In this document: positions 1 through 64,000 of the stretch, piece by piece
Position numbering within the stretch: position 1 is the first letter of the stretch
Layout: every line of letters starts with the position of its first letter
Virus record (IMG/VR): IMGVR_UViG_3300030102_006903
Coordinates: 49,374-113,373 of that record
Reading direction: 5' to 3' (one strand)
Source of the DNA: a virus
DNA: 64,000 bases
Translations under genes and position numbers: made by a program
The notes under the pieces: generated by a model
The model's input: the letters and a program-made list of their open reading frames with translations, nothing else
Databases searched by the model: none
Told to the model about the DNA's origin: nothing

Positions 1-564
1 AACATATAAGAAATTAAAATCTGTTTCAACTGAATCTAAAATTGAACTTGAAGATTTTCCATTGAAAATAGTAGTATCAACTCCTTCAAATAAAACTTCA
101 ATTGGTTTTTCAACTTTTATTTCACCTACTTGTTTTTGTGTTCTTTTATCAACTTGTGTATATTTAGTTTTTTCTAACACATCTTTTGTAAATTTAGATG
201 GAGTTATAATTAAATCCATTTGATTAGAACCTTGAATAAAATCTTGTGGTGCAAGAGTCGTTTCAACCCCAGCAGTGATACCAATATTATACTTTCCAAC
301 TCTTCTAAATTCATTGGCAACTGATACTTGGATGAAAACATCAATTTGTTTATCTACCTTCGTAACAATATTTTGTAATATTTTTTGACCAAATTCAGTT
401 TGTGGATTGATTTGGTCTTGTGGAGTGTTTCCCCATCTCGTTGGTACTATTTTTATATCAAATTTATCTAATTCGAATAATGATTTCAAGATATCTCTTG
501 AATGGTCACCATAACCACTTCTTGTTGCTATTGGTGCCTGAAATATTAATAATGGTTTATTCAT
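1..564 (-). CDS. GT-B (GT4-like) glycosyltransferase, N-terminal part (runs off the window; not in the ORF track)
   Basis: Manual translation from the ATG at 564: MNKPLLIFQAPIATRSGYGDHSRDILKSL...IGITAGVETT...LIITPSKFTK...VLFEGVD, open to base 1. The SGYG N-terminal motif is typical of phage GT4-like proteins. Confidence 0.8.
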   Translation of the reverse strand, partial: MNKPLLIFQAPIATRSGYGDHSRDILKSLFELDKFDIKIVPTRWGNTPQDQINPQTEFGQKILQNIVTKVDKQIDVFIQVSVANEFRRVGKYNIGITAGVETTLAPQDFIQGSNQMDLIITPSKFTKDVLEKTKYTQVDKRTQKQVGEIKVEKPIEVLFEGVDTTIFNGKSSSSILDSVETDFNFLYV

Positions 565-835
565 TTTCTAATTCTCTTATTCTGTTTTCTTCTTCTTGTC
601 TTAAACATCTATCAATTGATATCTGAGTAAGTTTTGTAATTTCTTCTAAAGTTTCAGGTTCATGTGGTGAATTGTAACATTCGAACCTTGTTGTTTCAAT
701 TTCATTATCTTGTAAAACAATTAAATGATAATCTTCATTTAGTTCTTTTCTATCATATAATGCCTTTCGAGATGCTTGAACTTGTTTATTTGTCCAATAA
801 CCAGGAAACCTTACAATAAAAATTGGTTTACTCAT
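557..835 (-). CDS. hypothetical protein
   Basis: 92 aa ORF overlapping both neighbours (translational coupling). Confidence 0.75.
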   Translation of the reverse strand: MSKPIFIVRFPGYWTNKQVQASRKALYDRKELNEDYHLIVLQDNEIETTRFECYNSPHEPETLEEITKLTQISIDRCLRQEEENRIRELENE

Positions 836-2229
836 TACTTCAGTTTATATACATTAAACTTTTGTTTTGGTTTCCAATTTTTTATTGCCTTTTCTATTCC
901 ATCTGCCATGCACTTGTTTTGGTATTTAGCATTCAATCCCATCTCACCTAAGAATTCTTTTCTACCTTTCTTTCCTGCCTTATCTCTTTCTTGAGGTGTT
1001 TTATCATACCAATACTTAATTGCATCTGCGACTTCATGTACATCTACCTTATCATCGATAATGTAAGGTGTTGGTATAGAACCAACCATAGTTTGAACTC
1101 TTGGCCATACTGGTTTTACCCACTCACCATGAGTTACTTTATCTTCCCATTCTCTGTAATTATGAAGTGAACCGATTTGTTTATAATCATCTGCAGTAAA
1201 GTATTTTCCATTGGATTTCTTTTTGAATCCACATTGGTCTTGCATACCACCAGTCACATTAACGATTATTGGTGTTTCTGCCATAACTGATTCAGCAGTT
1301 ACTAAACCAAAACCTTCATTACCTGCGATATTAATTGTACAATCTGCAATGTTATAAATGTAATTAAGTTCTTTTTGTGATATTCTTTCAGTTGAAAACT
1401 TTATATCACACTCAGGTGCAATTTTTTCTGCTACTTTAAATAGGTTTGTACCATTAGGGTCTTTTGGTGCAGTATGCATAATTAAACAAACCTTATCTTT
1501 ATCTTCTTTTGGTAGAGTATCAACAAACTTTTTAAACGCCCATATTACATCTGATGGTTGTTTTCTTTTGATGTTTCTGTTCATCCAAAATAAAATAAAT
1601 TTATAATCTTTACCTGTGGTTACTTTATCATGAAAATCTTTAGGTACTTCAACTTTTTTGTATGTTTCAGAATTGATACCATGTGGTACATAATCTACCT
1701 GCCAATCTTCAAGTGGTTTGATTGTATTAGAATCAATCTTACCAACTCTACTTACAATACCATAAGTTTGTCTTGAAATACATCCTAACCAATCACAACT
1801 TTCGTAGTAATCTCTATTGTAATCGGGGTCTGGTAAATCATCCCATATATGATAAAACAGAATAGGAATATTTTGTCTTATTTCTGATTCCATTTCATAC
1901 AACCACTTCCAATATCTAGGGTCTGTAAAGTGTAGAATTGCATCTGGTTGATGTCTCATAATTAGTTCTCTTAGAATATTAGCATCACCATAACCAGTCC
2001 AAGGAATGATTTTTAGAGAGGCATCTTCAATGCCAGTTTCTTTTCTGACATCAGCTCCTAAATCAATTTCTTTACCTTTTTCTGGATGATTAACTGCTGC
2101 TCCTAATTGTACCCAATGAAATTTATCCAAAGTACCTAATACGAATTCTTTGGAAACAGTTGCTATACCTGATGACATTCTCAGGTCATCTGATAATAGA
2201 AGAATCTTCTTCTTTTTGTCTTTTGCCAT
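835..2229 (-). CDS. GT4-family glycosyltransferase
   Basis: SDD...SGIA N-terminus, RNIKRKQP, and the EGFGLVTAE (ExFG...E) motif. Confidence 0.9.
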   Translation of the reverse strand: MAKDKKKKILLLSDDLRMSSGIATVSKEFVLGTLDKFHWVQLGAAVNHPEKGKEIDLGADVRKETGIEDASLKIIPWTGYGDANILRELIMRHQPDAILHFTDPRYWKWLYEMESEIRQNIPILFYHIWDDLPDPDYNRDYYESCDWLGCISRQTYGIVSRVGKIDSNTIKPLEDWQVDYVPHGINSETYKKVEVPKDFHDKVTTGKDYKFILFWMNRNIKRKQPSDVIWAFKKFVDTLPKEDKDKVCLIMHTAPKDPNGTNLFKVAEKIAPECDIKFSTERISQKELNYIYNIADCTINIAGNEGFGLVTAESVMAETPIIVNVTGGMQDQCGFKKKSNGKYFTADDYKQIGSLHNYREWEDKVTHGEWVKPVWPRVQTMVGSIPTPYIIDDKVDVHEVADAIKYWYDKTPQERDKAGKKGRKEFLGEMGLNAKYQNKCMADGIEKAIKNWKPKQKFNVYKLK

Positions 2230-2239
2230 TAACCTTTAT

Positions 2240-2380
2240 TTAAATTGTTCTAAATCTTCTTCGGTTATTCAACTGTACTCTCATCGTGTTTCCGAGATAT
2301 TGTTTTGTTTTAACTCTATCGTTAAATTCTTCACGAGTTTGATTAAGTTGAGTATTACCGTTATCTTGTTGTTGTCTCAT
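2240..2380 (-). CDS. small hypothetical protein (46 aa; not in the ORF track)
   Basis: MRQQQDNGNTQLNQTREEFNDRVKTKQYLGNTMRVQLNNRRRFRTI* fills the intergenic gap exactly. Confidence 0.55.
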   Translation of the reverse strand: MRQQQDNGNTQLNQTREEFNDRVKTKQYLGNTMRVQLNNRRRFRTI

Positions 2381-2382
2381 GC

Positions 2383-2577
2383 TTAAAATTGTGAACCACT
2401 AACTTGTAGGTTCTCGTAATTGTTAATTTCAGTTCTAAAATCTTCGTCCTCAATATACTTGTCAACTGAACGATTAACAAGTTTCTGAAGTGTGATATTG
2501 GAATCAAATGAAATCCTTTTAAATTTTGAGTAAATATCTTTAATGATTTTTACTGTTGTTAATTTTGTATCTGCCAT
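2383..2577 (-). CDS. small putative DNA-binding protein (ribbon-helix-helix-like)
   Basis: KLTTVKI strand followed by two helices; GGAG RBS and a late-type motif upstream. Confidence 0.6.
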   Translation of the reverse strand: MADTKLTTVKIIKDIYSKFKRISFDSNITLQKLVNRSVDKYIEDEDFRTEINNYENLQVSGSQF

Positions 2578-2641
2578 AACTCTCCAATTTGTTATTTTAT
2601 ATAAATATATATAAATTTATAAAAAGTACAAAAAATGTTAA

Positions 2642-3502
2642 TTAATTCCATGCAGAACAAAGACCTCTTTGTTTAAATTCGCACCAATCACAATGTCTAC
2701 CTTTTGTATGAGGAAATACTTCTTGTATAACATTTCCTCCTTCATCAAATACAGAATCAACAAATCCCATGAACCCATCCCATGCTCTTTTTACTGAAGG
2801 TTTACCATTTGCTGGTACAAACTTGGATATTCTTGGAATAGGAAATTCGTAATTTTCGTTTATCTTTCTTTTTAGGATTTGATATTCTACTTTAATTTTA
2901 TCTAAAGGTATATCGTATTTCTCAGAGTAAAACTTTTTATATAGTAACATCTGAGAAGTTTTTATTTTGTTTGCTTTTTGATATTTGTTCCAACCTCTTG
3001 TAGATGTTTTCAAATCTATGATAACATATTCTTGGGTGGTTTTATCTTTTAGTAATACATCAATAAACCCAACAAAATTTACACCTTCTTTAATTTTTGC
3101 GTTCAGAACTTGTTCTATTGCAACTAATTCAAAACCACTCTTGGTGTATAATTTATCTAATTTTTTTGTGAAGTATGATAATATTAGTTTACCATCTTGA
3201 AAGAATTCACCTAACTCTTCTTTTTTACATGGATACATTCCTTCATCCATCTTTTCTGATTCTTTCTTAAAATGTTCTACCATTTGATTGTACAACATTG
3301 TTTCTAAATCTAATTGCAGTGCCTGTTTCTTGGTTACATTATACATAACATCCAAAAAGTGTTGGATGGTTTCGTGCATTGCACTACCGAAAATTGTGTG
3401 GATATTTGCTGAAGAAGTTCCTAACTTATCAATATAATTTAGTTTATATTGTTCTTGACAAGTTGAGTACATTCCATATTGTGAGTAACTTACTCTCGCC
3501 AT
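2642..3502 (-). CDS. PD-(D/E)xK Cas4/RecB-like exonuclease
   Basis: SYSQ..C, FGSAMHE, GFID...IIDLKT, Q..LY, and a C-terminal CDWC...C Fe-S ligand set. Confidence 0.9.
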   Translation of the reverse strand: MARVSYSQYGMYSTCQEQYKLNYIDKLGTSSANIHTIFGSAMHETIQHFLDVMYNVTKKQALQLDLETMLYNQMVEHFKKESEKMDEGMYPCKKEELGEFFQDGKLILSYFTKKLDKLYTKSGFELVAIEQVLNAKIKEGVNFVGFIDVLLKDKTTQEYVIIDLKTSTRGWNKYQKANKIKTSQMLLYKKFYSEKYDIPLDKIKVEYQILKRKINENYEFPIPRISKFVPANGKPSVKRAWDGFMGFVDSVFDEGGNVIQEVFPHTKGRHCDWCEFKQRGLCSAWN

Positions 3503-3521
3503 AATACTTTTATTTACTATG

Positions 3522-3553
3522 TAAATATACGAAAAATAACTGAAAAATCCAAA
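3522..3553 (-). promoter_or_regulatory. Bacteroidota-type promoter, -7 variant TATATTTA
   Basis: TTTG-N20-TATATTTA upstream of the Cas4-like gene. Confidence 0.7.
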
Positions 3554-3555
3554 TT

Positions 3556-4812
3556 TTAGATGGACTTTTTTCCTTCTATTTTAACTGGTGATATATCTTC
3601 AAATTTACCACCATGTAACTCTTCAATTTTTCTTATATGTTTTGTTCTCCAATCAGTCGATACTGTCGATTCATCAAACTTTTCATAGGATTCCATATAA
3701 TCAATCATAGCATCAATTTCATTTTGTGTTTTTTGTGGATATTTCTTTTTACTTTTATTTAAGAAAATCTTTATTTTATCTTTTTCTACTTGAGATATTT
3801 CTGCTAATGAAAATTCTGCTGGAGACCAAGCATAATAAAAATCAATATGTTCTGAGGTTTTTATGTGTTCCTTTTTTAACATATATTCAATAAAATCAAA
3901 TATATGATAAACATTCATTATTGTTGTTGTATATTGAAACCCATACATTATACCCTGTCCAATCTCAAATGGGGTTTTTGGTTCAGCATATTTTTTTATT
4001 ATTTCTAAATTACTTTCAAATCTCTTAGTATTAAAACCAGTCCTTTGATATTCACCAACCTTTCCAATACCATCACATGAAATCGATAAGTAAACTCTTT
4101 CAAATCCCCTCCATAAATCGATTAAACTTTGTTCATCATATTTTATTACTGATAAGTTTGTATTATAATGTATTGATAATTTTCTAAGTTCTTTCGTTTC
4201 ACCTTTCCAAAACATGGTATGAATTTTCATATTTTCATGCAGATGTTTTAAAACTTTGAAATGTTCTGGCATTATAAGAGGTTCACCACCAGCAAAATAA
4301 AAACTTTTAATGTTACTTAAATGAGGGATTAAATCTTCAACAATCGTTTCACTTGCTCTAATTACTTTAGTTTTTTTATCTAAGTTATTAAATGGATGTA
4401 ATTTTTTATAATCCTCATACCAGTTTGAAGAAAAATCATGATTACACATTCTACATTTAAAATTACATAAATTAGAAAATCTTATATCGATATGTTGAAA
4501 ATCTGATGGTACTGAAAAATCATCTGCAACTTCTGGTTGTACCCATAAAGAGTTTTTATTGAAATCTATTCTTGGTGAGTGGCCTGTACTATCTTCTCGT
4601 TTGTAACAAATATCACAAGCCTTATTTCTTTTCCCCTCCAACATATCCTTTCTAAGGTTTTTCATTTGTGGAGAATTGAATGCGTTTTCAATACTCATCT
4701 TTTGCAGATTAAGTGCTTCATCAAAACCTCCTGCGATACAACAAGGTTTTACTTCACCATCCGCTTGTGAATACAAATGTAGAAAGGGTAATTTACAATA
4801 TGTGGAACTCAT
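3556..4812 (-). CDS. radical SAM protein with N-terminal twitch/SPASM-like domain
   Basis: CNFKCRMC, FAGGEP, YNTN; N-terminal C..PF.H...G.V.PCC...C..CY. Confidence 0.9.
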   Translation of the reverse strand: MSSTYCKLPFLHLYSQADGEVKPCCIAGGFDEALNLQKMSIENAFNSPQMKNLRKDMLEGKRNKACDICYKREDSTGHSPRIDFNKNSLWVQPEVADDFSVPSDFQHIDIRFSNLCNFKCRMCNHDFSSNWYEDYKKLHPFNNLDKKTKVIRASETIVEDLIPHLSNIKSFYFAGGEPLIMPEHFKVLKHLHENMKIHTMFWKGETKELRKLSIHYNTNLSVIKYDEQSLIDLWRGFERVYLSISCDGIGKVGEYQRTGFNTKRFESNLEIIKKYAEPKTPFEIGQGIMYGFQYTTTIMNVYHIFDFIEYMLKKEHIKTSEHIDFYYAWSPAEFSLAEISQVEKDKIKIFLNKSKKKYPQKTQNEIDAMIDYMESYEKFDESTVSTDWRTKHIRKIEELHGGKFEDISPVKIEGKKSI

Positions 4813-5258
4813 ACCTTTAATTTTAACTTTGTGATTTGCTTCTTTTCAACACCATACTTCTCACATAAATATTTAATATTTTCTCTTCCCTCTCGTGTTG
4901 CATAAAGAATTTCACAATAATCAAGTGCCTCAGAGGAAGAACATTGGAAATCTTGTTGAATTAACTCCAATAAGAAACTTTCATACTTAGTTTCTTTCTT
5001 TCCTTTAGTGTATTTTAAGTAATACCTTCCCTTAGGCAACAATCCAATTAAAAGTTGATATAGTTGTTTAGGTTCTAATGTTTGTGTAAATGGTTGGATT
5101 TCTGATATAGTTTCAATCCAATCTGAATTCATAGATAAGAAACGATGAATCATGTAGTTACTCCATGTTTTCTTATCACTTTCTTCAAGTTTATCCCAAT
5201 AATTGGGGTCTTGAAATTGTGTAACTGCTTTTATATGGTCAAATAATGTTTTAGCCAT
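4809..5258 (-). CDS. clamp loader small subunit (T4 gp62-like)
   Basis: LFDHIKAV...WSNYMIHRFLSM pattern; lies near the gp44-like gene. Confidence 0.7.
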   Translation of the reverse strand: MAKTLFDHIKAVTQFQDPNYWDKLEESDKKTWSNYMIHRFLSMNSDWIETISEIQPFTQTLEPKQLYQLLIGLLPKGRYYLKYTKGKKETKYESFLLELIQQDFQCSSSEALDYCEILYATREGRENIKYLCEKYGVEKKQITKLKLKV

Positions 5259-5517
5259 CTAAATCTGTAATTACAGGTTTTAATTCTTCTGGTAATAATT
5301 CCTTACAAATCTCACCACAATCACCACAGAGATATAACTCAACTGGTATGATTGCATCTTTTGCTTGACCTGTAACTAATCTTGATATTTTTAAAAATTT
5401 ATTTGCAGGAATAAATACTGACCCATTACATTCTTGACAAGTCATTTCCTTTGCATCTTTTAAATCTACTTTTGGTTGTTGAGGTGGTTGTCCTCCTCCT
5501 CCTAATATTTGTGCCAT
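5251..5517 (-). CDS. Zn-ribbon hypothetical protein
   Basis: CQEC...CGDC. Confidence 0.7.
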   Translation of the reverse strand: MAQILGGGGQPPQQPKVDLKDAKEMTCQECNGSVFIPANKFLKISRLVTGQAKDAIIPVELYLCGDCGEICKELLPEELKPVITDLDG

Positions 5518-5529
5518 ATTATTATTTGT

Positions 5530-5748
5530 TTAATCGAACCACTGGTCTCTATTCGTCTTTATTTTATGAATACCAGTCTTTCTAAGTGTATCTCTTTTCT
5601 TTTCTTTGAACTCTTGTACTTTTTTCTTAAAGTTTTTCTTTTTGAATGCCTCTACACCATCAAGATATTCTAAAAAAGAATCAAAATCTTCTTTTCCTAA
5701 CTTATCAAGTTGTTCATCAGTTAAAGGGTTTTTAGGGTCGTACTTCAT
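5530..5748 (-). CDS. hypothetical protein
   Basis: 72 aa ORF directly downstream of a promoter copy. Confidence 0.65.
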   Translation of the reverse strand: MKYDPKNPLTDEQLDKLGKEDFDSFLEYLDGVEAFKKKNFKKKVQEFKEKKRDTLRKTGIHKIKTNRDQWFD

Positions 5749-5766
5749 GTTTTATAATTTATATTA

Positions 5767-5798
5767 CAAATATAGTAAAAATATTTGAATTATCCAAA
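5767..5798 (-). promoter_or_regulatory. Bacteroidota-type -33/-7 promoter
   Basis: TTTG-N20-TATATTTG. Confidence 0.75.
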
Positions 5799-6098
5799 TA
5801 ATTTATCAAAAACTTTTTGAACTATTTCTTTTTCGTTTCCAAATTCTTTATGTACTTCTTTTCCATTTTTGAATGCAACCACCATTGGAATATTAGTTAA
5901 ATCAATCAAACTTCTACTCTGTGGAGATACATCTGGATTTATAAGTATAAAGGGAATATTTTTATGTTCTTTTGAAACTCTTTCATACTCTGGTTTTAAA
6001 ATATCACAATTACCACACCAATCAGTGCCAAACATTACCATTAGTTTAGGTTGTGTTCTCAATAAAACATCGAGTGAATCTGTTTCTAATTTTATCAT
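5790..6098 (-). CDS. thioredoxin-like protein
   Basis: WCGNC motif and cis-Pro IPMV. Start moved to the ATGA overlap at 6098. Confidence 0.85.
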   Translation of the reverse strand: MIKLETDSLDVLLRTQPKLMVMFGTDWCGNCDILKPEYERVSKEHKNIPFILINPDVSPQSRSLIDLTNIPMVVAFKNGKEVHKEFGNEKEIVQKVFDKLFG

Positions 6099-7042
6099 AA
6101 AATACCAACAATCTGAATTATACAACTCATGAAAGTAATTTCTTTATCTACAACTAATGCATCTTTATGTTGTGCCTCTGAAAGAATAAGAATAATATTA
6201 GAAGTATTACCACCACCATATTCATCTACTTTTTCGTAAAGGAAAGAATATAGTTCTGTAAAATCTTGTATTCTTGCATCTGCAACTGCCTGTCTAATAT
6301 CCTTCCATTTATTCTTTTTATCATTTTTAGATTTAAGAATTTCAACTACCTTTGATTTAATATCTGAATCAATTACAGAGGTTGTGTTAATCTTTAATTG
6401 TCCTTTGGTAGAATTTAATTGACAAGTATTAATAATCTTTCTAATATCAGGATATGAACTGTCAATGATAGGTACAAGGTCTGTTGGTTGGAAACTAACT
6501 CCTTCTTTACCCAAAATCTGTGAGATTTGTACCGCAACATCTTTTTTAGTTGGTGGTACGATTTGGAAAGTTTGACATCTACTTTGTATTGGGTCAATAA
6601 CTTTCTCAACATAATTACAAGTTAGGATAAATCTACAATGTTTTGAGAATGTTTCCATCAAGTTTCTAAGGATTGCTTGTGCATTTGGTGTCATGTAATC
6701 AAACTCATCTAAGATGATTACTTTCATATCCTTAAAACCAATCGTGGAAGCAAAACCTTTTACTTTATTTCTAACAGTATCTACATTATTCTCATCAGAT
6801 GCATTTATAATGATATAATCACAACTAATTGAATTAACAATTAATCTTGCTAAGGTTGTTTTACCTGTACCTGCCTTACCAAAAAATAAAAGGTGAGGTA
6901 CATCTCCACTTTGAAGATAATCACTTACCTTTTGTTTTAGATGTTCATTACCAACATATTCTGTTAGTTTACGAGGTCTATACTTCTCAACCCATAGTGA
7001 GTTGTTTACCTCTTTACTTGTTGTATCTTCAAAGAATGACAT
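6095..7042 (-). CDS. clamp loader AAA+ subunit (T4 gp44 / RFC small subunit-like)
   Basis: LWVEKYRP, GKAGTGKT, INASDE, IILDEFD and SRC motifs. Confidence 0.95.
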   Translation of the reverse strand: MSFFEDTTSKEVNNSLWVEKYRPRKLTEYVGNEHLKQKVSDYLQSGDVPHLLFFGKAGTGKTTLARLIVNSISCDYIIINASDENNVDTVRNKVKGFASTIGFKDMKVIILDEFDYMTPNAQAILRNLMETFSKHCRFILTCNYVEKVIDPIQSRCQTFQIVPPTKKDVAVQISQILGKEGVSFQPTDLVPIIDSSYPDIRKIINTCQLNSTKGQLKINTTSVIDSDIKSKVVEILKSKNDKKNKWKDIRQAVADARIQDFTELYSFLYEKVDEYGGGNTSNIILILSEAQHKDALVVDKEITFMSCIIQIVGIL

Positions 7043-7043
7043 A

Positions 7044-7256
7044 TTAAAATGAGGAGTTTTTAACTTCTTTACAGAAGTCTGATAATTTTTCTAATTTAGT
7101 TATGATAGATTGTTTTCTGTTTTCGTCAATTACACCAAGATTTAATTCTGATATAATATCATTTACTGATGATTGTACTATTAACAATCCATCTTCTTTT
7201 GAATTAAGAAAGTTTTCAGATACTCTGAACTTTCTTGCTATTTCTGTTAAATTCAT
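7044..7256 (-). CDS. hypothetical protein
   Basis: 70 aa ORF between a promoter copy and the clamp loader. Confidence 0.7.
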   Translation of the reverse strand: MNLTEIARKFRVSENFLNSKEDGLLIVQSSVNDIISELNLGVIDENRKQSIITKLEKLSDFCKEVKNSSF

Positions 7257-7279
7257 AATTTATATAATTTTAGTTGGTA

Positions 7280-7311
7280 CAAAGATACGAAATTTTTTTT
7301 TAATATCCAAG
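7280..7311 (-). promoter_or_regulatory. Bacteroidota-type -33/-7 promoter
   Basis: CTTG-N20-TATCTTTG upstream of the clamp loader operon. Confidence 0.7.
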
Positions 7312-7839
7312 TAATTTTAATATTTTTTTTACTGATTTTGGTCCTACTTTTATTGTATGATATGGAAATCCATTATCATCTAAAACTTGTTTACACAATT
7401 TATCAATTGCTACTGCTTGTTCGTAATCTTGAAATCTTTCTTTATTATTGTGAACAGTATCACCTCTTTCTAAAAGGATATTAATATTATCATATTGATT
7501 GTGTAAATCAATTACCAAATTGTGAAAAGGTTCTCTGTAAAAACTTGCAGGATAACCTTTTGTGTAATATCTGTGATAAATAGTAGAGAAAAGGATTGGT
7601 GAATCGATGATTATATAATCAACTTTACCATAACATTCTGCAATTCCTCTATGTTGATTTGCAAAAACATATAACTGGTCTGATATTGCTGGTATGTTTT
7701 TATCCCATGCTAATCTTTTTGGAAATTCGTATGGGTTATTACAACTTATATGTTGTTTTTTTAATTTATAAGTAACCCCATTTGCAATTGAGGATTTACC
7801 TATACCTGCTCCACCGAATAAATTAATCAGTTTGCTCAT
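7300..7839 (-). CDS. P-loop nucleotide kinase-like protein (AAA_28/NadR-type)
   Basis: INLFGGAGIGKS Walker A and IIIDSP. Confidence 0.8.
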   Translation of the reverse strand: MSKLINLFGGAGIGKSSIANGVTYKLKKQHISCNNPYEFPKRLAWDKNIPAISDQLYVFANQHRGIAECYGKVDYIIIDSPILFSTIYHRYYTKGYPASFYREPFHNLVIDLHNQYDNINILLERGDTVHNNKERFQDYEQAVAIDKLCKQVLDDNGFPYHTIKVGPKSVKKILKLLGY

Positions 7840-8554
7840 ACTCTCTCCAATATCCTAAATCTTTTTTAAACCATTTTATATTTTTGTAATTGAAATAATT
7901 GAATAAATTTATTTTTAAAAAATTTAAATATCCAAATTTCAAAAATCTTCTATTATCTTGTCCAATATATTCATTGAGTATTTTGAACCTTGATTTTGGT
8001 ACCTCTTTCGATAACCAAAAATCTTCTGAATTTTGTAAAGTTTCATCGAACCCACCGAGTTCATTAAATTTCTTTTTAGAAATTAAAAAGAAACAACCTG
8101 TACAAAATGTGATTGGCATTATATTTCTCATCCAATCTAATATCTTATAAGTCCAAATAGATTTTTTATCATGAGTAGTTAATGATTTTTGTTTTACTGA
8201 AATGATATCGTATCTATTTAAATTTTTATGTGCTTCATTTAAAACATTTCTACCTATAAGAACAGAATCAGCATCCATGAATAAAATGTAATCTGTTGAT
8301 ACAAATGTAGCACCATTATTTCTTGCAAAACCTACTTTACCACCTTGAACCACCTCTATTTGTAGATTAGAGAAATCCTCAGAGGCTTTTGATATATACT
8401 CAAGTGTTTTATCAGTAGAGTTATTATCTGCAATTACAACTCGTAATACACCTTGGAAGTTTTGTCTTGATATTTTCCAAAGAGTATTGTAGATGTAGTT
8501 TTCCTCGTTATAACAAGGAATTATTATTGTTAATAAATCAGTTATTGTTTTCAT
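7823..8554 (-). CDS. GT2-family glycosyltransferase
   Basis: IIIPCYNEE, ADNNSTD, ARNNG, FMDAD, GGFDE...ED. Start set at MKTITD (8554). Confidence 0.9.
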   Translation of the reverse strand: MKTITDLLTIIIPCYNEENYIYNTLWKISRQNFQGVLRVVIADNNSTDKTLEYISKASEDFSNLQIEVVQGGKVGFARNNGATFVSTDYILFMDADSVLIGRNVLNEAHKNLNRYDIISVKQKSLTTHDKKSIWTYKILDWMRNIMPITFCTGCFFLISKKKFNELGGFDETLQNSEDFWLSKEVPKSRFKILNEYIGQDNRRFLKFGYLNFLKINLFNYFNYKNIKWFKKDLGYWREYEQTD

Positions 8555-8556
8555 GT

Positions 8557-8586
8557 GAAAAGAAAGTGGGGGAGTTTCCTCCCCCA
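8557..8586 (-). terminator. intrinsic terminator after the TonB-dependent receptor gene
   Basis: TGGGGGAG-GAAA-CTCCCCCA followed by CTTTCTTTTC on the minus strand. Confidence 0.8.
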
Positions 8587-8605
8587 ATATTTCTTTAGGT
8601 TGTTT

Positions 8606-11314
8606 TTAGAATCTGTATTTGAATGAAGCATTCCATGTACGTCCGAATCCGAACCATACTGAATTTCTTGTATCAATACCATTCCATGTTTCTGAAGCTG
8701 CTCCAGCATGGATGTTTGAGTTAGATTCTGCAATGTAGTAAGTATCAAGTAAGTTGTTGATATTTACTCTGAATGAAGCATCATTTCCGAATAAGTTGAA
8801 TCTAAAGGTTGAACCTAAATCAACTAATCCATAAGATGGTAACTTCAATGCACCCGCATTGTCAGGTGCTGTAAATTCTGAATCAGTAATTGAGTAATCT
8901 GCGTAAAGATTATCTACAAATCTATATCCTAAATCTACATTTAACTTGTTTCCAAGTTTATAATCTGCTTCTAAGTAAGAAACGAATTGAGCTGCATCAC
9001 CAACTTTAGCATCTTTTAAGTACAATGTACCTGTTCCGATTTGTTGGTTTTCATCATCAAATAACGCTGCTTCAAAATCTTTAGTATATCTCCAATCACC
9101 GATTGATAACATACCTTTTAATCTTAGTTTAGAATTATAATCATAAGTTGCCTCAACTTCTATACCGTTGTGAACTACATCGATATCCTTGAATTGTGCG
9201 AATCCATCAACACCTTGTTGGTTTGATAAACTTCTTGTAACAAATCTGTTACCCCATACTGTTGAGTATGCGTTTACATTTGCTCTGAAGTTATTTCCAA
9301 TGAATCCATATCCTAATTCAACCGATTTAATTTCCTCATTTTGTAAATCAGGATTAACAGTATTAGCATAGTTAGGGAATACACCATCAAAGTTTGGTTG
9401 TCTTGAGATGAAACCAGCATTGAAGAATACATTATTCTTTTCATCAATGTTATAGTTTGCACCACCTTTTAGATAACCACCACCAACATTCTTAGTATCA
9501 GATATTGGATTACCTGGTTGTCCAAAGTAATCAATTCTTTGGAAAGATTGATTTGATAAACCAGCTTGTAATACAGCAGATAAAGTAGAGTTGTTATATT
9601 CAACTAAACCATTTAAACCTTGCCAACCAACTTTACCAATATTATAGTAAGCGATTTTAGGGCCTCTGATACCTGTATCTTTGAATGGATTTGCTTCAAC
9701 TAATGTATTAATTATTTGTCCTGCAGAGTTATCATTACCAGTTGAGTAATAACCATCTAATCCCATTAGGTGGTTTAATGCTCTATAATGATATCCTTTG
9801 TAGTTTCTTAAATCAATACCGATTGAAGTTTTCCAATTCCCTTTCTCATATTCTAAGTTAGAGATTGCTCCAACCCAGTCATGAGAGTTCATAGAAGCTC
9901 TTCTAATAAGTGCACTTCTGTTAACACCATCAGCATTGAATCCATTTGAACCAATCAATTGACCTGTAAATGGTAAATCACCACTATATGGGTCTGTGTT
10001 TGCTTGGTTATATGCAACTACTGCATCAAAATCAATAAATCCTTCTGGTGTTCTTGAACCTCTACCATTTTCTAAGTAGTGTTCAGTAAGGTCTTTTCTA
10101 AATGGTAAGATATCAGTTTCCGAGTTGTAATAACTTTTACCTCTTGGACCTGTTCCTCCACCTCTACCAGCTGAACCATATAATGATGTAGCTAATTTAA
10201 GGTTAGAATTAATATCCCAATCCCAATTCAGAGTTGCTAATGGTTTGTTGTAGAAGTTTCTTCTCATTGAGAATTCTTCTCCATTTAAAACACCACCATT
10301 TGTATTCCATCTTCTATCAATTCCTTCTGTACCAAAGTTTTGGTAGTCTCTAATAGAAACCCAAACATCTCTTTGGTGGTGCCATTGACCAGCACCTAAG
10401 AAAGAAAAGTTAACTGAGTGCTTAGAATCTTCAGGTGCATATCCTAATGCAAAGAAGTAAGTATAACCCTCACCACTTGTATTATAGATATATCCATCAC
10501 CTTGCCATCTACTTAATAAGAAAGATGAAGCCCAACCATTGTCATTAAGACCTGTTGAGTGAGAAACAGTAGTTTTGAAATACCCATCATTACCAAATGT
10601 TTGAGCAATTGAACTACCACTTCTTGCTTCAGCTGCCTTAGTAAAGATTGATACAGTTCCACCTACTGATGGTACTGCTAATCTTGAAGCACCTAAACCT
10701 CTCTGTAATTGGATTCCACTTGCAACATCAGTAAGACCTTGCCAGTTAGACCAATAAACCCATCCATTTTCCATATCGTTAACTGGTTGCCCATTGATAA
10801 GGAAAGATGTATTTCTTTGGTCGAATCCTCTTAAAGAGATTCTCGAATCACCATATCCACCACCTTGTTTGGTTGCGTAGACACCTGGTGTTCTGTTCAT
10901 TATCTCAGGAAACTCTTGGTTACCTACTTTGAGTGCGATTTCTGATGGTGAAATAGTTGAAACTGCTACAGGTGTTTCTCTCACCTTTGCAATATCAATT
11001 ACACCAGAACTTACAACAACCTCACCAAGTACATTCAAGTCAGGTGTTAAACCTACTTTCGTGTTACCACTTGATTCAATTACTGTGGTTTCGTACCCTA
11101 AGTAAGAAACAACAAGTGTTGTTCCCTCAGATACATCAAGAATAAATGTCCCATCAAAACCTGATATTGTACCATCTTGAGTTCCCTCAATGATGATAGT
11201 AGCACCTGGTAAAGGGTCATTTGTCTCGACATCATAAACTAATCCACTTATTTGGGAAAAGCTTGCTGTTATACTTCCAAATAGGAATAACAGACTTAAC
11301 ATTAAATTTCTCAT
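8606..11314 (-). CDS. TonB-dependent outer-membrane receptor (Bacteroidota type)
   Basis: Signal peptide followed by Gln; CarboxypepD_reg-like N-terminal extension (PLPGATI...FDGTF...SYLGY); plug (PGVY...ISLRG...LINGQP); barrel ending NINNLLD...GRTWNASFKYRF. Confidence 0.93.
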   Translation of the reverse strand: MRNLMLSLLFLFGSITASFSQISGLVYDVETNDPLPGATIIIEGTQDGTISGFDGTFILDVSEGTTLVVSYLGYETTVIESSGNTKVGLTPDLNVLGEVVVSSGVIDIAKVRETPVAVSTISPSEIALKVGNQEFPEIMNRTPGVYATKQGGGYGDSRISLRGFDQRNTSFLINGQPVNDMENGWVYWSNWQGLTDVASGIQLQRGLGASRLAVPSVGGTVSIFTKAAEARSGSSIAQTFGNDGYFKTTVSHSTGLNDNGWASSFLLSRWQGDGYIYNTSGEGYTYFFALGYAPEDSKHSVNFSFLGAGQWHHQRDVWVSIRDYQNFGTEGIDRRWNTNGGVLNGEEFSMRRNFYNKPLATLNWDWDINSNLKLATSLYGSAGRGGGTGPRGKSYYNSETDILPFRKDLTEHYLENGRGSRTPEGFIDFDAVVAYNQANTDPYSGDLPFTGQLIGSNGFNADGVNRSALIRRASMNSHDWVGAISNLEYEKGNWKTSIGIDLRNYKGYHYRALNHLMGLDGYYSTGNDNSAGQIINTLVEANPFKDTGIRGPKIAYYNIGKVGWQGLNGLVEYNNSTLSAVLQAGLSNQSFQRIDYFGQPGNPISDTKNVGGGYLKGGANYNIDEKNNVFFNAGFISRQPNFDGVFPNYANTVNPDLQNEEIKSVELGYGFIGNNFRANVNAYSTVWGNRFVTRSLSNQQGVDGFAQFKDIDVVHNGIEVEATYDYNSKLRLKGMLSIGDWRYTKDFEAALFDDENQQIGTGTLYLKDAKVGDAAQFVSYLEADYKLGNKLNVDLGYRFVDNLYADYSITDSEFTAPDNAGALKLPSYGLVDLGSTFRFNLFGNDASFRVNINNLLDTYYIAESNSNIHAGAASETWNGIDTRNSVWFGFGRTWNASFKYRF

Positions 11315-11401
11315 AAATTAAATTAATTTAAATTAATAATACTATAACTGATTATAGTAACGCTTGAGATACTTGCATACCTCAATATCTTCAATATTTT
11401 T

Positions 11402-11524
11402 CTAATTGGGTTTTTCATTAAAATCTTGGGAATAAAAAGTAATCCTATCAGCAGTGACTGATGGTTCTTCGAAATACGGACTTTTGAAATAACTTGCAAA
11501 ATTTATAATATAAGTTTCACTCAT
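11402..11524 (-). CDS. small ORF (40 aa) upstream of the TonB receptor; the frame continues 19 codons past its TAG
   Basis: MSETYIINFASYFKSPYFEEPSVTADRITFYSQDFNEKPN*, with a late-like motif TACTTATA just upstream. Confidence 0.35.
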   Translation of the reverse strand: MSETYIINFASYFKSPYFEEPSVTADRITFYSQDFNEKPN

Positions 11525-11538
11525 CTTTGTATAAGTAT

Positions 11539-13173
11539 TTAAGGTTTATAAAAAACGAAGATTGGTTCAAATTTATACACTTTCCCGTCATGTTTGACCG
11601 AGTTCTTTATACCACTTTTAGATGGGTCTAACCCAACCATCCTTGTCATCAACATTTTTAACTTACCTTTATATTCACATCCTAACTCATTTAAGATATC
11701 AATTGAATCTTGTTCAAGTGGATAATAGATTGATTTACCTATCTTGATATCAGCAATATTCCATAAAATATACCTATCATTCTTTAGATACTCATAAATC
11801 GTTGTTAGAGTAGGTTTTAAGAAGTTATCTCTCCAATCTTCATATTCACCATATGCTTTAAAAGATTGGTTCTCATCTTGAGAGTATTGTTCTCTGTTAA
11901 AATATGGAGGTGAAGTAAATGCAATATCTAACTTACCTTTATATTTTTGAAATTTTGGATTATTTGAGATTACCTCAGAACCATCTTGAAATAATTCGTA
12001 AGTGTTTCCTTGTTTTTCAACATTAAAAAATGATGTAAGTTTATCTGAGAAATCATCTACACAATTATCATTATAAAACTTAGCAACATATTCGTAACGA
12101 GAAATACCTAATTCATCTAAGAAGTTATCTGGATTAGGGTCTGTACCAACATAGTGAACTTTCTTACGAGAACTCATCGCACCGATGATTCTACCACCCC
12201 AACCACTTGATGAATCGTAAATATGTAATGGTTCATCTGTATCGATGTGGTTAGTATAATTTTCGTAAATCCACTTTGCAGTTAGTGCAGGAAAGTTTAC
12301 TGCAGGTTGTCCACAACTCAATCTAAATACTTGTAATATCTTTGGGAAGATACCAACTGTCTTATCATACCATCTTATTAGGTATTTGTATTTAGTGACT
12401 GTTCCTGCCTCTGAAGTTGTTGAATCAACTATTTCACCAAGATTTGATGTTTGAGTACTATTAAGATAACCAGTCGCAAGTAAACCATTTACTTCTTCTG
12501 AATTTAAATATAAGTTACCAAATCCAACATATTGTTCATTGAATGTTCCATAGTTTTTAAGAGTAGATTCTTTTACTCTCGCTAAAACAATTCCTAAATC
12601 AGAATATTTTCCTTTAAACACTTTACCATCATGAACATCTTTTATAAACTGAACCCCATCTTGTCCATTCCAAAAAGGATTCTCATCTTTTTTATCTACA
12701 AGTGAACGAGACCAAGAATACATAGAATCTCTTTTAACTGCTCGTTTCATAATATTAACGAACTTATCTTCCATACTTGTATCGGAAAAATGGTCATAAA
12801 TAGATAAACCATTATCAGCAGATTTACCAACTGATATTTTTGTTTTTAACATTGTAGGAAAAAACTGATTTACAACTGATGCATCTTTATTAAAGTTTTG
12901 TATTACTCCTAAAGATTCTTCATCACCACTTGTATCTTTTTTCCAATACTTTGCTGGATTAGATTTAAGTTTCTTGAATGATTTTATAATACCCTTTTCA
13001 TTCTTACCAATAACTGGTGGAGTTCCTCTATCATCCCATTGTTCAGTAACCTCCTTACGAAGCAAACGAGCCCATTGAACGAACTCATCATCAGTCATTT
13101 CTAACAACTGATGATAAGTCGTATTGGATTTAAACTCAGAAAATCTGCTTTTTTCGTAAAAGTGTTTACTCAT
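11539..13173 (-). CDS. DNA amino-methyltransferase-like protein (N6-A/N4-C fold)
   Basis: YDSSSGWGGR SAM-binding motif and FTSPPYF catalytic motif. Confidence 0.85.
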   Translation of the reverse strand: MSKHFYEKSRFSEFKSNTTYHQLLEMTDDEFVQWARLLRKEVTEQWDDRGTPPVIGKNEKGIIKSFKKLKSNPAKYWKKDTSGDEESLGVIQNFNKDASVVNQFFPTMLKTKISVGKSADNGLSIYDHFSDTSMEDKFVNIMKRAVKRDSMYSWSRSLVDKKDENPFWNGQDGVQFIKDVHDGKVFKGKYSDLGIVLARVKESTLKNYGTFNEQYVGFGNLYLNSEEVNGLLATGYLNSTQTSNLGEIVDSTTSEAGTVTKYKYLIRWYDKTVGIFPKILQVFRLSCGQPAVNFPALTAKWIYENYTNHIDTDEPLHIYDSSSGWGGRIIGAMSSRKKVHYVGTDPNPDNFLDELGISRYEYVAKFYNDNCVDDFSDKLTSFFNVEKQGNTYELFQDGSEVISNNPKFQKYKGKLDIAFTSPPYFNREQYSQDENQSFKAYGEYEDWRDNFLKPTLTTIYEYLKNDRYILWNIADIKIGKSIYYPLEQDSIDILNELGCEYKGKLKMLMTRMVGLDPSKSGIKNSVKHDGKVYKFEPIFVFYKP

Positions 13174-13892
13174 TATGATTGTATCTCCACTAAATAATAA
13201 TTTGATTCATAGTTATCTACTTCGAATGAAATATGTGCTAATCCTTGAGATGAAATCTTAAGAGTAGCATCTGTTGCTTCTTTATTTGCAACTAGGATTT
13301 CTTTTAAGAAGTTTGCTGAGAATGAGATTGGTTCTACTTTATCTTTTGAACAAGTACAATCAACATCAATGTTAATTCTATTTGTATTGATATTAGAATA
13401 TCCTAAGATAATTTGACCGTTTTCACCATCTTTACAAGTAAATGTAAAGTTATTCTCATCTGCTAAAGCACCTTTTGCTTTGATGAATTTTGAAATAAAG
13501 TTTGAATCTAATTTAATTTCTGAATCAAACTCTGGTAATTGTTTTAAATCAGGTACATTAGGGATAACTGATAAATCAGCTAACATATAGTTTACTGATG
13601 TAGAACCATCTTTGAATTTCAAAGAAACTGCTTTACCATCAATATCGTTGATTGAGAAATCAACATCATTTCCTAATACTGATAACATTTTTGTAAGTTT
13701 TGAAGTATCATATACACCAAAGGTTGCATCTGATGAATCAAACTCTTTCATAGTAACACTACCCAAAACAGATTTATCATCTGAAATGAACGATGTTGTT
13801 AGAGAACCTTCTTTAGATTCCCACTTTACAGATTCTACTAAACCTGCAAGATTGTACTTCGATACGAAGCGATTTAATGATTGTTTTTCCAT
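13173..13892 (-). CDS. sliding clamp (T4 gp45-like)
   Basis: 239 aa PCNA-like pattern (FGVYD..KL...L; LKISSQGLAHISF); adjacent to PolB. Confidence 0.8.
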   Translation of the reverse strand: MEKQSLNRFVSKYNLAGLVESVKWESKEGSLTTSFISDDKSVLGSVTMKEFDSSDATFGVYDTSKLTKMLSVLGNDVDFSINDIDGKAVSLKFKDGSTSVNYMLADLSVIPNVPDLKQLPEFDSEIKLDSNFISKFIKAKGALADENNFTFTCKDGENGQIILGYSNINTNRINIDVDCTCSKDKVEPISFSANFLKEILVANKEATDATLKISSQGLAHISFEVDNYESNYYLVEIQS

Positions 13893-13922
13893 GTTTTTAT
13901 TAAATTATAATTTATAGTTGTA

Positions 13923-13954
13923 CAAATATACGAAAAATTTTTGATATATCCAAA
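13923..13954 (-). promoter_or_regulatory. Bacteroidota-type -33/-7 promoter
   Basis: TTTG-N20-TATATTTG upstream of the sliding clamp. Confidence 0.8.
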
Positions 13955-16471
13955 TTAAAATGTAAAAAATTTCTCTGCTGTTCTTTGTTCACTTACAACA
14001 TCACCCCAACCAATTGCATCATAAAAATCTTGAAGTTTACCTTTTAACTCTCTTTCAAAAATTTTATTGTGGTCAATGTAAGTGTTAATGAATTCATTTA
14101 TTTCTGATGGGTCTTTATAACCTGTAAATGCCAAACCACTTAATCCAAGTGGATTATCTTTTAAATAAACCCATTTTACCTTATCACCATTTTTCATAGG
14201 TTCATATTTGAATGGTGCATCAAAATGTTTCAAACAATCGTTATATGCGATTGCAGCTTTTACATGAGCGGGTGTTCCTTTCATAAATTGAAACAAATTT
14301 CTTTTTCCTTTTGGTAAATACTTTTTAAGATTTTTAACTGCTGAATTCTTTGCAATTACTTTCATATCTTGATTTACCATAGATTTTTTAAAATCTAATA
14401 CTTTATCTGATATTTCTTCTTCTGTTTGTCCTCGTAGAATTGATATAAGAACATCTGCCATGATTTCTTGAAATGCTTTTGGGAATGAACTTCTTTTAAC
14501 ATCCAAACCTTTTACATCTAATTTATCAACAGGTACTCCATTATCTGAAATAATCCATTGAGCATATCTTTTCTTGGCAATCCACAATCCAGCCTTTGCA
14601 ACATATTCCTTTTTGATTTCTAATCTATGTTTATCCTTATCAACATTAAAAATTCTTTTGGAAAGTATATTATAGAAATCATTAAGATAATCTTGCATCT
14701 CTTCTGCTATAACATTAACATACCCAGCGATAGTATCTTGTTCTTCATCTTTCCAATTAGGATATCTTTTATCCATCAGAGGAACTGCAGAAAAGAAAAC
14801 TGAATCAGTATCAATATAAATGTTTGAATCAGCATCTGGTGTATTTAATTCTTTGTTGTACTTAATATTCCCCATATCCGCAGTGGATTTAATCACAGTT
14901 TGACCTGTGGTTGTAACTGCCTCAGCATTATCAACATCATAAAATCTAAATGCAGGTAAACCTAATACACCATACAATGAGTTTAATAAAATCTTTTGAA
15001 CCAATTGTCTTTTATGATAAAACGCATATTTTTCTTTGTTACCTGCTTTACCATATTTTTTCATTGCATTTTTAAAATCTACTCTTTGATTAAACCAAAG
15101 GTTAAGAATATCTGGTATACAACCAACTTTATCAGTTCTATACAATACACCATTTGATGATACTGAAAAATTAGATTGTTCTAAATATTTTTTTAGATTA
15201 TCTCGTGAGATTGTATCTTCACCGATAAAGTAAGTATCTACCTCACCTTTAAGAAATTTATTTGCATCCCAATCTCTAATTTTACCAATCTTTGATTCTG
15301 GTGAAATATTCAAAGTCATAATGATTGATGGATATAGAGAGGTTAAATCCAAATCATATACCCAATCGTATTTACCAACTATTGGTGATTTAACATATGC
15401 ACCAATAAACTTCTCTTCATTGTTATCTCTAATTGCCTGCATCTTTTCCTGTCTATCTGCAGGTTTGTTTGGTGCAACTAAGTTTTTTCTTCTAAGGAAT
15501 GAAAGTAATGCACCTTCAAGATATTTTGATGAATAAACAAAATCTTCATAAGGAACATGTCCTGCATGAGTAATACCTCTACATAAATCAATAAACTGAA
15601 GTTTCTTATCAAATTCAACTACCAACTCAACATCTACTAAGTTATACTCAATAAACTTTTCAATATCTTCTTTAAATAATTGGTCAAGATTTCCTTGATA
15701 TTCAATCTTACCTCTACCTAATTCAATTTGTCCAATGGTATCTAATCGATAATTTGGTAGTTCATTGTAATTAAATTTTTTGTATAATGTTATGTAATCT
15801 AAATAAGATACACCTGCCATGAAATATCTTTTACGATATGGTGAATAGAAACATTGTCCAATTGGTGATAATCTATTCGCTTGTCTCTGTCCCAATAATC
15901 TTTTGATTCTATTGTATAACATTGGTGTATCGAAATAATCAATATTCCAACCTGTAACGATAGATGGATTAATGTATTCATATAATTCCAAATATTTCAT
16001 CAACATATCTCTTTCATCTGCAAAAGGGATTACAATACATTTATCAGTAGTTTTTTCTTCAAGAATACCTTCGTTATCCATAACCAATACCCAATATTGA
16101 TTTGTAGCGGAATCATGTAGTGCAATAGAAGTAATAGCATTCTTTGCTTCTTGTGGGTCTGGTGTTCCACTTTCCATTTCACACTCAATATCGTAAGTAA
16201 GAATAACATGACCAGTTGATGGTTCATCTGAATCTGAGTATAAATCTACTAATGCTCTTGTAGTTTCTGGTACATCTGATTCAAATAAGTTTGCATCATC
16301 TTTACTGAATTTATAAATTTTTGTTAATTTATCTCCATAAATAGAAGTATATTCACCTCTTTTAGCAGGTTCATATGCATATCTAGTATAAGGAAAAGAA
16401 CGATATCCTTGTTTATCATCCCAAAGATGAATTAGATTTTTTTCACGCTGATAATAAATGTTTTGATACAT
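13955..16471 (-). CDS. family B DNA polymerase (T4 gp43-like)
   Basis: Exonuclease motifs YDIE, GWNIDYFD, YNLVD; polymerase motifs DLTSLYPS, KILLNSLYG, YIDTDS, KKRY. Confidence 0.97.
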   Translation of the reverse strand: MYQNIYYQREKNLIHLWDDKQGYRSFPYTRYAYEPAKRGEYTSIYGDKLTKIYKFSKDDANLFESDVPETTRALVDLYSDSDEPSTGHVILTYDIECEMESGTPDPQEAKNAITSIALHDSATNQYWVLVMDNEGILEEKTTDKCIVIPFADERDMLMKYLELYEYINPSIVTGWNIDYFDTPMLYNRIKRLLGQRQANRLSPIGQCFYSPYRKRYFMAGVSYLDYITLYKKFNYNELPNYRLDTIGQIELGRGKIEYQGNLDQLFKEDIEKFIEYNLVDVELVVEFDKKLQFIDLCRGITHAGHVPYEDFVYSSKYLEGALLSFLRRKNLVAPNKPADRQEKMQAIRDNNEEKFIGAYVKSPIVGKYDWVYDLDLTSLYPSIIMTLNISPESKIGKIRDWDANKFLKGEVDTYFIGEDTISRDNLKKYLEQSNFSVSSNGVLYRTDKVGCIPDILNLWFNQRVDFKNAMKKYGKAGNKEKYAFYHKRQLVQKILLNSLYGVLGLPAFRFYDVDNAEAVTTTGQTVIKSTADMGNIKYNKELNTPDADSNIYIDTDSVFFSAVPLMDKRYPNWKDEEQDTIAGYVNVIAEEMQDYLNDFYNILSKRIFNVDKDKHRLEIKKEYVAKAGLWIAKKRYAQWIISDNGVPVDKLDVKGLDVKRSSFPKAFQEIMADVLISILRGQTEEEISDKVLDFKKSMVNQDMKVIAKNSAVKNLKKYLPKGKRNLFQFMKGTPAHVKAAIAYNDCLKHFDAPFKYEPMKNGDKVKWVYLKDNPLGLSGLAFTGYKDPSEINEFINTYIDHNKIFERELKGKLQDFYDAIGWGDVVSEQRTAEKFFTF

Positions 16472-16476
16472 AAGTA

Positions 16477-16508
16477 CAAATATACGAATTATTTTTCAAA
16501 TATCCAAA
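16477..16508 (-). promoter_or_regulatory. Bacteroidota-type -33/-7 promoter
   Basis: TTTG-N20-TATATTTG ending 5 nt before the PolB ATG. Confidence 0.8.
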
Positions 16509-17739
16509 TAGGTTCACAAAAAGTTTTATCTTGATTCTCTTCTGTATTCTTAAGAGTTTCTTCTTTGTATTGATTTTGGTTATGTTCGGTTTGTTTAACA
16601 GTTCCTGCTCCTCCACTATTAGGTCTTTTAGCAAGTTCCATACCTATACAACCTTTATATGTTAATCCTTTTGATTCTAAGAATTCACACATCGGTTGTG
16701 TAATTTCTTTCCAATCTTTTCCACCTCCACCTTTTTCTGAAGTGTAAACATCTGCAATATTAATTGCCATCTTACCACCTTTTTTCATAGTTGGTATAAT
16801 TTTTTCTAATGCTTTATGAAGAAAATATTCATTCCATGCTTGAATAGATTGATATCTAATCCAACTTTGAGTTTCATCATCTCCATATCTTTCTACATTA
16901 AAGTAAGGTGGTGAAGTGAAAACCAAATCAAAATAATCATGATATTCTGAATAATCAAAATCTTCTGCAGGTGATTGATGTAAATCTACCTTTGTTGGGT
17001 TCTCAAAGAAAGAAGTATGTTTTTGATAAAATTCAGCTTGTTGTTTGTATATTGGATGATTTTCTTTTCTTGGGTCGATTCCAACATAATGATTTACTGT
17101 TGAACTAGCACAGGCACCAGATAAACGGTCTCCCCAGCCAGCAGAAAAATCTAACATTTTTTCACTTCCAAAATATTCTGTTAAACATTTAGTGACATTT
17201 GGTTTATGTTGAGATGCTATATATTTACGAAGTGAAATCATTAACCTTAATTCCTTCTTTCCAATTTTATCTAATTTTAAACTATATGCTGCACCCATCA
17301 AAGTAACCATAAATGCTCTTGTTCTCCATGTCCTTGCTGGACCTGGATATCCACTTGAACAGATTGACCATCTGTTTTTTTCTTGCCACCAATTACTAGA
17401 GAGGTTACCTACATTATATCTTTTAAAGAAAAGAGGTTTACCTTCATATGTCAAAGAATATTTAGATTCTCGTGATTGTCTTTGAAACCATTCTTTTCCT
17501 TCAATTAATAATTCATTCCAGCGTATTCCTTTTAATTTAAAGTAATCATCTCTACAATTTTTTTCTGAATATTTTTCTGTCTGATATGGTAGAGGATATG
17601 TCATACACAAATCTGCAAGTTTTTCTTTAACCTCATCCTTCGTGTACATATCTTTTATATTTTGCCACTCTTCCTCATTTATCTCTAAATAAGGTTTCAT
17701 ATCATAAAATTTTTCAAAGTAATCTTCTCCGCCGTGCAT
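16489..17739 (-). CDS. DNA amino-methyltransferase-like protein (paralogue of 11539-13173)
   Basis: LDFSAGWGDR and FTSPPYF motifs; C-terminal EPIWIF. Confidence 0.85.
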   Translation of the reverse strand: MHGGEDYFEKFYDMKPYLEINEEEWQNIKDMYTKDEVKEKLADLCMTYPLPYQTEKYSEKNCRDDYFKLKGIRWNELLIEGKEWFQRQSRESKYSLTYEGKPLFFKRYNVGNLSSNWWQEKNRWSICSSGYPGPARTWRTRAFMVTLMGAAYSLKLDKIGKKELRLMISLRKYIASQHKPNVTKCLTEYFGSEKMLDFSAGWGDRLSGACASSTVNHYVGIDPRKENHPIYKQQAEFYQKHTSFFENPTKVDLHQSPAEDFDYSEYHDYFDLVFTSPPYFNVERYGDDETQSWIRYQSIQAWNEYFLHKALEKIIPTMKKGGKMAINIADVYTSEKGGGGKDWKEITQPMCEFLESKGLTYKGCIGMELAKRPNSGGAGTVKQTEHNQNQYKEETLKNTEENQDKTFCEPIWIFEK

Positions 17740-18584
17740 TATTTTAAGTTTAATGATTTTCTATATGAACCACCAATATTCCAAAATAGAATCTTACCAT
17801 CTAAGTTCTGAATATTATTTTCTAACCACCACCACATTTTTCTTTCCCAAAACTCATTCATATCAAATGGATATTCGGTAACACCATCCATAAAATCATC
17901 GAATGCGTATTCTGATTTATAAATGTTAATATTATTTAAATCACCTGCCTTATTTTGATTTAAAATCTTTTTAGTAGATTCTATTGCTGACATTGTTACT
18001 GTGTGTACTTTTCTTCTATTGTTAAGTAAATCTTTCCAATCTTTATATTGAAGAAATTCTCTAATCAAACCAGATGCTGTTACACCACTTCCAATCGATA
18101 CAACGAGATGGTCAAAATCTTGTTCTTCCAAAACTTCTTTCATTCTATCTTGCATGTAAGAAACATACGAAGGATGATTGAAAGCATACGGTAATTGTTG
18201 CCAACCTTCCTTTTTTGCGATACCACCAAGTTTATTCTCAAGTAATTTCATCATATTTGGTTTCAATGGATTTAGTGTTGCACCATTTCCTTTAATGATT
18301 TCTAATATTTCTGGTGGATATGATTTTGAATTAGGGTAAGATGATATAAACTCAATACCATATTCCTTACACATCTTTGACAATGTCCAACCAGTCCAAC
18401 TTCCATATACTGAAAGATGGGTTAGTGGTTTTGATTTATCAATGTAATCAGATTCTATAATCTTTCTAATACCTTCAATCTTAGCCCATCGTGGATAGTT
18501 TACACCATCCCCAACTAAATCATCTCTTTTGACATGAACTACTTTACCTTTTAATTTATATTCTTCGATTGGTGTTTGTATCAT
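17739..18584 (-). CDS. PLP-dependent fold-type II enzyme (ACC deaminase / D-cysteine desulfhydrase-like)
   Basis: TPI...VKRDDL...K, the VSIGSGVTASG phosphate loop, and ILFWNIG. Confidence 0.8.
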   Translation of the reverse strand: MIQTPIEEYKLKGKVVHVKRDDLVGDGVNYPRWAKIEGIRKIIESDYIDKSKPLTHLSVYGSWTGWTLSKMCKEYGIEFISSYPNSKSYPPEILEIIKGNGATLNPLKPNMMKLLENKLGGIAKKEGWQQLPYAFNHPSYVSYMQDRMKEVLEEQDFDHLVVSIGSGVTASGLIREFLQYKDWKDLLNNRRKVHTVTMSAIESTKKILNQNKAGDLNNINIYKSEYAFDDFMDGVTEYPFDMNEFWERKMWWWLENNIQNLDGKILFWNIGGSYRKSLNLK

Positions 18585-20086
18585 ATAAATTTGTATATTC
18601 CAACATTGTTATTCTTAACTCTTTCTCTTAATTTCTTATGTGAAAATCCATGTATCTTTTCAAAGTTATCACAAATAACATGAAACAATTTTTTTCTGTT
18701 TTTAAAGTTTATATTTGAATCTTCTAAAATAATAGTTTCTATGTACTCTTTAAAATTTGTACCTTTTTGAAAAGCCCTTTTTTCTTGGTCTAATATTTCA
18801 TCAGGTAATTTACCTCTAAATGCATCTGCAAGTGGTCTTTTCCATTGTCCTTTATCTGATAAAAATTCATCTTGTAAATTTGTTGTATAATTTAAAAACT
18901 CTGTATCAAAGAATGGACATCTAAGTTCGATAGTTCCATAATTCATAAAAATTGTATTACCTCTTAACAAATTACCATAATGTTGTTTCTCAAATAAATT
19001 CTTTCTAACATCACTCCAATCTGGCTTTTTACTAAACATTCTAAATGTACCATATGAACCATACGATTCATCAGAACCCTCACCACTAAATGCAACTTTG
19101 ATTCCATCCTTTACCATCTCTTCTGCAATAAACGATTGTAATATACCAACTTCCATTTGAACTGTTGATGGGTATTCTATTACACTTATAGAATCAATGA
19201 ATCTTTGTTTGATTATCTTTTCATCTCTTGGTACAAATACCTCAATAAGTTCAACTCCAATTGAATCTGCACAAACTCTTGCTTTTTGTAAATCTTTTGA
19301 ATCTTGGTCAAAAGCAATTGTATATGCTTTGATATCTGGTATTCTTTGTGCAAGTAAATATGTAATGATTGCTGAATCTATTCCACCACTTAATGAAGTT
19401 GCAATAGGTACATCAGATAATAATCTTTTATCAACTGCATTTTCTAATAGTTTAAATGTAGTTTTACCAACCTCTTCATGTGATTTTGGTTTAGTTACCT
19501 CATCTGAAAATTGGAAATAAAAGTTTTCGTGTATTTTAAAATCATCTGTATCTAAATCGATTTCTATAAGAGTATTTTTAGGTACAATTTGAATATCATT
19601 TATTCCTTCTTGAGTTAAAATTGATTTTATCTCAGATGCAATGATATATTGATTGGTATTATGGATGTAGAGGGGTATTTTACCCACCCAGTCACGAGAT
19701 AATATGATTTTGTTCGTATCATATATAACAAAAGAAAACATCCCATCTAACCTCTCTAATTCGTTTTCTTTGTAAAGATATAAAATTATCTCTGAATCTG
19801 AATTAGATTTGAATTTATATCCTCTCTGTTCGTATTCTTTACGCAATTGTGGATAATTCCAAATCTCACCATTTACAATTAAATGAGTATCTTCAAATTC
19901 CATCGGTTGATTACCTAATGGAGATATATCATTTATTGATAAACGATTATGACCAAGATGAATTGTTTTATCTTTGTATAAAAATTCTTTTATACCACGA
20001 TTATCTTTTCCACGATGAGAAATCTCTTCTAACATCGTATCTACATCACTATGTTTATAACCAATCGTTGCTACGATTCCACACAT
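18581..20086 (-). CDS. asnB: asparagine synthetase B-like glutamine amidotransferase
   Basis: N-terminal MCGI (Ntn Cys), HRG.D, HNRLSI, NGEIWN, SGGIDS PP-loop, SGEGSDE, ELRCPF.D. Confidence 0.92.
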   Translation of the reverse strand: MCGIVATIGYKHSDVDTMLEEISHRGKDNRGIKEFLYKDKTIHLGHNRLSINDISPLGNQPMEFEDTHLIVNGEIWNYPQLRKEYEQRGYKFKSNSDSEIILYLYKENELERLDGMFSFVIYDTNKIILSRDWVGKIPLYIHNTNQYIIASEIKSILTQEGINDIQIVPKNTLIEIDLDTDDFKIHENFYFQFSDEVTKPKSHEEVGKTTFKLLENAVDKRLLSDVPIATSLSGGIDSAIITYLLAQRIPDIKAYTIAFDQDSKDLQKARVCADSIGVELIEVFVPRDEKIIKQRFIDSISVIEYPSTVQMEVGILQSFIAEEMVKDGIKVAFSGEGSDESYGSYGTFRMFSKKPDWSDVRKNLFEKQHYGNLLRGNTIFMNYGTIELRCPFFDTEFLNYTTNLQDEFLSDKGQWKRPLADAFRGKLPDEILDQEKRAFQKGTNFKEYIETIILEDSNINFKNRKKLFHVICDNFEKIHGFSHKKLRERVKNNNVGIYKFI

Positions 20087-20087
20087 A

Positions 20088-20786
20088 CTATCTGTTTAAT
20101 ACTTCTAATAACTTTATTGTTTTCTTTTTTTCATTATCCATATCACCGATATGACATGAACATGCAAGTGTAGTTACTTTTTCTAATTCTAATCCACTTT
20201 GTTCAGCAAGGAAATGTCCCATCTCTGTTAACGCTGTATAATCTGCGTAACCACTTTTAGATACTCTATTTGAACGAAGAATTGATGTAAGGTATAGTTT
20301 ACCATTTCTTGGTTTTAAATCAATCATACACATACAAGGTTGTGAATAAGGATTCCTTGCATCTTTAGTGGGGTCAAAGATAATTAGTTCACATCTTTTT
20401 ACTGCTTTTCCACTACTTAAAATTTTAATTACATTCTCAACCTGATTGAATTCACCTTTCCAAGATACCATTCTACCCCAATAAGATTGATGATAATGTT
20501 CTTTTATAAATTTATAATCCAAACCTTGTTCTGTTTCAAAAAATGGATTATCAGATTTCTTTTCTTCTGGTTTTAAAAATGTAACTGTCTTTGCAAAATC
20601 AATTCTATCATCACCCATTACCTCTCTAAAATATCCATCGAACCAATCATCTGATTTAAATTCTGTAATTTCAGTTACAACATTTAATTCTTCTGTAAGA
20701 TTTCCCACTCTCACACCATTTTCCAATAAATGTTTTGATACTTTCACCCATGCATCGCCAGGAGAAGTTGCTTCAATAATAGTCAT
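20088..20786 (-). CDS. thymidylate-synthase-fold enzyme, dCMP-type (dCMP hydroxymethylase-like)
   Basis: Catalytic QPC, then RNGKLYLTSILRSNRVSKSGYADY and SCHI. Asp sits at the position equivalent to E. coli ThyA N177. Confidence 0.8.
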   Translation of the reverse strand: MTIIEATSPGDAWVKVSKHLLENGVRVGNLTEELNVVTEITEFKSDDWFDGYFREVMGDDRIDFAKTVTFLKPEEKKSDNPFFETEQGLDYKFIKEHYHQSYWGRMVSWKGEFNQVENVIKILSSGKAVKRCELIIFDPTKDARNPYSQPCMCMIDLKPRNGKLYLTSILRSNRVSKSGYADYTALTEMGHFLAEQSGLELEKVTTLACSCHIGDMDNEKKKTIKLLEVLNR

Positions 20787-20787
20787 A

Positions 20788-21003
20788 TTATATTCTATTA
20801 ATTGGTATTGTTATTAAATGATAATCTGAAAATTGTGGGTGTTGTTGTGTAAAATCAATTTTATCATTTAATTTTTTTTGGTATGCATAATGTGTTTCAA
20901 TAAAATACATAACCTCAGTTCCATCGATACTTTTAAGTTTTTTACTTTTGTTGATAGGAACTTGTGGAGTTCCTTTAATTTTAGTTGGTTTTTTTTCGTC
21001 CAT
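20788..21003 (-). CDS. hypothetical protein (first gene of the putative modification operon)
   Basis: 71 aa ORF immediately after the promoter at 21023-21054. Confidence 0.65.
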   Translation of the reverse strand: MDEKKPTKIKGTPQVPINKSKKLKSIDGTEVMYFIETHYAYQKKLNDKIDFTQQHPQFSDYHLITIPINRI

Positions 21004-21022
21004 AGAATTTATTTAAGTTATA

Positions 21023-21054
21023 CAAAGATAAGAAAAAAATTTTAATTTTACAAA
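21023..21054 (-). promoter_or_regulatory. Bacteroidota-type -33/-7 promoter of the putative modification operon
   Basis: TTTG-N20-TATCTTTG. Confidence 0.75.
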
Positions 21055-21236
21055 TGTTTCCAAGTTTTTCTTTTGCCAATTTCTTCCACATTCCAAGGAC
21101 TTATGTTAAAATTCCTTGCAATTATGTTTGAACTAAACCCCTTTTCGTACAAATCTCGTATCTGATATACTTGATTATTATTTAGTTTAGCTCTAGGATG
21201 TGATTCTCCTCTTAATATTTTACGAGTTGATTTCAT
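21048..21236 (-). CDS. stand-alone helix-turn-helix domain like the C-terminus of HNH homing endonucleases
   Basis: RGESHPRAKL...V.QIR...IARNFNIS...I..RKTWKHL. Confidence 0.7.
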   Translation of the reverse strand: MKSTRKILRGESHPRAKLNNNQVYQIRDLYEKGFSSNIIARNFNISPWNVEEIGKRKTWKHL

Positions 21237-21483
21237 TTAAAGCATTTGTATAGGCAAGTTCTGATTGTAATCCTGCGAATCTCTGAAGTTCTTCTCCATC
21301 TTTCTCAATAATTACAGTAGGGACTGACCTTACATAATACTTTTGTGCAACTTCGAACTGAGAATCGATATCGATATCCTCAAAATTAATTGTTGTGAAC
21401 TTTGTTTTTACTTGTTCCATAATCGGTGTTAGCATTTTACATGGGCCACACCATTCTGCGTAAAATTTTTTAACTGTTATCAT
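21220..21483 (-). CDS. trxA: thioredoxin
   Basis: WCGPC motif and VRSVPT; directly after nrdA. Confidence 0.92.
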   Translation of the reverse strand: MITVKKFYAEWCGPCKMLTPIMEQVKTKFTTINFEDIDIDSQFEVAQKYYVRSVPTVIIEKDGEELQRFAGLQSELAYTNALNEINS

Positions 21484-21498
21484 TTTTTTCTCCTATTT

Positions 21499-23280
21499 TT
21501 AACCATCACACGCAACACAATCTGGGTCTACTGCTCTAGTTGCAATATCTCCTCTAAGAACTGATTCAGTTCTCATATAATATAGAGTTTTAATTCCTTG
21601 TTTCCAAGCCTCTAATGTAACTTGATTTATCCACTTCGGTGTTGCAATCGAAGGGAAAGCTAAATTTAATGAAACTCCTTGGTCAATATACTGTTGTCTA
21701 ACACCAGCCTGTTTTACCAAGTCCATTTGATTAATTTCTTTGAATGTTCTAAAAACATCTTTTACAGGATAAACTTTTTCTCTTTCTCCATTAGTAATTT
21801 CTTCACAAAGTACCATTTTACCTTCTAAGTAACACCACTTATCAAGTTCTTTGATATCTTGTACTGAACCACCATCTTCCAAAATTTTATCCCAAGTTTC
21901 TTTATTATTAACACCTGCTTTTCTTAATACCTTTACTAACTCACCATTTTTTCTGATGAATGTACCTTTTGAAGTTTGTTCAGTAAATACATTCGCTGCC
22001 CATGGTTCGATACCAGCAGATACATTTCCAGCTAATTTAGAATTACTTACTGTTGGAGCAACTGCTCTTAAGTGAGTATTTCTAAATCCACTTTCTCTAC
22101 ACCATAGAGGTTCACCCATTTCAGATGCCATATCTCTTGATGCTCTTTCTGATTCTATCTTTAACTGAGAAAAAATCTTACGAGTTTCAAATTGTGCCTC
22201 CATACCTTCAAATGGAATACCATTTTGTTGTAGGTAAGTGTGCCATCCTAAAACTCCTAATCCTAATGCTCTACCTTTTTCAGCAGATGCAACAGAGTTT
22301 TCAAATCCTCTCATGTTTTTTGCTTTTTGAATAAACTCTGAAAGAACACCATCTAAAAACCAAGTTGCTGTATAAACTAAATCAGTATCTCTCCACTCAT
22401 TGTATTTAGCAAGATTTACTGATGATAAACAACAAACAAAGGAATGGTTTTCATCTGTGTGTAAAGTAATTTCAGAACATATGTTTGTCATATGTACTTT
22501 CAATCCATTTTTTTTGTACATCTCAGGATTAGATTTATTAATATTTCCTTTGTACATGATGTATGGTTCACCAGTTGCTTTTCTTTTTTGTAGTAATTTT
22601 CCCCACCTTCTTCGTGCATCAGGTTCTCCTTGTTCAAGTTTTCTCATAAACTTATCACCTACAACTGCACATTGGTGTAGATTAAGTGATTGTCTATTTA
22701 CATCTCCTTTAGGTTCTCTGATTTCTAACCAATCTTCAAAATCTTCATGTTCGATATTAAGGTTAACAGATGCTGCTCCTCTTCTTACTGAACCTTGGTT
22801 TGTAGCAAGGATTGTAGAATCATATATTTTACAGAATGGTACAACACCATCAGATGTTCCATTACCTGTAATGGTAGCACCAGCAGGTCTTATTTGGTTT
22901 ACACCAATACCAACTCCACCACCATGTTTAGCAAGTAACATTAGTTCTAAGTTTTTAGAACCAATATCGTATATTGAATCGGCAACATCAATACCAAAAC
23001 AAGATATAGGTAATCCTCTATCAGTGCCAGTATTTGAAAGAACTGGTGTTGCTAAGTTTAACCAACCTTTCCATATATAATCAAAAAACTTAGTTGCCAG
23101 TTGAGGTTTGTTTAATCTTTGAGCAACTCTTGTTGCAACTCTCCAATAAGCATCTTTTGGTTTTTCACCTGGTAATAGGTATCCTTTAGATATTGTTTTT
23201 ACATAAATTTCTGTATTTCCCCAAGAAGGAAAATCAACATCGATTTCCCAACCTAATTCTTCGCCGTAGTTTTTTGCCAT
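21499..23280 (-). CDS. nrdA: ribonucleotide reductase class I alpha subunit (short form, no ATP cone)
   Basis: ATPVLSN, PISCF, TNICSEI, VCCLSS, APTVS, KTLYY, and C-terminal CVAC. Confidence 0.95.
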   Translation of the reverse strand: MAKNYGEELGWEIDVDFPSWGNTEIYVKTISKGYLLPGEKPKDAYWRVATRVAQRLNKPQLATKFFDYIWKGWLNLATPVLSNTGTDRGLPISCFGIDVADSIYDIGSKNLELMLLAKHGGGVGIGVNQIRPAGATITGNGTSDGVVPFCKIYDSTILATNQGSVRRGAASVNLNIEHEDFEDWLEIREPKGDVNRQSLNLHQCAVVGDKFMRKLEQGEPDARRRWGKLLQKRKATGEPYIMYKGNINKSNPEMYKKNGLKVHMTNICSEITLHTDENHSFVCCLSSVNLAKYNEWRDTDLVYTATWFLDGVLSEFIQKAKNMRGFENSVASAEKGRALGLGVLGWHTYLQQNGIPFEGMEAQFETRKIFSQLKIESERASRDMASEMGEPLWCRESGFRNTHLRAVAPTVSNSKLAGNVSAGIEPWAANVFTEQTSKGTFIRKNGELVKVLRKAGVNNKETWDKILEDGGSVQDIKELDKWCYLEGKMVLCEEITNGEREKVYPVKDVFRTFKEINQMDLVKQAGVRQQYIDQGVSLNLAFPSIATPKWINQVTLEAWKQGIKTLYYMRTESVLRGDIATRAVDPDCVACDG

Positions 23281-24398
23281 TATATTAAATTTTTTACTAA
23301 ATCGTTATTTTTTACAAGTATCAATATTTGATATTTTTCATTTTTTGTAACACTTTTATAAGTTACATGCTGGTATGGTTTATAAATTAAACATTCACCA
23401 ACTTTTGGTTTTATTAATGAAAATGTATTTCTATCGTTTTTATACCATTCATCATAAACCTCAACCTCACCACCTTCATAATCATCATTCAAAGTTATAT
23501 CATAGGTAGTAACATATTGTTTTTTATCATCAAAAGGCATATCTTTGATTGTTTCTACATGTCTATCGTATTTATTGCCTTCTTCATATTTTACAAAAAC
23601 ACAATCTACCTTATTCATATCAATTGGTTTAAATTTTGAAAATAAAGTATTATTGATAATTTTTTCAAATTCTTTATTATACTTTAGTTTTCTTCTAAAC
23701 CACTTTCTTTTATGTAGTATTCCTTCAACTTCTTTTTCTACATCCTCAAAAGACAAATTATCTTTGTTTTCTGAAATTAATTTACTACATAATTCTGTTG
23801 TTAAAATATTTTTAGAATCGTAAAACTTATCTTTTCTAAATTCCCCACCTACAAAATATGTCCAGCATATTGTATGGTAAGGTTTTAACAATAGTTCGTA
23901 ACCTTCTTGTTGTAGACCCATTGCTTTTGAATTTAGTAAATCTAAACTTTTAAGTTCAGCATATTCATAAATCGATAAACAACAATTTTCATTTGAGATT
24001 AATTTTGCATAATCTTCAAACTTTGAATAATTTTTATCCTCATAGGTATCCATAAAGATACCATCAAATTTTTTACTAAGAGTTGGAATTACATCTATCC
24101 AATCTCCGAAGATAATTTCTACATTATCTTTATCTTTTGCCCACTCAATTGCTGTATCATAAATTTGTTTATTGATTTCGATACAAGTGTAACTCTTAAC
24201 ACCCATAGAGTAAAATCTATTAGCAGAGTAACCTAAACCAAAACCAATATCTAAAATATGACCACCACCTTTTCCAACTACATTACAAAACTCTTCTGTA
24301 AGTGGTTTTGCTATTTTATCCATAACGATACCTTTATTTTTGATACCATCAGAATAAAATATTCTATCCTTTGTTATCGTAACCTTTTTATTTTTCAA
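23280..24398 (-). CDS. fusion of a class I SAM methyltransferase (GAMT/Rmt2-like) and a 2OG-Fe(II) oxygenase-like domain
   Basis: ILDIGFGLG, IEIN, GDW, FDGIFMDTY; then Y..G..Y.RHVE...LNDDYEGGE. TTG start. Confidence 0.75.
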   Translation of the reverse strand: MKNKKVTITKDRIFYSDGIKNKGIVMDKIAKPLTEEFCNVVGKGGGHILDIGFGLGYSANRFYSMGVKSYTCIEINKQIYDTAIEWAKDKDNVEIIFGDWIDVIPTLSKKFDGIFMDTYEDKNYSKFEDYAKLISNENCCLSIYEYAELKSLDLLNSKAMGLQQEGYELLLKPYHTICWTYFVGGEFRKDKFYDSKNILTTELCSKLISENKDNLSFEDVEKEVEGILHKRKWFRRKLKYNKEFEKIINNTLFSKFKPIDMNKVDCVFVKYEEGNKYDRHVETIKDMPFDDKKQYVTTYDITLNDDYEGGEVEVYDEWYKNDRNTFSLIKPKVGECLIYKPYQHVTYKSVTKNEKYQILILVKNNDLVKNLI

Positions 24399-24401
24399 AT
24401 T

Positions 24402-25397
24402 TTAAAATAAATCGTCCCAATCCTCACCTTCATTTGCTTTAGAATAATCGGTTGGTCTAATAGCGAAGAAATCGGTGTGAGTGTGTCCACCAGTTAAATG
24501 ATAGAACCATTCTAAGTTTTCTGCCTTCTTTTTATCGAATTCAAAAATTGGTTCGTATCCTAATTCTTTTAATTTTGTGTTTGTTCTATCTTTGATAAAT
24601 TCTTTTAAATCTTCTTTTTTAAGATTTTCTAAATCACCTAGTTCAAACATTTTATCAATAAATTTAGATTCTAATTCTACAATAAGTTTTGCAGCCTTTT
24701 GAATTGATTCTTTACATTCATCTAATAACTCAGGATATTCATCACACATATGTCTGAATAATTGACAACCCATTCTTGAATGTAGAGATTCATCTCTTAC
24801 ACTCCACTTCATTTGTTGTCCAATACCTTTTAGTAAGTTTCTCATTTGAAATGAGTAAAGTACCGCAAAAGAAGAATATAAACTAACTCCCTCTGCGAAT
24901 GCTGAAAAGATTGCTAAACTTCTACCAACCTCTTGTCTTGCTTTTGGATTTGTTGCCAAATCTTCATGTTTCCATTCAGCGGTAGTTGAGGTTAGGAGTT
25001 CAAACTTCTCTGCTACTGCAGGTTCATGCAAGAATGCCGAGAAGTCCTCTAATCCTAATGTTTCATTTAGATACGAATAAGCTGTAGCGTGAATTGTTTC
25101 TTGTGAACCAAACATCATTGCCATTTGTCTGATTTCATGTTTTGGAAACCAATCAGTAACCATGTTAGTCCAATAATCAGAAACTGCACATTCGGTTTGA
25201 GCAAATCCAAGTAGAATGTTCCCAACCAAATTCTTTTCTTCAGGTGTTAACTTTTCGTTCCAATCTTTAACATCCATTTGCATGGGTATTTCTGTGTGTA
25301 ACCAAAATGCTTGTGCCTGTTTTAACCAACCTTCTGTATAATAGATTGGATATTCGAATGGTTTAAATGGGATTCTTTCTTGGAATAATTTGCTCAT
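24402..25397 (-). CDS. nrdB: ribonucleotide reductase class Ia beta subunit
   Basis: ETIHATAY, EGVSLYSSF and DESLH diiron motifs. Confidence 0.95.
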   Translation of the reverse strand: MSKLFQERIPFKPFEYPIYYTEGWLKQAQAFWLHTEIPMQMDVKDWNEKLTPEEKNLVGNILLGFAQTECAVSDYWTNMVTDWFPKHEIRQMAMMFGSQETIHATAYSYLNETLGLEDFSAFLHEPAVAEKFELLTSTTAEWKHEDLATNPKARQEVGRSLAIFSAFAEGVSLYSSFAVLYSFQMRNLLKGIGQQMKWSVRDESLHSRMGCQLFRHMCDEYPELLDECKESIQKAAKLIVELESKFIDKMFELGDLENLKKEDLKEFIKDRTNTKLKELGYEPIFEFDKKKAENLEWFYHLTGGHTHTDFFAIRPTDYSKANEGEDWDDLF

Positions 25398-25413
25398 GAT
25401 ATAACCTATGTTT

Positions 25414-25584
25414 TTATTTGTTTTCTTCTACTGATGCTTTTCTGTAATCTGTTACTAATTTTTTGATTTCACCAATTGCTTTTCTAGCTCTTGATTTAGC
25501 TGCTTTTGATGAACCATTGTGTTCTGTTTCGAATTGAGTATATAACTCTTTAATTTGTTCGAAGATTTCGTTTGAATTTGCCAT
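25414..25584 (-). CDS. histone H1-like Hc1 family protein
   Basis: KAAKSRARKAIGEIKKLVTDYRKASV. Start set at MANSNE, which has AAGGA upstream. Confidence 0.8.
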   Translation of the reverse strand: MANSNEIFEQIKELYTQFETEHNGSSKAAKSRARKAIGEIKKLVTDYRKASVEENK

Positions 25585-25743
25585 AAAATATTCCTTTTTT
25601 AAATTTATTTTTGAAGTGACCAACATACTGGTCGTGTTTATAATTATTGTATATATTGAAAAACGAAAAGAATTTCATATTATTTTTTATTTTACCATAC
25701 AATAAAGGTTTTCTATCTATCTCTGTTAAAATTTTTTGATATA

Positions 25744-27102
25744 CTAACCCATATTTTCTACATACTTTTTGTGTAAAAGTTTTTTTGTTTCTAATTGTCC
25801 ACTTGCAGCTTGTTTTTGAGCAATAACACCATCTGGTGAGTTCTGTTCAAAAACTTCAATGTAACCTGTATTTGTGTTCATTTTACATGGGAATGTAATT
25901 CCATCAGGTCCAAATCTGTTTTTCATAATATGTGCTCGAGCAGTATCATTTAGTTTATCTTTTGATTTTCTACTCCAACTCATAATGAAATCTGCATTCA
26001 TTACTTTTGCATATGAATCAGCAATTTTATCTGCTTCGATAACTTCTGAATCAATGGCTGAACGATTGGTTTGAGATGCAGTCCATATTGGAATTTCCAA
26101 TTCACCACTCATACCACGAAGGTCGATGTAAACCCCTCCTTGTTCCGCATAAGTAGAGTCTGTCTTATTGGAATGGGAGAGTAAAAGGTCTGCATAATCT
26201 ACAATAATAACATCGGGCTTGTTATCTGTTGCAATCATCTTCTCTATGTGTTGTTGTAACTTTTTGACTGTAACACCTTTTGGTGGAAAATACTTAATAA
26301 GTAGTTTTCCTTTTAACCCTTCTATTTTACTTCTTACTTCTTCTTTTCTGTCTTTTATATCAACAGAAGGTATTTGTGTAAATACAGTATCATATCTTGC
26401 ACCTACATAGTGTTCAGATAATTCTAATGTATAGTGAACTACACTCAAACCTTGTCGAACAGCCGAAGCTCCTATTGCGGTAAGTATCCATGTCTTACCA
26501 ACACCAGATGGGGCAACAACAACTCCAAGTTCACCAGGTCCTAAACCACCATCCATCAAATCATTGATTGGTTGCCAGTTGGTTGGTACAACATTTCTTT
26601 TGAGTTCTGTAACCCTATCTTCAAAACTTTCTATATAATCAGTTCCTAAATCTGTATCATTACCGATTTTAGTTGCTTTATCAACTAAATCTTTAATTCT
26701 ATCATAATTTCCTGCTTTTAATAAATCTACTGATTGTAGAATTACTCCTTTTAGGTTTTGGTTTATACAAAAGTTTGTAAATTCGTTTTTAATGTAATCT
26801 AAATCAACATTACCGATTTGAGTAAAAACATGACGGAGTTGTTCCACCACAGTTTTCTTAAGTATCTCATTATCTAACTTTGCTAATTGTCCTTTGAATA
26901 CATCAAGGGTTGGAGGTTTTTTGTAATCTTCGTGATATCCAAGTATTTCAGATACAATCCATTTATTTGCATCGTTCTCGAAAAACTTAGAAGTTGTTAC
27001 TTCAGATATTGTATCTAAAAACTTACCATCTGTAAGTAATGCGGATACAACCTTAGATTGAAAAGATTGTCCATATTTTGATAAAGTATCTATATCCTGC
27101 AT
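25744..27102 (-). CDS. replicative DnaB-like helicase (T4 gp41-like)
   Basis: APSGVGKT, TLELS, IVDYAD, TASQTNR, KNRFG. Confidence 0.95.
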   Translation of the reverse strand: MQDIDTLSKYGQSFQSKVVSALLTDGKFLDTISEVTTSKFFENDANKWIVSEILGYHEDYKKPPTLDVFKGQLAKLDNEILKKTVVEQLRHVFTQIGNVDLDYIKNEFTNFCINQNLKGVILQSVDLLKAGNYDRIKDLVDKATKIGNDTDLGTDYIESFEDRVTELKRNVVPTNWQPINDLMDGGLGPGELGVVVAPSGVGKTWILTAIGASAVRQGLSVVHYTLELSEHYVGARYDTVFTQIPSVDIKDRKEEVRSKIEGLKGKLLIKYFPPKGVTVKKLQQHIEKMIATDNKPDVIIVDYADLLLSHSNKTDSTYAEQGGVYIDLRGMSGELEIPIWTASQTNRSAIDSEVIEADKIADSYAKVMNADFIMSWSRKSKDKLNDTARAHIMKNRFGPDGITFPCKMNTNTGYIEVFEQNSPDGVIAQKQAASGQLETKKLLHKKYVENMG

Positions 27103-27124
27103 TTATTGACTCTAATTGTAACTA

Positions 27125-27156
27125 CAAATATACGAAAAATATTTTTAAAATCCAAA
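27125..27156 (-). promoter_or_regulatory. Bacteroidota-type -33/-7 promoter
   Basis: TTTG-N20-TATATTTG upstream of the helicase. Confidence 0.8.
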
Positions 27157-28212
27157 TTATTTTGTAATAATATTTCCAAAAGTAATTTTTAACCAATCAT
27201 TAATATCACCAAAGTTATTAACAACTTTATATTTTAATAAAATTTTTAAGAAATCAATTTTATTAAGTGGTTTTATTTTTTCATTAAATCTATCTAAAAC
27301 TTTCATTTTTATCTGACCCGATATATCAACATCTTTCAATTGCATTAATTTTTCATTTAGATATATTTGTTTCTTGGCTTTTAAAATATCATTGTATATT
27401 TTTATTTTTCCTTTTGTTTCTTCTATCTTTTGTTCAGTTAATTCAAACAAATCATCAACTGTAACTAATTTTTCTTCTGTTATCTCTGGAAATCTTTTGA
27501 TTAAAGTTTTGATACCACAACCATAAACTCCAGGTATATTATCAGATTTATCACCATCAAGAACTCGATATACTAAAATATTTTTAGCATCAATTCCATA
27601 TTCTTCAAAAACTGATTTTCTATTATAAATTTTCTTTTTGGTTGGTGACCAGACGATAGTATTTTCATCAACTAATTGTAGGAAATCCTTATCAGTTGAC
27701 ATTACTACCGCCTGTTCTTTATCTTTAAGAATGTGTGTAGTGATATACGCCATAACATCATCAGCCTCAACACCATCGTAAATCATAGTTGTGATTGGTA
27801 ATCCATCTAACATTTCATTTAACCAAACGAACTGTCTTTTCATAGATTCTCTCTCATCTTCATCATTCATTAAATCTGAATATGCACGATTTACTCTGAG
27901 TTTATTCTTATCTCTGTTAGCTTTATAACCACTAAACTGTTTTTTTCTTTTTATAGAGCCACCCTTACCATCAAATACTACAACAACACGAGTCGGTTGT
28001 ACTTGTCTAATTGCGTAACCTATTGATTTTAGAGCACCAGTAACACCACCAACATGGTCACCATCATCATTCATTGTAGGAATGGATGACCAACATCTGA
28101 TGAATGTATTTAGACCATCGATAATTAAAACTCTATCGTTTTGTTTTCTATCGATATTTTGGTCATGGTCTCTTTCAACCGAATCTAATATGTTTTTGTA
28201 GAGTTGTTTCAT
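27157..28212 (-). CDS. 5'-3' exonuclease / flap endonuclease (T4 RNase H, PolI N-terminal type)
   Basis: IIDGLN, VVFDG, YKANR, EADD, STDKD, GDKSDNIPGV.GCG.KT. Confidence 0.93.
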   Translation of the reverse strand: MKQLYKNILDSVERDHDQNIDRKQNDRVLIIDGLNTFIRCWSSIPTMNDDGDHVGGVTGALKSIGYAIRQVQPTRVVVVFDGKGGSIKRKKQFSGYKANRDKNKLRVNRAYSDLMNDEDERESMKRQFVWLNEMLDGLPITTMIYDGVEADDVMAYITTHILKDKEQAVVMSTDKDFLQLVDENTIVWSPTKKKIYNRKSVFEEYGIDAKNILVYRVLDGDKSDNIPGVYGCGIKTLIKRFPEITEEKLVTVDDLFELTEQKIEETKGKIKIYNDILKAKKQIYLNEKLMQLKDVDISGQIKMKVLDRFNEKIKPLNKIDFLKILLKYKVVNNFGDINDWLKITFGNIITK

Positions 28213-28442
28213 TATAATACTTCTTTTGTTGAGAAATACTTCTCTAAAGTTTCTAATCTTTCATCTGCAGATGCTAATAATTTCAAAGCAGCAGTTGCGT
28301 TATCCCAAAAATCTTTAGTAGAATGGTCTCCTATTCCACTTGGAAAGTTTTTAAGTAAATCTAACGATAATAATGCTTTGTTCTTATCAGCCTCAGCTTC
28401 TGACTTTAACATATCATAAAGTCTTTTATCTATTTTTGCCAT
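28212..28442 (-). CDS. hypothetical protein
   Basis: 76 aa; GIGDHS motif; coupled to its neighbours. Confidence 0.7.
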   Translation of the reverse strand: MAKIDKRLYDMLKSEAEADKNKALLSLDLLKNFPSGIGDHSTKDFWDNATAALKLLASADERLETLEKYFSTKEVL

Positions 28443-28451
28443 AATTTAAAT

Positions 28452-29576
28452 TTATTCTGTGCTACCTTCAGTATCAAGTTCCATTGAGTCAATATCAAGT
28501 GTATCTGATTTATATTGTAAGATTGATTCTTCACAAATCTTTTTGTAAATTTGTTCTCTTACATCATCTCTATCTTCCATCAAACCAATAAATTCTTTTG
28601 ATTGGAATTTAATCTCTTCACCTGTATCAGTATCAACATAAGTGTACCAGGCACCAGCTTGTTTTACTAATTTATTTTCTTTCATCACCTTTAACCAAGA
28701 ACCATAGTTATCGATTCCTCTATCAAAATAGATTTCAAAATCTGCTGCTCTTAGTGGTGGTCCCATTCGGTTTTTAACAACCTGACAACGAACTTTCATA
28801 CCAACAACTTTATCGTTGCCGTTTACCTTTTGTTTGATTTGTCCCATTCCCTTCAATCTCAATCTTACAGAGGCATGGAAAGCAAGAGCTTTTCCACCAC
28901 TTGTAGTCCATGGGTCACCAAACGGCATTGCGTTCATTTTTTGTCTTAATTGGTTGGTAAATACCAAAGTAATTTTCTGTCTACCAATCATATTGGTAAT
29001 CTTTCTCATCGCCTTTGATATAATAATTGCTTTATCAGTAGCATATCCATCTTTGTTGTAATCAGATGCCAACTCGTTTTTAGTTGAAGCAGCTGCAACT
29101 GAATCTACTACGATAGTAACCAATTTATCTCTATCAGTAGTTCTTACCTTTTCGATGATAGTTTCTGTGAAATCAAAGATTTGTTCAACTGAATCTGCTG
29201 ATACATAAAGAAGTTTAGAGACGTCAACACCGATTGCCTCTAAAAATTCTCTACTTACTGCAGTTTCTGTATCAATCAATACAGCAACTCCACCCAATTT
29301 TTGCGTTTCAGCTAAAAGGTGTGCAGATACTAATGATTTTCCACTTTGTTCTAAACCAGTAATTTCTGTGATTCTACCAACTGGTAAACCACCATAAGGA
29401 CGATTAGAAACAGCAACATCCAACATAGCACAACCTGTCGATACCCACCCTTCTACATTGGTAGGTGCTTCATCTGAATCAAGGAAGTATGCTACTTTTT
29501 GGTCTTTGGAATATTTGTTAAGTTCACCCGCAAGAACATCTGCTAGGTCTAGCTCTTTTGCTTTCTTTTTCGCCAT
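28452..29576 (-). CDS. recA: RecA/UvsX recombinase
   Basis: GGLPVGRITEITGLEQSGKS, VVDSVAA, NQLR, TSGGKALAFHASVRL. Confidence 0.95.
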   Translation of the reverse strand: MAKKKAKELDLADVLAGELNKYSKDQKVAYFLDSDEAPTNVEGWVSTGCAMLDVAVSNRPYGGLPVGRITEITGLEQSGKSLVSAHLLAETQKLGGVAVLIDTETAVSREFLEAIGVDVSKLLYVSADSVEQIFDFTETIIEKVRTTDRDKLVTIVVDSVAAASTKNELASDYNKDGYATDKAIIISKAMRKITNMIGRQKITLVFTNQLRQKMNAMPFGDPWTTSGGKALAFHASVRLRLKGMGQIKQKVNGNDKVVGMKVRCQVVKNRMGPPLRAADFEIYFDRGIDNYGSWLKVMKENKLVKQAGAWYTYVDTDTGEEIKFQSKEFIGLMEDRDDVREQIYKKICEESILQYKSDTLDIDSMELDTEGSTE

Positions 29577-29587
29577 ATAGTTTTGTA

Positions 29588-30406
29588 TTAATTGTTAAAC
29601 AAGTCATCGAATGCAGCTGCAACATCATCAGTTTTCTTTGAATCTGATTTTGTTTCTACTGAACCACCATCATTAGATGTAGTAGTTTTAGTTTCAGTTA
29701 CAGGTTTAGTTGAAAGAGATTCTTGTGAAACTGATTCATCTTTACCTTCTGCAGTTGGATTCAACCATCCTTCTAATACTGATTTTAATTCATCATAAGA
29801 TAATTCAGAATATAAATCTGTAATTTCAGTTTGTGATTCAATAAATGAAGTTGCCTTATCTGTATCCTCACTCAATGGTGTTTCGCTTGGTTTAACTCTA
29901 ATAGTAGTAGTTGGATAAGTGGTACCAGCCTGTTCTGCTGATTTATATTCGATTGTTAAATCTCTACCACTTGTAGGGTCAGTAATATCACCATAATCTG
30001 GGTCTGCAATATAACCAAGAATCTCTTGATATACAGTTTTACCAAATCCCCAAAATCTTACTCCTTCACCTTCTTCACCTCTTACAATAACAGGTACGAA
30101 AGTTCTTAACTTTGGTTCCATAGCTTTTGCAGCTTTCCAATCATCTTTATCACCCATTCTTTTTAGTTTATCCGCAAACTCTACAATAGGGTCTGGTCTA
30201 CCAAATGATTGTGGTGATAAATAAGTTTTGTTGTTAATGTTGTAGTGAAAATAAAGTTCAATGAAAGGATTATCTCTGTTGAACTTATAGGGAACTATTC
30301 TTACAGTATGTTTCCCTGGTGTTGGTTTCCACAAAGCATCTGTTTTTCTTTGTGTGTTTTGTAGTTTGTTCAGTCTACTTCTGATTGCATTAATGTCTAG
30401 TGCCAT
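29588..30406 (-). CDS. single-stranded DNA-binding protein (T4 gp32-like)
   Basis: WKP..G...VRIVP, FWGFGK.VY, GRDL, and an acidic tail ending FDDLFNN. Confidence 0.85.
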   Translation of the reverse strand: MALDINAIRSRLNKLQNTQRKTDALWKPTPGKHTVRIVPYKFNRDNPFIELYFHYNINNKTYLSPQSFGRPDPIVEFADKLKRMGDKDDWKAAKAMEPKLRTFVPVIVRGEEGEGVRFWGFGKTVYQEILGYIADPDYGDITDPTSGRDLTIEYKSAEQAGTTYPTTTIRVKPSETPLSEDTDKATSFIESQTEITDLYSELSYDELKSVLEGWLNPTAEGKDESVSQESLSTKPVTETKTTTSNDGGSVETKSDSKKTDDVAAAFDDLFNN

Positions 30407-30476
30407 AATTACTCCTTTTAAATGTTATTAAATTAAATTTTAAGTTTAAGTTTTGAGTGTCAAACTTACAACACTC
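30407..30476 (-). promoter_or_regulatory. H-type pseudoknot plus AU-rich leader of the gp32-like gene (putative translational autoregulation site)
   Basis: mRNA reads GAGUGU-UG-UAAGUUU-G-ACACUC-AAAACUU-AAACUUA, then an AU tract and AAGGAG RBS. Confidence 0.6.
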
Positions 30477-30540
30477 GGTGTATATATAAATATTAGAAAA
30501 TCCCAAAAACACACCGAAATTTAAGGAATTTATTAACAAT

Positions 30541-30969
30541 TTACTTGGCCCATTTACCACTTGAAACTAATTGTGCAATGATACCATAAACTGATAAATC
30601 TTGGAAGGTATCTTCACATGATTCACCTATATTATCTTGTTTACCTAGTATAACTAATTGTTTTAATCTTTGAATCTTATCATGCATTCTAAACCAAAGA
30701 CCTGTAAGAGATACTTTCTTTTCTTCTTCAGTTTGTAAATTACTACAAACCGAAATATTTTCTGGTCCATAGTTAGATTGTTTTAAACAAAATAATTCAT
30801 ATTGTGTAAACATAATTCTTTTAAACTCTGCTGTCATTTCTGGCCATTGTTTTTCCATTTCCTCAACAACCTTTGGGTTATCATATTTGATAACTTCATC
30901 ATATTGAGGTTTAACAATCTCTGGTTTAAATTTATGATTTTTTGATTTTTTTCTAACAGTTTTCTCCAT
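30541..30969 (-). CDS. nucleotide modification-associated domain 1 (DUF1599/Nmad1-like, all-alpha NTP pyrophosphatase fold)
   Basis: KQSNYG..NI...RMHDKIQRL...ES..DT..DLSVYGII. Confidence 0.8.
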   Translation of the reverse strand: MEKTVRKKSKNHKFKPEIVKPQYDEVIKYDNPKVVEEMEKQWPEMTAEFKRIMFTQYELFCLKQSNYGPENISVCSNLQTEEEKKVSLTGLWFRMHDKIQRLKQLVILGKQDNIGESCEDTFQDLSVYGIIAQLVSSGKWAK

Positions 30970-30988
30970 AATTAAATTTTAATTTATA

Positions 30989-31020
30989 CAAATATACGAA
31001 ATTATTTTTATAATTCCAAA
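30989..31020 (-). promoter_or_regulatory. Bacteroidota-type -33/-7 promoter
   Basis: TTTG-N20-TATATTTG upstream of the Nmad1-like gene. Confidence 0.8.
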
Positions 31021-31041
31021 TAAAAATAAAGTTTTTTTTTC

Positions 31042-31230
31042 TTAAATTGAAAGATGGTTTAATTTTTCTTTCAATCTTTTCATGTGTTTACAAGGTGAAT
31101 ATGGTCTAAATTGTCTAGCCATACACTCACAATCATCAATCTTATAATCAGTAACTCGTACTTGGTAGTATTTAAGATTACCTTTCTTATCTCTACTACC
31201 CATTTCTCTATAATACCAACTATCAGCCAT
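31042..31230 (-). CDS. SWIM-type zinc finger protein
   Basis: CEC...CKH. Confidence 0.75.
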   Translation of the reverse strand: MADSWYYREMGSRDKKGNLKYYQVRVTDYKIDDCECMARQFRPYSPCKHMKRLKEKLNHLSI

Positions 31231-31538
31231 TACAAATAATTAGGACCATAAAAATTCCACTTATCACTACCATCAAAAATATTACCTCTTGAGTGTTTTG
31301 CTGGAGAGTTCCAACTTGCAGGTTTTAATAAATCACCCTTTAAAACAAGTGAACCTTTATTTACACCTTCGAACATAGAAACGAAAGCCCATACTGAAGA
31401 ACCATCAATAATTTTCATGTATTTTTTACCTTTTGATATTGATAGGGGTTCGTATTCTTTATAATCGTAATTGGCATCCCAATACTTTTTTCTTTTTTGG
31501 TTGACTTTTTCTAACCAAATTTCAAATTGTGATTTCAT
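31230..31538 (-). CDS. conserved phage hypothetical protein
   Basis: GKKY.KI...SVWAFV...GDLLKPASWNSPAKHSRGNI. Confidence 0.75.
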   Translation of the reverse strand: MKSQFEIWLEKVNQKRKKYWDANYDYKEYEPLSISKGKKYMKIIDGSSVWAFVSMFEGVNKGSLVLKGDLLKPASWNSPAKHSRGNIFDGSDKWNFYGPNYL

Positions 31539-31565
31539 ACTTTAAGTTTTAATTTATTTACATAG

Positions 31566-31597
31566 TAAATATACGAAAAAAAAATGAGAAATCCAAA
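31566..31597 (-). promoter_or_regulatory. Bacteroidota-type promoter, -7 variant TATATTTA
   Basis: TTTG-N20-TATATTTA. Confidence 0.7.
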
Positions 31598-31608
31598 TAA
31601 AAAGTGAA

Positions 31609-32010
31609 TTATTTTTGATTAAATTCTATTACCTCGAAGATTCTTGTAGAAATTTTCTTTGTGCCTTCTACATTGGTAACGATGATTGAGTTTTTAAATT
31701 TATCCCAATCGATAGAAAATGATTTATCCAATACACCATTGTTTTCTTCTTTTACTAATTCATTAAGAGCATTAATAGTATAAAGAGTGTTACTTTGTTT
31801 TTTACGATGCACTAATATTGTATTATCCAAAGGTTTCTCTGGTTTATATTGTGTATCTATATTATAAGTTACGAAAAGTTCATCCAAATTACCCTTATTT
31901 TGGAGTACATAAATATAGTTGTAAACTATGTGATATGTCTCTCTTATAAGTTGTAGGGTATTTTGAAGTTCCTCTTTGGTTGTAAAGGTACAGAGTAACT
32001 GTGTTTGCAT
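31609..32010 (-). CDS. hypothetical protein
   Basis: 133 aa ORF (QLLCTF...HRKKQSNTLYTINALN) after a late-type motif. Confidence 0.75.
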   Translation of the reverse strand: MQTQLLCTFTTKEELQNTLQLIRETYHIVYNYIYVLQNKGNLDELFVTYNIDTQYKPEKPLDNTILVHRKKQSNTLYTINALNELVKEENNGVLDKSFSIDWDKFKNSIIVTNVEGTKKISTRIFEVIEFNQK

Positions 32011-32110
32011 ATGTTTTCCTATCTATATAATTATTCACTTATAAATATAATTTATATTTTGGAAAACTACGAATAATGTACTTTATAATATACGGCTCGT
32101 AATATCGTTG

Positions 32111-34231
32111 TTATTTAGAACTTTTTCTTCTTGAATCTACCTTAGAAGAGATACAATCTCTCATATCTTTACCAAAATGACTGGCTACTTTTTGTGAAGT
32201 ACCAGCAGTTCTCCAAGTATCTTCACATATTTCAGTTGAACCATTTTCATTTGTAATGATGATTGCACCTGATTTTGAATCTACTTTACATCTTTCTCTA
32301 AGATGTTTTTTTAGTTCTTCTCTACCTTCAGTTGTGGATAAATCTCCATTGAATCCACTCTTTTCTCCTAAACACCCTCTAATATCTTGTGGTTGTGCTC
32401 CTCTGATTCCCATTTGTAAAATCATTTTACCATCACCACCATCTATATAAGAATCAAAATGCATTGCATCCATTACTGTTCCTATATATCCTTGTACATG
32501 AGGACCATTTTTACCATCTTTTGGAAATCCAAGTTTTTCATCTGCACCTTTAATATCTTCAACTACTTTATTATGTGAATTTTTAACAGCATTTTTTTCA
32601 TTTTGTTTGATGGTGATACATTTTTTTATAGATGATGATTCAAAATCAATTGATGGGTTTTCTTCTTGGAATTTTTTTGTTTGTGTAAACTCACCAATCT
32701 TTGTCGAAATTTTACCATAAGGTTCAAATGCAGGATTTTTTCCATTTGCAAGTAAAAAGTTAGAATGTTCTTGCATTAGTTTAAGTTTTTCTTCAGTACT
32801 TAATGAACTATAAGATTTACCCTTATCCTCAACATATTTTACAAAAGCTTTATTATCATCAAGTGTATCTATATATTTTTTCATTTGTGGAAGTTCACAA
32901 ACTTTTACGAAATTTTCATCTATATCAATTAAATTAGTTGCTTTAACTGATGCCTTTTTTACATCTGATACTAACTCAATACCATTATCAATTGATTTGA
33001 CAACTGATTTTGCAACATCTTCACCAAATCTTTCTTTGATAATATTGAATCTTTTTGCTGGTGTGGTGTTATTTTGAGGGTCTCTTAAATCATCACCTTT
33101 TTTATTTGAGATTGAAACCACACACATTCTACCTTCAGAATCTTGTCCAACTGTATATGTATCGTGATATTTTCTAAATTTTTGGAATGATTTTAATTCT
33201 TTTGTAAAGTAATCAATATCTTCTTGATTATTATTCTTTTTTGCATTTTCTAATCTTTTAGATATTTTAGATTCTAATTCATCATCAATTTGAGTTTCAG
33301 ATTGAATTGTAGTATTAGGTTTACTCATATCCATATTAGTATCTTCATCTAATATTTTACGAGTTGCAAGAGTACCATCATAAGAAGCTCTCATCCATTC
33401 AAGATATGGTTCATCTTTACCATTAAAACCTTTTTTACCTTTTAAATAAAATACAGAATTATCAATATTTTTAATTCTATCCAATTCTTGTTGAGCAAAT
33501 TCTTCACGAGTTGCAAGATAATTATTAAATTCATCACTATTAGGGTCTAATCCTATTGCTTCTGCCGTTCTTACTTCTACTGCTGTTTTTTTTCTATCTA
33601 ATCCCTTTTGTCTTTCTTCTATTTTTTCTTTATTTTTTTCTTTGAAATCCGATTCGTTGAAAGTATTCATTGTATTACAATATCGAGATTCACCTTGAGA
33701 TGCAACTGGTCCACCTGCACCTGCAGTTCCCATATCTCTTTTTTGTTGTAAATCAGATTGAGTTTTTTCTAAACTATTTTTTACTTGTTCATTTGATTGA
33801 GGAATTGATTCAGAATCAGTAGTGCCTTCACCATCTTCTTCTTCTTTTTTCTTTTTCTTAACATCTGGTCTATCAGCAAAATCTTTTGCACCTAACTTTG
33901 TTGGGTCTTTTTTCTCTGGTTCATCAACTTTTGTTTTATTTTTATTTCTGAGAGCATCTGCTGCTTTATATTGAGGAGATTCTTTATCTGCTGCAATTGC
34001 ATTTCTATAAGTAGTTTTTTTTGTTTCACCTTTTTTGTTCTGATAAGTAACTTCAGTATCATCATCTATTTCGGTAAGGAATTCAAATATAGTATCTTTT
34101 ACTTCATACTCACCCCATTCTGAAAGGATTTCAGACATAATAGATTGGTGTTCCTTATTATGTATATTAGGAATTCCAACTCTAAATGAGAGTTCTTTTA
34201 CTAATTTATCTATGATTTGTTTATAATCCAT
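32111..34231 (-). CDS. large charged hypothetical protein, possibly a head-internal protein
   Basis: 706 aa, K/E/D-rich, late-type motif upstream; no family recognised. Confidence 0.7.
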   Translation of the reverse strand: MDYKQIIDKLVKELSFRVGIPNIHNKEHQSIMSEILSEWGEYEVKDTIFEFLTEIDDDTEVTYQNKKGETKKTTYRNAIAADKESPQYKAADALRNKNKTKVDEPEKKDPTKLGAKDFADRPDVKKKKKEEEDGEGTTDSESIPQSNEQVKNSLEKTQSDLQQKRDMGTAGAGGPVASQGESRYCNTMNTFNESDFKEKNKEKIEERQKGLDRKKTAVEVRTAEAIGLDPNSDEFNNYLATREEFAQQELDRIKNIDNSVFYLKGKKGFNGKDEPYLEWMRASYDGTLATRKILDEDTNMDMSKPNTTIQSETQIDDELESKISKRLENAKKNNNQEDIDYFTKELKSFQKFRKYHDTYTVGQDSEGRMCVVSISNKKGDDLRDPQNNTTPAKRFNIIKERFGEDVAKSVVKSIDNGIELVSDVKKASVKATNLIDIDENFVKVCELPQMKKYIDTLDDNKAFVKYVEDKGKSYSSLSTEEKLKLMQEHSNFLLANGKNPAFEPYGKISTKIGEFTQTKKFQEENPSIDFESSSIKKCITIKQNEKNAVKNSHNKVVEDIKGADEKLGFPKDGKNGPHVQGYIGTVMDAMHFDSYIDGGDGKMILQMGIRGAQPQDIRGCLGEKSGFNGDLSTTEGREELKKHLRERCKVDSKSGAIIITNENGSTEICEDTWRTAGTSQKVASHFGKDMRDCISSKVDSRRKSSK

Positions 34232-34246
34232 ACTATACTATAAATA

Positions 34247-37234
34247 TTAAGGTGCAATATTCTTGTAAGGATGGTCACTCGGTAGAGAACTTTCCAATCC
34301 CCATTTGTGTGCAAGATAACCTTCTGCTTTTTCTAATGTTGATATATCAGTACCACTTGTACCAGGTATATCTGCTACTGCAAAGAATTCACCTAATTTA
34401 CCAAATAATCTTTGTGATGACCTGTTTCTCATTATTCTTAATTGTTGGTTTGTTTGTAATGAGTTATCATAATCATTGACTGGTGTAAATGCATTTGTAC
34501 CATCTACTCTAACACCGATTTGGTTTCCACTCTTATTGAAAAAACATGCAACTACATGCCATTGGTTTTGTGTTAAACTTACTGCATTCCAAACTTCTGT
34601 ATTACCAATGGTACTACTAATTCTGTTACTAGATAAGCCATCTAAATCTAATTCACCTGTGAATGAAGAATTGTTACCACTACTAACCGCATAATCTCTT
34701 TTTGGTGAACCATTTGTTTCGTAACTCCAAAGAGAATCTTTATTACTATCTACTCCTACATATCGAAATACTCCAATTGCCCAATGGTTACCTGAGGATA
34801 CTTGTGCTGCATAAGTTGTACTTGTTAAATCATCACCACCATCAAACTCAAACACATTCAATCCATTTTGAGTTACCATATTAGTTTGTGGATTACCATT
34901 AACTGTCAATGTAAATGTTCCTGATTTATCAGTTACACTTGTTAAAGTGTCTCCAATTTTTGTGTGAGTTGAAGAATCTGATGCATCAATCCAAGCAACA
35001 GTTGTTATATCTGTACTTGGTGACCAAGAAGTTGGAGTACTACCTGTAAAATTAAAATTCAATCTATTATTAGTTACAAATACTCCATCACTTGAAGTGG
35101 TATGATTCCAAGTTATACCAGCTTCCCATGTATCACCATTATAAGGCATTGCACCTATATCTTTTGTTAATACATCATCACCAGATGGATTGAATTCATA
35201 ATTAGTATATGTAGTATTTCCTGCATCTACTATTGAACTATCATTTATTGGTCTGAAGTCAAAACTTGCTGTATTTATTAAATAATCTTCTACATTAGAT
35301 GCAGTAAAATTATTTGAACTTGTAATCCAACTTTCAAATGCTACATCATCACTTCTATGTCCACTCAATGTTTCAGATAAGTTATTCATTACTACTGAAC
35401 CATAGTTTATGTTCTGACCTGCTTGTACATTTAGTACCATTATATCATTCTTCACCGTACTATTGAAAGCAGTGTTATTATATACAAAATGACCACCAAC
35501 ATTATCTCCATTACCATCCAACATACCACCTTTTGCCATAATTGCACCTTCACAATTCCATCCTATATTATGGTGAATACTTCCATTGAATCCTTCACCA
35601 TCACCATCGAATCTGATACCATATTTAATTGTATCATGAACCCAATTAAATCTTACTTTAGAACCTGATTGTTGAGCTGCCATAAGATGTATCATAGCAC
35701 CATCACTTTGTAGATATCCACTTTCAGCTAAATCATTATATTCTATAATCGGTGCATTACCTGAATTCAATGTAGATGAAGCTGCTGTTTTTCGGAAAGT
35801 ATTATTTCTAACAAAGTTATCATCACCCATTAATCTAAGTGTTGTCATTACAGATGATAAATTTGCAACAGTTTTATCTATATAATTAAAATAACAATCT
35901 ATAATTGTTGTATTCCCACCTTGTGTGTGAATTACATCACCATCAGTATATCTAAACGAACATCCATTAAAAGTAACATTTGGACTACTTGTAAATCTTG
36001 TTTGAGTTTCAAAAACTTCATTACTTGCTGGAGCAATAGTTGAACCAGAATTAATTTGATTTAACATATGAGCATAACAACTTGCATATAAGAAATTACA
36101 ATCACGAACTACTAATCTATGAGCACTATTTCCTTTGAGTGTGGTAGAGAAAAAATTAATCTTTTCAACAGATACATCATCTGAGGTTATATTTAGAGAA
36201 TAACTTTGTTGTTTTGCTCTTATATTTGTTAAACTTGGAACCGCATCACTTGGTAACCAAACATATAGGTATTTTGTATCATTATCAAAGAACCATTCGT
36301 TTTCACTATTTAGATATTGTAATTTATTTTCCAAATAGTAGTAATGGTGTTTTTCTTTCCATGTTGCAACATCATCGTAAGATAATCTAATAACATTATT
36401 ACTACTATCTAATGATTGTGAATTTACTAATTTAGAATAAGTTCTAAATGAACCAACATTTAAATTAATCATAGAACCAGAAGTAGTAAATGAAGCATCT
36501 ATTCCTTGTTGAGTTGTAACGAAATCATATAAACTAGCACTATAACTTCCACTAAAACTATGTGCTACATCAACTATTTCTCCATTTTCATAATAATAAT
36601 GACTACCAGTACCGGTACCTAAAACAGTACCATTAGCATTTTCGATATCTCCATTATTTTTTAAATCATAATATCCATGACCCCAATTATTCCAATCATA
36701 TACTCCCTCATCACTCCATTGAGCACTTGGATATCTTGCATTTATAACTTCATCTCTATTATAAAAAAGTTGCCAGATTTCAACATCTGAATTTAATTTA
36801 ATTTTATAAATTGTTTTACTACTAATTGTTTGGTTAGTATCTGTAACAATATCAGTAGTGTGTGTTTGCCAGTTTCCGCCATTTACAGAAGTATCTCTTA
36901 AATCAGAAATAGGTTTTGTTCCATCAAATGTAACTTTTTCATCTTTGTATCCTTGTATTGATAAACCATTATTTGATATTTCTTGTTCATTAAATTCATA
37001 AGAACCTTCTCTAAGATATATTGTGTTTTGGTCTGTAATTCTTGAAATAGCATAATTTAAGGTTTGGAATGGATTATTTATATCTCCATTACTACCTGAT
37101 GCATCGGTTCCATCAATTGATACATAATATGCCCTTGGTGGCCAAATATGTTGGTTATCACGATAAACATCATCTACCCCAACATTATTTAAAAAAATGC
37201 TTTGTGCTGTATTAATTCTGAGTCGTCTACTCAT
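34247..37234 (-). CDS. right-handed beta-helix protein with a C-terminal beta-sandwich (LamG-like) domain; putative virion depolymerase or adhesin
   Basis: YYVS..G.D...G....PFQT...A start of the beta-helix, Asn-ladder repeats (HHNIGWN, VYNNT), and WIDASD...EGYLAHKWG at the C-terminus. Confidence 0.7.
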   Translation of the reverse strand: MSRRLRINTAQSIFLNNVGVDDVYRDNQHIWPPRAYYVSIDGTDASGSNGDINNPFQTLNYAISRITDQNTIYLREGSYEFNEQEISNNGLSIQGYKDEKVTFDGTKPISDLRDTSVNGGNWQTHTTDIVTDTNQTISSKTIYKIKLNSDVEIWQLFYNRDEVINARYPSAQWSDEGVYDWNNWGHGYYDLKNNGDIENANGTVLGTGTGSHYYYENGEIVDVAHSFSGSYSASLYDFVTTQQGIDASFTTSGSMINLNVGSFRTYSKLVNSQSLDSSNNVIRLSYDDVATWKEKHHYYYLENKLQYLNSENEWFFDNDTKYLYVWLPSDAVPSLTNIRAKQQSYSLNITSDDVSVEKINFFSTTLKGNSAHRLVVRDCNFLYASCYAHMLNQINSGSTIAPASNEVFETQTRFTSSPNVTFNGCSFRYTDGDVIHTQGGNTTIIDCYFNYIDKTVANLSSVMTTLRLMGDDNFVRNNTFRKTAASSTLNSGNAPIIEYNDLAESGYLQSDGAMIHLMAAQQSGSKVRFNWVHDTIKYGIRFDGDGEGFNGSIHHNIGWNCEGAIMAKGGMLDGNGDNVGGHFVYNNTAFNSTVKNDIMVLNVQAGQNINYGSVVMNNLSETLSGHRSDDVAFESWITSSNNFTASNVEDYLINTASFDFRPINDSSIVDAGNTTYTNYEFNPSGDDVLTKDIGAMPYNGDTWEAGITWNHTTSSDGVFVTNNRLNFNFTGSTPTSWSPSTDITTVAWIDASDSSTHTKIGDTLTSVTDKSGTFTLTVNGNPQTNMVTQNGLNVFEFDGGDDLTSTTYAAQVSSGNHWAIGVFRYVGVDSNKDSLWSYETNGSPKRDYAVSSGNNSSFTGELDLDGLSSNRISSTIGNTEVWNAVSLTQNQWHVVACFFNKSGNQIGVRVDGTNAFTPVNDYDNSLQTNQQLRIMRNRSSQRLFGKLGEFFAVADIPGTSGTDISTLEKAEGYLAHKWGLESSLPSDHPYKNIAP

Positions 37235-37236
37235 TG

Positions 37237-37704
37237 TTATCCTTGTATGATATATAAAGTACCACTAACTGGTGTAATGAGTGCATAAGATGCAGATGTC
37301 ATTACTTCTATAACATTAGCGGAAGATGAACTTACATATCCATCTAATTGAGATGAACCACTTACAATATTACTTGGTACTGAAGTAACATCAGTATAAT
37401 CAACTGAACCACTTGATGTTAAATACGAAGATGTTGCTGCATTTAATGATGTATTAGCATTAGATGCAGTAAATGCATTTAACGAAGTATTTATTGAAGA
37501 TTCAGATATAAATCCTAAACCTGTTATTTGTTGTGAACCACTTATAATACCATCACCATTCGTATTAAGATATCTTGTATCAAAAGTTGATGTGGTATTT
37601 GCAGAATCAACTAACCATGTTGTTCCATTATAACGATAAACCGTCCCATTACTCGCAGTATGGGTATCTCCACTTGATGCTCCATCAGGAAAGTTGAAAG
37701 CCAT
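37237..37704 (-). CDS. short tail-fibre-like structural protein
   Basis: MAFNFP...Y.YNGTTW, ISGS repeats, C-terminal TLYII. Confidence 0.65.
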   Translation of the reverse strand: MAFNFPDGASSGDTHTASNGTVYRYNGTTWLVDSANTTSTFDTRYLNTNGDGIISGSQQITGLGFISESSINTSLNAFTASNANTSLNAATSSYLTSSGSVDYTDVTSVPSNIVSGSSQLDGYVSSSSANVIEVMTSASYALITPVSGTLYIIQG

Positions 37705-37731
37705 AATTAAATCTCCTTTTTATTATAAGTA

Positions 37732-38343
37732 TTAGTTAGTACAATCTACCTCATATTCTTCCCAACCTTGTGTCGGTTTTTCATTAGGGAAAACAAACTT
37801 TCTACAAGTTCCATCTTCTTCAAAGTAAATTGTTTTACTCATATGAGTTGGAATATGACCACCACTTGGTAGAATTTCATACCCATCTTCCCATATTAGT
37901 TCAACTGTGATTGTAAGGTTTTGTTCATCATCCCAAACTCTTTCTTGTTCTTCTAATAATCTCCACTCACCTCTATTTAGGTTTTGTTCTTGTAGAGCAC
38001 AATTTAAAAACGAAAAGGTTTGTTTTAGATTCACCATAGAATCAGAATATGTTGCAGCTGGTGCAAGATGTCCTTTATCCCAAATGTTTTGATAATAATC
38101 AGCATTATCAGATGTATGATAATCTGGTTCAGTATAAAAATTCATATTTCCTCTATCAACATTCTTAGGTCTATCTGTTGAGGTATAAACTAATTTTACT
38201 GGTTGTTCTTTTACTTCATTGTACCAAACTTTAAAAACTTGGTTCTCTACTATCACTTCCTGTCTTAATTCTTGAGCGATGATTTGTTCTGCCTCACATC
38301 CACTTAACAATAGAGCGAGTAGTAATATTTTAAATAATTTCAT
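37732..38343 (-). CDS. DNA/RNA non-specific endonuclease (NucA/EndA His-Me finger), predicted lipoprotein
   Basis: WDKGHLAPA...TF...N...Q...LNRG.W..LE. Real start is MKLFKILLLALLLSGC (lipobox) at 38343. Confidence 0.88.
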   Translation of the reverse strand: MKLFKILLLALLLSGCEAEQIIAQELRQEVIVENQVFKVWYNEVKEQPVKLVYTSTDRPKNVDRGNMNFYTEPDYHTSDNADYYQNIWDKGHLAPAATYSDSMVNLKQTFSFLNCALQEQNLNRGEWRLLEEQERVWDDEQNLTITVELIWEDGYEILPSGGHIPTHMSKTIYFEEDGTCRKFVFPNEKPTQGWEEYEVDCTN

Positions 38344-38377
38344 AATTTTCCTTAATTTTTTTATGTATATATAAATA

Positions 38378-39637
38378 TTAAACTTTGGAGTAATCGGAAC
38401 CCCAATCTGCTTTGACGGGAAAACCAAAACTTTCGAGAACGGTCTTAACCTTTTTAATAGTATCAACCTCAGAATCATCAAACTCGAAAAGGAATGAATC
38501 ATATGTGTATAAAATAGGTAGGGGTAGGTCGTTTTCTTTTAACTTTTTTATCGCCTCGATATTGAACTCGGTTTCGGTTGCTTGTAGTAAATAATTAAAT
38601 AATTTTTGTGCATTTGGTTGTTCAATCCAATCCAATGGGATGGTTCTTCCTTTTGGAGTTTCTATATATCCATTTTGGAGTGCCTTATCATTTAAGGATT
38701 TTATGAACTTATCCACCTTATCAAAGAATGGTATCTTTCTATCATCATCGGATACTCCACCATACAAGATTCTAAAAGTTCTTCCTTTGGATTCATCATA
38801 ATCTACACCGTATTGGTCTGCTAACCATTGGTGAACCGATGTTTGGGGTAATTTATGTTTTATCAACTTTCCAATAATCCTTACATGATATGCATCGTAA
38901 TCAAATTGTAAGAAGAGTTTCCCTTTTTGTGGTACGAAGATTTCTCTACTACCATCTTTTTTATTCAATGCGGAGAAATTAATCCCTAAATGTCTATTGG
39001 ATGGTCTTGAAGTAATGGTATATGGGTTATATTCGGTGAATACTCGTGAAAACCAAAGTGATTTACGATTATCGGGCCATCTATCAAAAAATTTTTCCCT
39101 ATCGACTTGGAGGCCCTTTTGTTCGATTTCTGAGAGAATGGGTATCATTGTATTGTCAATCCAAGGTAAACAAGGTTCTAAGATACCAAAATCATCTCTA
39201 ACACCCTTAAGAACCTCTATAAACTTCATTATAGGGATTGATTTACCTAAATCATCTCTTATACCCAATCTATGATAAAAGTTCGTTAGAACCTCTATTT
39301 TCTCATAAAAAGGGTATAATTCATTCTTATTAAAGAATAAAGATGATTGTACATCTTTGAGATTGTTTATATTTAAGTTTGCTTGTAATAATCCTTTTTT
39401 ATTCCAACAAAACTTTATTTGATTCGAGGTTGATAAATCTATTTCTAATTTTTCACAATCATTGTGATTAAAAGGTAAGATAAAATCCTCTTCGGAAAAA
39501 GCAATATAAAGAAAGGACACATCTGTGGTAACAGAGTGTCTATCCAAATCTTCCCAAATTGGAATAATAGTAGATTGTTCATTATTCCAATATTTGAGAA
39601 ATTGTTCTTTCTCTTTATTGGTTTCTACTATAATCAT
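38378..39637 (-). CDS. compact family A DNA polymerase-like protein
   Basis: TSRPSN...NF, motif A DYDAYHVRI, motif B KGRTFRILYG, NYLLQATE, motif C YDSFLFE. Confidence 0.8.
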   Translation of the reverse strand: MIIVETNKEKEQFLKYWNNEQSTIIPIWEDLDRHSVTTDVSFLYIAFSEEDFILPFNHNDCEKLEIDLSTSNQIKFCWNKKGLLQANLNINNLKDVQSSLFFNKNELYPFYEKIEVLTNFYHRLGIRDDLGKSIPIMKFIEVLKGVRDDFGILEPCLPWIDNTMIPILSEIEQKGLQVDREKFFDRWPDNRKSLWFSRVFTEYNPYTITSRPSNRHLGINFSALNKKDGSREIFVPQKGKLFLQFDYDAYHVRIIGKLIKHKLPQTSVHQWLADQYGVDYDESKGRTFRILYGGVSDDDRKIPFFDKVDKFIKSLNDKALQNGYIETPKGRTIPLDWIEQPNAQKLFNYLLQATETEFNIEAIKKLKENDLPLPILYTYDSFLFEFDDSEVDTIKKVKTVLESFGFPVKADWGSDYSKV

Positions 39638-39771
39638 TCAGTAACTCCTGCGTTATTTTCTAATAGAATTAGTTCGGCAGTTTCTTCATCTACCCAACCA
39701 TCACCATCGATATCTACTATATCACCGATATAATACATACCTTCTTTTTGTTTTAATTCTGATTTAGTCAT
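39634..39771 (-). CDS. small acidic hypothetical protein (45 aa; not in the ORF track)
   Basis: MTKSELKQKEGMYYIGDIVDIDGDGWVDEETAELILLENNAGVTE*; ATGA overlap with the PolA-like gene. Confidence 0.6.
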   Translation of the reverse strand: MTKSELKQKEGMYYIGDIVDIDGDGWVDEETAELILLENNAGVTE

Positions 39772-39790
39772 AGTTTAAAATTTAATTGTA

Positions 39791-39822
39791 CAAATATAAG
39801 AAATTATTTTGATAATTCCAAA
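39791..39822 (-). promoter_or_regulatory. Bacteroidota-type -33/-7 promoter
   Basis: TTTG-N20-TATATTTG upstream of the small ORF and PolA-like gene. Confidence 0.75.
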
Positions 39823-40601
39823 TGTTTTTCCCATTTTTTATCAAACCAAAAGGTTCTTTTTTGTTTATCTTTTATTTTTTCTCTTCTACCATAGTATTGC
39901 ATCCAATCATCCCAAGTAATACTAAAATCAATAGCAGATTCGTTTTCATTCATCCAGGTGTACAAACTACCACCACCTAATCGGTATGACCATCGAACTT
40001 GTGAAATTAAATGGTCTAAGAACCCGTCTTGTTGAACTAGATTCCTAATAGGTTGAAATGGATTTTGACCCCATTTTCCCAAGATTTCTGCTCGTAGATA
40101 GTTACCAATACCATTCCACCATTTTTGATTCATCAACTGTTCGTGTGCAGGTTTATCGAAATCTCTATGTTCTATGTTTTGAAGAATATGTTTTCTGAAT
40201 CCTTCTTCATCATCAAATAAATCAGGTCCTCTGTTTTCATTCCAATCTTTACCTAATGATTTGCCGAACCTTCGTATATCACACCAAGTAAAGTATTCAC
40301 CATCATCCATTTTAAATCTTATATGAGAATGTTTCCAAAATTTATTTGAATCATCACTTGGTTCTGTAAAGTTTTTAAAACCTCCACTCATTCCTAATGT
40401 GATAACTACTGGCTCATTATCAAATAATAACTTCATCTCTTTTCCTCTACTTGTTGCAGATAAAGTTTTTCCAATTACATTTATATTTTCAATTTCTTTG
40501 AGTTTGTTTGATTGTAGATATTCTACATCAACAATTTTTCTATTTCTGTTTCTTCTTGTTACAAACTCTGATGTTATTCTTACTTCTGATATTTCTGGCA
40601 T
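39804..40601 (-). CDS. nei: Fpg/Nei DNA glycosylase/AP lyase, NEIL1-like (zincless finger)
   Basis: MPE, RGK, LGMSG, DIRRFG, H2TH NGIGNYLRAEIL, and KRTFWF with no Zn-binding cysteines. Confidence 0.92.
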   Translation of the reverse strand: MPEISEVRITSEFVTRRNRNRKIVDVEYLQSNKLKEIENINVIGKTLSATSRGKEMKLLFDNEPVVITLGMSGGFKNFTEPSDDSNKFWKHSHIRFKMDDGEYFTWCDIRRFGKSLGKDWNENRGPDLFDDEEGFRKHILQNIEHRDFDKPAHEQLMNQKWWNGIGNYLRAEILGKWGQNPFQPIRNLVQQDGFLDHLISQVRWSYRLGGGSLYTWMNENESAIDFSITWDDWMQYYGRREKIKDKQKRTFWFDKKWEKHLELSK

Positions 40602-40605
40602 AATA

Positions 40606-40637
40606 CTAATATACGAATAAATTTTTAAATTTCCAAA
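40606..40637 (-). promoter_or_regulatory. Bacteroidota-type promoter variant
   Basis: TTTG-N20-TATATTAG ending 4 nt before the nei ATG. Confidence 0.65.
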
Positions 40638-42653
40638 TTAAAACAAGGTTTTCTTTTTTTCATCCCAAGTTCCTTTTCCTTCCCAATCAAAATTAAAACT
40701 AAAGTTTTGTGTATTATTTAAATACTTTTCTTCCTTGTGTAATTCTTTGATTTCATCTTCAGTTCTACTACCATCTCCCCACTTTGGTTCAGCAAAAACT
40801 CGTACCCTTTCAATTACTTGAGATTTTTTTTGAGAGAAATCTAAAACACTAAAAGGATTTTCTGGTTGAAGATATTTTGCATCTACTTTTGTTTCCCAAT
40901 CTCCATTATCATTTATTTTAAACCAAAAGTTTGCCCAATAAGGTGTTTTTACTGAATATCCAAATTCTTTGTAATCTAATTCTTCATCAAATTTAAGATT
41001 CATTTCAAACCCACCCTTTACTTTCCATAAGAAGTAAAAGAAATAAAATGGTTCCATAATAAGATTTGATTTAAATTTATTTGAACCAAATTTTAACATA
41101 TTAAGTTTTTTATCAAAATATTTAATTTTTTTAGATATTTTTTTGTTGTATTTTATATCATACATTTTTTTTAAAAGAGGTCTATCTGGTGTTTGTATGT
41201 TTGTAAATTCTTTAACAAATATATCAAAGAGTTTTGCTCTTGTTAAAATATGTGGTTTACCGAAACTAAAATCATCCTTAATCCAATTTTTATCATATGT
41301 GAAATTAGATAAACCAAATCTTTCAAAGTTTTGTCCAACTATTGTTTCAGCGGTTAATTGATAACCAGGTGTACTTGATATACGATGTATTGTATCTTGA
41401 GTATTGTTTATAAAAGTTAATGTTTCTAAAAAGTTATTTGAGGTTTCAGTTGGAAACGCTTGAATCCAAGTTGTAATTACTTGAATACCTAATTTTTTAC
41501 AATCTATAAAATTTTCCTCCATCTCAACATTAGTAACTCGTTTTTTCATATCATCCAAAACTTTATTACTTGCAGATTCTGCACCAAACTTCAAACCAAA
41601 ACAACCTGAATCTTTTAATACTTTCAAGTATTCATAATCCATTCTCTTATCACATCGTGCATACCCAATCCATTTTATTTTTAATCCTCTATCAATAACT
41701 CCTTGTGCAAAACCTTTAAGTTCTTTAAGATTTCCATTTACTAAGGAATCCACGAACCAAATTAAACGAGTGCCTTTATTATACAAATATTCAACTTCAT
41801 CTAATACTGAAGATGCATTTCTTTGTCTATAATTCCAAAAATGAGTTTCTGCACAAAATGTACATTTAGCAACACAACCTCTACTTAATTCTGTTAATGC
41901 ACCATCACCAATTTCGTATTTGTTAAAATCAAAATCTTCGTAATTTGGAATTGGAAAATTATTTAGATTTATTCTCTGAGTGATGGGTTGTGTCATAATT
42001 TTCATTCCTTTATGAGTTTTCCCTTTTTCTATTTCATCTAATACATCTAAAATTATAAGTTCTGATTCACCAACAATACCATAATCAAATAAGGGTTTAC
42101 CATCATCATCACAATATATTAATCCTTTTTTGATATCATCTTTTCTGAAATGTAAATTAGGTCCTCCGCCAAATATTTTTGTATTAGGTAATTTTTTTCT
42201 TAACTCTGATACAAACCATTGTACCGCACCTTCATTACAAAAGTACAGAGTAATCCCAATAACTTTTGGATTTATTTTAATAATAATATCAATATATTTT
42301 TGAAGGATGGGTTTTACATATTTATGAAGATATTTTTGATATTCTTCTATCTGCCATTTTTGGTAGTTGTTACCACCATAAGGGTCAAATCCTAATTCTT
42401 TATGCCACTTTTTTGATTCTTGGTATGTTTCTACATTAACATCTAAACAACTACTTTTATATCCTGCTTCATTTACAAGTGCAGATAATCTAGCAATATT
42501 ATATGGAGGTAATGCTGCAGCCCATTGAGGGAGCAATACAAAAAGTACATCAGAATTCCTTTCTAACCTTTCAATATTGACATCTGTCAATTTTTTATTA
42601 GAGGATTCTGATAGTTTTTTTATTTCTTCAAAAACTAATAAATCACCACTCAT
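40638..42653 (-). CDS. cobalamin-binding (class B-like) radical SAM protein
   Basis: N-terminal B12-binding-like domain (PP..IA.L..., GGP, GESE); SRGCVAKCTFC; GAES. Confidence 0.85.
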   Translation of the reverse strand: MSGDLLVFEEIKKLSESSNKKLTDVNIERLERNSDVLFVLLPQWAAALPPYNIARLSALVNEAGYKSSCLDVNVETYQESKKWHKELGFDPYGGNNYQKWQIEEYQKYLHKYVKPILQKYIDIIIKINPKVIGITLYFCNEGAVQWFVSELRKKLPNTKIFGGGPNLHFRKDDIKKGLIYCDDDGKPLFDYGIVGESELIILDVLDEIEKGKTHKGMKIMTQPITQRINLNNFPIPNYEDFDFNKYEIGDGALTELSRGCVAKCTFCAETHFWNYRQRNASSVLDEVEYLYNKGTRLIWFVDSLVNGNLKELKGFAQGVIDRGLKIKWIGYARCDKRMDYEYLKVLKDSGCFGLKFGAESASNKVLDDMKKRVTNVEMEENFIDCKKLGIQVITTWIQAFPTETSNNFLETLTFINNTQDTIHRISSTPGYQLTAETIVGQNFERFGLSNFTYDKNWIKDDFSFGKPHILTRAKLFDIFVKEFTNIQTPDRPLLKKMYDIKYNKKISKKIKYFDKKLNMLKFGSNKFKSNLIMEPFYFFYFLWKVKGGFEMNLKFDEELDYKEFGYSVKTPYWANFWFKINDNGDWETKVDAKYLQPENPFSVLDFSQKKSQVIERVRVFAEPKWGDGSRTEDEIKELHKEEKYLNNTQNFSFNFDWEGKGTWDEKKKTLF

Positions 42654-42661
42654 GTATGATT

Positions 42662-42910
42662 TTAAATATTATATTCTCTTTTTATAGTGTAATTGTAAAG
42701 TGTTCCGCAATCATCATCTTCATCTACAATATTTTCAGTTATTGTTAGATATTGAGGTAGGATTTTTTTCAAACCATCTAAATCAACTGATTTCCAATAA
42801 CCAAATCTAAGTGTTAGTGCATCGGTATCGTATCCGATTTCAAAATCGGATGAACCATACCATTTTTTAATTTCTTTAAATTTTTTATATCCTAATCTCA
42901 TATTATACAA
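42662..42910 (-). CDS. hypothetical protein
   Basis: 82 aa ORF in an operon. Confidence 0.6.
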   Translation of the reverse strand: MYNMRLGYKKFKEIKKWYGSSDFEIGYDTDALTLRFGYWKSVDLDGLKKILPQYLTITENIVDEDDDCGTLYNYTIKREYNI

Positions 42911-43451
42911 GGTTTAAATTAGATACTTTTTCAAACTCTTTATCAGTCATATAAGTTTTATTCTGATTTAAAAAGTCATTAGAGTTAACATAGTTATCTT
43001 TCAATTCGTTCCATTGATTTAACCAATACTCAGGTGAACCCCATTTTGGTTTGTTTTCAATAAACACATATGATGGGAAATACTTCATTGAAGTTCCTTT
43101 ATCAGTAGCAGGAGAATCTTCTCTATAATTGTAGATATCATACATACCATCGAAAGAACCACCTTGTAGAATAGATTTCCATTCAGATATCTTTTCAAAA
43201 TCAATAGGATTTACTTGAGAACCATCTTCGTTACAAACTTCAACTCTTACAGAAGAACCACCACTATAAACATCAGAACCAGCCCATACTTTTAAGTTGG
43301 GGAAGTTTTTCTTAACATATTGTTTGATTATCGAAGCACACAATTTAGCTCTCATGTGAACATAAGTCTCATTATCATAAGAACATTTTTGAATACTTGT
43401 AGAAGGGATTAGGAATTCGTTTCCTTGAATTGATATTTTTACTTTTTTCAT
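42903..43451 (-). CDS. LPD29-like (polyvalent-protein-associated) domain protein
   Basis: K..FP...YSGGSSV.V...GSFDGM.D.Y.Y. Confidence 0.6.
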   Translation of the reverse strand: MKKVKISIQGNEFLIPSTSIQKCSYDNETYVHMRAKLCASIIKQYVKKNFPNLKVWAGSDVYSGGSSVRVEVCNEDGSQVNPIDFEKISEWKSILQGGSFDGMYDIYNYREDSPATDKGTSMKYFPSYVFIENKPKWGSPEYWLNQWNELKDNYVNSNDFLNQNKTYMTDKEFEKVSNLNLV

Positions 43452-43485
43452 ACTTTTAAGGTTTAATTATTAATCATTTACATAG

Positions 43486-43517
43486 TAAATATACGAAAAA
43501 AAGCTGAGAAATCCAAA
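43486..43517 (-). promoter_or_regulatory. Bacteroidota-type promoter, -7 variant TATATTTA
   Basis: TTTG-N20-TATATTTA. Confidence 0.7.
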
Positions 43518-43538
43518 TTTTTTCGTACTTTTTTTTAC

Positions 43539-43859
43539 TTAATATCCAATAAATTTATAGGGAACATCATCTACTAACCCATTCTTTACTGCGTATGGAT
43601 AATTATCATTTAACCAATAGTTTTGAACATCGTTTACATGAGATAGAGTATCATCATATAAATCTTGGATGGCAAATCCATCACCATATCTGATACCTCC
43701 ACATAAATCCATTAGTTCATTAAGGTTATCCCAATTATTTTTATTTTTGTGAATAGATTTGATGATATTGTTTTTCATCATATCTGCTACCTTGTCATTG
43801 TAATCGTACATATCCTTTGACCAGGGTTTTGTTACTTTAGGTTTTATTAATACATTCAT
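43539..43859 (-). CDS. hypothetical protein
   Basis: 106 aa ORF. Confidence 0.65.
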   Translation of the reverse strand: MNVLIKPKVTKPWSKDMYDYNDKVADMMKNNIIKSIHKNKNNWDNLNELMDLCGGIRYGDGFAIQDLYDDTLSHVNDVQNYWLNDNYPYAVKNGLVDDVPYKFIGY

Positions 43860-43869
43860 ATTTTAAATT

Positions 43870-44328
43870 TTAAAAATTACCAGGTGCTACCTGAAAACAA
43901 GAGATACCATTAGCTCTCCACATATCTACTACCTTTTGTCTATCATCAAAGACACAAAGGATATCTTTTTTATCTAAATCATTCAACCAATTCTGTTTTA
44001 GAACATCATCTGGTGTGAATTTATCTTTTTTATTATTAGGTCTCATTTGAAGATTATCAAATGGTACATTCCAATATTTTAACCAATTAATAGTAACATC
44101 TTTACTATTATCTAATCTACCACTAAATATAAAAATTTTGAAACCTTGTTTTTTGAAAGTTTGTGCAGTAGTAATTACTGACATATTAGGTGCATCTAAT
44201 GCTACATTCTTTGGGTCGAAAAAGAAATCCCAATCTATCTTACCACCACCTATATTGATAGCGGCTGCTCTTCTTTGGTCTATATCCGCCAAAGTTCCGT
44301 CTAAATCAAAAATTACTATTTTACTCAT
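43870..44328 (-). CDS. HAD-family polynucleotide 3'-phosphatase (T4 PseT C-terminal domain-like)
   Basis: FDLDGTLAD, FSGR, L.MR, K, FDDR..VV.MWR..G..C.QV. Confidence 0.88.
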   Translation of the reverse strand: MSKIVIFDLDGTLADIDQRRAAAINIGGGKIDWDFFFDPKNVALDAPNMSVITTAQTFKKQGFKIFIFSGRLDNSKDVTINWLKYWNVPFDNLQMRPNNKKDKFTPDDVLKQNWLNDLDKKDILCVFDDRQKVVDMWRANGISCFQVAPGNF

Positions 44329-44347
44329 ATATCAATTATTTACATAG

Positions 44348-44379
44348 TAAATATACGAAAAATAATTGACATTTCCAAA
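44348..44379 (-). promoter_or_regulatory. Bacteroidota-type promoter, -7 variant TATATTTA
   Basis: TTTG-N20-TATATTTA. Confidence 0.7.
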
Positions 44380-44396
44380 TTTTTTTGGAACTTTTT

Positions 44397-45152
44397 TTAA
44401 GAAATTTTAGCTGAACCTACATCGATTGGTTCTCTCTTCATATGATTTCCTTTAGCAAAGTTTGCTCCTTCTCTGATGTAACCAGTTAAGAATGCTCTTC
44501 TAAATCTTTTTGATGTATTTGGTTCAGAACCATGAACTACATTTGAATGAAGTAATGCAACTTGTCCTTTTCTTAGATATCCATCTATATGTGGAAAGTT
44601 GTGGTCCTTTGGTAGTACACAAGGTTTACCCCTTTCGTTTCTCCAATTTTTTGGATTTGAACCTGCCCTTTCTTCATCAACTTCAATTGGAAGTTTACCT
44701 AATCTATGTGAACCTTCTAAATACCATACTGAACCATTATTAGGGTCGTGATTATCAAATGCAATAGATACATTGATTATTTCGTTAGAATTACATTGTG
44801 TATAAAATATATTTTGATGCATATCTCTACCTAATTGACCTGGTGGTTTAAAGTATGCCCAAGTTTGAACTCCGAATATTTTTCCACCCATCAAAAATTC
44901 ACATGCTTCAATAACTTTTGGATGTTTCATTAAACCAGTAAGAACCTTAGATTCTTTATGTGGATACATATATGGGTCATAATCTCCCCATTCACCTTCT
45001 GTATCATTCTCTTGTCTTTTTACTCTGATTCGTTCTAATTCATCCGCACATGCATCTACTTCACTATCTGTAAGTAGATTTAAAATAGATACTCCTTTGT
45101 ATCTCCAATCAAATTGTAATTGTTGTTTTTCTAATTCTGTAAGATAACTCAT
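44397..45152 (-). CDS. PhyH-family 2OG-Fe(II) dioxygenase
   Basis: KPPG...HQN (HxD variant), NG......GSH, HGS..N.S...RR. Confidence 0.85.
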   Translation of the reverse strand: MSYLTELEKQQLQFDWRYKGVSILNLLTDSEVDACADELERIRVKRQENDTEGEWGDYDPYMYPHKESKVLTGLMKHPKVIEACEFLMGGKIFGVQTWAYFKPPGQLGRDMHQNIFYTQCNSNEIINVSIAFDNHDPNNGSVWYLEGSHRLGKLPIEVDEERAGSNPKNWRNERGKPCVLPKDHNFPHIDGYLRKGQVALLHSNVVHGSEPNTSKRFRRAFLTGYIREGANFAKGNHMKREPIDVGSAKIS

Positions 45153-45185
45153 ATAACCTTTATTTAGTTTGTATATTAATATATA

Positions 45186-45572
45186 TTAACTTTTGTAAAA
45201 TTGTTGTAGATTTGGTAGGTATAATTTTAAACTTGGTATAAGATGAGATTTATTTTTAATTGCTATATTATTTGATATTGCTACTCCTTTATCGATTTCA
45301 TTACCTTGTGAATCATATTTTGGAGTTAAGGAACCAGATATCCTCCATCTTATACTAATTACTTGATATGTTACATTGGTTCTTAATTTTTTGAATGTTA
45401 GATTATCTATTTCAAATATAACCGAACCTTTATCGTTTGCTCGTTGAGCAAAATATCTTCTAATATAACCAACTTTGTAATCGTTTTCGGTAGGTCTAGG
45501 CACAGAGGTTTTAAATTTGATATTAGAATCAAAGTTTATTTTTTTTACTCTATTATATCTATTTACACTCAT
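45186..45572 (-). CDS. hypothetical protein, last gene of the tail/baseplate module
   Basis: P.PT..DY..G...RYF...I.W.ISG. Confidence 0.65.
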   Translation of the reverse strand: MSVNRYNRVKKINFDSNIKFKTSVPRPTENDYKVGYIRRYFAQRANDKGSVIFEIDNLTFKKLRTNVTYQVISIRWRISGSLTPKYDSQGNEIDKGVAISNNIAIKNKSHLIPSLKLYLPNLQQFYKS

Positions 45573-48418
45573 TATATTTTATTTGGGTATTCTTCCAAAT
45601 TTTCATTATTTTTAAAATCTGCTGTTTCATTTCTAAGTTTACCTCTAACAGTAGTAGTCCAAATACTTTGTTCAATACTATGAGATACTTCAACAATCTG
45701 AAATACTTTATCATTATATCTTGGTAAATCTGTAATTGAAAAAGTATCTCCAATTTTAAATCCACTAACACCAGGTAATGTAAACTCAAATTCTATTGGA
45801 AGAAGAGGGATATTTGCAACACCATTTTTAGTAAATTCTTTTGCTTCATCAACATTTTTGATTGTTCTTAATATCTGAAAATCTTTCCATGAACTTACTT
45901 TTGCCACCACATCTAAAGTTGAGTTATTTCCTCTATTTAAATCAAAAAAACCTTGAATTAAATCTAAATTTGCTTTTCTATCTTGTATAGCAGGTACTAC
46001 ATTTGCATTACCTAAGATTAATTCATAGTTTGAATTTCTTACTTCTTTTATATCATCCTCTTCAACAAAAATATGTTTAATATCTTGACCAACCTCCGAA
46101 AGCCAATCACCTGCTATTTCATACCACGCTTTGTCTTTTTGTTCTAATTTTTGATTATACTCTTCATCTGAAATAATTCCTTTTTCTTTAGCAGCCTTTT
46201 TTTCATTTTCTTCTTTTCTCTCTTGTTCATCAGCTACTTTTTCATTGAATAAATAAATTTTTTCTGCTACCTCATCTCCTAGTGTAGAAAACAATTTAGA
46301 AAAATCTTTTTCTTTTTGTTCTGAATTAGGGTTTTTTACACCACCACCTTTTTTTCTTTGTCCTACAACTTGACCTTTCATCGATGCAGGAATATCAAAT
46401 TTAAGTGATGCAGCAGTAAATGGTGAATTAATTCCTCTTGATTGAAAACCACAACGACCAAATGTTGGTACATCTTTCTTTTTACCAAAAAATGTCATAT
46501 CAACAACATGAAGTTCTTCTTGACCAGGAGTTGGGTTTGCATCTCCTTTACATCCTCTAATATTTTTAGCATACCATTGATAAAATGGGTCTGAATCATT
46601 CCCATTTTTATCCTTAGCACCGTTATAGTCGATAGATTGTTTCTCAACTATCTGAAACTCCCACATCATATTTACACCTTGTGATAACCCATTTAAAAGG
46701 GTGTACATAATATCTTTAGTCAAGTAACTACTTTGTTCAATTGTTTGACAAAAGAAATCAAAGTCAATGTAAAGATTTCTTAAATATCCCCAATTATGTG
46801 GGGTTGCCTCTACTACTTCAAAACTTTCATCACCATCTGCTTGGTCCTTTACTTCGAGTTTATTATTACTTGGAAAATAAGAATATATTGGTGCTCCATG
46901 TGAATTAGGATGCATATCAGTTACTGCATTTCCATCTTCATCATTAAATTGTACTTTACCATCTTGACCTTTAATAAGTAAATTTGGAATAGGATTAGTA
47001 AATGCAACAATTTTTTCATTATCTCCTTCACCTTCTCTTACTGGGTCTGCAAAAGCACCCTCAATTCTAAATCTTGGATGATATTTATTTGGAACATATA
47101 ATGTGTTAGGGTCAGTAGAATACATATGTTTGTGTGCTCTACAAATTGTATTTTGCCAACTGATATATAAAGGAGATACTGTTGAACCATCTTGACAAAT
47201 GATTGGTATTTCCTCACTTACGCCTGGTTGCATTTCCATAATCGTGAATGCAAGTGCTACTCTAATATATCTTCTATCAGAAAATAAAGGTTGGTCTGAT
47301 GGAATCTTTCCTTTTACATTTCCACCTCTACCACCACCTGCACCACCAAATGAATCTTCACTTATTGGTTGTTTTTGTAAATCTTCACCCTCTTGAGTCA
47401 ATGCCTGTTGTGATAAATCATTAGGTGAAATTGCATTAACTAATTCTTCTCTATTAGCATTACTTGTTAATGCAAGTTGACCACCTCTAATTTCTTCTGT
47501 AAGTTCTTTTCTAATAAACCTATCCATATTAACAAAATTAGCTGGGTTCGTAGCCCATTCTTCATTAATAAGATTTTTTACTCTAGTTATTCTTTTGTGG
47601 CCTGGTAAGTCATTAAACATTTGTTTAAAGAGTGATTCACCAATTTCTTTAGAACTTGGATTTTCACTATCTACATCAAACTCTGCTGGTTCAAATCTTT
47701 TACTTGATTGAGTTATATCAGTATCATAAACTGATTGAATATTTCTATGATGTTGTAAATATGCAGGCATTTCTCCTATCGAAGTACATTCTACTTCAAT
47801 ATTATAACTTTCATTATCACCAAAAGTTGTATTACCACCAGTAATTATAGCCAACATCGCATCATAAGTACCATTTGATGCTCTTCTTTTTTGTTGTATG
47901 TATGCTATGTTTTTATATCTAACAACCTCACAAAGTTCACTTAAATCTGCTTTCTGTCCCACACTTTGTGCTTCATTAAATCCCCATTCTACTAAACAAT
48001 GTGTTGCTGGTTCTAAAAAGTATGAAATTACTGTATTGGCTTGTCCCTTTGTGTATGCAGTAATTGTAAAACTTACTTTTTTACTTAAACCTTCATTACC
48101 TTGGGATATATTTAAAGAACTAATAGTTGGTGATGGTCTAAATGCTCTTTCATTAATCTGATTAGCACCACTCTTATCTGTTCCATAAATAGAATTACCT
48201 TCTTTATCAACTCCTACTCTACCACTTTTATTAGTATCACCATATCTTTGTGCAAATGTTTCAGTATTTCTAACTGATTCAAGTGTTAAAAAATTACCTA
48301 ATGTAGAAGTAATTTTAATCCAAGGTTGTTTTTCGGACATCAATACATTATTACCAGTTCGAGAAGAAATGGTATTAAAAATCCTCTTATCAATATTTGC
48401 TAACTGTGGAAAACCCAT
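45572..48418 (-). CDS. putative baseplate hub / tail-associated protein
   Basis: Position after LysM and tape measure; LVEWG motif; C-terminal LPGVSGFKIGDTF...LP..Y...FQI..VSH.I....WTT. Confidence 0.6.
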   Translation of the reverse strand: MGFPQLANIDKRIFNTISSRTGNNVLMSEKQPWIKITSTLGNFLTLESVRNTETFAQRYGDTNKSGRVGVDKEGNSIYGTDKSGANQINERAFRPSPTISSLNISQGNEGLSKKVSFTITAYTKGQANTVISYFLEPATHCLVEWGFNEAQSVGQKADLSELCEVVRYKNIAYIQQKRRASNGTYDAMLAIITGGNTTFGDNESYNIEVECTSIGEMPAYLQHHRNIQSVYDTDITQSSKRFEPAEFDVDSENPSSKEIGESLFKQMFNDLPGHKRITRVKNLINEEWATNPANFVNMDRFIRKELTEEIRGGQLALTSNANREELVNAISPNDLSQQALTQEGEDLQKQPISEDSFGGAGGGRGGNVKGKIPSDQPLFSDRRYIRVALAFTIMEMQPGVSEEIPIICQDGSTVSPLYISWQNTICRAHKHMYSTDPNTLYVPNKYHPRFRIEGAFADPVREGEGDNEKIVAFTNPIPNLLIKGQDGKVQFNDEDGNAVTDMHPNSHGAPIYSYFPSNNKLEVKDQADGDESFEVVEATPHNWGYLRNLYIDFDFFCQTIEQSSYLTKDIMYTLLNGLSQGVNMMWEFQIVEKQSIDYNGAKDKNGNDSDPFYQWYAKNIRGCKGDANPTPGQEELHVVDMTFFGKKKDVPTFGRCGFQSRGINSPFTAASLKFDIPASMKGQVVGQRKKGGGVKNPNSEQKEKDFSKLFSTLGDEVAEKIYLFNEKVADEQERKEENEKKAAKEKGIISDEEYNQKLEQKDKAWYEIAGDWLSEVGQDIKHIFVEEDDIKEVRNSNYELILGNANVVPAIQDRKANLDLIQGFFDLNRGNNSTLDVVAKVSSWKDFQILRTIKNVDEAKEFTKNGVANIPLLPIEFEFTLPGVSGFKIGDTFSITDLPRYNDKVFQIVEVSHSIEQSIWTTTVRGKLRNETADFKNNENLEEYPNKI

Positions 48419-48420
48419 TA

Positions 48421-48711
48421 TTATTTATAAAAATCGTTTAATATTTTATTTTTATCTACTGGTATTCTTAATATTGTACCATCTGGCACTGCAAATGGTG
48501 CATCGTGAAGATTATTTGCTGTGGCGATAATCCACCAAAGTGAAGAATCACTATAAAACTGATTAGCAAGTGTATCTAACCTATCCCCACCTTGAGTTAC
48601 GATATAAATATCATTATCTCTTTTTGGTATCTTAGGATAGATTTTAGAACGATAGACTTGTCTACCATCTTTTAATGTTTTTTTCCTATTATTTTGGTAT
48701 CTACTTGACAT
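48421..48711 (-). CDS. LysM-type baseplate wedge protein (gp53 / tail X-like)
   Basis: GDRLDTLANQFY.D.SLWWIIA.AN...G..LRIP. Confidence 0.85.
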   Translation of the reverse strand: MSSRYQNNRKKTLKDGRQVYRSKIYPKIPKRDNDIYIVTQGGDRLDTLANQFYSDSSLWWIIATANNLHDAPFAVPDGTILRIPVDKNKILNDFYK

Positions 48712-48713
48712 AA

Positions 48714-50948
48714 TTAATATCCTCCTCCACTTACTCCTCCACCACTAGATGAAGCTACACCTCTATTTTTTCTTCTTGCATCTTTAATTGCTTTTTCTAA
48801 TGCAAGTTCATAAGGTGTTGGGTCTGCTGGTATTTGTCCTTCTCCATATAATAATTCAAACTTATCACCATCACTATACACTTCGTAAAATACATAAATA
48901 TTTTTACCTGTTTGAAAATGAGCTCCTTCATTTTTTACATAGATTGAACCTCTAGTACCAATACTCGTACTTTGTTTTGCAAGATAAGGTAAATCTTGTT
49001 CTTTTACTATTTCAACTTTTATTTTACCACCATACTTGACATTCATATCTTGTATTACTCGTGCTTGTTGTCTTGTGATGTTTTGGTTTGTCTCTTCTTC
49101 TTTTGCTGCTTGTATTGGTGTTTTTCCTCCTAATGCATCTGCTGCTGCTGATTGTGCCCCTGCATCTTTTGCATCTTCTGCTGCAGTATCTGTTGTAGGT
49201 ACTGTTTGGTTTGGTACATTTGGATTTACACTTGTTAATACCTCTGCTGTTGGTTGTTTACCAGTTGTCATTTGAGTAATAGTTTGTTTTTTTATTGATA
49301 TTTTAACTGGTTCTTCTTTATTAATAGTTCCATTTGAATTTACTCTTTCATTTGTACTAAAATTAACCTCTCTATTTTCATTAATCTTATCAACTGCTGC
49401 TTTACTAATATCAAAATCATAAACTCTATCTTCATCCCCATCTTGTTCGATAAACTTCATAGTTATTGCAACATCAATAAATTTCGGTAAATAACCAACA
49501 TTTCCATCAGTTTCCCAAACTCCTTCATCAGGTATGGTATATTGTAATGATTCAATAAAGGCAACTCTATTACTATACATTGAACCCAATCTAAATTCAA
49601 TAATAGGTGGATTTGATAAACCATTTTTTATTGTTGGGTAAGTGTATGTTGTTAATCTTTTTAATCTTTCCCAATTGTTAGCAAGTTCAGTTGGAGATGC
49701 AGCAGCTACTTTTAATCCAAAAGAAACACTTCTCTCTACACCCTCATAAAGATAGAATTGATAAGGATTACCTAAAAATCTCTGTCCACTCCATGAAGGA
49801 GTTGTACTTTCAGTTAGACCACTTAAGATTGCTCTAAAAGCAATTGGTTTTGTTGCACCCTTTCTTCTAAACCAAAGTGGAATTAAATCTGCTACAGCAT
49901 TTTCTTCACCATCAACTTTTATAAATGCTTGATTTTCATCTAATTTATAATTATCTGCTATACTTATTCTATTTAAACCATCAGTAGAACCTATTTGATA
50001 TAAATTTTCTAAACTACTATTTGTTTTGCCTGTTTCAACTCCTTTTGTTCTTACTCCATTTTGGTAATAAGTTGAGTAGGGTCTATCAATGTTATAGAGT
50101 GCTTTAAGTTTTTTAGCTTCTTGTAATGTTTTTGCTTCAAATGCATATTCTGTATTTCCAAATCTTGAAAAATCTCCTCTACCAACTGCGTATGCTGGTG
50201 AAACTTTTCTTAAATCGATTTGTTCAACACTTTCATTTCCAAATTTTACAGGTGATTCTTCTTCGTATTCTTCTAAAGTTTTATATCCACCTTCATTTTT
50301 ATAATCTCTTTCATCTTTCATGAAAGAAGTATATGGATTTGCATTACTATATTCAATTGTAAATCTACTATTACCAACAGTCAAATCATTTATTGTTTGA
50401 CCACCTCCAAATAATGCACCTCTTAATTTATCTTTTGCAAAACCTATTCCTTTTCCTAATGCTTGTTTACCAATTGTAGATGGATTTCCACCACCAGTTG
50501 ATTTTATTAATGCACCTAGACCAGTACCATTTTTACCCATAAAATCATTTGTTACTGGGTCTGCAGAAGTTTTACCACCTTGTTTTTTTTCTCTTAACTC
50601 TATAATTTTATCTGATACTTTTGTTGGAATTTGATTTGTAGGTATTCCTAATTTATCATTAACAAAATCTCTTGCTTTGGTTATTGCTCCACCCAATAAT
50701 CCACCACCTGCTGCACCACCACCAGCATTTTCTTTCATTCGTTCTAAATCAGGTGTACTTCTTAAGGTAATTCTAGTTGCTTCATTTCCATATATAAGTG
50801 GATTGTTTACATCTACCAATGATTTAACTCTGATACCTGTTGTCTCTTGTTCTACGAGAGTTTCTGTATCAGCTTTAACCTCAGAATAGTTCGTACCATA
50901 TTTGTACGAATTTGGGTCTCTAAATAATTCTCCTATTGTTCTTCCCAT
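48714..50948 (-). CDS. putative tail-tube initiator / baseplate protein
   Basis: FRA.LSGLTE...PSW....LG....Y.YEGVERSVSF..., P.I..RLG; follows the tape measure gene. Confidence 0.6.
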   Translation of the reverse strand: MGRTIGELFRDPNSYKYGTNYSEVKADTETLVEQETTGIRVKSLVDVNNPLIYGNEATRITLRSTPDLERMKENAGGGAAGGGLLGGAITKARDFVNDKLGIPTNQIPTKVSDKIIELREKKQGGKTSADPVTNDFMGKNGTGLGALIKSTGGGNPSTIGKQALGKGIGFAKDKLRGALFGGGQTINDLTVGNSRFTIEYSNANPYTSFMKDERDYKNEGGYKTLEEYEEESPVKFGNESVEQIDLRKVSPAYAVGRGDFSRFGNTEYAFEAKTLQEAKKLKALYNIDRPYSTYYQNGVRTKGVETGKTNSSLENLYQIGSTDGLNRISIADNYKLDENQAFIKVDGEENAVADLIPLWFRRKGATKPIAFRAILSGLTESTTPSWSGQRFLGNPYQFYLYEGVERSVSFGLKVAAASPTELANNWERLKRLTTYTYPTIKNGLSNPPIIEFRLGSMYSNRVAFIESLQYTIPDEGVWETDGNVGYLPKFIDVAITMKFIEQDGDEDRVYDFDISKAAVDKINENREVNFSTNERVNSNGTINKEEPVKISIKKQTITQMTTGKQPTAEVLTSVNPNVPNQTVPTTDTAAEDAKDAGAQSAAADALGGKTPIQAAKEEETNQNITRQQARVIQDMNVKYGGKIKVEIVKEQDLPYLAKQSTSIGTRGSIYVKNEGAHFQTGKNIYVFYEVYSDGDKFELLYGEGQIPADPTPYELALEKAIKDARRKNRGVASSSGGGVSGGGY

Positions 50949-50957
50949 TGGTTACTC

Positions 50958-53396
50958 CTATTGAATTACTGCGGCTTGTTTTAAATTATTATCTTCATTA
51001 CCAAAAACTGTTCTTCCTACAACAGTTCCATCCATTTTAATAACATGACCTCTTTTAAGTGTACTATGTATCATCTCTAATTCAGTCAACATTTTTGCAT
51101 CTAATGATTCACCACCTTCTTCTACTGCACCAGTTTCACTCGTACCACCAACACCTAAAATACTAGCAAGTTTTATAATCGTACCAGAAATAGCTGCAAT
51201 TCCTGCAAGCATTAATAAACCTGGTAAACCAGCGAATGCAAGATATGCAAGTGCTGCTCCTAAAACATAAAGTGCTCCAGCTAAACCAAACATTGAAAGT
51301 GTAAATACAGTTAACATTCCTGCCATTGCAATCATTGTGGTTAATCCTTCCATAAATCCACCTAACATATTGAAACCAATTGCTACTTCTTGAATTGCTT
51401 TACCAAGTATGAACATCGCTCCTGCAACAATTACCATTGCTGCAGCTCCTGCAAGTATTGCAAGTGCACCAACTCCACTACTCATAATCGTACCTAATAA
51501 AGCGAGTGCTCCAACTAGAGATAACATTGATACAACCGCCATTCCAACTGCACCCCAACTAACTTCCATAAATTGTTGAACTGCTTTACCAAATACAAAT
51601 AATGCACCAGCAACAATTACTAACGCTCCTGCTCCTGCAAGAAGTTTACCTGGATTTATTTTTGAAATCATACCCGTCAATCCACCTGTCCCTTGAGTAG
51701 CAGGACCAGTTGATGGTAACGATGGAGCCATTTTATTAGCTTTGAATCTCATATCAGGCATACCAGATTTTGTAAGAGGTCCTGCTGGTCCACTAACTAA
51801 ACCTAATTTTTGTCCTAATCCTTTTATTCCACCACCCATCTTTGAGAATAATCCTCCCAATAATGTGGTTCTTTTATTAGCTATTGCAAGTAATCCTAAG
51901 AATCCACCAAATGCAGTTAATATACCAGGCATTTGGTTAGCCAAAATATTATTAAGTATTTCATTTTGAGTTGAAAACTCAGCACTACCAAGTGCAGACA
52001 TATTATTTGCCTTACCTTGGTTTTTAACCATTTTTTGAAGTTGTTCTACTGATACACCTAATAAATCTGCAGTTGCCTTTCTTTGGTAGAAGTTCATTCT
52101 GTTAAATTCTGCAATACCACCTATTTGTCTTAAAGTTTCTTCTGTTGCACCTTGTATATCGTTATTAAAAGCTAACTCTCTTGCTTTGTTAAGGTTTATA
52201 TTCTTTCCTAATAGTGCACTTAATTCTAATTCTTTTGTAATAGAATTTTCAAAGTCAAGTAATCCTTCTGCAATACCTGCAATCTCACTCATAGATACAC
52301 CAAGTTTTGCTGCGAATCCTGCTGCTTCTATAATGTTTTTACCACCTTGTTTACCAAATAAGGCAAATTGTTCAGCATTTGCTGCTAAATCTCCCATGAG
52401 TTGGGAAGGTATAATACCATTTTGTTGAGCAAACTCTTGTGTAGCTTTTACTAAATTATTAGCTACATCAATTGAATCACCATTAAGATTACTTAGTTGA
52501 AATTGTAATTTTGCAGCTTCTGATTCAGATACTCCAAAGTTACTAGCAATTACATTTGTAGAAGCCTGTACTGCTAAAGATGCATTTTCTATATCACCGA
52601 ACTCTTTTCCTAATGATTGTAAAGAACTAACAGAATTATCAAAAATAAATCCTAATAAAGATGCTTGACCTGATGCTCCGGTAAGACCTGAACCAACTTG
52701 TCCTAACTCCTTATTAGCTTCTGCAAGTTTTCCAGCAAATTTACCAGCAGCAATAAATGCAAATCCTAATACACCTGTAACTGACCTGAGTTGGATTAAT
52801 ATAGTTTGTACGGTTTCAGATATTCCTTGAAAAGTTTCTTTAACTTCTTTTGTTGCATTAGTTTGTTTTTCTAATATGTTTTTTTCTGTTTCACTTAAGG
52901 CAGCAATATTTTTTGATTGTTTAAATTGTGAATCTAAATTATTAAGTAAATCTTTTGATAAAGTTACTTCTTCTCCTAAATCAGATAAAGCTTTATCATA
53001 CTGTTGTACTTTAGAAGCTATTTGTTCTGTATCTTCTGCATTTAATTCAGCTATATCTCTTGATAAACTAAGTAAGTTTTCTACTTGGTCTTTTTGGTCT
53101 TTAGTTAAATTATCTGATTGTATTAAACTTGATAGGGATTTTGTTTGTGCATTTTTAAAACCTTCAAATGAATCACTAATAGAACCAATACTTTTTTCAA
53201 TTTCTGCATATTGTTTTTGTTGTGAAATATTTGCCTCTTTTAAATCATTTGCTAATTTTCTTATAGTTGCTCTTCTTGATTCTATGGCATGAGTATAATC
53301 ACGCTCAGATTTTAAGTTCATTTTTATAAACTTATCTTCTTCTTTGCGTAATTGTTTTATTTGCTCTAAAAGTTTTTTTGTTTCTCTTGTTGCCAT
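50958..53396 (-). CDS. tape measure protein
   Basis: Long Ala/Gly-rich helical protein with hydrophobic C-terminal repeats; LLDFENSI..ELE...L.GK.INL.KAR; downstream of the chaperones. Confidence 0.8.
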   Translation of the reverse strand: MATRETKKLLEQIKQLRKEEDKFIKMNLKSERDYTHAIESRRATIRKLANDLKEANISQQKQYAEIEKSIGSISDSFEGFKNAQTKSLSSLIQSDNLTKDQKDQVENLLSLSRDIAELNAEDTEQIASKVQQYDKALSDLGEEVTLSKDLLNNLDSQFKQSKNIAALSETEKNILEKQTNATKEVKETFQGISETVQTILIQLRSVTGVLGFAFIAAGKFAGKLAEANKELGQVGSGLTGASGQASLLGFIFDNSVSSLQSLGKEFGDIENASLAVQASTNVIASNFGVSESEAAKLQFQLSNLNGDSIDVANNLVKATQEFAQQNGIIPSQLMGDLAANAEQFALFGKQGGKNIIEAAGFAAKLGVSMSEIAGIAEGLLDFENSITKELELSALLGKNINLNKARELAFNNDIQGATEETLRQIGGIAEFNRMNFYQRKATADLLGVSVEQLQKMVKNQGKANNMSALGSAEFSTQNEILNNILANQMPGILTAFGGFLGLLAIANKRTTLLGGLFSKMGGGIKGLGQKLGLVSGPAGPLTKSGMPDMRFKANKMAPSLPSTGPATQGTGGLTGMISKINPGKLLAGAGALVIVAGALFVFGKAVQQFMEVSWGAVGMAVVSMLSLVGALALLGTIMSSGVGALAILAGAAAMVIVAGAMFILGKAIQEVAIGFNMLGGFMEGLTTMIAMAGMLTVFTLSMFGLAGALYVLGAALAYLAFAGLPGLLMLAGIAAISGTIIKLASILGVGGTSETGAVEEGGESLDAKMLTELEMIHSTLKRGHVIKMDGTVVGRTVFGNEDNNLKQAAVIQ

Positions 53397-53410
53397 TTAA
53401 AGATTAGTTC

Positions 53411-53611
53411 CTATTTATATTTTTTTAAAAGTTTATCTAATTCTTCTTTTTCCTTTTTTATTCGTTCTAAAGAGTTAAGAACTTTAGGTGGAAAACCTCT
53501 TTGTTTTGCTTTCTTCAATAATCTATCTGAAGTACCTTTTTGAATGTTATCAAAAAAATCTCCGATAAATCGTGATACCACATTTAATTCGTTTATTTCT
53601 TTTTTTGACAT
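53411..53611 (-). CDS. hypothetical protein
   Basis: 66 aa with TAGGAG RBS and a late-type motif. Confidence 0.7.
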   Translation of the reverse strand: MSKKEINELNVVSRFIGDFFDNIQKGTSDRLLKKAKQRGFPPKVLNSLERIKKEKEELDKLLKKYK

Positions 53612-53651
53612 GATTTCTCCTATATAGTTTTATACTACTATAAATATAGGG

Positions 53652-53682
53652 TAAAAAAAAAGTGAGGATTATTTCCTCACTC
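53652..53682 (-). terminator. intrinsic terminator
   Basis: AGTGAGGA-AATAA-TCCTCACT followed by a T run on the minus strand. Confidence 0.7.
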
Positions 53683-53897
53683 TTACATTTGGTCCTCTCG
53701 AACCACCTTTTTTATTTATCTTATCGTACTCTTCTTTTTCCTTCTTTTTCGCCTCTACTAACTTTTTGAAATAGAACCTTCTCCAATGAACTGGCATGAA
53801 GTAAACCTCACTCCAAGTAAATCCATTACCGAAGTTAACCATTTCCCAAATTTGGTTATGAAGTTGGATTGAGTAATCACTCGGAAGGGTAAAAAAA
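53669..53897 (-). CDS. second frame of the tail assembly chaperone, probably reached by a +1 frameshift
   Basis: FFTLPSDYSIQLHNQIWEM...GFTWSEVYFMP..WRRFY; overlaps the upstream ORF at GGG TTT TTT T. Confidence 0.65.
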
Positions 53898-54644
53898 CCC
53901 GGCACCTAAAGGTATGTCAAGCGCCTCCGTGTCACCTGTGATATCAGATGTGAAATTAAATTTCAAATCCAAATCTGGAGATATCTGAGCAACATAGTTT
54001 CTAAATGCTCTTGTATCTCTTGCTAAAAGGTTATTCTTTACATAATTATTAATGAAACCTCTATCAGTATTTCCATCAACATCTTGTATCATATATCTCA
54101 AACGAGTACTTACCTCAGCACCTGCACCATCTTTATCCTTAGATAATCTTTGCATTGCTTGGATTTCTGCCTGAATATCCTTCTCATCTTTATGAGTTAA
54201 TAACTTGAATTTAATTTTCTTTTTTGCAGTGGGTAAGTCAAATTCATATTTGTTTTCTGAATTTAAAAGAGATTCGTTTACCTCCTTTATTTGTATTTTA
54301 GATAAATCTATTGCAACTTTTTGTGCTTCACCAGTAAATGGGTCATTTACCTCAACATCATATTGTGCTCCATATCCTAATATTCTTGTTGCTAACAATA
54401 TTGCATTTTTATCACCAATAAGAATATCACCAGTTTGTACACCTTCTTGTACTACAACTGATTCAAACAATTTATCTAATACCACCCCCTTTCTTATCAA
54501 ATTTTGTGAAGCCAGTATATCTTCTTCTTTTGCTGTCATATACTTGATTTCAATCGTACCCTTTGATAATGGGTGTCCTTGTGGGTAAACCTTACCTTTT
54601 GAAGGTAGGTCTATAATTTCGGTTGGAAATTCGTAATTTGCCAT
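53877..54644 (-). CDS. tail/baseplate assembly chaperone (T4 gp26-like)
   Basis: LPSKG..Y, MTAKEEDIL, GD..AIL...RI..YG; lies between the tube and tape measure genes. Confidence 0.8.
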   Translation of the reverse strand: MANYEFPTEIIDLPSKGKVYPQGHPLSKGTIEIKYMTAKEEDILASQNLIRKGVVLDKLFESVVVQEGVQTGDILIGDKNAILLATRILGYGAQYDVEVNDPFTGEAQKVAIDLSKIQIKEVNESLLNSENKYEFDLPTAKKKIKFKLLTHKDEKDIQAEIQAMQRLSKDKDGAGAEVSTRLRYMIQDVDGNTDRGFINNYVKNNLLARDTRAFRNYVAQISPDLDLKFNFTSDITGDTEALDIPLGAGFFYPSE

Positions 54645-54707
54645 ATAACTAAATTTTAATACTTTTATATAAATATATACTTTTTAAAAAGTTGGAATAA
54701 AGACATA

Positions 54708-54736
54708 AAAAAAGTTCTCACAAAGAGAACTTTTTT
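54708..54736. terminator. intrinsic (bidirectional-looking) terminator after the tail tube gene
   Basis: AAAAAAGTTCTC-ACAAA-GAGAACTTTTTT. Confidence 0.8.
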
Positions 54737-54756
54737 CTTCAGAAATATTATTAGTA

Positions 54757-55248
54757 TTAGTATTCTAAAACTGCGTAATCATAAGATAGTGTTAAAGTAA
54801 TATCAACTGGGTCTGTTGCGTTTGCCCAATCTAAATCATTAAACACTGCGTTGTTGATAAATGCACCTTTTAGAGTCCATTGTTCAATTTTATCACCAAC
54901 AGGTCCTAATAGGTAACATTGGATATCTTTCTTATAGAAATCTGCATATCCATCTCTACCTGTTAGAGATTCGTGTGATGTTCTTACCCAATCCATTACT
55001 GCTTGTGCTCCACTTGGAACAATCGGGTCATATAGAGTTATCTCTACATCTTGCCATTCACCTTTACCTTTAAGTTTTCTCTTAATGTTGATGTGGTCAA
55101 GAACAACAGTTTCAAACTGAATTGAAGGTCTGTTAGCTGTTTTTATAAGATATGAAGGGATACCATCGATTTCCATGATGAATCTATTCTTCATCTTCGG
55201 TTCGAAGTTGGTATAAAACATATCGTTAAATTCTAATACTTCTGCCAT
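54757..55248 (-). CDS. tail tube protein (T4 gp19-like)
   Basis: FEPK..NRF, W..V.ITLYDPI, W.L.GAF, L.YDYA; follows the sheath gene. Confidence 0.9.
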   Translation of the reverse strand: MAEVLEFNDMFYTNFEPKMKNRFIMEIDGIPSYLIKTANRPSIQFETVVLDHINIKRKLKGKGEWQDVEITLYDPIVPSGAQAVMDWVRTSHESLTGRDGYADFYKKDIQCYLLGPVGDKIEQWTLKGAFINNAVFNDLDWANATDPVDITLTLSYDYAVLEY

Positions 55249-55300
55249 TTTTTTCTCCTATTATACTAATAAATATAGTCCTTTTTTATTTTTATTCAAT

Positions 55301-57628
55301 TTATGCCGTAAATGATGCTCCTGTCGGTAAGATGTTGAAATCTAACACGATGAATTCAGCAGTTTTTGTTGGTTGTAAGAAAATCTGTCCAGCCAATATA
55401 TTTCTGTCGATTACATCTGGTGTGTTGTTTGACTCATCCATCACCACTCTAAATGCATACAATCCTTGTCTTTGTTGTATTCCTTCTAAGTAAGGGTTTA
55501 CTGTATTCAAGAATCTACTTCTTGTTTGAGAAGTGTTTTGTTCGAATACTAAGTATCTTGAAGTAGAAGCAATATACTTCTTAACTTTAATTAATAATCT
55601 TCTTACATTAATTCTATCTAATGCAGATGCCTTATCTTGTAAAGTTTTTTGTCCGAAAGCAACGATACCTTCACCTGGGAATTGTGCGATTGGGTTAATC
55701 TTTCCTTCATATAAAGTATCTCTTTCAGCATGTGTTAATCTGTTTAATACAGAAACTGCTCCAACAATTCCACCTCTATTTAATCCAGCAGGTGCAAACC
55801 ATTCTGCTGCGATAGCATCATTTGCTGCGTATATTCCTGGCATCAATACTGATGGTGGAACAGTAGTTAATTTATTCGTGTTTCTATCAATTGTTTTAAC
55901 CCAAGGATAGTAAGTACCAACATAGTTAGAATCTACTGCCTCACCTTGTGTAATTGCCTGAGCGATAGTATCTTCTCCATCTGTTACATCCCCAATAAAG
56001 AATGCATCTTCTCTCGCTTCTACCATATCAGTTACTTTATCAAATACATAAGAATGTAATCTTCTAACAACACCAGGTACAGATACTAAGTTGATATCAA
56101 AATCATCTGGATTAGATACTGCGTTAATTGCTTTTACATAAGCAACTGAACCACTTGCTGTTGAAGTTGATAAATCAAATCCTTGTGAGTTTCCAGCACC
56201 CCAATCAGAATCACCATATTTAGCATCTTTTCTAGTTGGTGTTACACCATCGAATCCACCTTGGAAACCAACGATAAACTGTCTCTTGTTAACATCTGCT
56301 GCGTTTGAACCTGTAAGTGAATATCCAAATGCTTTTGTTCCACCTTGGATAGTTACAGTTCCATCAAATGCAAATACTGTATTTGCACCAACAGTAGCTG
56401 ATGAAGGAATTGGTGCTAGATAATTTGCGTTGTCAATTTTTACAACTGCAGTATCTACATCAATACCACTATATAAGTTTGATTTAGAAGCTGTATTTTC
56501 ATCTGAACCTGTGTTAAATATTACTGCAGGTACCATGTTTTCACTTCCTTCACTACCAACATAGATTGGGTTAGTATATTTTCCATGTCCGAATGGTCCA
56601 GCCGTGATTGGGAATGAACCTTCTTCTACACATTCTACTCTAATAAATTTAGAATAGTTTGGATAATCACCATTCATTGTTTGTTTACCATTTGAATCAA
56701 TAGTAACATTCATATCACCAATTACTTTTTTGATATAGTTTGGTGAAGCTGGGTCTAAGTTAACATTATTAAATGTTTCTAAGACATTTGGTCTTTTATT
56801 TGTGTCTGAGTATTTTCTAACACCAACAGAGAATGTTGCATAATCTGTAGCGTTTGATGAACCAGCAGCTTTAACATTGAAAATGATTATTTTATATTCT
56901 TGGTTATAATTAGAACCATCACCTAAAGTATGGAATCTAAATAAGTCATGTCTTTCACCAGAAATCAACTGTGATTTAATATAAGGAGTTGTTGCGTGTT
57001 GAATATCAGTTGTGAAAGCCTGGTCTGCTAATGTAATTACAGATGCAGATTCTATATTTGAATCTTGTTCTGATGCAAAGTTTTCAAAATAATTATATGC
57101 ATAAACATTTTTCGAACCTCTTGGGTCACCACCAAATACATCAGAGATATCATTTCCTGCTGATGGGTTAGTTGATGCCGAGATTGCACTTGAACCACTA
57201 ATTGTTATAGTGAACTCTGATTTATCTGGTCCTAACGCTTCAAGAGTGGTACCATCATTTGATGTACCGTCTCCATTATGTGTTCCAAATAAAGATGCTA
57301 CAATTTTTTCTCCTGCACTTGAACCACTCACTACAATTGCTTGAGGTCCTGTCTCTGTATAACCACCTACATTACCAACACGAACAATAGTTACTGTTCC
57401 TGCTTCTCTAAGGTAGTTTTGTACGGTATATCCTGTATAGTATTCTCCATTAGGTACACCAAATAAATCTTCAAATTCTGATTGTGTATTTACAACGGTT
57501 GGTACGAAAGCAGGTCCCTTATGGAAAGGTCCAATTACGGCTGCTCCTATTTCACCAATTCCTTGTGCTAAGAAAGAAAGGTCATTTTCTCTCGTAAATA
57601 CACCAGGTGATACAATTTTTTCTGCCAT
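55301..57628 (-). CDS. contractile tail sheath protein (T4 gp18-like)
   Basis: SPGVFTRE.D, YYPW, WFAPAGLNRG, INPI, GQKT, RINVRRL, FEQN. Confidence 0.95.
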   Translation of the reverse strand: MAEKIVSPGVFTRENDLSFLAQGIGEIGAAVIGPFHKGPAFVPTVVNTQSEFEDLFGVPNGEYYTGYTVQNYLREAGTVTIVRVGNVGGYTETGPQAIVVSGSSAGEKIVASLFGTHNGDGTSNDGTTLEALGPDKSEFTITISGSSAISASTNPSAGNDISDVFGGDPRGSKNVYAYNYFENFASEQDSNIESASVITLADQAFTTDIQHATTPYIKSQLISGERHDLFRFHTLGDGSNYNQEYKIIIFNVKAAGSSNATDYATFSVGVRKYSDTNKRPNVLETFNNVNLDPASPNYIKKVIGDMNVTIDSNGKQTMNGDYPNYSKFIRVECVEEGSFPITAGPFGHGKYTNPIYVGSEGSENMVPAVIFNTGSDENTASKSNLYSGIDVDTAVVKIDNANYLAPIPSSATVGANTVFAFDGTVTIQGGTKAFGYSLTGSNAADVNKRQFIVGFQGGFDGVTPTRKDAKYGDSDWGAGNSQGFDLSTSTASGSVAYVKAINAVSNPDDFDINLVSVPGVVRRLHSYVFDKVTDMVEAREDAFFIGDVTDGEDTIAQAITQGEAVDSNYVGTYYPWVKTIDRNTNKLTTVPPSVLMPGIYAANDAIAAEWFAPAGLNRGGIVGAVSVLNRLTHAERDTLYEGKINPIAQFPGEGIVAFGQKTLQDKASALDRINVRRLLIKVKKYIASTSRYLVFEQNTSQTRSRFLNTVNPYLEGIQQRQGLYAFRVVMDESNNTPDVIDRNILAGQIFLQPTKTAEFIVLDFNILPTGASFTA

Positions 57629-57669
57629 TTTTATTACTCCTTGTTAATTTTTGTATATTAATACTCTTA

Positions 57670-57683
57670 TATAAGTATAAATA
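57670..57683 (-). promoter_or_regulatory. putative late promoter motif TATTTATA on the coding strand (representative copy upstream of the sheath gene)
   Basis: The same octamer occurs at 2600, 30485, 32040, 34239, 38370, 53639, 54668, 58031, 59397 and 60901, always just upstream of a gene start. Confidence 0.6.
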
Positions 57684-57697
57684 ACTTTTTCCAAAGA

Positions 57698-58000
57698 TTA
57701 TTTTTTATCCTCGGAAGAGTTTGTTTTTTCTTCTTTTTCTTGTGGAATGAATGTATTTGTGTTTGGGTCGTAGTTTCCATCACCATATTTTTCATTCAAT
57801 CCTTTAAAAATATCTTGTTCTAATTTAACAAGATTTGAATGTTTCTCAATTAGTTCTTTTTCCATATTGTCAATCTCAGATAATCTTCTTTGTTTTTCAA
57901 TTTGTACTTGTCCTAATTGTGTAAATACACCAGCAACATCTGTTCTCAACTGGTTTATTTGTGAAACTTCTTCTTCTGTAAACTTAATTTCGTTTGCCAT
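57698..58000 (-). CDS. coiled-coil hypothetical protein
   Basis: 100 aa helical protein; L.EKYG.G..D motif. Confidence 0.7.
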   Translation of the reverse strand: MANEIKFTEEEVSQINQLRTDVAGVFTQLGQVQIEKQRRLSEIDNMEKELIEKHSNLVKLEQDIFKGLNEKYGDGNYDPNTNTFIPQEKEEKTNSSEDKK

Positions 58001-58061
58001 TTTGATATATTTTAGTTAACTATTTGTATATATAAATATATAGTTTTTTTCAAAACATAAA

Positions 58062-59378
58062 TTATGAAACCGTAAATGTTAGTGTTGAACTATAATTACT
58101 CAACAATCCATTTGTACCATATTGTCTAACTCTCGCATATCGTGTACCTGTTCCTATATCGAAGGAACCAGCATCAGTAGTTGTAACGAGTGTTGTTTCA
58201 GACCATTGTGTTTGACTTATAAGTGGTGAACTAAAATTAGAATTATCATCTATTTGTACATCAAATACATCATTTGTACCATCACCATCCCATGAAAGAG
58301 TTAATGTACCATTTGTCCATGCAAGGTTTGTTGGTGCATTTGGTGCAGTTTCATCTGTATGTGTATTACCACCTTTATTGTGTGTGATATATCCATTAAC
58401 TAGATAAGTATCATCTTGTTCAACATCGATAGAAACAATCTCAACTGTTTTTTCAACAACTTCAATTGAATCAACATTAATTTCAGTAATTGTACCAGAG
58501 ATATCTCTGATTAATTTATCATTAGTATTAATGTTAAACATTTCTTTAAATCTATATTCACCATCATTTCCATCTTTCACTAACATAGGGTGTTCTGATG
58601 TTGCAGTAACTTCCCCATCATTTATATCATAATATTTGTTAGCAAATGAATATGTAATGCCAACAAGTGTTACATCTTTACCAGTTGTACCTAGAGTATC
58701 AGATGACCATTCTAAGAAATTTGATTCATCAATACCTAAACCTGTGATTGCATATCCTTGTAGTAAATCCCCTTCTTCTAAATCTCCAACTTCTACAATA
58801 GTTCCATCTGCAAGTGTTACTGGTGAATCAATAGTTAAACATAACGCTGCTGAGTTTCCATCATAAGAATCTACTGAATATACAGTTTTAGTTCTTGCAC
58901 TATTATAATTTGTTGCATGGTCATTATATGTATCTGCATATGTTACAGAAAGTGTATGTGATTGTGCACCCAAAAGTGAAGTTTGTGAACTAGCACCTTG
59001 TGGATTCATAGCTCCAATCGAAATATCATTCTGATAATCAGCATTTGTTTCAAGTTCTAAAAAACCTGCCGTATCTCCTGCTGAATTAAATGCTGGTGAT
59101 ACTGCCCATGTGAAATTTCCTGCTTTTCCTTTTAGAATAGAAAACTTATTTCCTTCACCACTAAAACCTAATGTATATGTTTCAGTTGTAGATTCAACTG
59201 CATAAGTAAAACCTGTGATTGAACCTACTGAATCAATACCATAACCAGACATTGAAACAATTGTTCCAGCACTCGCATTAAGTGCATTTAGTGATATACC
59301 ACTACCAGTATCAGTAGTTCTTACTGCTGTACCTAGATTTTTTAAACTGAGTGTATCACCTGATGAAATTGTTGCCAT
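58062..59378 (-). CDS. putative virion protein with an internal Hint (intein-like) domain and a C-terminal FN3-like domain
   Basis: C|LTIDSPVTLADG...TSEHPM...IDVEQDDTYLVNGYITHN|K, then APNAPTNL...W...Y.RVR. Confidence 0.8.
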   Translation of the reverse strand: MATISSGDTLSLKNLGTAVRTTDTGSGISLNALNASAGTIVSMSGYGIDSVGSITGFTYAVESTTETYTLGFSGEGNKFSILKGKAGNFTWAVSPAFNSAGDTAGFLELETNADYQNDISIGAMNPQGASSQTSLLGAQSHTLSVTYADTYNDHATNYNSARTKTVYSVDSYDGNSAALCLTIDSPVTLADGTIVEVGDLEEGDLLQGYAITGLGIDESNFLEWSSDTLGTTGKDVTLVGITYSFANKYYDINDGEVTATSEHPMLVKDGNDGEYRFKEMFNINTNDKLIRDISGTITEINVDSIEVVEKTVEIVSIDVEQDDTYLVNGYITHNKGGNTHTDETAPNAPTNLAWTNGTLTLSWDGDGTNDVFDVQIDDNSNFSSPLISQTQWSETTLVTTTDAGSFDIGTGTRYARVRQYGTNGLLSNYSSTLTFTVS

Positions 59379-59388
59379 ATATGAATTC

Positions 59389-60384
59389 CTATATATTATA
59401 AATATTAAGCAAATCTCTTACCCATTCTTCTTTCTTTGTGAAATTGTCTATCATAAATGATTTAATCGTTTTAAACCATTTTTCTTTTTCCTCATAAGAA
59501 GTTTTACTTAACCGTATATAAATATCCTTAAAATCTTTTTTAGATGATGCTCGGTATGGATAATCTAATTCTTTACACCACGATTCATGAATAATTGGTA
59601 TTTTTCCATAATCAACTGCTTCAAATATTCCATAACCAAATGGTTCATCATTAAAACATGAATGAGAGATTCCCCAATCCATATTATAAAATTTATCCTT
59701 AAACTCAGATTTGTAATGATATAATTTTGATTTAGAAGTATCTACCTTAACACCTTGTTTCCAAATCACATTAAATTCCTTTGAGTTTGTGAATATGTAC
59801 GATGGTATTTCGTCAACATATCTTGGATTTTTTCTACCCTCACATCTAGCTGCAAATCCTAAAGTATTTGATTTACTTAGAGGTAGGTTTTTTTTAAATT
59901 CATAAAAATTTCTAATATTTTTATTTTGATATTGTATATCATATAAACCTACCCATATAGAATGTGTTGCAAGTTGATTGATTCTTTTTTCCCAACTAGA
60001 ATCTAAATAAGGATGCCAAACAAAACTAGAATCATCTCCCATCTGAGATTTAATAATATGATTTACTGAATTATGTAAAACATTAGAATGAATTTTATCT
60101 TTATTATCTTCTAATACTTTCATTGGGGTATAATGACCATGTAAAATATTTATTCTTCTTGCATTTTTACAAAGATTTTCTGCAAACTTTACATCATCAC
60201 CATGCCAATGAGCTTCTATTGGAAATTTATATTCTTCGTGACCTGGTGGTTTATTTCTATGAATTAAAAGTATTGGTTTTATTTTAAGATGTGGTGCTAC
60301 TAATTCCAACCATAGATTAACCCATGTATCAGTTCCAGCGTTTACCCATGGTCCTCCGCCAGTTGTATAATAAACATCATACAT
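59389..60384 (-). CDS. GT-B glycosyltransferase-like protein inside the tail module
   Basis: R..GRKN and EPFGYGIFEAVDYG.IPII. Confidence 0.75.
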   Translation of the reverse strand: MYDVYYTTGGGPWVNAGTDTWVNLWLELVAPHLKIKPILLIHRNKPPGHEEYKFPIEAHWHGDDVKFAENLCKNARRINILHGHYTPMKVLEDNKDKIHSNVLHNSVNHIIKSQMGDDSSFVWHPYLDSSWEKRINQLATHSIWVGLYDIQYQNKNIRNFYEFKKNLPLSKSNTLGFAARCEGRKNPRYVDEIPSYIFTNSKEFNVIWKQGVKVDTSKSKLYHYKSEFKDKFYNMDWGISHSCFNDEPFGYGIFEAVDYGKIPIIHESWCKELDYPYRASSKKDFKDIYIRLSKTSYEEKEKWFKTIKSFMIDNFTKKEEWVRDLLNIYNI

Positions 60385-60387
60385 ATT

Positions 60388-60864
60388 TTATTTTTTTACG
60401 ATTATTATTCCTGCAAAAGTTGTAGAAAAATCAACAGTTACTCTATTTGATGAATTTGTTGTTATAGAATTAGGTAGTTCTTGTTTTGAAGTTGCAGTAT
60501 TCCATGCTTGAACAATTGGATATTGTTCACCTAAGTTGTGGTCTACTGTATATGAAGATGCACCAGTCACCGTTTCTTTATGTGTTGTTAAATCGGTTAT
60601 TTGAGATGAACCACTAACAACTCCATTTGTTGAACCAATTGAACCAATGACTCTACCGAATGAACCAGTAGCTGTAAGTGTAAAAGAACCAGTTGTTATA
60701 GAATCAGTAGTAACTATTTGTTGAATAGTTGATGAACCATCATTCTTTTCAAAGAATATTCTACCATCGTATGTATTAATCGCTAATTCACCTAATTGCA
60801 AATTAGATGTTGAAGGTGCTTTACCCTCTACTGAAGTTCTTTTTAGTTTAATTAATTGTGCCAT
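60388..60864 (-). CDS. short tail-fibre-associated protein (Mtd/hyaluronidase-type N-terminal module)
   Basis: IKLKR......P....L.LGELAINT.DG, and HNLG..YP.VQ. Confidence 0.7.
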   Translation of the reverse strand: MAQLIKLKRTSVEGKAPSTSNLQLGELAINTYDGRIFFEKNDGSSTIQQIVTTDSITTGSFTLTATGSFGRVIGSIGSTNGVVSGSSQITDLTTHKETVTGASSYTVDHNLGEQYPIVQAWNTATSKQELPNSITTNSSNRVTVDFSTTFAGIIIVKK

Positions 60865-60969
60865 ATATATGACTTTTCTTTTAAATTATATAATTTTACC
60901 TATAAATACAAACCTTTATATAAAGATATATATGTATCTATCAATTTATTTTGAAAACAATTACCTTAT

Positions 60970-63900
60970 TTAAGATATTTTGTTTTCTAACTCTTCTATT
61001 CTTTGAATTAATTCTTTATTAGATTCGATAAGAAGAGCTACAATTTTTTCGTATTTAACAGCTTTGAAACCATTATCTCTTGTTTCAACTATTTCAGGTA
61101 ATACTTTTTCAATTTCTTGTGCAATAACACCAATATCGTGGTTACCTTTAAATATTTCATGTTTATCATTCCAATCAAAAGTATATCCACCTATTTGTTT
61201 GATTTTTTCATTTGGATTCTGAATTGGAATAATATTATCTTTATATCTTTCATCCGAAGATGCGAATGCTACAACATCTCCTCCAGCATTAAGTGCCCCA
61301 CTTAAACCAATACCACCTGTAACTTTTAGTGCTCCAGTCGTTTTGGATGTTGAAGCGGTTGAATTAGAAATAGTAACCGCAGCTGAGAATGTCTTAGCTC
61401 CACTAAATGTTTGTGTTCCACTTAGGTGTGCGGTATCTGAATCTAAATTAGCAGATGGAAGAACACCAGTAACATCAGTTGTTAAATCAATTTGATTTCT
61501 TGTTATTGTTTGTCCACTAATTGTTATATAATCATATGAACCACCAAGAGATACATCAGTTGAATTATCAGTTCCAGCAGCATCTACTCCTATCGTACTT
61601 CTTACTTCCGCTGCTGTAATACCAGAAACTAAAGCTGGTGTACCAGAATTATCTTTAATTGCTGGTGCAACATAGTTTGTTGTAGAAGTAACATCAATTT
61701 GAGATGAACCACTTACAACACCAGTTCCACCAAATAAAGTTTGGTCACTAATACTACCACCTAAAGAAACAGATGTTCCACTTATAGTAATAGCACTATT
61801 TGATAATTTACCATTTGCAATTGAACCAGCCAACTGAGCGTTTGTAATAGTACCAGTTAAATTAGAAGTTGCGTAACCAGTTGCATCTTGTAAATCAAAT
61901 GCTGGTGTTGCATCAGTATCACCTAATGAGAAACTAATACCACCAATACTAATACTTGAATTTGCTAATTTAGAATTTGCTATTGAACCTGCTAGTTGTG
62001 AATTTGCTATATTTGTTATTTGTGATGAACCAGAAACTACTCCACCTATTAATTCAGCAGAGATAGTGTCTCCACTAAGAATCATATTAACTTCACTTGT
62101 ATCAGATACTGCAAGATTTGTATCATCTGATATATCTATTTGACCAAGTGTAATTTCTTGACCTGATAAAGATAAATAGTTATATGATGAATCATCTAAT
62201 GTTACATCAGTTGAGTTATCTGTACCTGCTGCATCAACACCTAATGTTGTTCTTGCGTTTGATGCTGCTGCATCATCAATAAGTGATTTACCAAATGCTG
62301 ATATTGTTGTGTTTGCTGGTAAAGAAAATGTTTTTATATCTGAATCTACATTACCAACTGTTAAAATTTCGTTTTCTGAATCTTTTGCTCCTGCTTTCCA
62401 AAAGTCATTGGAAGTATCCCAAAGTAATGAACCACTATTTGTTGTTCCTACTGCATCTCTTACATAAATACCACCATTTGCTCCAGCAGAACCATTTAGT
62501 TCTATAATATTATCACCAATTTGTAATACTGAAGATGAAATGAATGATGTTTCACCATTTACTGTCAAATCACCAGATAATGTTAAATTAGCAAATTGTA
62601 CATTATTAGTTGTTTGAACATCTTGGTTCATGGCGTAAAGTTCGTTATCACCTTGACCAGTATTTACTTTGGTAGCATTTACTACACTATTAAATGTAGC
62701 CTCACCCGCTTCGGACATATCTAAAAGTAAAGCATCTATGGTTCCACCACCATCTTGTCCTCTGAATATTATATCTTCATTATTAGCTTCTGATTTAATA
62801 ATAAAATCTGAAGAATCTCTTTTAAATCTACCAAATGCAGTTCCACCATCTTTTAATACAATATCAGTACCATCTACATCTATATTTAAATCACCACCTA
62901 TATCTAAGGTTAAATCACCACTATCTGAAATTGTAGAACCATTTATATTAATATCATCTACTGTTAATGTAGTAAGAGTACCTAAAGATGTAATGTTTGG
63001 TTGAGCTGCTGTTGTAAGTGTTACATCTGCTACTTGTGCAGAACCTGATACTACACCTCCAATCAATTCAGCTGAAAGTGTATCTCCACTTAAAATCATA
63101 TTTACTTCTGAAGTATCAGAAACAGCTAAGTTAGTATTACTTGAAATATCAATTGAAGATAAAGTTGCTACTGAACCTAATCCTAATGTTGTTCTTGCAG
63201 TACTTGCATCAGAATCATCTATTAGAGATAAACCAAATGTACTAAACGAACCTGTAAATGAATTAAGTGAATCGTTTTTGTAATCTGAATCTACATTTAA
63301 AGTTCTTGTTGATGCGATTGTACCACCACCATTTAAACCAGTACCAGCGGTTATTGATACTGAAGAGTGGTCTATGTGTTCGTTTGCAACGAAACCAATT
63401 GTTGAATCGTGTGATACTTGTGCTGAACCAGTTACTACTCCTACTCCACCAAATAAGGTTTCATCGGTTATAGAACCACCAAGAGATACAGATGTTCCAC
63501 TAATTGTTATTGCTGAATTTGCTAATTTACCATTTGCAATTGAACCAGCTAATTGTGCATTTGTTATTGTACCACTTAAATTAGAAGTTGCATATCCTGT
63601 CGAATCTGATAAATCAAAAGCAGGAGTAGCATCAGTATCTCCTAGTGAAAAACTAATTCCACCTATACTAATACTTGAGTTTGCTAATTTATCGTTTGCT
63701 ATTGAACCAGCTAATTGGGAATTAGCTATATTGGTTATTTGTGCGGAACCAGTTACTACACCAGTACCACCAAATAAAGTTTCATCTGTTATAGCACCAC
63801 CAAGGGAAACTGAAGTTCCACTAATAGTAATTGCTGAATTTGCTAACTTACCATTTGCAATAGAACCATCTAACATCGCATTGGTTACACCACCTGCCTT

Positions 63901-63999
63901 AACTCTAACTGTATCTGAATTTATCTCAAGAGATGAATCATCAACATTAACTGCTAAAGAAACTGTACCAGTTGTACCTCCACCAGTTAAACCATCACC
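60970..63999 (-). CDS. long tail fibre with C-terminal peptidase S74 intramolecular chaperone (5' end lies beyond the window)
   Basis: Frame is open to the window end (GDGLTGGGTTG...); S/G/T-rich repeats; SDERYKDNI...GVIAQEIEKVLPE.V...V.Y..IV.LLIE..KEL. Confidence 0.9.
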   Translation of the reverse strand, partial: GDGLTGGGTTGTVSLAVNVDDSSLEINSDTVRVKAGGVTNAMLDGSIANGKLANSAITISGTSVSLGGAITDETLFGGTGVVTGSAQITNIANSQLAGSIANDKLANSSISIGGISFSLGDTDATPAFDLSDSTGYATSNLSGTITNAQLAGSIANGKLANSAITISGTSVSLGGSITDETLFGGVGVVTGSAQVSHDSTIGFVANEHIDHSSVSITAGTGLNGGGTIASTRTLNVDSDYKNDSLNSFTGSFSTFGLSLIDDSDASTARTTLGLGSVATLSSIDISSNTNLAVSDTSEVNMILSGDTLSAELIGGVVSGSAQVADVTLTTAAQPNITSLGTLTTLTVDDININGSTISDSGDLTLDIGGDLNIDVDGTDIVLKDGGTAFGRFKRDSSDFIIKSEANNEDIIFRGQDGGGTIDALLLDMSEAGEATFNSVVNATKVNTGQGDNELYAMNQDVQTTNNVQFANLTLSGDLTVNGETSFISSSVLQIGDNIIELNGSAGANGGIYVRDAVGTTNSGSLLWDTSNDFWKAGAKDSENEILTVGNVDSDIKTFSLPANTTISAFGKSLIDDAAASNARTTLGVDAAGTDNSTDVTLDDSSYNYLSLSGQEITLGQIDISDDTNLAVSDTSEVNMILSGDTISAELIGGVVSGSSQITNIANSQLAGSIANSKLANSSISIGGISFSLGDTDATPAFDLQDATGYATSNLTGTITNAQLAGSIANGKLSNSAITISGTSVSLGGSISDQTLFGGTGVVSGSSQIDVTSTTNYVAPAIKDNSGTPALVSGITAAEVRSTIGVDAAGTDNSTDVSLGGSYDYITISGQTITRNQIDLTTDVTGVLPSANLDSDTAHLSGTQTFSGAKTFSAAVTISNSTASTSKTTGALKVTGGIGLSGALNAGGDVVAFASSDERYKDNIIPIQNPNEKIKQIGGYTFDWNDKHEIFKGNHDIGVIAQEIEKVLPEIVETRDNGFKAVKYEKIVALLIESNKELIQRIEELENKIS
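61700..63870 (-). repeat. modular intragenic repeats in the tail fibre
   Basis: A ~105 aa block (ITNIANSQLAGSIAN...SLGDTDATPAFDL...TLFGG.GVV.GS.Q) at about 63420-63740 and 61700-62020. DTSEVNMILSGDT, SLIDD..AS.ARTTLG and GVDAAGTDNSTDV each occur twice. Confidence 0.85.
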
Positions 64000-64000
64000 A

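Follow-up and report, generated by a model that had tools for sequence, protein, structure and literature searches.

A selectively maintained, host-derived TonB-dependent transporter in a large marine phage of Flavobacteria-like bacteria

An outer-membrane importer that belongs to the core gene set of Flavobacteria-like bacteria is carried, in a selectively maintained copy, by a large marine phage of these hosts. The gene in question, encoding a TonB-dependent transporter (P0001), is located in a 113-kb IMG/VR phage contig (IMGVR_UViG_3300030102_006903; 113,373 bp), of which a stretch of 64,000 nucleotides (positions 49,374 to 113,373), referred to here as the window, was analyzed (Table 1). 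The copy is unbroken and resident in the phage, purifying selection acts on it, it is found widely among phages, and exchange with hosts has occurred repeatedly; its sequence features suggest that it is probably a host-derived, putatively transport-competent transporter kept by large marine Flavobacteriales phages as an auxiliary uptake gene.

Table 1. Coordinates of the transporter gene, its parts and its flanking signals in the window
Feature	Position	Strand	Basis
Intrinsic-terminator-like hairpin and T-rich tail, 19 nt past the stop	8557..8586 (stem 8586..8567)	(-)	sequence, folding
TonB-dependent transporter CDS (P0001), 902 aa, stop codon included	8606..11314	(-)	ORF, translation, Pfam, AlphaFold2, Foldseek
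22-strand beta-barrel, 11 outer loops, ends in Phe902	8609..10618	(-)	Pfam PF00593, DSSP on model
Plug domain, residues 111-232	10619..10984	(-)	Pfam PF07715 and model
TonB box E98-V-V-V-S-S103, flexible linker	11006..11023	(-)	alignment and model
N-terminal extension, CarboxypepD_reg-like domain, residues 22-101	11012..11251	(-)	Pfam PF13715
Signal peptide, residues 1-20, predicted cleavage between ASFS and Q21	11255..11314	(-)	by eye from translation
Upstream gap, 224 nt, promoter presumed	11315..11538	(-)	no Rfam match

P0001 is an intact TonB-dependent transporter of the Bacteroidota type, with every defining part present, as the original prediction had described it: translation of the reading frame reveals no internal stops, and the signal peptide with its following Gln, the N-terminal extension, the plug, the barrel and the terminal Phe could all be confirmed. 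The N-terminus (MRNLMLSLLFLFGSITASFS followed by Q) reads by eye as a putative signal peptide, with a junction of the type F[AS]Q likewise present in relatives; Gln at the mature N-terminus is common in Bacteroidota. The extension matches CarbopepD_reg_2 (PF13715) at residues 22-101, with a score (56.6 bits) above the curated cut-off, and is folded as a beta-sandwich in the AlphaFold2 model, the plug matches PF07715 at residues 111-190 (48.4 bits vs. a cut-off of 23.9), and the barrel matches PF00593 (TonB_dep_Rec_b-barrel) at residues 355-855 (30 bits vs. a cut-off of 27). The model (pLDDT 83.7) consists of the N-terminal domain, the plug and 22 strands, as counted by DSSP, and the protein ends in KYRF, with F902 occupied by the same residue in at least 90% of the alignment, by a by-eye reading. 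The TonB-box consensus EVVVxSGVID, placed ahead of the plug, is kept across 59 phage and bacterial sequences, and the model has pLDDT values below 50 around the box (residues 91-105). Searches of this contig and of three complete relatives revealed neither TonB_C nor ExbB, and the box would therefore have to engage the TonB of the host.

The transporter gene was proposed to be inserted among replication genes and to be followed by a strong terminator, and both proposals hold. The contig encodes a tail sheath, a tape measure, a tail fibre, polB, a clamp loader, a gp32-like protein and RNR, and the gene is positioned inside a T4-like replication block, with a SPPY-motif methyltransferase-like protein, a 239-aa protein and polB encoded upstream, and with a GT2 glycosyltransferase, an AAA_28 protein and an RFC-like clamp loader encoded downstream. 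The terminator stem comprises 8 pairs (6 G-C), and the T-rich tail comes after it; the 70 nt past the stop fold at -21.1 kcal/mol, and a strong hairpin is present directly past the stop in 79 of 79 related phage loci. The late-like promoter motif pointed out upstream of the gene, TACTTATA, fared worse and was rejected, as it occurs at chance frequency (6 occurrences vs. 5.8 expected) and, among 11 aligned relatives, is shared upstream of the gene with only one (L033). The 224-nt region as a whole is not conserved among the aligned relatives, and a sigma-70-type scan returned fewer sites than did shuffled sequences, with a model that is uninformative for Bacteroidota.

The gene is genuine phage cargo of long residence and not a chimera, because the same synteny recurs in many assemblies, because the gene is as free of GATC as the genome around it, and because purifying selection acts on it, so that the original choice of long residence over misassembly stands. 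The synteny is found in over 40 independently assembled viral contigs, with flanks conserved along with the gene in related phages (the clamp loader recurs in 38 loci, at up to 94% identity, and polB in 19, at about 86%). GATC is missing from the entire phage genome (0 sites in 113,373 bp vs. 306 expected), and across phage loci the GATC count of the transporter gene tracks the count in its flanks. The preference for GAC over GAT in Asp codons preceding a C, from which residence had been argued, is real (0 GAT to 132 GAC in the other phage genes, 0 to 4 in the transporter gene) and is a by-product of this total avoidance. So complete a purge can serve as an internal marker by which genes resident in the phage are cleanly separated from those captured recently. 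That the gene is an assembly artefact, or a neutral passenger recently taken from a host, is hardly conceivable: its GC content (0.356) does exceed the genome mean (0.307, sd 0.028), being the fifth highest of 106 genes, but against this stand the agreement of dozens of independent assemblies, the count of 0 GATC sites in the gene versus 4-13 in bacterial copies, the intactness of all 19 phage copies analyzed (median dN/dS 0.165), and the finding that none of the viral loci has bacterial housekeeping flanks around its copy.

The description of such transporters as rare phage cargo proves wrong for this habitat, with relatives encoded in 425 IMG/VR stretches belonging to several phage lineages. 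Known relatives include one of 94% identity (P0004), one of 73% identity named as from a Tara <0.22 um fraction, and three rated 100% complete by CheckV, the complete relatives being 191-276 kb in size. Other carriers have different backbones, with, for example, a different DNA polymerase family (phrog_262) or RNR adjoining the gene. No full-length relative was found in isolate phages, and the sole full-length matches (34%) were in unannotated ‘Bacteriophage sp.’ gut contigs. Within the phage clade, dN/dS is lowest in the plug (0.047), followed by the outer loops (0.131), the strands (0.185) and the N-terminal domain, the least constrained part (0.275). As this pattern is accompanied by loop-to-strand divergence ratios that are alike in phage-phage (0.89), bacterium-bacterium (1.02) and phage-bacterium comparisons (0.96), the phage copies are constrained like working cellular transporters.

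Phylogeny against bacterial TonB receptors, along with inspection of their neighbours, resulted in an interleaved tree and in a core-gene neighbourhood on the bacterial side. Phage and bacterial copies intermingle, and a tree with all phage copies in one clade is rejected (AU p 3e-9), as is a single clade within one phage backbone (p 0.014), pointing to repeated capture by phages, or exchange with them. The bacterial orthologue is a core, non-PUL gene, found in Flavobacteriaceae in the order DUF3108-M23-PGI-TBDT, continuing past the transporter with RecJ or a small 8xMP-like protein, and in Schleiferiaceae in the order RecA-TBDT-TPR; cultured Flavobacteriaceae, too, possess the syntenic orthologue. 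In marine Bacteroidota, a ‘type II’ chromosomal orthologue is 62-75% identical to P0001 over the full length and subject to the same pattern of constraint; examples are known from an uncultured Polaribacter chromosome (OZ247578.1; L082, 72%), Robiginitalea MAGs (L083, L116), Ekhidna (L112) and Schleiferiaceae (L103). The architecture is shared, in long (about 900 aa) and short forms (about 840 aa, without the N-terminal domain), whereas the surroundings differ, as the chromosomal copies are placed among housekeeping genes and possess 4-13 GATC sites (1 in the Polaribacter copy, vs. about 2.6 expected), while the phage copy is placed in a replication block and possesses none. No bacterial copy is clearly depleted of GATC relative to its flanks; the direction of transfer was thus not read from these counts, and a recent transfer from phage to bacterium is unsupported. 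At the pgi-adjacent chromosomal site, two allele classes are present, 40-47% identical, along with bacterial mosaics in which taxonomy is reflected by the N-terminal domain, and the ‘phage-like’ class by the plug and the barrel.

TonB-dependent transporters are classic phage receptors, and interleaved alleles and two deep classes at one site would also be expected of a phage-receptor locus, which counts against reading the gene in terms of uptake. The orthologue could then serve this phage, or its competitors, as the receptor for adsorption, with the phage copy altering the cell surface, for instance by excluding superinfection, in competing for TonB or for sites of insertion, or as a decoy. 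Such a role, to which the mosaic bacterial genes would also conform, and which is in line with the presence of FhuA with T5 pb5 and with Llp among the Foldseek matches, is nonetheless unlikely. The outer loops of the phage copies are undiversified, being more constrained than the strands, phage-bacterium pairs show no excess of loop divergence, the plug and the TonB box are strongly conserved when a mere decoy would need neither, and a newly made protein would not be expected to clear receptors already in the membrane. Blocking of superinfection, one of the two roles originally put forward, is disfavoured, the outer loops being as constrained in phage as in cellular copies. It is also very unlikely that large marine phages shuttle a plug-and-barrel cassette of a core transporter between distant Bacteroidota, replacing the pgi-adjacent allele and so giving rise to mosaics in which a foreign barrel is joined to the native N-terminal domain, with the transporter doubling as an adsorption receptor; if they do, carriage and spread of the cassette would shape infectability, beyond feeding the infected cell.

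A role in the envelope other than import, as an export channel or an anchor for secreted and surface proteins encoded by the phage, would be just as surprising. The upstream gene block in the same genome does include a PA14-domain protein, homologues of the block are positioned 2-10 kb from the transporter gene in three other loci (L029, L043, L057), and the neighbours in bacteria are envelope proteins (M23 peptidase, DUF3108, the small membrane protein). However, PA14 is the sole Pfam-confirmed domain, the other proteins of the block being without matches, a helicase separates the block from the transporter in L029, the two are over 24 kb apart in this window, and the plug and the TonB box are hallmarks of import.

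Import of a nutrient, the other of the original proposals, is thus the best-supported reading. TonB-dependent transporters are the main route for scarce or large nutrients in marine Flavobacteria, which process much of the organic matter from algal blooms. We infer the timing of expression, membrane insertion, transport and substrate as follows. The gene would be transcribed as its own unit in the early or middle replication block, its product would be exported by the Sec system of the host and cut by signal peptidase I before Gln21, the barrel would be inserted into the outer membrane by the host BAM complex, and the host TonB-ExbBD would power the transporter through the conserved TonB box. 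The infected cell would then keep or raise the import of the substrate of the chromosomal orthologue while host expression declines, feeding phage replication. Four marine RNA libraries, from three studies, contain contigs that map to the ORF, several of them with 0 mismatches; these runs were chosen because they hold this gene, and as contigs only they convey neither strand nor level and may include carried-over DNA. The flanking phage genes are almost uncovered in these same libraries, chosen for this gene and represented by contigs only, and for that reason the gap was not used as a sign of differential expression. Uptake as the function has to be weighed against the lack of an identified promoter in an upstream region that is unconserved among relatives, and against the cost, in time and in host machinery, of synthesizing and inserting a 900-aa barrel during a lytic cycle. 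The gene offers a tractable setting in which to ask if the time of an infection cycle suffices for a lytic phage to assemble a functional outer-membrane barrel. The carriage, conservation and repeated re-acquisition of one specific core transporter by several lineages of large phages would imply that uptake across the outer membrane limits marine phage production, with infected cells then taking up nutrients under viral control.

As to the substrate, a link to B12, suggested earlier with a ‘B12’ radical SAM gene in view, did not hold up. The BtuB model (TIGR01779) scores 36.5 bits against P0001, far under its cut-off of 599.7, and Rfam recognized no riboswitch, for cobalamin or other, either across the window, or in the 224-nt gap when searched at a permissive threshold, or at 7 orthologous loci from bacteria, and the BtuB identity was rejected on both grounds. 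The radical SAM ORF (3556..4812) has Radical_SAM and SPASM matches only, with no B12-binding family listed at E <= 1e-4. A SusC/SusD glycan importer was rejected as well, as the SusC/RagA model (TIGR04056) matches residues 21-177 only, under its cut-off (79.9 vs. 368.25 bits), and no SusD partner is present, there being no SusD_RagB match in the contig and no SusD among the sampled conserved neighbours of the bacterial orthologues. These neighbours are housekeeping genes and give no hint of the substrate, and the only loci with a GH16 gene upstream are three MAG contigs, whose origin is uncertain. The best Foldseek matches of the model (PqqU, FhuA, Fiu, YncD, also FecA; E about 1e-44) share 11-15% identity with P0001 and have many different substrates, so structure was not used to name one. 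Searches with the sequence matched essentially the N-terminal region in PDB, plus marginal C-terminal matches to FemA, and generic ‘TonB-dependent receptor’ clusters in the ESM Atlas, the top one mostly viral. Iron, or a chelate of it, is our guess, given the several iron enzymes of the phage (NrdA, NrdB, a 2OG-Fe(II) oxygenase, the radical SAM enzyme) and given that the nearest solved folds are siderophore-type transporters.

Host-derived uptake components that are exchanged with hosts are familiar from lytic marine phages, pstS of cyanophages being one example, to which P0001 is akin in its origin. However, the cyanophage proteins are periplasmic binding proteins of known substrates and of shown expression, while P0001 is an outer-membrane barrel that would need host BAM and TonB. 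Over residues 3-179, SusC/RagA proteins (TIGR04056; e.g., 5t3r) resemble P0001 in possessing a CarboxypepD_reg domain at the N-terminus, the TonB box and the beginning of the plug, but the best folds for P0001 are transporters of small solutes and not SusC. Another case is that of the marine megaphage Mar_Mega_1 and of LR745206, for which a presumed receptor of the TonB-dependent type (‘SusC’) was proposed to act as an auxiliary gene for uptake (Michniewski et al., 2021, PMC9723777). These also present a phage-borne receptor in a large marine phage, but of a different family, as the LR745206 protein matches residues 96-292 of P0001 only, at 34% identity, and the receptor was given a one-line annotation, with no conservation, selection, phylogeny or functional test reported (PMC9723777). 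Among the ‘morons and auxiliary metabolic genes’ of phages of ammonia-oxidizing bacteria, six TonB-dependent transporters are reported, for which the import of iron or heme and also a role as receptor have been suggested; they belong to siderophore and heme receptor families, different from the family of P0001 (bioRxiv 10.64898/2026.05.02.722434). Our literature search produced no paper on the phage gene family of P0001. The gene agrees with an auxiliary metabolic gene in being host-derived, flanked by phage genes on both sides and under purifying selection, and, as in moron-type cassettes, a terminator stands directly past it. Dozens of related phages carry this same importer, which most probably sustains the uptake of nutrients by infected cells.

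The transporter gene is a single open frame of 902 codons whose translation begins with a classical signal peptide ending in ASFS|Q21 and closes on a Phe residue, and its three domains are listed in the table along with the other features discussed here. The TonB box is read as E98-VVVSS, and the linker around it is of low confidence in AlphaFold2. The model (59 homologues as input, mean pLDDT 83.7) predicts an N-terminal sandwich and a plug, together with 22 strands joined by turns that are short on the periplasmic side and loops that are long on the outer side, and Foldseek groups it with the TonB-dependent transporters PqqU, FhuA, Fiu, YncD, and FecA (E ~1e-44, 11-15% identity). Two more specific assignments were rejected, SusC/RagA, whose match is confined to the first 160 residues (79.9 bits versus a cut-off of 368), and BtuB (36.5 bits versus a cut-off of 599.7). 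The phage contig has no match to SusD_RagB, profile searches recognize neither TonB_C nor ExbB in the contig or in three complete relatives, and searches upstream of the gene found no riboswitch, whether in the phage or at seven bacterial loci.

Coordinates of the transporter, its domains, and other features
Feature	Residues	Position (strand)	Basis
Transporter ORF		window 8606..11314 (-)	ORF translation
CarboxypepD_reg-like domain	22-101	ORF 8606..11314 (-)	Pfam, above curated cut-off
Plug	111-190	ORF 8606..11314 (-)	Pfam, above curated cut-off
TonB-dependent receptor barrel	355-855	ORF 8606..11314 (-)	Pfam, above curated cut-off
Radical SAM gene		window 3556-4812 (-)	Radical_SAM and SPASM
TTG-start ORF		window 7823-8587 (-)	
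Methyltransferase domain, 372-aa ORF	48-116	window 23280-24398 (-)	
2OG-Fe(II) oxygenase domain, same ORF	268-347	window 23280-24398 (-)	
Block upstream of the window		genome 24777-33981 (= L161:1778-10982)	
Plug of a second, different ORF, 661 aa		G002 233192-233494	

The window makes up the rightmost 64 kb of one IMG/VR record of 113,373 bp (31% GC, ~59% complete by CheckV) with nearly all genes on one strand, encoding structural proteins (tail sheath, tape measure, tail fibre) and replication proteins of T4-like kind (polB, an RFC-like clamp loader, a gp32-like SSB, a RecA/UvsX-like protein, a DnaB-like helicase, a 5'-3' exonuclease, and NrdA and NrdB of ribonucleotide reductase, RNR). Directly upstream of the transporter come a gene whose 544-aa product carries an SPPY methyltransferase motif, one for a 239-aa protein, and polB, and downstream come a GT2 glycosyltransferase gene, one encoding an AAA_28 protein, and that of the clamp loader; the placement among replication genes in the original prediction was therefore correct. 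The B12 radical SAM gene it named did not hold up, as no B12-binding family is matched at E <= 1e-4. The 372-aa ORF combining methyltransferase and oxygenase domains lies between nrdA and nrdB. In the block upstream of the window, a PA14 domain in an 876-aa protein is the sole Pfam confirmation, and homologues of this block lie 2-10 kb from the transporter gene in the related loci L029, L043, and L057.

We now have multiple lines of evidence for long residence of the gene in phages. Relatives are encoded in 425 stretches of IMG/VR, the best 80 of these loci being 67-89% identical, and public metagenomes contain proteins up to 94% identical. When all phage ORFs were compared by tblastn to the related IMG/VR loci, the clamp loader was found in 38 loci (up to 94% identity), polB in 19 (~86%), and the two genes directly upstream in 22-26, with bacterial housekeeping flanks in none of the viral loci, so that the same neighbours recur in many independent assemblies. 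The codon pattern originally described, GAC before C, is real and amounts to total avoidance of GATC, of which the entire genome possesses 0 sites versus 306 expected (ACGT 2, GCGC 1, CGCG 3, and CCGG 5 are also nearly absent, and CTAG is low at 65), a purge that points to strong restriction avoidance. The transporter gene also has none, versus 4-13 in bacterial orthologues and ~8 expected from a misassembled bacterial fragment. Most related phage loci are GATC-free, and their transporter genes lack the site wherever the flanks do and carry 3-11 where the flanks are GATC-rich. Shared synteny and a GATC-free gene in a GATC-free genome thus bear out the proposed residence and speak against misassembly. 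As a separate observation, 4/4 flanking proteins compared between L107, a locus of a Crocinitomicaceae MAG, and the viral locus L079 are 100% identical, and the L107 transporter is nearly the same as in L078 and L079. L095 and L093 have phage flanking genes in common. All three resemble phage contigs that were placed in bacterial MAGs during binning.

As to the gene's own expression signals, the terminator is supported and the late-like promoter motif is not. A hairpin of 8 pairs, 6 of them G-C, with a T-rich tail follows 19 nt past the stop codon, and in every one of the 79 related phage loci whose downstream sequence is long enough, there is strong folding in the 70 nt past the stop (median -19 kcal/mol, z ~-5), with hairpin sequences that vary between lineages. 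TACTTATA, by contrast, occurs 6 times in the window versus 5.8 expected and, among 11 aligned relatives, is common upstream of the transporter to L033 only. The TTG-start ORF overlaps the hairpin, and the ATG at 8554 is the more likely start of the GT2 gene. The 224-nt gap upstream of the transporter matches no Rfam family. An inverted repeat absent from the window, GTCC..TTAGTAAC..GGAC, is shared by L002, L022, L033, and L020 ~60-90 nt upstream of the transporter start, and may be a terminator of the upstream gene or a regulatory hairpin. Contigs assembled by Logan from four marine metatranscriptome runs, which belong to three studies, map to the ORF, including several pieces of 107-271 nt without mismatch, and give a hint of expression, these runs having been picked for holding the gene, with contigs that carry neither strand nor level and may derive from carried-over DNA.

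When prokaryotic species were scanned with one genome each, the bacterial relatives fell into two classes, one 62-75% identical, from marine Bacteroidota (closed chromosomes of an uncultured Polaribacter and an Ekhidna, and long contigs, 30-61% GC), and one 40-47% identical, from cultured Flavobacteriaceae and other Bacteroidota. Both, sharing just 40-47% identity with each other, occupy the same Flavobacteriaceae site, after DUF3108, M23 peptidase, and glucose-6-phosphate isomerase genes and before RecJ or a gene for a small membrane protein (L082-L092, L120-L159); this constancy indicates a core gene that is not part of a polysaccharide utilisation locus, and no adjacent SusD gene was seen. 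By domain-wise identity, some bacterial genes are mosaic, the N-terminal domain tracking taxonomy and the plug and barrel being of the phage-like class. One example (compared with L128) is L090, from a Yeosuana MAG, with an N-terminal domain 78% identical to the distant-class Mariniflexile copy and 46% to the phage; in its plug and barrel, identity is 67-81% to the phage and 38-62% to Mariniflexile. When trees are rooted with the distant class, bacteria form the deepest branches, and phage copies are found in the crown, interleaved with bacterial ones. Forcing a single clade of all phage copies lowers the log-likelihood by 343 units (AU p 3e-9), and forcing one of only the phages sharing the window's replication backbone lowers it by 153 (p 0.014), both groups having been defined after the tree was seen. 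Other carriers are different phages, one with another DNA polymerase family (phrog_262) and others with RNR adjoining the gene, and three CheckV-complete relatives of 191, 253, and 276 kb each carry it. The 252,603-bp record G002, which holds L029, encodes a second plug-bearing ORF, and thus some of these phages carry two TonB-dependent transporters.

The transporter is probably a functional copy of a core host importer that large flavophages retain for uptake during infection, a reading based on the conservation of plug, loops, and TonB box, on capture by different phages more than once, and on placement in early-type modules. All 19 copies in the window's clade are intact, with median pairwise dN/dS of 0.165 at dS 0.64, lowest in the plug (0.047), followed by outer loops (0.131), strands and turns (0.185), and the N-terminal domain (0.275). 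The main rival, a receptor-related role, would agree with the interleaving of phage and bacterial copies and with two allele classes at one chromosomal site; however, the outer loops of phage copies reveal none of the diversification, in loop versus strand divergence, expected for a surface dodging other phages, and we consider such a role unlikely. Loop/strand ratios of 0.89 between phages, 1.02 between bacteria, and 0.96 between phage and bacterium show that phage copies are constrained like cellular ones. As an importer, the phage copy would sustain or raise uptake of the host importer's substrate in the infected cell, and would rely on the host's Sec, BAM, and TonB-ExbBD systems. As substrate, iron is a plausible guess, given the di-iron RNR, the 2OG-Fe(II) oxygenase, the radical SAM enzyme, and the siderophore-type nearest folds, and no result here singles it out.

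Our literature search did not find this transporter family in flavophages. A putative TonB-dependent receptor, proposed as an auxiliary uptake gene, has been noted in the marine megaphage Mar_Mega_1 and in LR745206 (PMC9723777); that of LR745206 belongs to another family, as its match to the present transporter, at 34%, is limited to the plug region. Six TonB-dependent transporters in phages of ammonia oxidisers are described in a 2026 preprint (bioRxiv 10.64898/2026.05.02.722434). For this already known kind of phage cargo, the present analysis supplies data on residence in phages, selection, spread, and exchange with bacterial hosts.

Follow-up and report, generated by a model that had tools for sequence, protein, structure and literature searches.

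A candidate cytosine hypermodification module beside the DNA polymerase gene of an uncultured marine T4-like phage

The window analyzed here, a stretch of 64,000 nucleotides (positions 49,374 to 113,373 of the IMG/VR virus record IMGVR_UViG_3300030102_006903), comes from a widespread uncultured marine T4-like phage. Its minus strand successively carries a 71-aa ORF (orf71, 20788-21003) and genes encoding a putative thymidylate-synthase-fold enzyme of the cytosine-nucleotide type whose cofactor pocket is rewired (TS232, 20088-20786), a predicted glutamine-hydrolysing, ATP-dependent PP-loop amidotransferase of the asparagine synthetase family (AsnB501, 18581-20086), a small fold-type-II PLP enzyme of the M6 gp52/ViI gp226 family (PALP281, 17739-18584), a SAM-dependent amino-methyltransferase-like accessory paralogue (MT416, 16489-17739) and the DNA polymerase (PolB, 13955-16471). 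The five tightly packed genes described by the sequence-only reading were found at the same coordinates and are closely coupled: 1 nt separates orf71 from TS232 and TS232 from AsnB501, AsnB501 and PALP281 overlap by 4 nt and PALP281 and MT416 by 1 nt. Pfam and PHROG matches also agree with the folds that it named. MT416 is separated from PolB by 17 nt. Beyond PolB and the clamp gene, outside the interval initially delineated, lies a fourth core gene, MT544 (11539-13173, minus strand), encoding a 544-aa SPPY methyltransferase-like protein. The gene cluster that begins with TS232 is located between uvsX/gp41/RNR and PolB, a region that holds gene 42 and beta-gt in T4 and that also includes RNR and thioredoxin genes here.

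A single promoter had been proposed at 21023-21054. This site is not among the sigma-70-like sites returned by our scan. Since the number of these sites is at chance level (54 compared to 60 +/- 7 expected) and the genes upstream of the module are all co-oriented, no promoter can be claimed. Likewise, orf71, initially considered as an operon member, has no Pfam or PHROG match and a relative (54% identity) in only two of 64 related loci; therefore, it does not belong to the conserved unit and is probably outside the module.

The gene-neighbourhood search revealed a strong co-conservation of the other genes, as anticipated. The order TS232-AsnB501-PALP281 is kept in all 56 informative IMG/VR loci (those spanning the three genes), and in 53 loci the genes of this trio adjoin each other to within +/-10 nt; in the eight incomplete loci, the contig ends within 76 nt. 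The 113-kb genome shares just four gene families with an unrelated phage lineage, those of MT544, TS232, AsnB501 and PALP281, whose homologues are contiguous there; MT544 is 73% identical to the gene directly upstream of the trio in this lineage (L041 and others). These genes thus move as a unit that reaches beyond the interval 16489-21054 to take in MT544, with orf71 left out and MT416 as an accessory. No relative of TS232 was found in 185,579 prokaryote genomes. Judging from these distributions, the module is virus-only and horizontally mobile. These data also bear on the possibility that the genes are chance neighbours with ordinary, unrelated functions in a nucleotide-metabolism region. 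In that case, TS232 would make thymidylate or hydroxymethyl-dCMP, AsnB501 would serve as an additional asparagine synthetase, PALP281 would dehydrate Ser/Thr and the methyltransferases would be orphan N4-C/N6-A DNA methyltransferases. The RNR and thioredoxin genes of the same region fit this scenario. However, the joint transfer of four genes, the sole ones shared with an unrelated lineage, and the maintenance of their order and coupling in 56 of 56 loci make it quite improbable.

TS232 matches the Pfam domain Thymidylat_synt PF00303 (E 6e-6) and the methanogen-type thymidylate synthase model TIGR03283 (E 8e-21, below cut-off). Its AF2 model (pLDDT 86.5) has as top structure match the HY126 dCMP hydroxylase AfhB (9iqu; Z 20.3, rmsd 2.7, 197 aligned), with which MilA (5b6e; Z 19.7) ties. 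Among the 37 unique members of its family, Cys151, R171-S172 (ThyA R166/S167), R174 (ThyA D169) and D182 (ThyA N177) are invariant. The equivalent of ThyA L143 is Ser, Gly or Lys, hence non-acidic. In TS232, the catalytic Cys and the nucleotide-phosphate site are therefore intact, and the ThyA N177 position holds the Asp by which this family turns from uracil to cytosine, which supports the earlier proposal that this homologue points to cytosine. By contrast, TS232 has Arg in place of the folate-binding Asp169 and has lost, at the L143 position, the acidic residue that activates water in hydroxymethylases. Therefore, it qualifies neither as a thymidylate synthase nor as a canonical hydroxymethylase, contrary to what ordinary functions would imply; a T4-type dCMP hydroxymethylase was rejected on the same grounds, and the amidation of hmC that had been initially proposed is not the default reading.

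TS232 shares its fold with the cytosine-nucleotide enzymes T4 gp42, RB69 gp48, AfhB and MilA (Z 19.7-20.3), together with the catalytic Cys, R166/S167, the Asp at the N177 position and, for T4 gene 42, the slot beside the DNA polymerase gene. RB69 gp48 and HY126 AfhB are flavin-dependent 5-hydroxy-dCMP synthases (Lee et al. 2026, PMC13326640; PDB 9iqu). TS232 differs from this group by its non-acidic L143 position and by position 169, which is Asp in hydroxymethylases and Asn in hydroxylases. The Arg found here is not universal, being replaced by Ala in a distant jumbo-phage branch, but the RS-N-R...GYAD motif is invariant in the close TS232 family, whereas T4 gp42, M6 gp58 and others have RSND. 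Furthermore, the family stands apart as a clade of its own (about 13 clusters at 50% identity, 169-449 bits), the best full-length match of other TS-like proteins to it reaching about 101 bits. No glycosyltransferase partner travels with this family. The closest homologues of TS232 in cultured phages adjoin a beta-glucosyltransferase or an aGPT-Pplase.

MilA, the best PDB sequence match of TS232 (E 1.6e-4), is a CMP (ribo) enzyme of antibiotic biosynthesis. By analogy with the peptidyl-nucleoside antibiotic pathways that start with this CMP hydroxymethylase, the product of the module could be a modified cytidine nucleotide or nucleoside that stays free and serves as an inhibitor, signal or anti-defence molecule, instead of a base in DNA. 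Enzymes of the types found here (amidotransferases, PLP enzymes and methyltransferases) typically tailor nucleoside natural products. A mononucleotide substrate is suggested by the phosphate-binding residues of TS232, and ThyA Tyr209, which contacts the deoxyribose 3'-OH, is replaced by Gly. However, no transporter, sugar-tailoring or peptide-ligase genes accompany the module, which is located inside the replication block, where T4 has gene 42 and beta-gt. Since, in addition, the nearest characterized or contextual relatives of PALP281 and AsnB501 act on DNA, we consider a free product unlikely.

AsnB501 matches the Pfam domains Asn_synthase (1.9e-42) and GATase_7 (1.3e-31). Its N-terminal MCGI, its SGGIDS PP-loop and the conservation of the glutaminase (C2, NRLSI, NGEIWN and SDSE) and synthetase (SGGIDS and SGEGSDE) residues indicate that it is, by sequence, an intact Gln-dependent PP-loop amidotransferase. 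It exceeds the cut-off of the generic glutamine-hydrolysing asparagine synthase model of NCBIfam (TIGR01536; 288 compared to 267 bits) and matches E. coli AsnB (1ct9, E 5e-40); passing TIGR01536 therefore allows an ordinary metabolic role to be envisaged. However, it falls far below the AsnB equivalog cut-off (255 compared to 499 bits) and is much nearer to a phage protein with a CmoY context, gp124 of the Streptomyces phage TurkishDelight, with which it shares 31% identity along its entire length (E 1e-74). This nearest cultured-phage relative is flanked by genes for a C5-cytosine methyltransferase and a CmoA-like methyltransferase and, like AsnB501, has Asn at the position of E. coli AsnB Asp384. 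AsnB501 thus has its nearest relatives among the CmoY-type ligases that bear a glutaminase domain and are assigned to the 5-carboxymethylcytosine pathway, and would convert a carboxylate on a modified base or nucleotide to a carboxamide.

In the Synechococcus phage S-B43, 5-carboxymethylcytosine and the glycine amide derived from it are made by CmoA, CmoX and CmoY; CmoY has been proven to act as a ligase on DNA, and the predicted glutaminase-bearing class of CmoY, exemplified by TurkishDelight gp124, is expected to amidate 5cxmC (Yang et al. 2025, PMC12783734). In both systems, an ATP-dependent ligase of the asparagine synthetase family would thus tailor a carboxylate on a C5-modified cytosine. 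Nevertheless, the present contig lacks CmoA (Cx-SAM synthase) and the C5-cytosine methyltransferase CmoX, its C5 chemistry would come from a TS-fold enzyme, presumably on a mononucleotide, and a PLP enzyme is added. It had been stated that no known pathway combines a TS homologue with an AsnB-type enzyme. Indeed, we found no paper describing such a pairing in the searchable literature, but CmoY, reported in December 2025 (PMC12783734), is a precedent for the action of an asparagine-synthetase-type enzyme on a base in DNA.

PALP281 matches Pfam PALP (9.5e-7) and, over residues 3-271, positions 5-278 of the 279 of the phrog_7093 profile (E 8.6e-20). It is 27% identical to M6 gp52 over 95% of its length, and its K35, invariant in 46 family members, aligns with the Schiff-base Lys K36 of gp52. 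Genes of this family are labelled "threonine dehydratase" in GenBank, in line with an ordinary function. However, this label was overturned by experiment for M6 gp52, for which decarboxylation of a DNA-attached amino acid was demonstrated (PMC8989533). This full-length homology, with conservation of the Schiff-base Lys, makes DNA base hypermodification the best reading, as initially suggested, and we infer that PALP281 decarboxylates an alpha-amino-acid moiety carried by a base in DNA.

MT416 and MT544 are SAM-dependent amino-methyltransferase-like proteins, whose catalytic domains are 29% identical. MT416 (416 aa) matches N6_N4_Mtase (E 4.6e-5, below the Pfam cut-off) and phrog_12517 (2e-12) and carries motifs I (LDFSAGWG) and IV (FTSPPYF). 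The SPPY methyltransferase gene reported in the operon is therefore present, but it is accessory and variable in position: related loci have zero to two copies, upstream or downstream of the trio, and L003, L004 and L007 have none, whereas its paralogue MT544 travels with the trio. MT544 has a C-terminal SPPY amino-methyltransferase domain (about residues 278-544), its N-terminal 275 aa or so giving no match. This domain is 27-32% identical to phage DNA methyltransferases, one of them annotated as N4-cytosine-specific, as ordinary functions would predict. Since many of the at least 579 MT544 relatives in IMG/VR occur in phages devoid of the trio, these proteins may be ordinary DNA methyltransferases.

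The best structure matches of the AF2 model of MT544 (pLDDT 79.8) are the m2G tRNA methyltransferases Trm11, TrmN and Trm14 (Z 14.4-15.8, about 179 aligned residues). They would fit a module modifying RNA (tRNA or phage transcripts), with a chemistry analogous to the carboxymethylaminomethyl or carbamoylmethyl side chains of wobble uridines, later methylated. PP-loop enzymes and carboxyl or amide C5 side chains are typical of tRNA modification, and CmoA/CmoX exemplify the borrowing of RNA-modification chemistry by phages. However, TS-fold enzymes use mononucleotides and the phosphate site of TS232 is conserved, two module enzymes have DNA-acting proteins as nearest relatives, the location beside PolB corresponds to that of T4 DNA-modification genes and there are no tRNA genes within the window. 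An RNA target thus appears very improbable.

Altogether, the best reading, which we regard as fairly probable, is that the module represents a new way of making a virion-DNA cytosine that bears an amide and/or an amine; the functions proposed for TS232, AsnB501, PALP281 and MT544 rest on homology (18-31% identity). TS232 would perform the first, pre-replicative step by adding a carboxylate-bearing group at C5 of dCMP, most likely a unit that derives from an amino acid and is trapped by the activated C5, alternatively a glyoxylate-type adduct, a plain hydroxymethyl or hydroxyl being less likely. Kinases and the adjacent PolB would then bring the modified nucleotide into DNA. In any order, on DNA or on the nucleotide, AsnB501 would amidate a carboxylate, PALP281 would turn an alpha-amino-acid moiety into an amine by decarboxylation, and the methyltransferase-like proteins would either N-alkylate (methylate) a nitrogen, of sp2 type or in a side chain, or methylate DNA in a separate reaction. 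With a simple alpha-amino acid as the appended group, AsnB501 and PALP281 would be competitors for the same carboxylate. The resulting cytosine-derived base, a previously undescribed one, would block host nucleases.

In the thymidine pathways of the Pseudomonas phage M6 and the Salmonella phage ViI, the enzymes are a dUMP hydroxymethylase, a 5-hmU DNA kinase, the amino-acid:DNA transferase aGPT-Pplase2, a radical SAM isomerase and the PLP decarboxylase gp52/gp226 (Lee et al. 2021, PMC8989533). The present module resembles them by its full-length gp52 homologue with a conserved catalytic Lys, by a TS-fold enzyme as pathway start and by its proximity to RNR and DNA polymerase genes. It differs by the predicted base, cytosine instead of uracil or thymine, by a TS homologue devoid of Asp169 and of the acidic L143-position residue, and by the integral AsnB-type amidotransferase and SPPY methyltransferase-like proteins. 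Furthermore, the contig carries no 5-hmU kinase, aGPT-Pplase or SPL-like radical SAM gene and, as mentioned above, no CmoA or CmoX gene; since it is about 59% complete, the absence of dCTPase, dNMP kinase and other pathway starters is weak evidence. Elsewhere, TS232-type genes occur with a glutaminase-less PP-loop ligase and a PALP enzyme, with a ligase and a radical SAM enzyme, or fused to a radical SAM domain. Related modules thus recruit radical SAM enzymes and ligases combinatorially, a pattern described for thymidine hypermodification clusters (PMC8989533).

The window is taken from an IMG/VR virus contig of 113 kb, about 59% complete, of which it forms the right-hand 64 kb; its G+C content is about 30%, and all genes lie on the minus strand. 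The five tightly packed ORFs described by the sequence-only reading are present, and the folds then named for them agree with Pfam and PHROGs, including those of TS232 and PALP281. They are orf71, an ORF of 71 aa (20788-21003), the thymidylate synthase (TS)-like TS232 (20088-20786), the asparagine-synthetase-like AsnB501 (18581-20086; its translation begins with MCGI and contains SGGIDS), the fold-II PLP enzyme PALP281 (17739-18584) and the SPPY methyltransferase-like MT416 (16489-17739; TSPPYF in its translation), separated by 1-nt gaps or overlapping by 1-4 nt. A family-B DNA polymerase gene (13955-16471) lies 17 nt beyond the end of MT416, and a 544-aa paralogue of MT416, MT544 (11539-13173), is encoded beyond the polymerase and clamp genes. 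Upstream of the cluster are a small HTH ORF and genes for thioredoxin, both ribonucleotide reductase (RNR) subunits, a gp41-type helicase, RNase H, UvsX and gp32; downstream are those of the clamp and a clamp-loader subunit. These surroundings are a T4-like replication block, and in T4 the matching slot, between uvsX/41 and gene 43, is occupied by gene 42 (dCMP hydroxymethylase) and beta-gt. The single promoter that had been placed at 21023-21054 was not recovered: sigma-70-like matches are no commoner than in shuffled sequence and none occurs at that site. The HTH ORF just upstream of the module (62 aa, 21048-21236, minus strand) resembles phage HNH/homing endonucleases in their C-terminal DNA-binding part (phrog_20467, 5e-8) and is kept in many relatives (55-76%). 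It appears to be either what is left of a mobile endonuclease or the free-standing HTH of one.

Scanning IMG/VR with AsnB501 identified 64 loci with identities of 61-92%. The TS, AsnB and PALP genes have the same order and orientation in all 56 loci that span the three genes, the eight others being cut off by a contig edge no more than 76 nt from the AsnB gene. Among these 56 loci, the TS/AsnB junction lies within +/-10 nt in 53 and the AsnB/PALP junction measures at most 54 nt in 55. Insertions of about 0.25-1.4 kb, possibly homing-endonuclease genes, break the tight TS/AsnB junction in L013, L014 and L015 and the AsnB/PALP junction in L040. MT416 is variable across the related loci (absent, upstream, downstream or duplicated), and the 71-aa ORF, formerly counted as a member of the cluster, has a relative in only two of the 64 related loci. 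An unrelated lineage is devoid of T4-like synteny, its neighbouring genes including those of UvdE, a GH6 enzyme and an HD protein, and carries an orthologue of MT544 (73% identity) immediately upstream of TS-AsnB-PALP. When every minus-strand ORF of the 113-kb contig was compared with the loci of this lineage by tblastn, exactly four gene families were common to both: MT544, TS232, AsnB501 and PALP281. Therefore, the mobile unit is this four-gene module and not the five contiguous ORFs that had been proposed as a unit, a proposal of which the tight packing stands. Marine or aquatic sequencing runs (19, from 11 studies of 2014-2025) include contigs with near-identical DNA, and the IMG/VR contigs that carry module genes number in the dozens to hundreds. 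No TS232 relatives emerged when 185,579 prokaryote genomes were scanned by pattern, and a DNA-level search of the 4.6-kb region against 50,697 phage records gave no match.

TS232 is the only TS-family gene in the contig. It scores 25.9 bits against Pfam PF00303 (cut-off 24.3) and its AF2 model (pLDDT 86.5) has the TS fold, with VIA Z-scores of 16.6-20.3 to TS-family structures (rmsd 2.7-3.3, 189-202 residues). The top match is HY126 AfhB, a flavin-dependent dCMP hydroxylase (9iqu; Z 20.3, rmsd 2.7, 197 residues), and 9iqc (AfhB family with FAD) and the CMP hydroxymethylase MilA (Z 19.7) are also among the best, whereas ordinary thymidylate synthases are lower (Z about 17). The catalytic Cys151 (ThyA C146) and the phosphate-binding R171/S172 (ThyA R166/S167) are invariant in 22-37 family sequences; the Cys and the RS motif align with those of MilA, T4 gp42 and M6 gp58, and the KR pair matching ThyA R126/R127 is kept. 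Also invariant is D182, at the position of ThyA N177, which aligns with Asp179 of T4 gp42 and the Asp of MilA; an Asp at this position is the switch to cytosine nucleotides (PMC13326640). The folate-contacting Asp169 of ThyA is replaced by Arg174 in 37 of 37 unique close relatives (motif RS-N/M/Q-R-V-S-K-S-G-Y-A-D) and by Ala in a distant jumbo-phage branch, and the position of ThyA L143, three residues before the Cys, is occupied by Ser, Gly or Lys.

Both positions separate TS232 from the proteins compared with it. T4 gp42, vipetofem gp57 (Enterococcus), Montesquieu 51 (Glutamicibacter) and M6 gp58 share the RSND motif and an Asp three positions ahead of the Cys, and TS232 has neither; hydroxymethylases have Asp or Glu at the L143 position, whereas the residues of the TS232 family are non-acidic. 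The 5-hydroxy-dCMP synthases (RB69 gp48/AfhB) have Asn at position 169, D169N being diagnostic of the proven enzymes of this type (PMC13326640), whereas the TS232 family has Arg or Ala. The Asp at the N177 position, R174 and the non-acidic residue at the L143 position thus designate TS232, as far as residues can tell, as a cytosine-nucleotide enzyme outside both the hydroxymethylase and the hydroxylase signatures. Whether its reaction is something other than hydroxymethylation or hydroxylation seems to us evenly balanced. A profile search of 1.84 billion representatives delineated a discrete TS232 clade in which about 13 full-length clusters score 169-449 bits; among other TS-like proteins, full-length matches reach about 101 bits at best. 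The nearest homologues from cultured phages adjoin genes of beta-glucosyltransferase or aGPT-Pplase, which are hypermodification contexts.

AsnB501 comprises an N-terminal Cys Ntn-glutaminase domain and a PP-loop SGGxDS synthetase domain (GATase_7 and Asn_synthase). The family alignment shows C2, N72-G-E74, S96-D-S-E99, S233-G-G-I-D-S238 and E336 to be invariant and, judged by these motifs, both domains are intact. In a PDB search it matches E. coli AsnB (E 5e-40). Its profile scores bear on the possibility that the genes of the module have unrelated ordinary functions. A score of 288.2 bits against the cut-off of 267.1 of TIGR01536, a broad model, is compatible with it; against the AsnB equivalog model NF006949, AsnB501 reaches 255.3 bits for a cut-off of 499. 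With the constant association of the genes, we hold such unrelated functions to be quite improbable. Asp384 of E. coli AsnB, which we take to bind the substrate amino group, is an Asn in AsnB501, and Arg387 is kept. The best match of AsnB501 in the 50,697 phage records is gp124 of Streptomyces phage TurkishDelight (31% identity over the full length, E 1e-74), which has the same Asn. The gp124 gene is located between those of a PF00145 C5-cytosine methylase and a CmoA-like class-I methyltransferase, next to two ParB-like genes, and this architecture is that of the CmoX/CmoY/CmoA clusters (Yang et al. 2025, PMC12783734). In these systems, the glutaminase-less SpCmoY ligates glycine to 5-carboxymethylcytosine (5cxmC) in DNA (Yang et al. 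2025, PMC12783734), and the second-largest class of CmoY ligases has a glutaminase domain and is predicted to amidate 5cxmC with glutamine-derived ammonia (PMC12783734). Structure prediction of a complex between AsnB501 and TS232 gave no answer (score 0.00), which bears neither way on binding.

PALP281 matches phrog_7093 over 274 of 279 profile positions (E 8.6e-20). The proteins annotated 'threonine dehydratase' in Pseudomonas phages M6 and Yua and in related Bordetella phages share 26-28% identity with it across 95% of its length. The corresponding gene of M6 is gp52 (27% identity), and K35 of PALP281, invariant in 46 sequences, is aligned with K36, the proposed Schiff-base lysine of gp52. 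Pure M6 gp52 is a PLP-dependent decarboxylase that converts C-alpha-glycinylthymidine in DNA into 5-aminoethyl-dU, and ViI gp226 decarboxylates O-serinylthymidine likewise (Lee et al. 2021, PMC8989533). Full-length homology and the Schiff-base Lys place PALP281 in the M6 gp52/ViI gp226 family, and we infer a decarboxylase role for it. This kinship also bears on the possibility that the product is a free nucleotide or nucleoside: the predicted substrate of TS232 is a nucleotide, and the nearest relatives of PALP281 and AsnB501 for which experiment or gene context indicates a role are enzymes predicted or shown to act on DNA. We rate a free product as improbable.

The two methyltransferase-like proteins, MT544 and MT416, are 29% identical in their catalytic domain. 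Motif I (DSSSGWGGR in MT544, DFSAGWGDR in MT416) and motif IV (TSPPYF) are conserved, in the order usual for gamma-class amino-methyltransferases. The Pfam PF01555 score of MT416 is 23.9 bits (cut-off 26.7) and that of the MT544 orthologue of L041, from the unrelated lineage, 33.5 bits; MT544 of the window has no Pfam match, and its sequence retrieved nothing from the PDB at E <= 10. The best structural matches of its model (pLDDT 79.8) are the tRNA m2G methyltransferases Trm11, TrmN and Trm14 (VIA Z 14.4-15.8), and PrmC, a glutamine-amide methyltransferase, is also among the matches (Z 12.6). These tRNA enzymes are what would speak for RNA modification; we regard RNA as a very improbable target, the least probable of the alternatives weighed here. 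The catalytic domain of MT544 is 27-32% identical to phage DNA methyltransferases. Foldseek and VIA matched the C-terminal methyltransferase domain only, the N-terminal ~275 residues giving no match, and residues 1-300 retrieved only viral hypothetical clusters with scores <0.9 from the ESM Atlas. Pairwise comparison of MT416 with two TurkishDelight methyltransferases showed no similarity. Relatives of MT544 occur in at least 579 IMG/VR loci, and the 8,000 candidates scored contain 1,956 clusters of them at 90% identity; many are located beside the clamp gene without the TS232-AsnB501-PALP281 trio. The pathway role that these proteins may play is the least secure part of our reading.

The enzymes that initiate the known pathways were searched for in the same contig. 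In M6 and ViI, the PLP decarboxylase is accompanied by a 5-hmU kinase and aGPT-Pplase2, and in the CmoY pathway CmoA and CmoX co-occur with the ligase. In contrast, tblastn found in the 113-kb contig neither M6 gp51 (aGPT-Pplase2), gp53 (radical SAM) and gp54 (5-hmU kinase) nor the TurkishDelight C5-methyltransferase and CmoA-like proteins (CmoX/CmoA), and family searches found no ThyX or dCMP deaminase there; in a contig of about 59% completeness, such absences are of limited weight. A MazG-like match in the contig is sub-threshold. The starters of both known routes were linked to the module in none of the loci examined.

Our analysis also revealed that TS232-type genes belong to a wider toolkit with changing partners. 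Jumbo-phage contigs of 109-376 kb (L207-L213) encode, in order, three methyltransferase-like proteins, a TS, a 303-aa glutaminase-less PP-loop ligase, a PALP and a further methyltransferase-like protein, so that four paralogous SPPY genes (387-401 aa) surround the TS232-type gene, the ligase and the PALP; the number of such paralogues per module ranges from one to four across lineages. The 303-aa ligase weakly matches S-B43 CmoY (E 5e-3). Other combinations are methyltransferase-like, TS, ligase and radical SAM genes (L200) or methyltransferase-like, TS and radical SAM genes (L193). The TS232-type and radical SAM genes, separate and adjacent in these two loci, are naturally fused in the 676-aa protein P0149 (TS232-type domain, 6-217; radical SAM domain, 382-553). 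The radical SAM part of P0149 has AprD4 as best PDB sequence match and is unrelated to M6 gp53; an M6 gp53-type isomerase was considered for the radical SAM partner of L193 and dropped, this protein being unrelated to M6 gp53. Thymidine hypermodification clusters show the same combinatorial pattern of ligase, PLP and radical SAM enzymes around one entry enzyme (Lee et al. 2021, PMC8989533), which points to an entry product with an amino-acid-like or carboxylated side chain. Some relatives of this phage have another cluster (L140:4440-13164 and L081:968-6634), in which a divergent AsnB (33-36%) without TS232 nearby is accompanied by a short D-2-hydroxyacid dehydrogenase, a cupin protein resembling Asp/Asn-beta-hydroxylase, a PALP281 relative and relatives of MT544/MT416. 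A related modification may thus be reached a second way, independently of a TS.

By their sequences, the parts of the module belong to known kinds of phage DNA-modifying enzymes. The module probably serves DNA hypermodification and, if it does, cytosine is probably the base concerned. TS232 would modify dCMP at C5 before replication, and the new C5 group would bear a carboxylate, because a ligase or amidotransferase is adjacent and translationally coupled in nearly all variants, the folate Asp is lost and Arg/Lys residues are gained in the pocket. AsnB501 would then make a carboxamide, PALP281 would remove the alpha-carboxylate of an amino-acid moiety, and the methyltransferase-like proteins would methylate an amide, an amine or an exocyclic nitrogen. 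We see no way for AsnB501 and PALP281 both to have a role if the group is a simple alpha-amino acid bearing a single carboxylate. The side chain would then carry two carboxylates, the enzymes would work on separate sites or populations, or one of them would act at the nucleotide level.

A bolder proposal, which we put forward tentatively as possible but doubtful, is that TS232 represents a new reaction class in the TS fold, feeding an amide- and amine-bearing cytosine new to DNA. The Cys would attack C6 of dCMP, and a carboxylate-bearing partner such as an amino acid or a glyoxylate-type electrophile, bound in the new Arg/Lys pocket, would react with the activated C5 or with a C5-methylene intermediate. 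TS232 alone would thereby do the work that the thymidine pathways divide among hydroxymethylase, DNA kinase and amino-acid transferase; AsnB501, PALP281 and the methyltransferase-like proteins would turn the adduct into the amide- and amine-bearing base, which would be widespread in marine T4-like and jumbo phages. Taken separately, capture of an amino acid is rather unlikely and a glyoxylate-type adduct is improbable. Three other schemes were considered and left without support: (i) transfer of a SAM-derived 3-amino-3-carboxypropyl group by MT544 followed by PALP decarboxylation, (ii) C5 carboxylation by TS232, and (iii) PALP281 as a beta-replacement enzyme feeding TS232.

The literature searched yielded no description of a hypermodification gene set combining a TS with an asparagine synthetase/amidotransferase. 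Whether restriction, CRISPR and other nuclease defences succeed is decided by phage DNA hypermodifications, from which tools such as hmC chemistry and the 5cxmC handle have also come. If our proposal is true, the module would be a third entry to pyrimidine hypermodification, beside 5-hm-pyrimidine with kinase/transferase and Cx-SAM with a C5-methyltransferase, and would extend the well-studied TS fold by a new activity. The module is common in marine data; therefore, some marine viral DNA may contain a base that passes for C in sequencing and in enzymatic library methods. The four module genes are small and open to direct test.

The replication block around the module contains other ORFs on the minus strand. 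Between the RNR subunit genes, a 372-aa ORF (23280-24398) has a Methyltransf_25 domain (48-116) and a 2OG-Fe(II) oxygenase domain (268-347), with a weak NCBIfam 'Fe2+-dependent dioxygenase' match; a relative (52%) occurs in only two related loci, and it could be another nucleic-acid-modifying enzyme. A 902-aa ORF (8606-11314) is inserted between MT544 and the clamp-loader region. Finally, the segment 7300-8587 encodes a 254-aa glycosyltransferase of family 2 and, after it, a P-loop protein of 179 aa (AAA_28), which could be a nucleotide kinase relevant to modified dCMP.

Follow-up and report, generated by a model that had tools for sequence, protein, structure and literature searches.

The window, meaning the whole stretch of DNA analysed, comprises the final 64 kb of a linear viral contig of 113 kb, which is about 59% complete according to CheckV. 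The G+C content is about 30% and nearly all genes are on the minus strand. Genes for a polymerase, sliding clamp, class I ribonucleotide reductase, thioredoxin, DnaB-like helicase, 5'-3' exonuclease and RecA/UvsX make up a T4-like gene content. The source is an uncultured marine T4-like phage. We focused on a TS-like gene that, together with its partners, is placed between nrdA and the polymerase gene (Table 1). In T4 and RB69, gene 42 and base-modification genes occupy the equivalent place, between ribonucleotide reductase and polymerase.

The TS-like gene and its partners are tightly packed. The AsnB-type gene starts 1 nt past the TS stop codon and shares 4 nt with the PLP gene, which overlaps the methyltransferase-like gene by 1 nt. 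Judged by this arrangement, the four genes are probably translationally coupled. A promoter scan gave no more matches than were found in shuffled sequence. A second methyltransferase-like paralogue is encoded elsewhere in the window; in another phage lineage its orthologue lies immediately upstream of TS as the methyltransferase partner. Between nrdA and nrdB lies a gene for a fused methyltransferase and 2OG-oxygenase, whose conservation does not follow that of the module.

Table 1. Positions of the TS-like gene, its key motifs and neighbouring genes in the window
Feature	Position	Strand	Details
TS-fold enzyme, 232 aa, predicted cytosine type, folate Asp replaced by Arg174	20088..20786	(-)	Uninterrupted ORF; HMMER/Pfam, AF2, MAFFT, hhalign
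Motif RSNRVSKSGYADY, with R171, R174, K177 and D182	20238..20276	(-)	Equivalent to E. coli ThyA 166-178
SQPCM, S148 with catalytic C151	20331..20345	(-)	C151 equivalent to C146; Ser at L143 position, Met at H147 position
AsnB-type glutamine amidotransferase, 501 aa	18581..20086	(-)	Cys2, SGGIDS PP-loop, GEGSDE
Fold-type II PLP enzyme, 281 aa	17739..18584	(-)	End-to-end homologue of phage M6 gp52
SAM-dependent exocyclic-amine methyltransferase-like protein, 416 aa, N-terminal extra domain	16489..17739	(-)	DFSAGWGDR, TSPPYF
Family B polymerase	13955-16471		53% identity with Microcystis phage Mel-JY01; about 30% with cyanophage/pelagiphage gp43
Second methyltransferase-like paralogue, 544 aa	11539..13173	(-)	Orthologue 73% identical

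A TS fold with an altered folate site

The TS-like protein was aligned in three independent ways: HMMER (against MilA and AfhB), MAFFT (against E. coli ThyA, T4 gp42 and RB69 gp48) and profile-profile hhalign. In the fetched reference sequences, residues 166-177 of E. coli ThyA read RSCDVFLGLPFN and residues 168-179 of T4 gp42 read RSNDVVFGFRND. The corresponding segment of RB69 gp48 reads RSQNCAVVMQLD, with RSQN at the aligned site. All three alignments gave a single ungapped register (hhalign probability 98.9%, E 2e-17). This confirms the alignment with ThyA and T4 gp42 drawn in the earlier note, along with the residue assignments made there. The catalytic Pro-Cys is kept within SQPCM (C151 at C146), the Asp of the RSxD motif is replaced by Arg (R174 at D169) and Asp is found at the N177 position (D182). 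R171, S172 and H212 correspond to R166, S167 and H207. By HMMER and MAFFT, Asp182 also aligns with T4 D179 and with the MilA Asp.

The Pfam score of the ORF (PF00303) is 25.9 bits against a cut-off of 24.3, which is marginal taken alone. The best curated family, TIGR03283 (NCBIfam, methanogen-type short TS), scores 74.5 bits, far under its cut-off of 174.55. An AF2 model, built on 100 sequences, has a mean pLDDT of 94.1. In VIA-align comparisons it matched AfhB of phage HY126 (9iqu; Z 20.7, rmsd 2.5, 193 aligned residues), MilA (5b6e; Z 20.5) and L. casei TS (Z 18.6). The modelled TS fold is far beyond chance. Multiple alignment and structure prediction, the checks that the earlier note had proposed, upheld both register and fold (MAFFT, hhalign, AF2 and VIA-align).

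The TS-like enzyme has in common with ThyA (EC 2.1.1.45) the TS fold, C146 and the R166/S167 clamp. K130/R131 match R126/R127, and the acidic D59 occupies the E58 position. The equivalent of Y94 is Y102 or W103, where two alignments are one residue apart. ThyA features missing are D169, N177, L172 (K177 here), F176 (Ala), Y209 (G214), the R21 loop, which is deleted, and the C-terminal lid of roughly 50 residues. L143 is replaced by S148. W80 and W83 have no aligned Trp, in a region (residues 73-100) of lower model confidence. By this comparison the folate apparatus appears to be gone, with the nucleophile, phosphate clamp and Asp at N177 kept. With the Asp, the Trp pair, the C-terminal lid and the PABA-pocket residues gone or changed, methylene-tetrahydrofolate is judged not to be used. 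The prediction that the enzyme is cytosine-specific is well grounded in the alignments. Since the 3'-OH Tyr and the R21 loop are lost, a substrate other than free dCMP is possible.

The folate Asp is replaced by Arg or Ala throughout a viral clade

The homologue search covered 1.84 billion representatives. A residue other than Asp at position 169, combined with Asp at 177, occurs in only about a dozen 50%-identity clusters, eight with Arg and four with Ala. Comparison clusters comprised 37 representatives with Asp/Asn and 29 with Asp/Asp at these positions. Asp at position 169 is found in no clade member. Of the 120 nearest 90%-identity cluster representatives, 119 have the Arg...Asp pair; the closest such cluster has 334 member sequences, with Tara among the listed sources. 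K177 (the L172 position) is invariant in the clade, and R54, R61 and R105 are conserved. Outgroup proteins with D169 can likewise have a basic residue at the K177 position.

The Asp-less proteins are monophyletic (SH-aLRT 96-100) and form a small, virus-only clade nested in a radiation of short TS proteins with D169. RB69 gp48 and T4 gp42 group together, outside the radiation that holds the clade (95* branch). The topology is provisional because these are quick trees with long outgroup branches. Residue 169 marks the cofactor change in the TS superfamily, Asp for folate and Asn for flavin, and D169N typifies flavin-dependent 5-hydroxy-dCMP synthases (PMC13326640). Since the clade stands apart from the T4 gp42/RB69 gp48 branch, its folate Asp was, provisionally, lost independently of the published D169N event.

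The tree requires at least two changes between Arg and Ala, with the Ala lineages placed at the clade's unresolved base. The dismantled folate pocket tolerates two residues at this site, of which Arg174 is one. Together with K177 it may contribute positive charge and help to bind an anionic partner. Ala stands in place of Arg in modules that look to be working; hence, Arg174 is dispensable for the chemistry of the clade.

A separate ThyA in complete relatives

Four complete relatives (221-289 kb) each encode a canonical ThyA elsewhere in the genome (300-316 bits). In one of them the TS-like protein is 92% identical. In a 93%-complete relative (169 kb), ThyA is present as a fragment that a stop codon interrupts. 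ThyX was found neither in the four complete relatives nor in the 93%-complete one. The source contig, itself a fragment, shows the TS-like copy only. Because the complete relatives hold a canonical ThyA, we regard the TS-like enzyme as a second, remodelled paralogue that is probably not needed for dTMP.

The earlier note had suggested that the enzyme acts on dCMP with a co-substrate other than plain methylene-tetrahydrofolate. Asp182, the absence of the folate Asp and a paralogue not needed for dTMP favour this, but not the role given to Arg.

Partner proteins of the TS-like enzyme

The AsnB-type protein carries MCGI, SGGIDS and SGEGSDE motifs. It scores 288 bits with TIGR01536, over the NCBI asparagine synthase cut-off of 267, and is 31% identical to TurkishDelight gp124 (in a CmoY context) versus 29% to E. 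coli AsnB. Given this score and equal closeness to E. coli AsnB, an ordinary Asn synthetase is possible.

The PLP enzyme is 27% identical to M6 gp52 over 278 of 281 residues (E 2e-21). The lysine of its RWAKIEG aligns with that of SFSKIRG, which is K36 of gp52. Among cultured phages, matches were found only in M6/Yua-like and related siphoviruses. M6 gp52 and ViI gp226 decarboxylate amino acids already on thymine in DNA (PMC8989533). An amino-acid or carboxylate side chain could also come from the PLP enzyme.

The 416-aa protein, whose model has a pLDDT of 91, is structurally similar to exocyclic-amine methyltransferases of the (D/N/S)PPY class, namely Trm11, TrmN/Trm14, METTL5 and HemK2, with Z of about 15 and none clearly best. 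Its protein-atlas neighbours are virus-only N6/N4 DNA methylase clusters. The presence of several methyltransferase paralogues suggests sequence-specific action on DNA. The TurkishDelight methyltransferases were considered as relatives of this protein and are unrelated.

The Asn-synthetase link is independent of Arg

We examined 77 IMG/VR loci, with TS identity down to 45%. These loci link TS with Asn-synthetase-like, PLP or radical SAM, and methyltransferase genes, and the module was found only in viral contigs. An Asn-synthetase-like gene follows TS in nearly every locus with enough flank. It encodes either a full AsnB or a synthetase-domain-only protein of about 300 aa. Very close relatives (L004, L047) have the latter form, as does a distant branch (L071-L077). 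Most loci then have the PLP gene, and in a few its place is taken or shared by a B12-class radical SAM gene. Methyltransferase-like paralogues number at least one and reach six in L072. Fusions were found of TS with radical SAM (P0130) and of radical SAM with methyltransferase (L049). A TS-AsnB "fusion" in L045 proved to be a deletion in which the last TS helix and the AsnB Cys2 are lost; hence, it is no evidence for channelling.

The earlier note had asked whether RSxR co-occurs with AsnB neighbours. There is no specific link. Ala-type TS genes adjoin a full AsnB in L050, L057 and L061 and the short form in L071-L077. Arg-type TS genes adjoin a full AsnB, the form of about 300 aa or, in L053, a radical SAM gene with no detected Asn-synthetase gene. 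Because Asn-synthetase-like genes adjoin both types, Arg is not coupled to AsnB. The AsnB partner appears instead to co-vary with the whole clade, that is, with loss of the Asp and folate site, independently of Arg. The control, D169-keepers without AsnB neighbours, consists of two cultured phages only. In these relatives D169 is kept or the motif is missing, and the TS gene adjoins a glucosyltransferase or aGPT-Pplase gene and no AsnB. A pattern search for the D169-keeping outgroup in viral contigs gave one weak locus. The nearest cultured-phage relatives are hydroxymethylase-type TS genes beside genes that start hypermodification.

That the neighbouring AsnB amidates the TS product, as also proposed in the earlier note, agrees with the near-constant Asn-synthetase-like gene and with published precedent (PMC12783734). 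A specific coupling to Arg was not supported.

Known routes of base modification in the complete relatives

CmoA was not found in the complete relatives. Nor were homologues of M6 gp51 and gp54 (amino-acid:DNA transferase and 5-hmdU kinase), in a single-sequence search run without a positive control. Known routes that attach a carboxylate or amino acid are thus not evident, and the TS-like enzyme is therefore the likely installer of such a group on the base. No dCTPase is consistent among the relatives and the closest complete relative has none at all. Hence, T4-style total replacement of dC is not supported. MazG, dUTPase and dCMP deaminase are each found in only some relatives.

Comparison with known systems

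Flavin-dependent 5-hydroxy-dCMP synthases were represented by phage HY126 AfhB (PDB 9iqu/9iqc), RB69 gp48 and DLP3 gp80. In common with the TS-like enzyme, this type has a short lidless TS fold, the catalytic Cys, Asp at N177, a residue other than Asp at 169 and, in T4-like phages, a gene beside the polymerase gene. It differs in having Asn at 169 and an acidic residue at the L143 position, where the TS-like enzyme has Arg or Ala and Ser148. Its genes are linked to sugar-nucleotide and glycosyltransferase genes, whereas the TS-like gene is linked to amidotransferase, PLP and methyltransferase genes. The gp48 lineage is also separate from the TS-like clade, on a quick tree with long branches.

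The dCMP/CMP hydroxymethylases (T4 gp42; MilA, 5b6d/5b6e; VPE25 TS) likewise have the TS fold, Cys nucleophile, RSx motif and Asp at N177. The dCMP type also has its gene beside the polymerase gene and makes the first base-modification step. However, these enzymes keep D169 (RSND, RAND) and use methylene-tetrahydrofolate, MilA being among them (PMC13326640), while the TS-like enzyme is without the Asp and other folate contacts. T4 gp42 and VPE25 TS have an acidic residue at L143, unlike the TS-like enzyme with its Ser148. In Enterococcus phage VPE25 the TS gene adjoins a beta-glucosyltransferase gene. The methanogen-type short TS proteins of TIGR03283 are the nearest sequence family; they share the short architecture and the clade is nested inside their radiation. 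D169 is kept in them, and where residue 177 is Asn it marks the protein as dUMP-type.

The CmoA/CmoX/CmoY system of Synechococcus phage S-B43, which makes 5-carboxymethylcytosine and its amide, also pairs a C5 cytosine modifier with an asparagine-synthetase homologue (PMC12783734). That work predicts a class of glutaminase-bearing, glutamine-dependent ligases making a primary amide (PMC12783734). In Streptomyces phage TurkishDelight (gp123-125), AsnB-like gp124 lies between a C5-methyltransferase gene and a CmoA-like gene. CmoX has a C5-methyltransferase fold and acts on DNA with carboxy-SAM. Here the fold is that of TS, CmoA is missing from the complete relatives and a PLP enzyme is added. 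The thymidine hypermodification pathway of Pseudomonas phage M6 and Salmonella phage ViI (PMC8989533) shares the gp52-homologous PLP enzyme, with a TS-family gene and ribonucleotide reductase nearby. As in M6, a radical SAM enzyme is encoded beside the PLP gene in some variants of the module; these radical SAM proteins are B12-class and have no detectable similarity to M6 gp53. M6 and ViI differ in modifying thymine by means of a kinase and transferase. The present module is cytosine-type by its predicted specificity and has an added amidotransferase.

A candidate pathway for cytosine hypermodification

On balance, we favour a working TS-fold enzyme with a non-folate partner, acting first in a four-gene, virus-only module for cytosine hypermodification. 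This reading starts from the observed fold, residue assignments, conservation pattern, gene linkage and separate ThyA. From these we infer what the enzyme acts on, that it no longer uses folate, in which order the steps run and what they yield. Briefly, Cys151 would add at C6 of a cytosine nucleotide, most likely dCMP, making C5 nucleophilic. The TS-like enzyme would then couple the activated C5 to a non-folate partner. With ATP and with ammonia from glutamine, the AsnB-type enzyme would amidate a side-chain carboxylate. A precedent for such a step is the amidation of 5-carboxymethylcytosine in DNA by Asn-synthetase homologues (PMC12783734). The gp52-like PLP enzyme would act on the alpha-amino-acid part of the side chain. 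Finally, N-methylation of an exocyclic amine or amide would fall to the methyltransferase-like proteins, which probably act on DNA and at specific sequences. Against this reading, no single linear pathway that we could draw up supplies a carboxylate to the amidotransferase and to the gp52-like decarboxylase alike.

The donor itself may be held by Arg174. In this model, built on the earlier note, Arg174 would bind the carboxylate of an anionic or carboxylated one- or two-carbon donor such as carboxy-SAM, glyoxylate or CO2, the TS-like enzyme would directly make a carboxyl-bearing dCMP and AsnB would amidate it. The Asn-synthetase-like gene adjoins TS in nearly all loci, Arg is invariant in all 119 close relatives and the pocket gains the basic residues K177 (invariant), R54, R61 and R105. 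Moreover, an Arg of CmoX holds the carboxymethyl group that CmoY, an Asn-synthetase homologue, amidates (PMC12783734). However, the Ala branches keep a full AsnB (L050, L057, L061) across at least two Arg/Ala switches, and the basic residue at the K177 position recurs in the outgroup with D169. The complete relatives are also without CmoA, and the conserved gp52-like PLP enzyme is left without a role. We consider the model unlikely as a whole; the interchange of Arg and Ala within one clade and the missing CmoA count against an anionic or carboxylated donor held by Arg. Slightly less probable is a variant flavin-dependent 5-hydroxy-dCMP synthase of the AfhB or RB69 gp48 type, whose 5-OH would be a handle that the PLP, amidotransferase and methyltransferase-like enzymes extend. 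In chemical terms, a positive charge close to a flavin is plausible. AfhB is the best structural match (Z 20.7), although tied with MilA, and the short lidless architecture, Asp at N177 and non-Asp 169 recall the published cofactor switch (PMC13326640). The diagnostic residue of that switch is nonetheless Asn (PMC13326640), where the clade has Arg or Ala; at L143 there is Ser148 and no acidic residue, and the clade is apart from gp48 on the tree. No glycosyltransferase is linked, and the adjacency of AsnB is unexplained unless there is an extra carboxyalkyl transfer.

A dCMP hydroxymethylase or methylase that depends on folate or another pterin and tolerates loss of D169 is improbable. Methanogen-type short TS (TIGR03283, 74.5 bits) is the closest sequence family, neighbouring clades include D169 and Asp177 enzymes resembling hydroxymethylases, and water could enter past a small polar residue at the L143 position. 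Yet D169 is nearly invariant in all other branches (the 37 Asp/Asn and 29 Asp/Asp representatives), and PABA-pocket residues and the C-terminal lid are gone too. Mutagenesis work describes D169 changes as crippling the folate-dependent steps. We think it most doubtful that the module has a role outside DNA, as metabolic auxiliaries or in making a small-molecule nucleoside, with the TS-like protein acting on CMP or another ligand. The AsnB-type protein does pass the asparagine synthase cut-off, no dCTPase is linked, and MilA, an equally good structural match, acts on CMP in antibiotic biosynthesis. Set against this, the module is confined to viral contigs, lies between ribonucleotide reductase and DNA polymerase genes as in the gene 42 region of T4/RB69, and is accompanied by several DNA-methyltransferase-like paralogues. 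In addition, the only cultured-phage matches of the PLP enzyme are in M6/Yua-like and related siphoviruses, and M6 gp52 acts on DNA bases (PMC8989533).

Implications

Within the favoured reading of a non-folate TS-fold enzyme, a more specific proposal is tentative and, in our view, doubtful. It holds that the clade represents a third cofactor regime of the TS fold, in which C5 of dCMP is joined directly to a carboxyl- or amino-acid-bearing electrophile and the product is then amidated, PLP-trimmed and N-methylated. If true, the result would be a cytosine bearing amide and/or amine groups, not previously described in DNA, whose synthesis bypasses the kinase and transferase of the known thymidine pathways. 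In the literature searched, we found no account of such a residue state, gene combination or candidate products.

Our analysis newly maps Arg and Ala on the tree, places their origin, provisionally, apart from that of the D169N enzymes, separates the Asn-synthetase link from Arg and rejects the L045 "fusion". The TS-like enzyme would join the phage TS-fold pyrimidine C5 modifiers, possibly with new chemistry. Because the Asp appears to have been lost independently, with Arg or Ala fixed in its place, the clade is a natural candidate for further new pyrimidine C5 chemistry. The module joins parts of two recently solved hypermodification systems and is abundant in marine and freshwater phage metagenomes. 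Identifying its product would add a natural DNA base and explain possible resistance to host nucleases, and the enzymes could serve for DNA labelling.

Paralogues and fusions around the TS-like gene

The window encodes a 544-aa methyltransferase-like paralogue without a Pfam match. This protein shares 73% identity with its orthologue in one phage lineage (L052-L070). However, the TS-like protein of the same lineage is only about 48% identical. From these sequence comparisons, the higher identity of the paralogue suggests either strong constraint on the gene or its separate transfer. Methyltransferase-like paralogues are numerous at Ala-type loci, where alanine occupies the 169 position of the TS-like enzyme. 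At one such locus, L072, six surround the TS-like gene; other Ala-type loci have 3-5 each. A further methyltransferase domain (class I SAM, Methyltransf_25) is joined to a 2OG-Fe(II) oxygenase domain in a window gene between nrdA and nrdB. The fusion is restricted to close relatives. Hence, it lies outside the conserved module.

In variant modules, two natural fusions were found. A TS-like protein (P0130, 676 aa) is fused to a B12-class radical SAM domain, and an L049 protein combines radical SAM with an N6/N4 methyltransferase-like domain. The single TS-AsnB frame of L045 arose through a deletion merging the two genes. The last TS helix is lost, together with AsnB residues 1-14, which include the catalytic Cys. 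Either the copy is decaying or the join is an artefact of assembly. At L061, GIY-YIG and NUMOD3 homing-endonuclease domains are encoded upstream of the TS-like domain, within one open frame. Probably, a homing endonuclease gene was inserted immediately 5' of the TS gene.

Coordinates of genes and frames
Feature	Locus	Coordinates	Strand	Length
Methyltransferase-like paralogue	window	11539-13173	(-)	544 aa
Methyltransferase-oxygenase fusion	window	23280-24398	(-)	372 aa
TS-like gene and six paralogues	L072 (IMGVR_UViG_3300033182_000980)	901-13587		
TS-AsnB frame	L045	10001-12133		710 aa
Radical SAM-methyltransferase fusion	L049	4486-6891		801 aa
Homing endonuclease-TS frame	L061	9233-10687		
MazG-like or dUTPase-family gene	G003:C1	198026-198202		
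MazG-like or dUTPase-family gene	G005:C1	98422-98808		
AsnB-like gene row, TurkishDelight	L082 (NC_073473)	5137-9155		

MazG-like or dUTPase-family genes, and a cultured phage

Two complete relatives (G003 and G005) each encode a MazG-like or dUTPase-family protein 5-8 kb away from the TS-like gene. Neither kind was found in the closest complete relative.

Streptomyces phage TurkishDelight is cultured. It carries consecutive genes for two ParB-like proteins, a C5-cytosine methyltransferase, a glutamine-dependent AsnB-like protein and a CmoA-like protein. This arrangement is consistent with the glutamine-dependent branch predicted for the carboxymethylcytosine pathway (PMC12783734).
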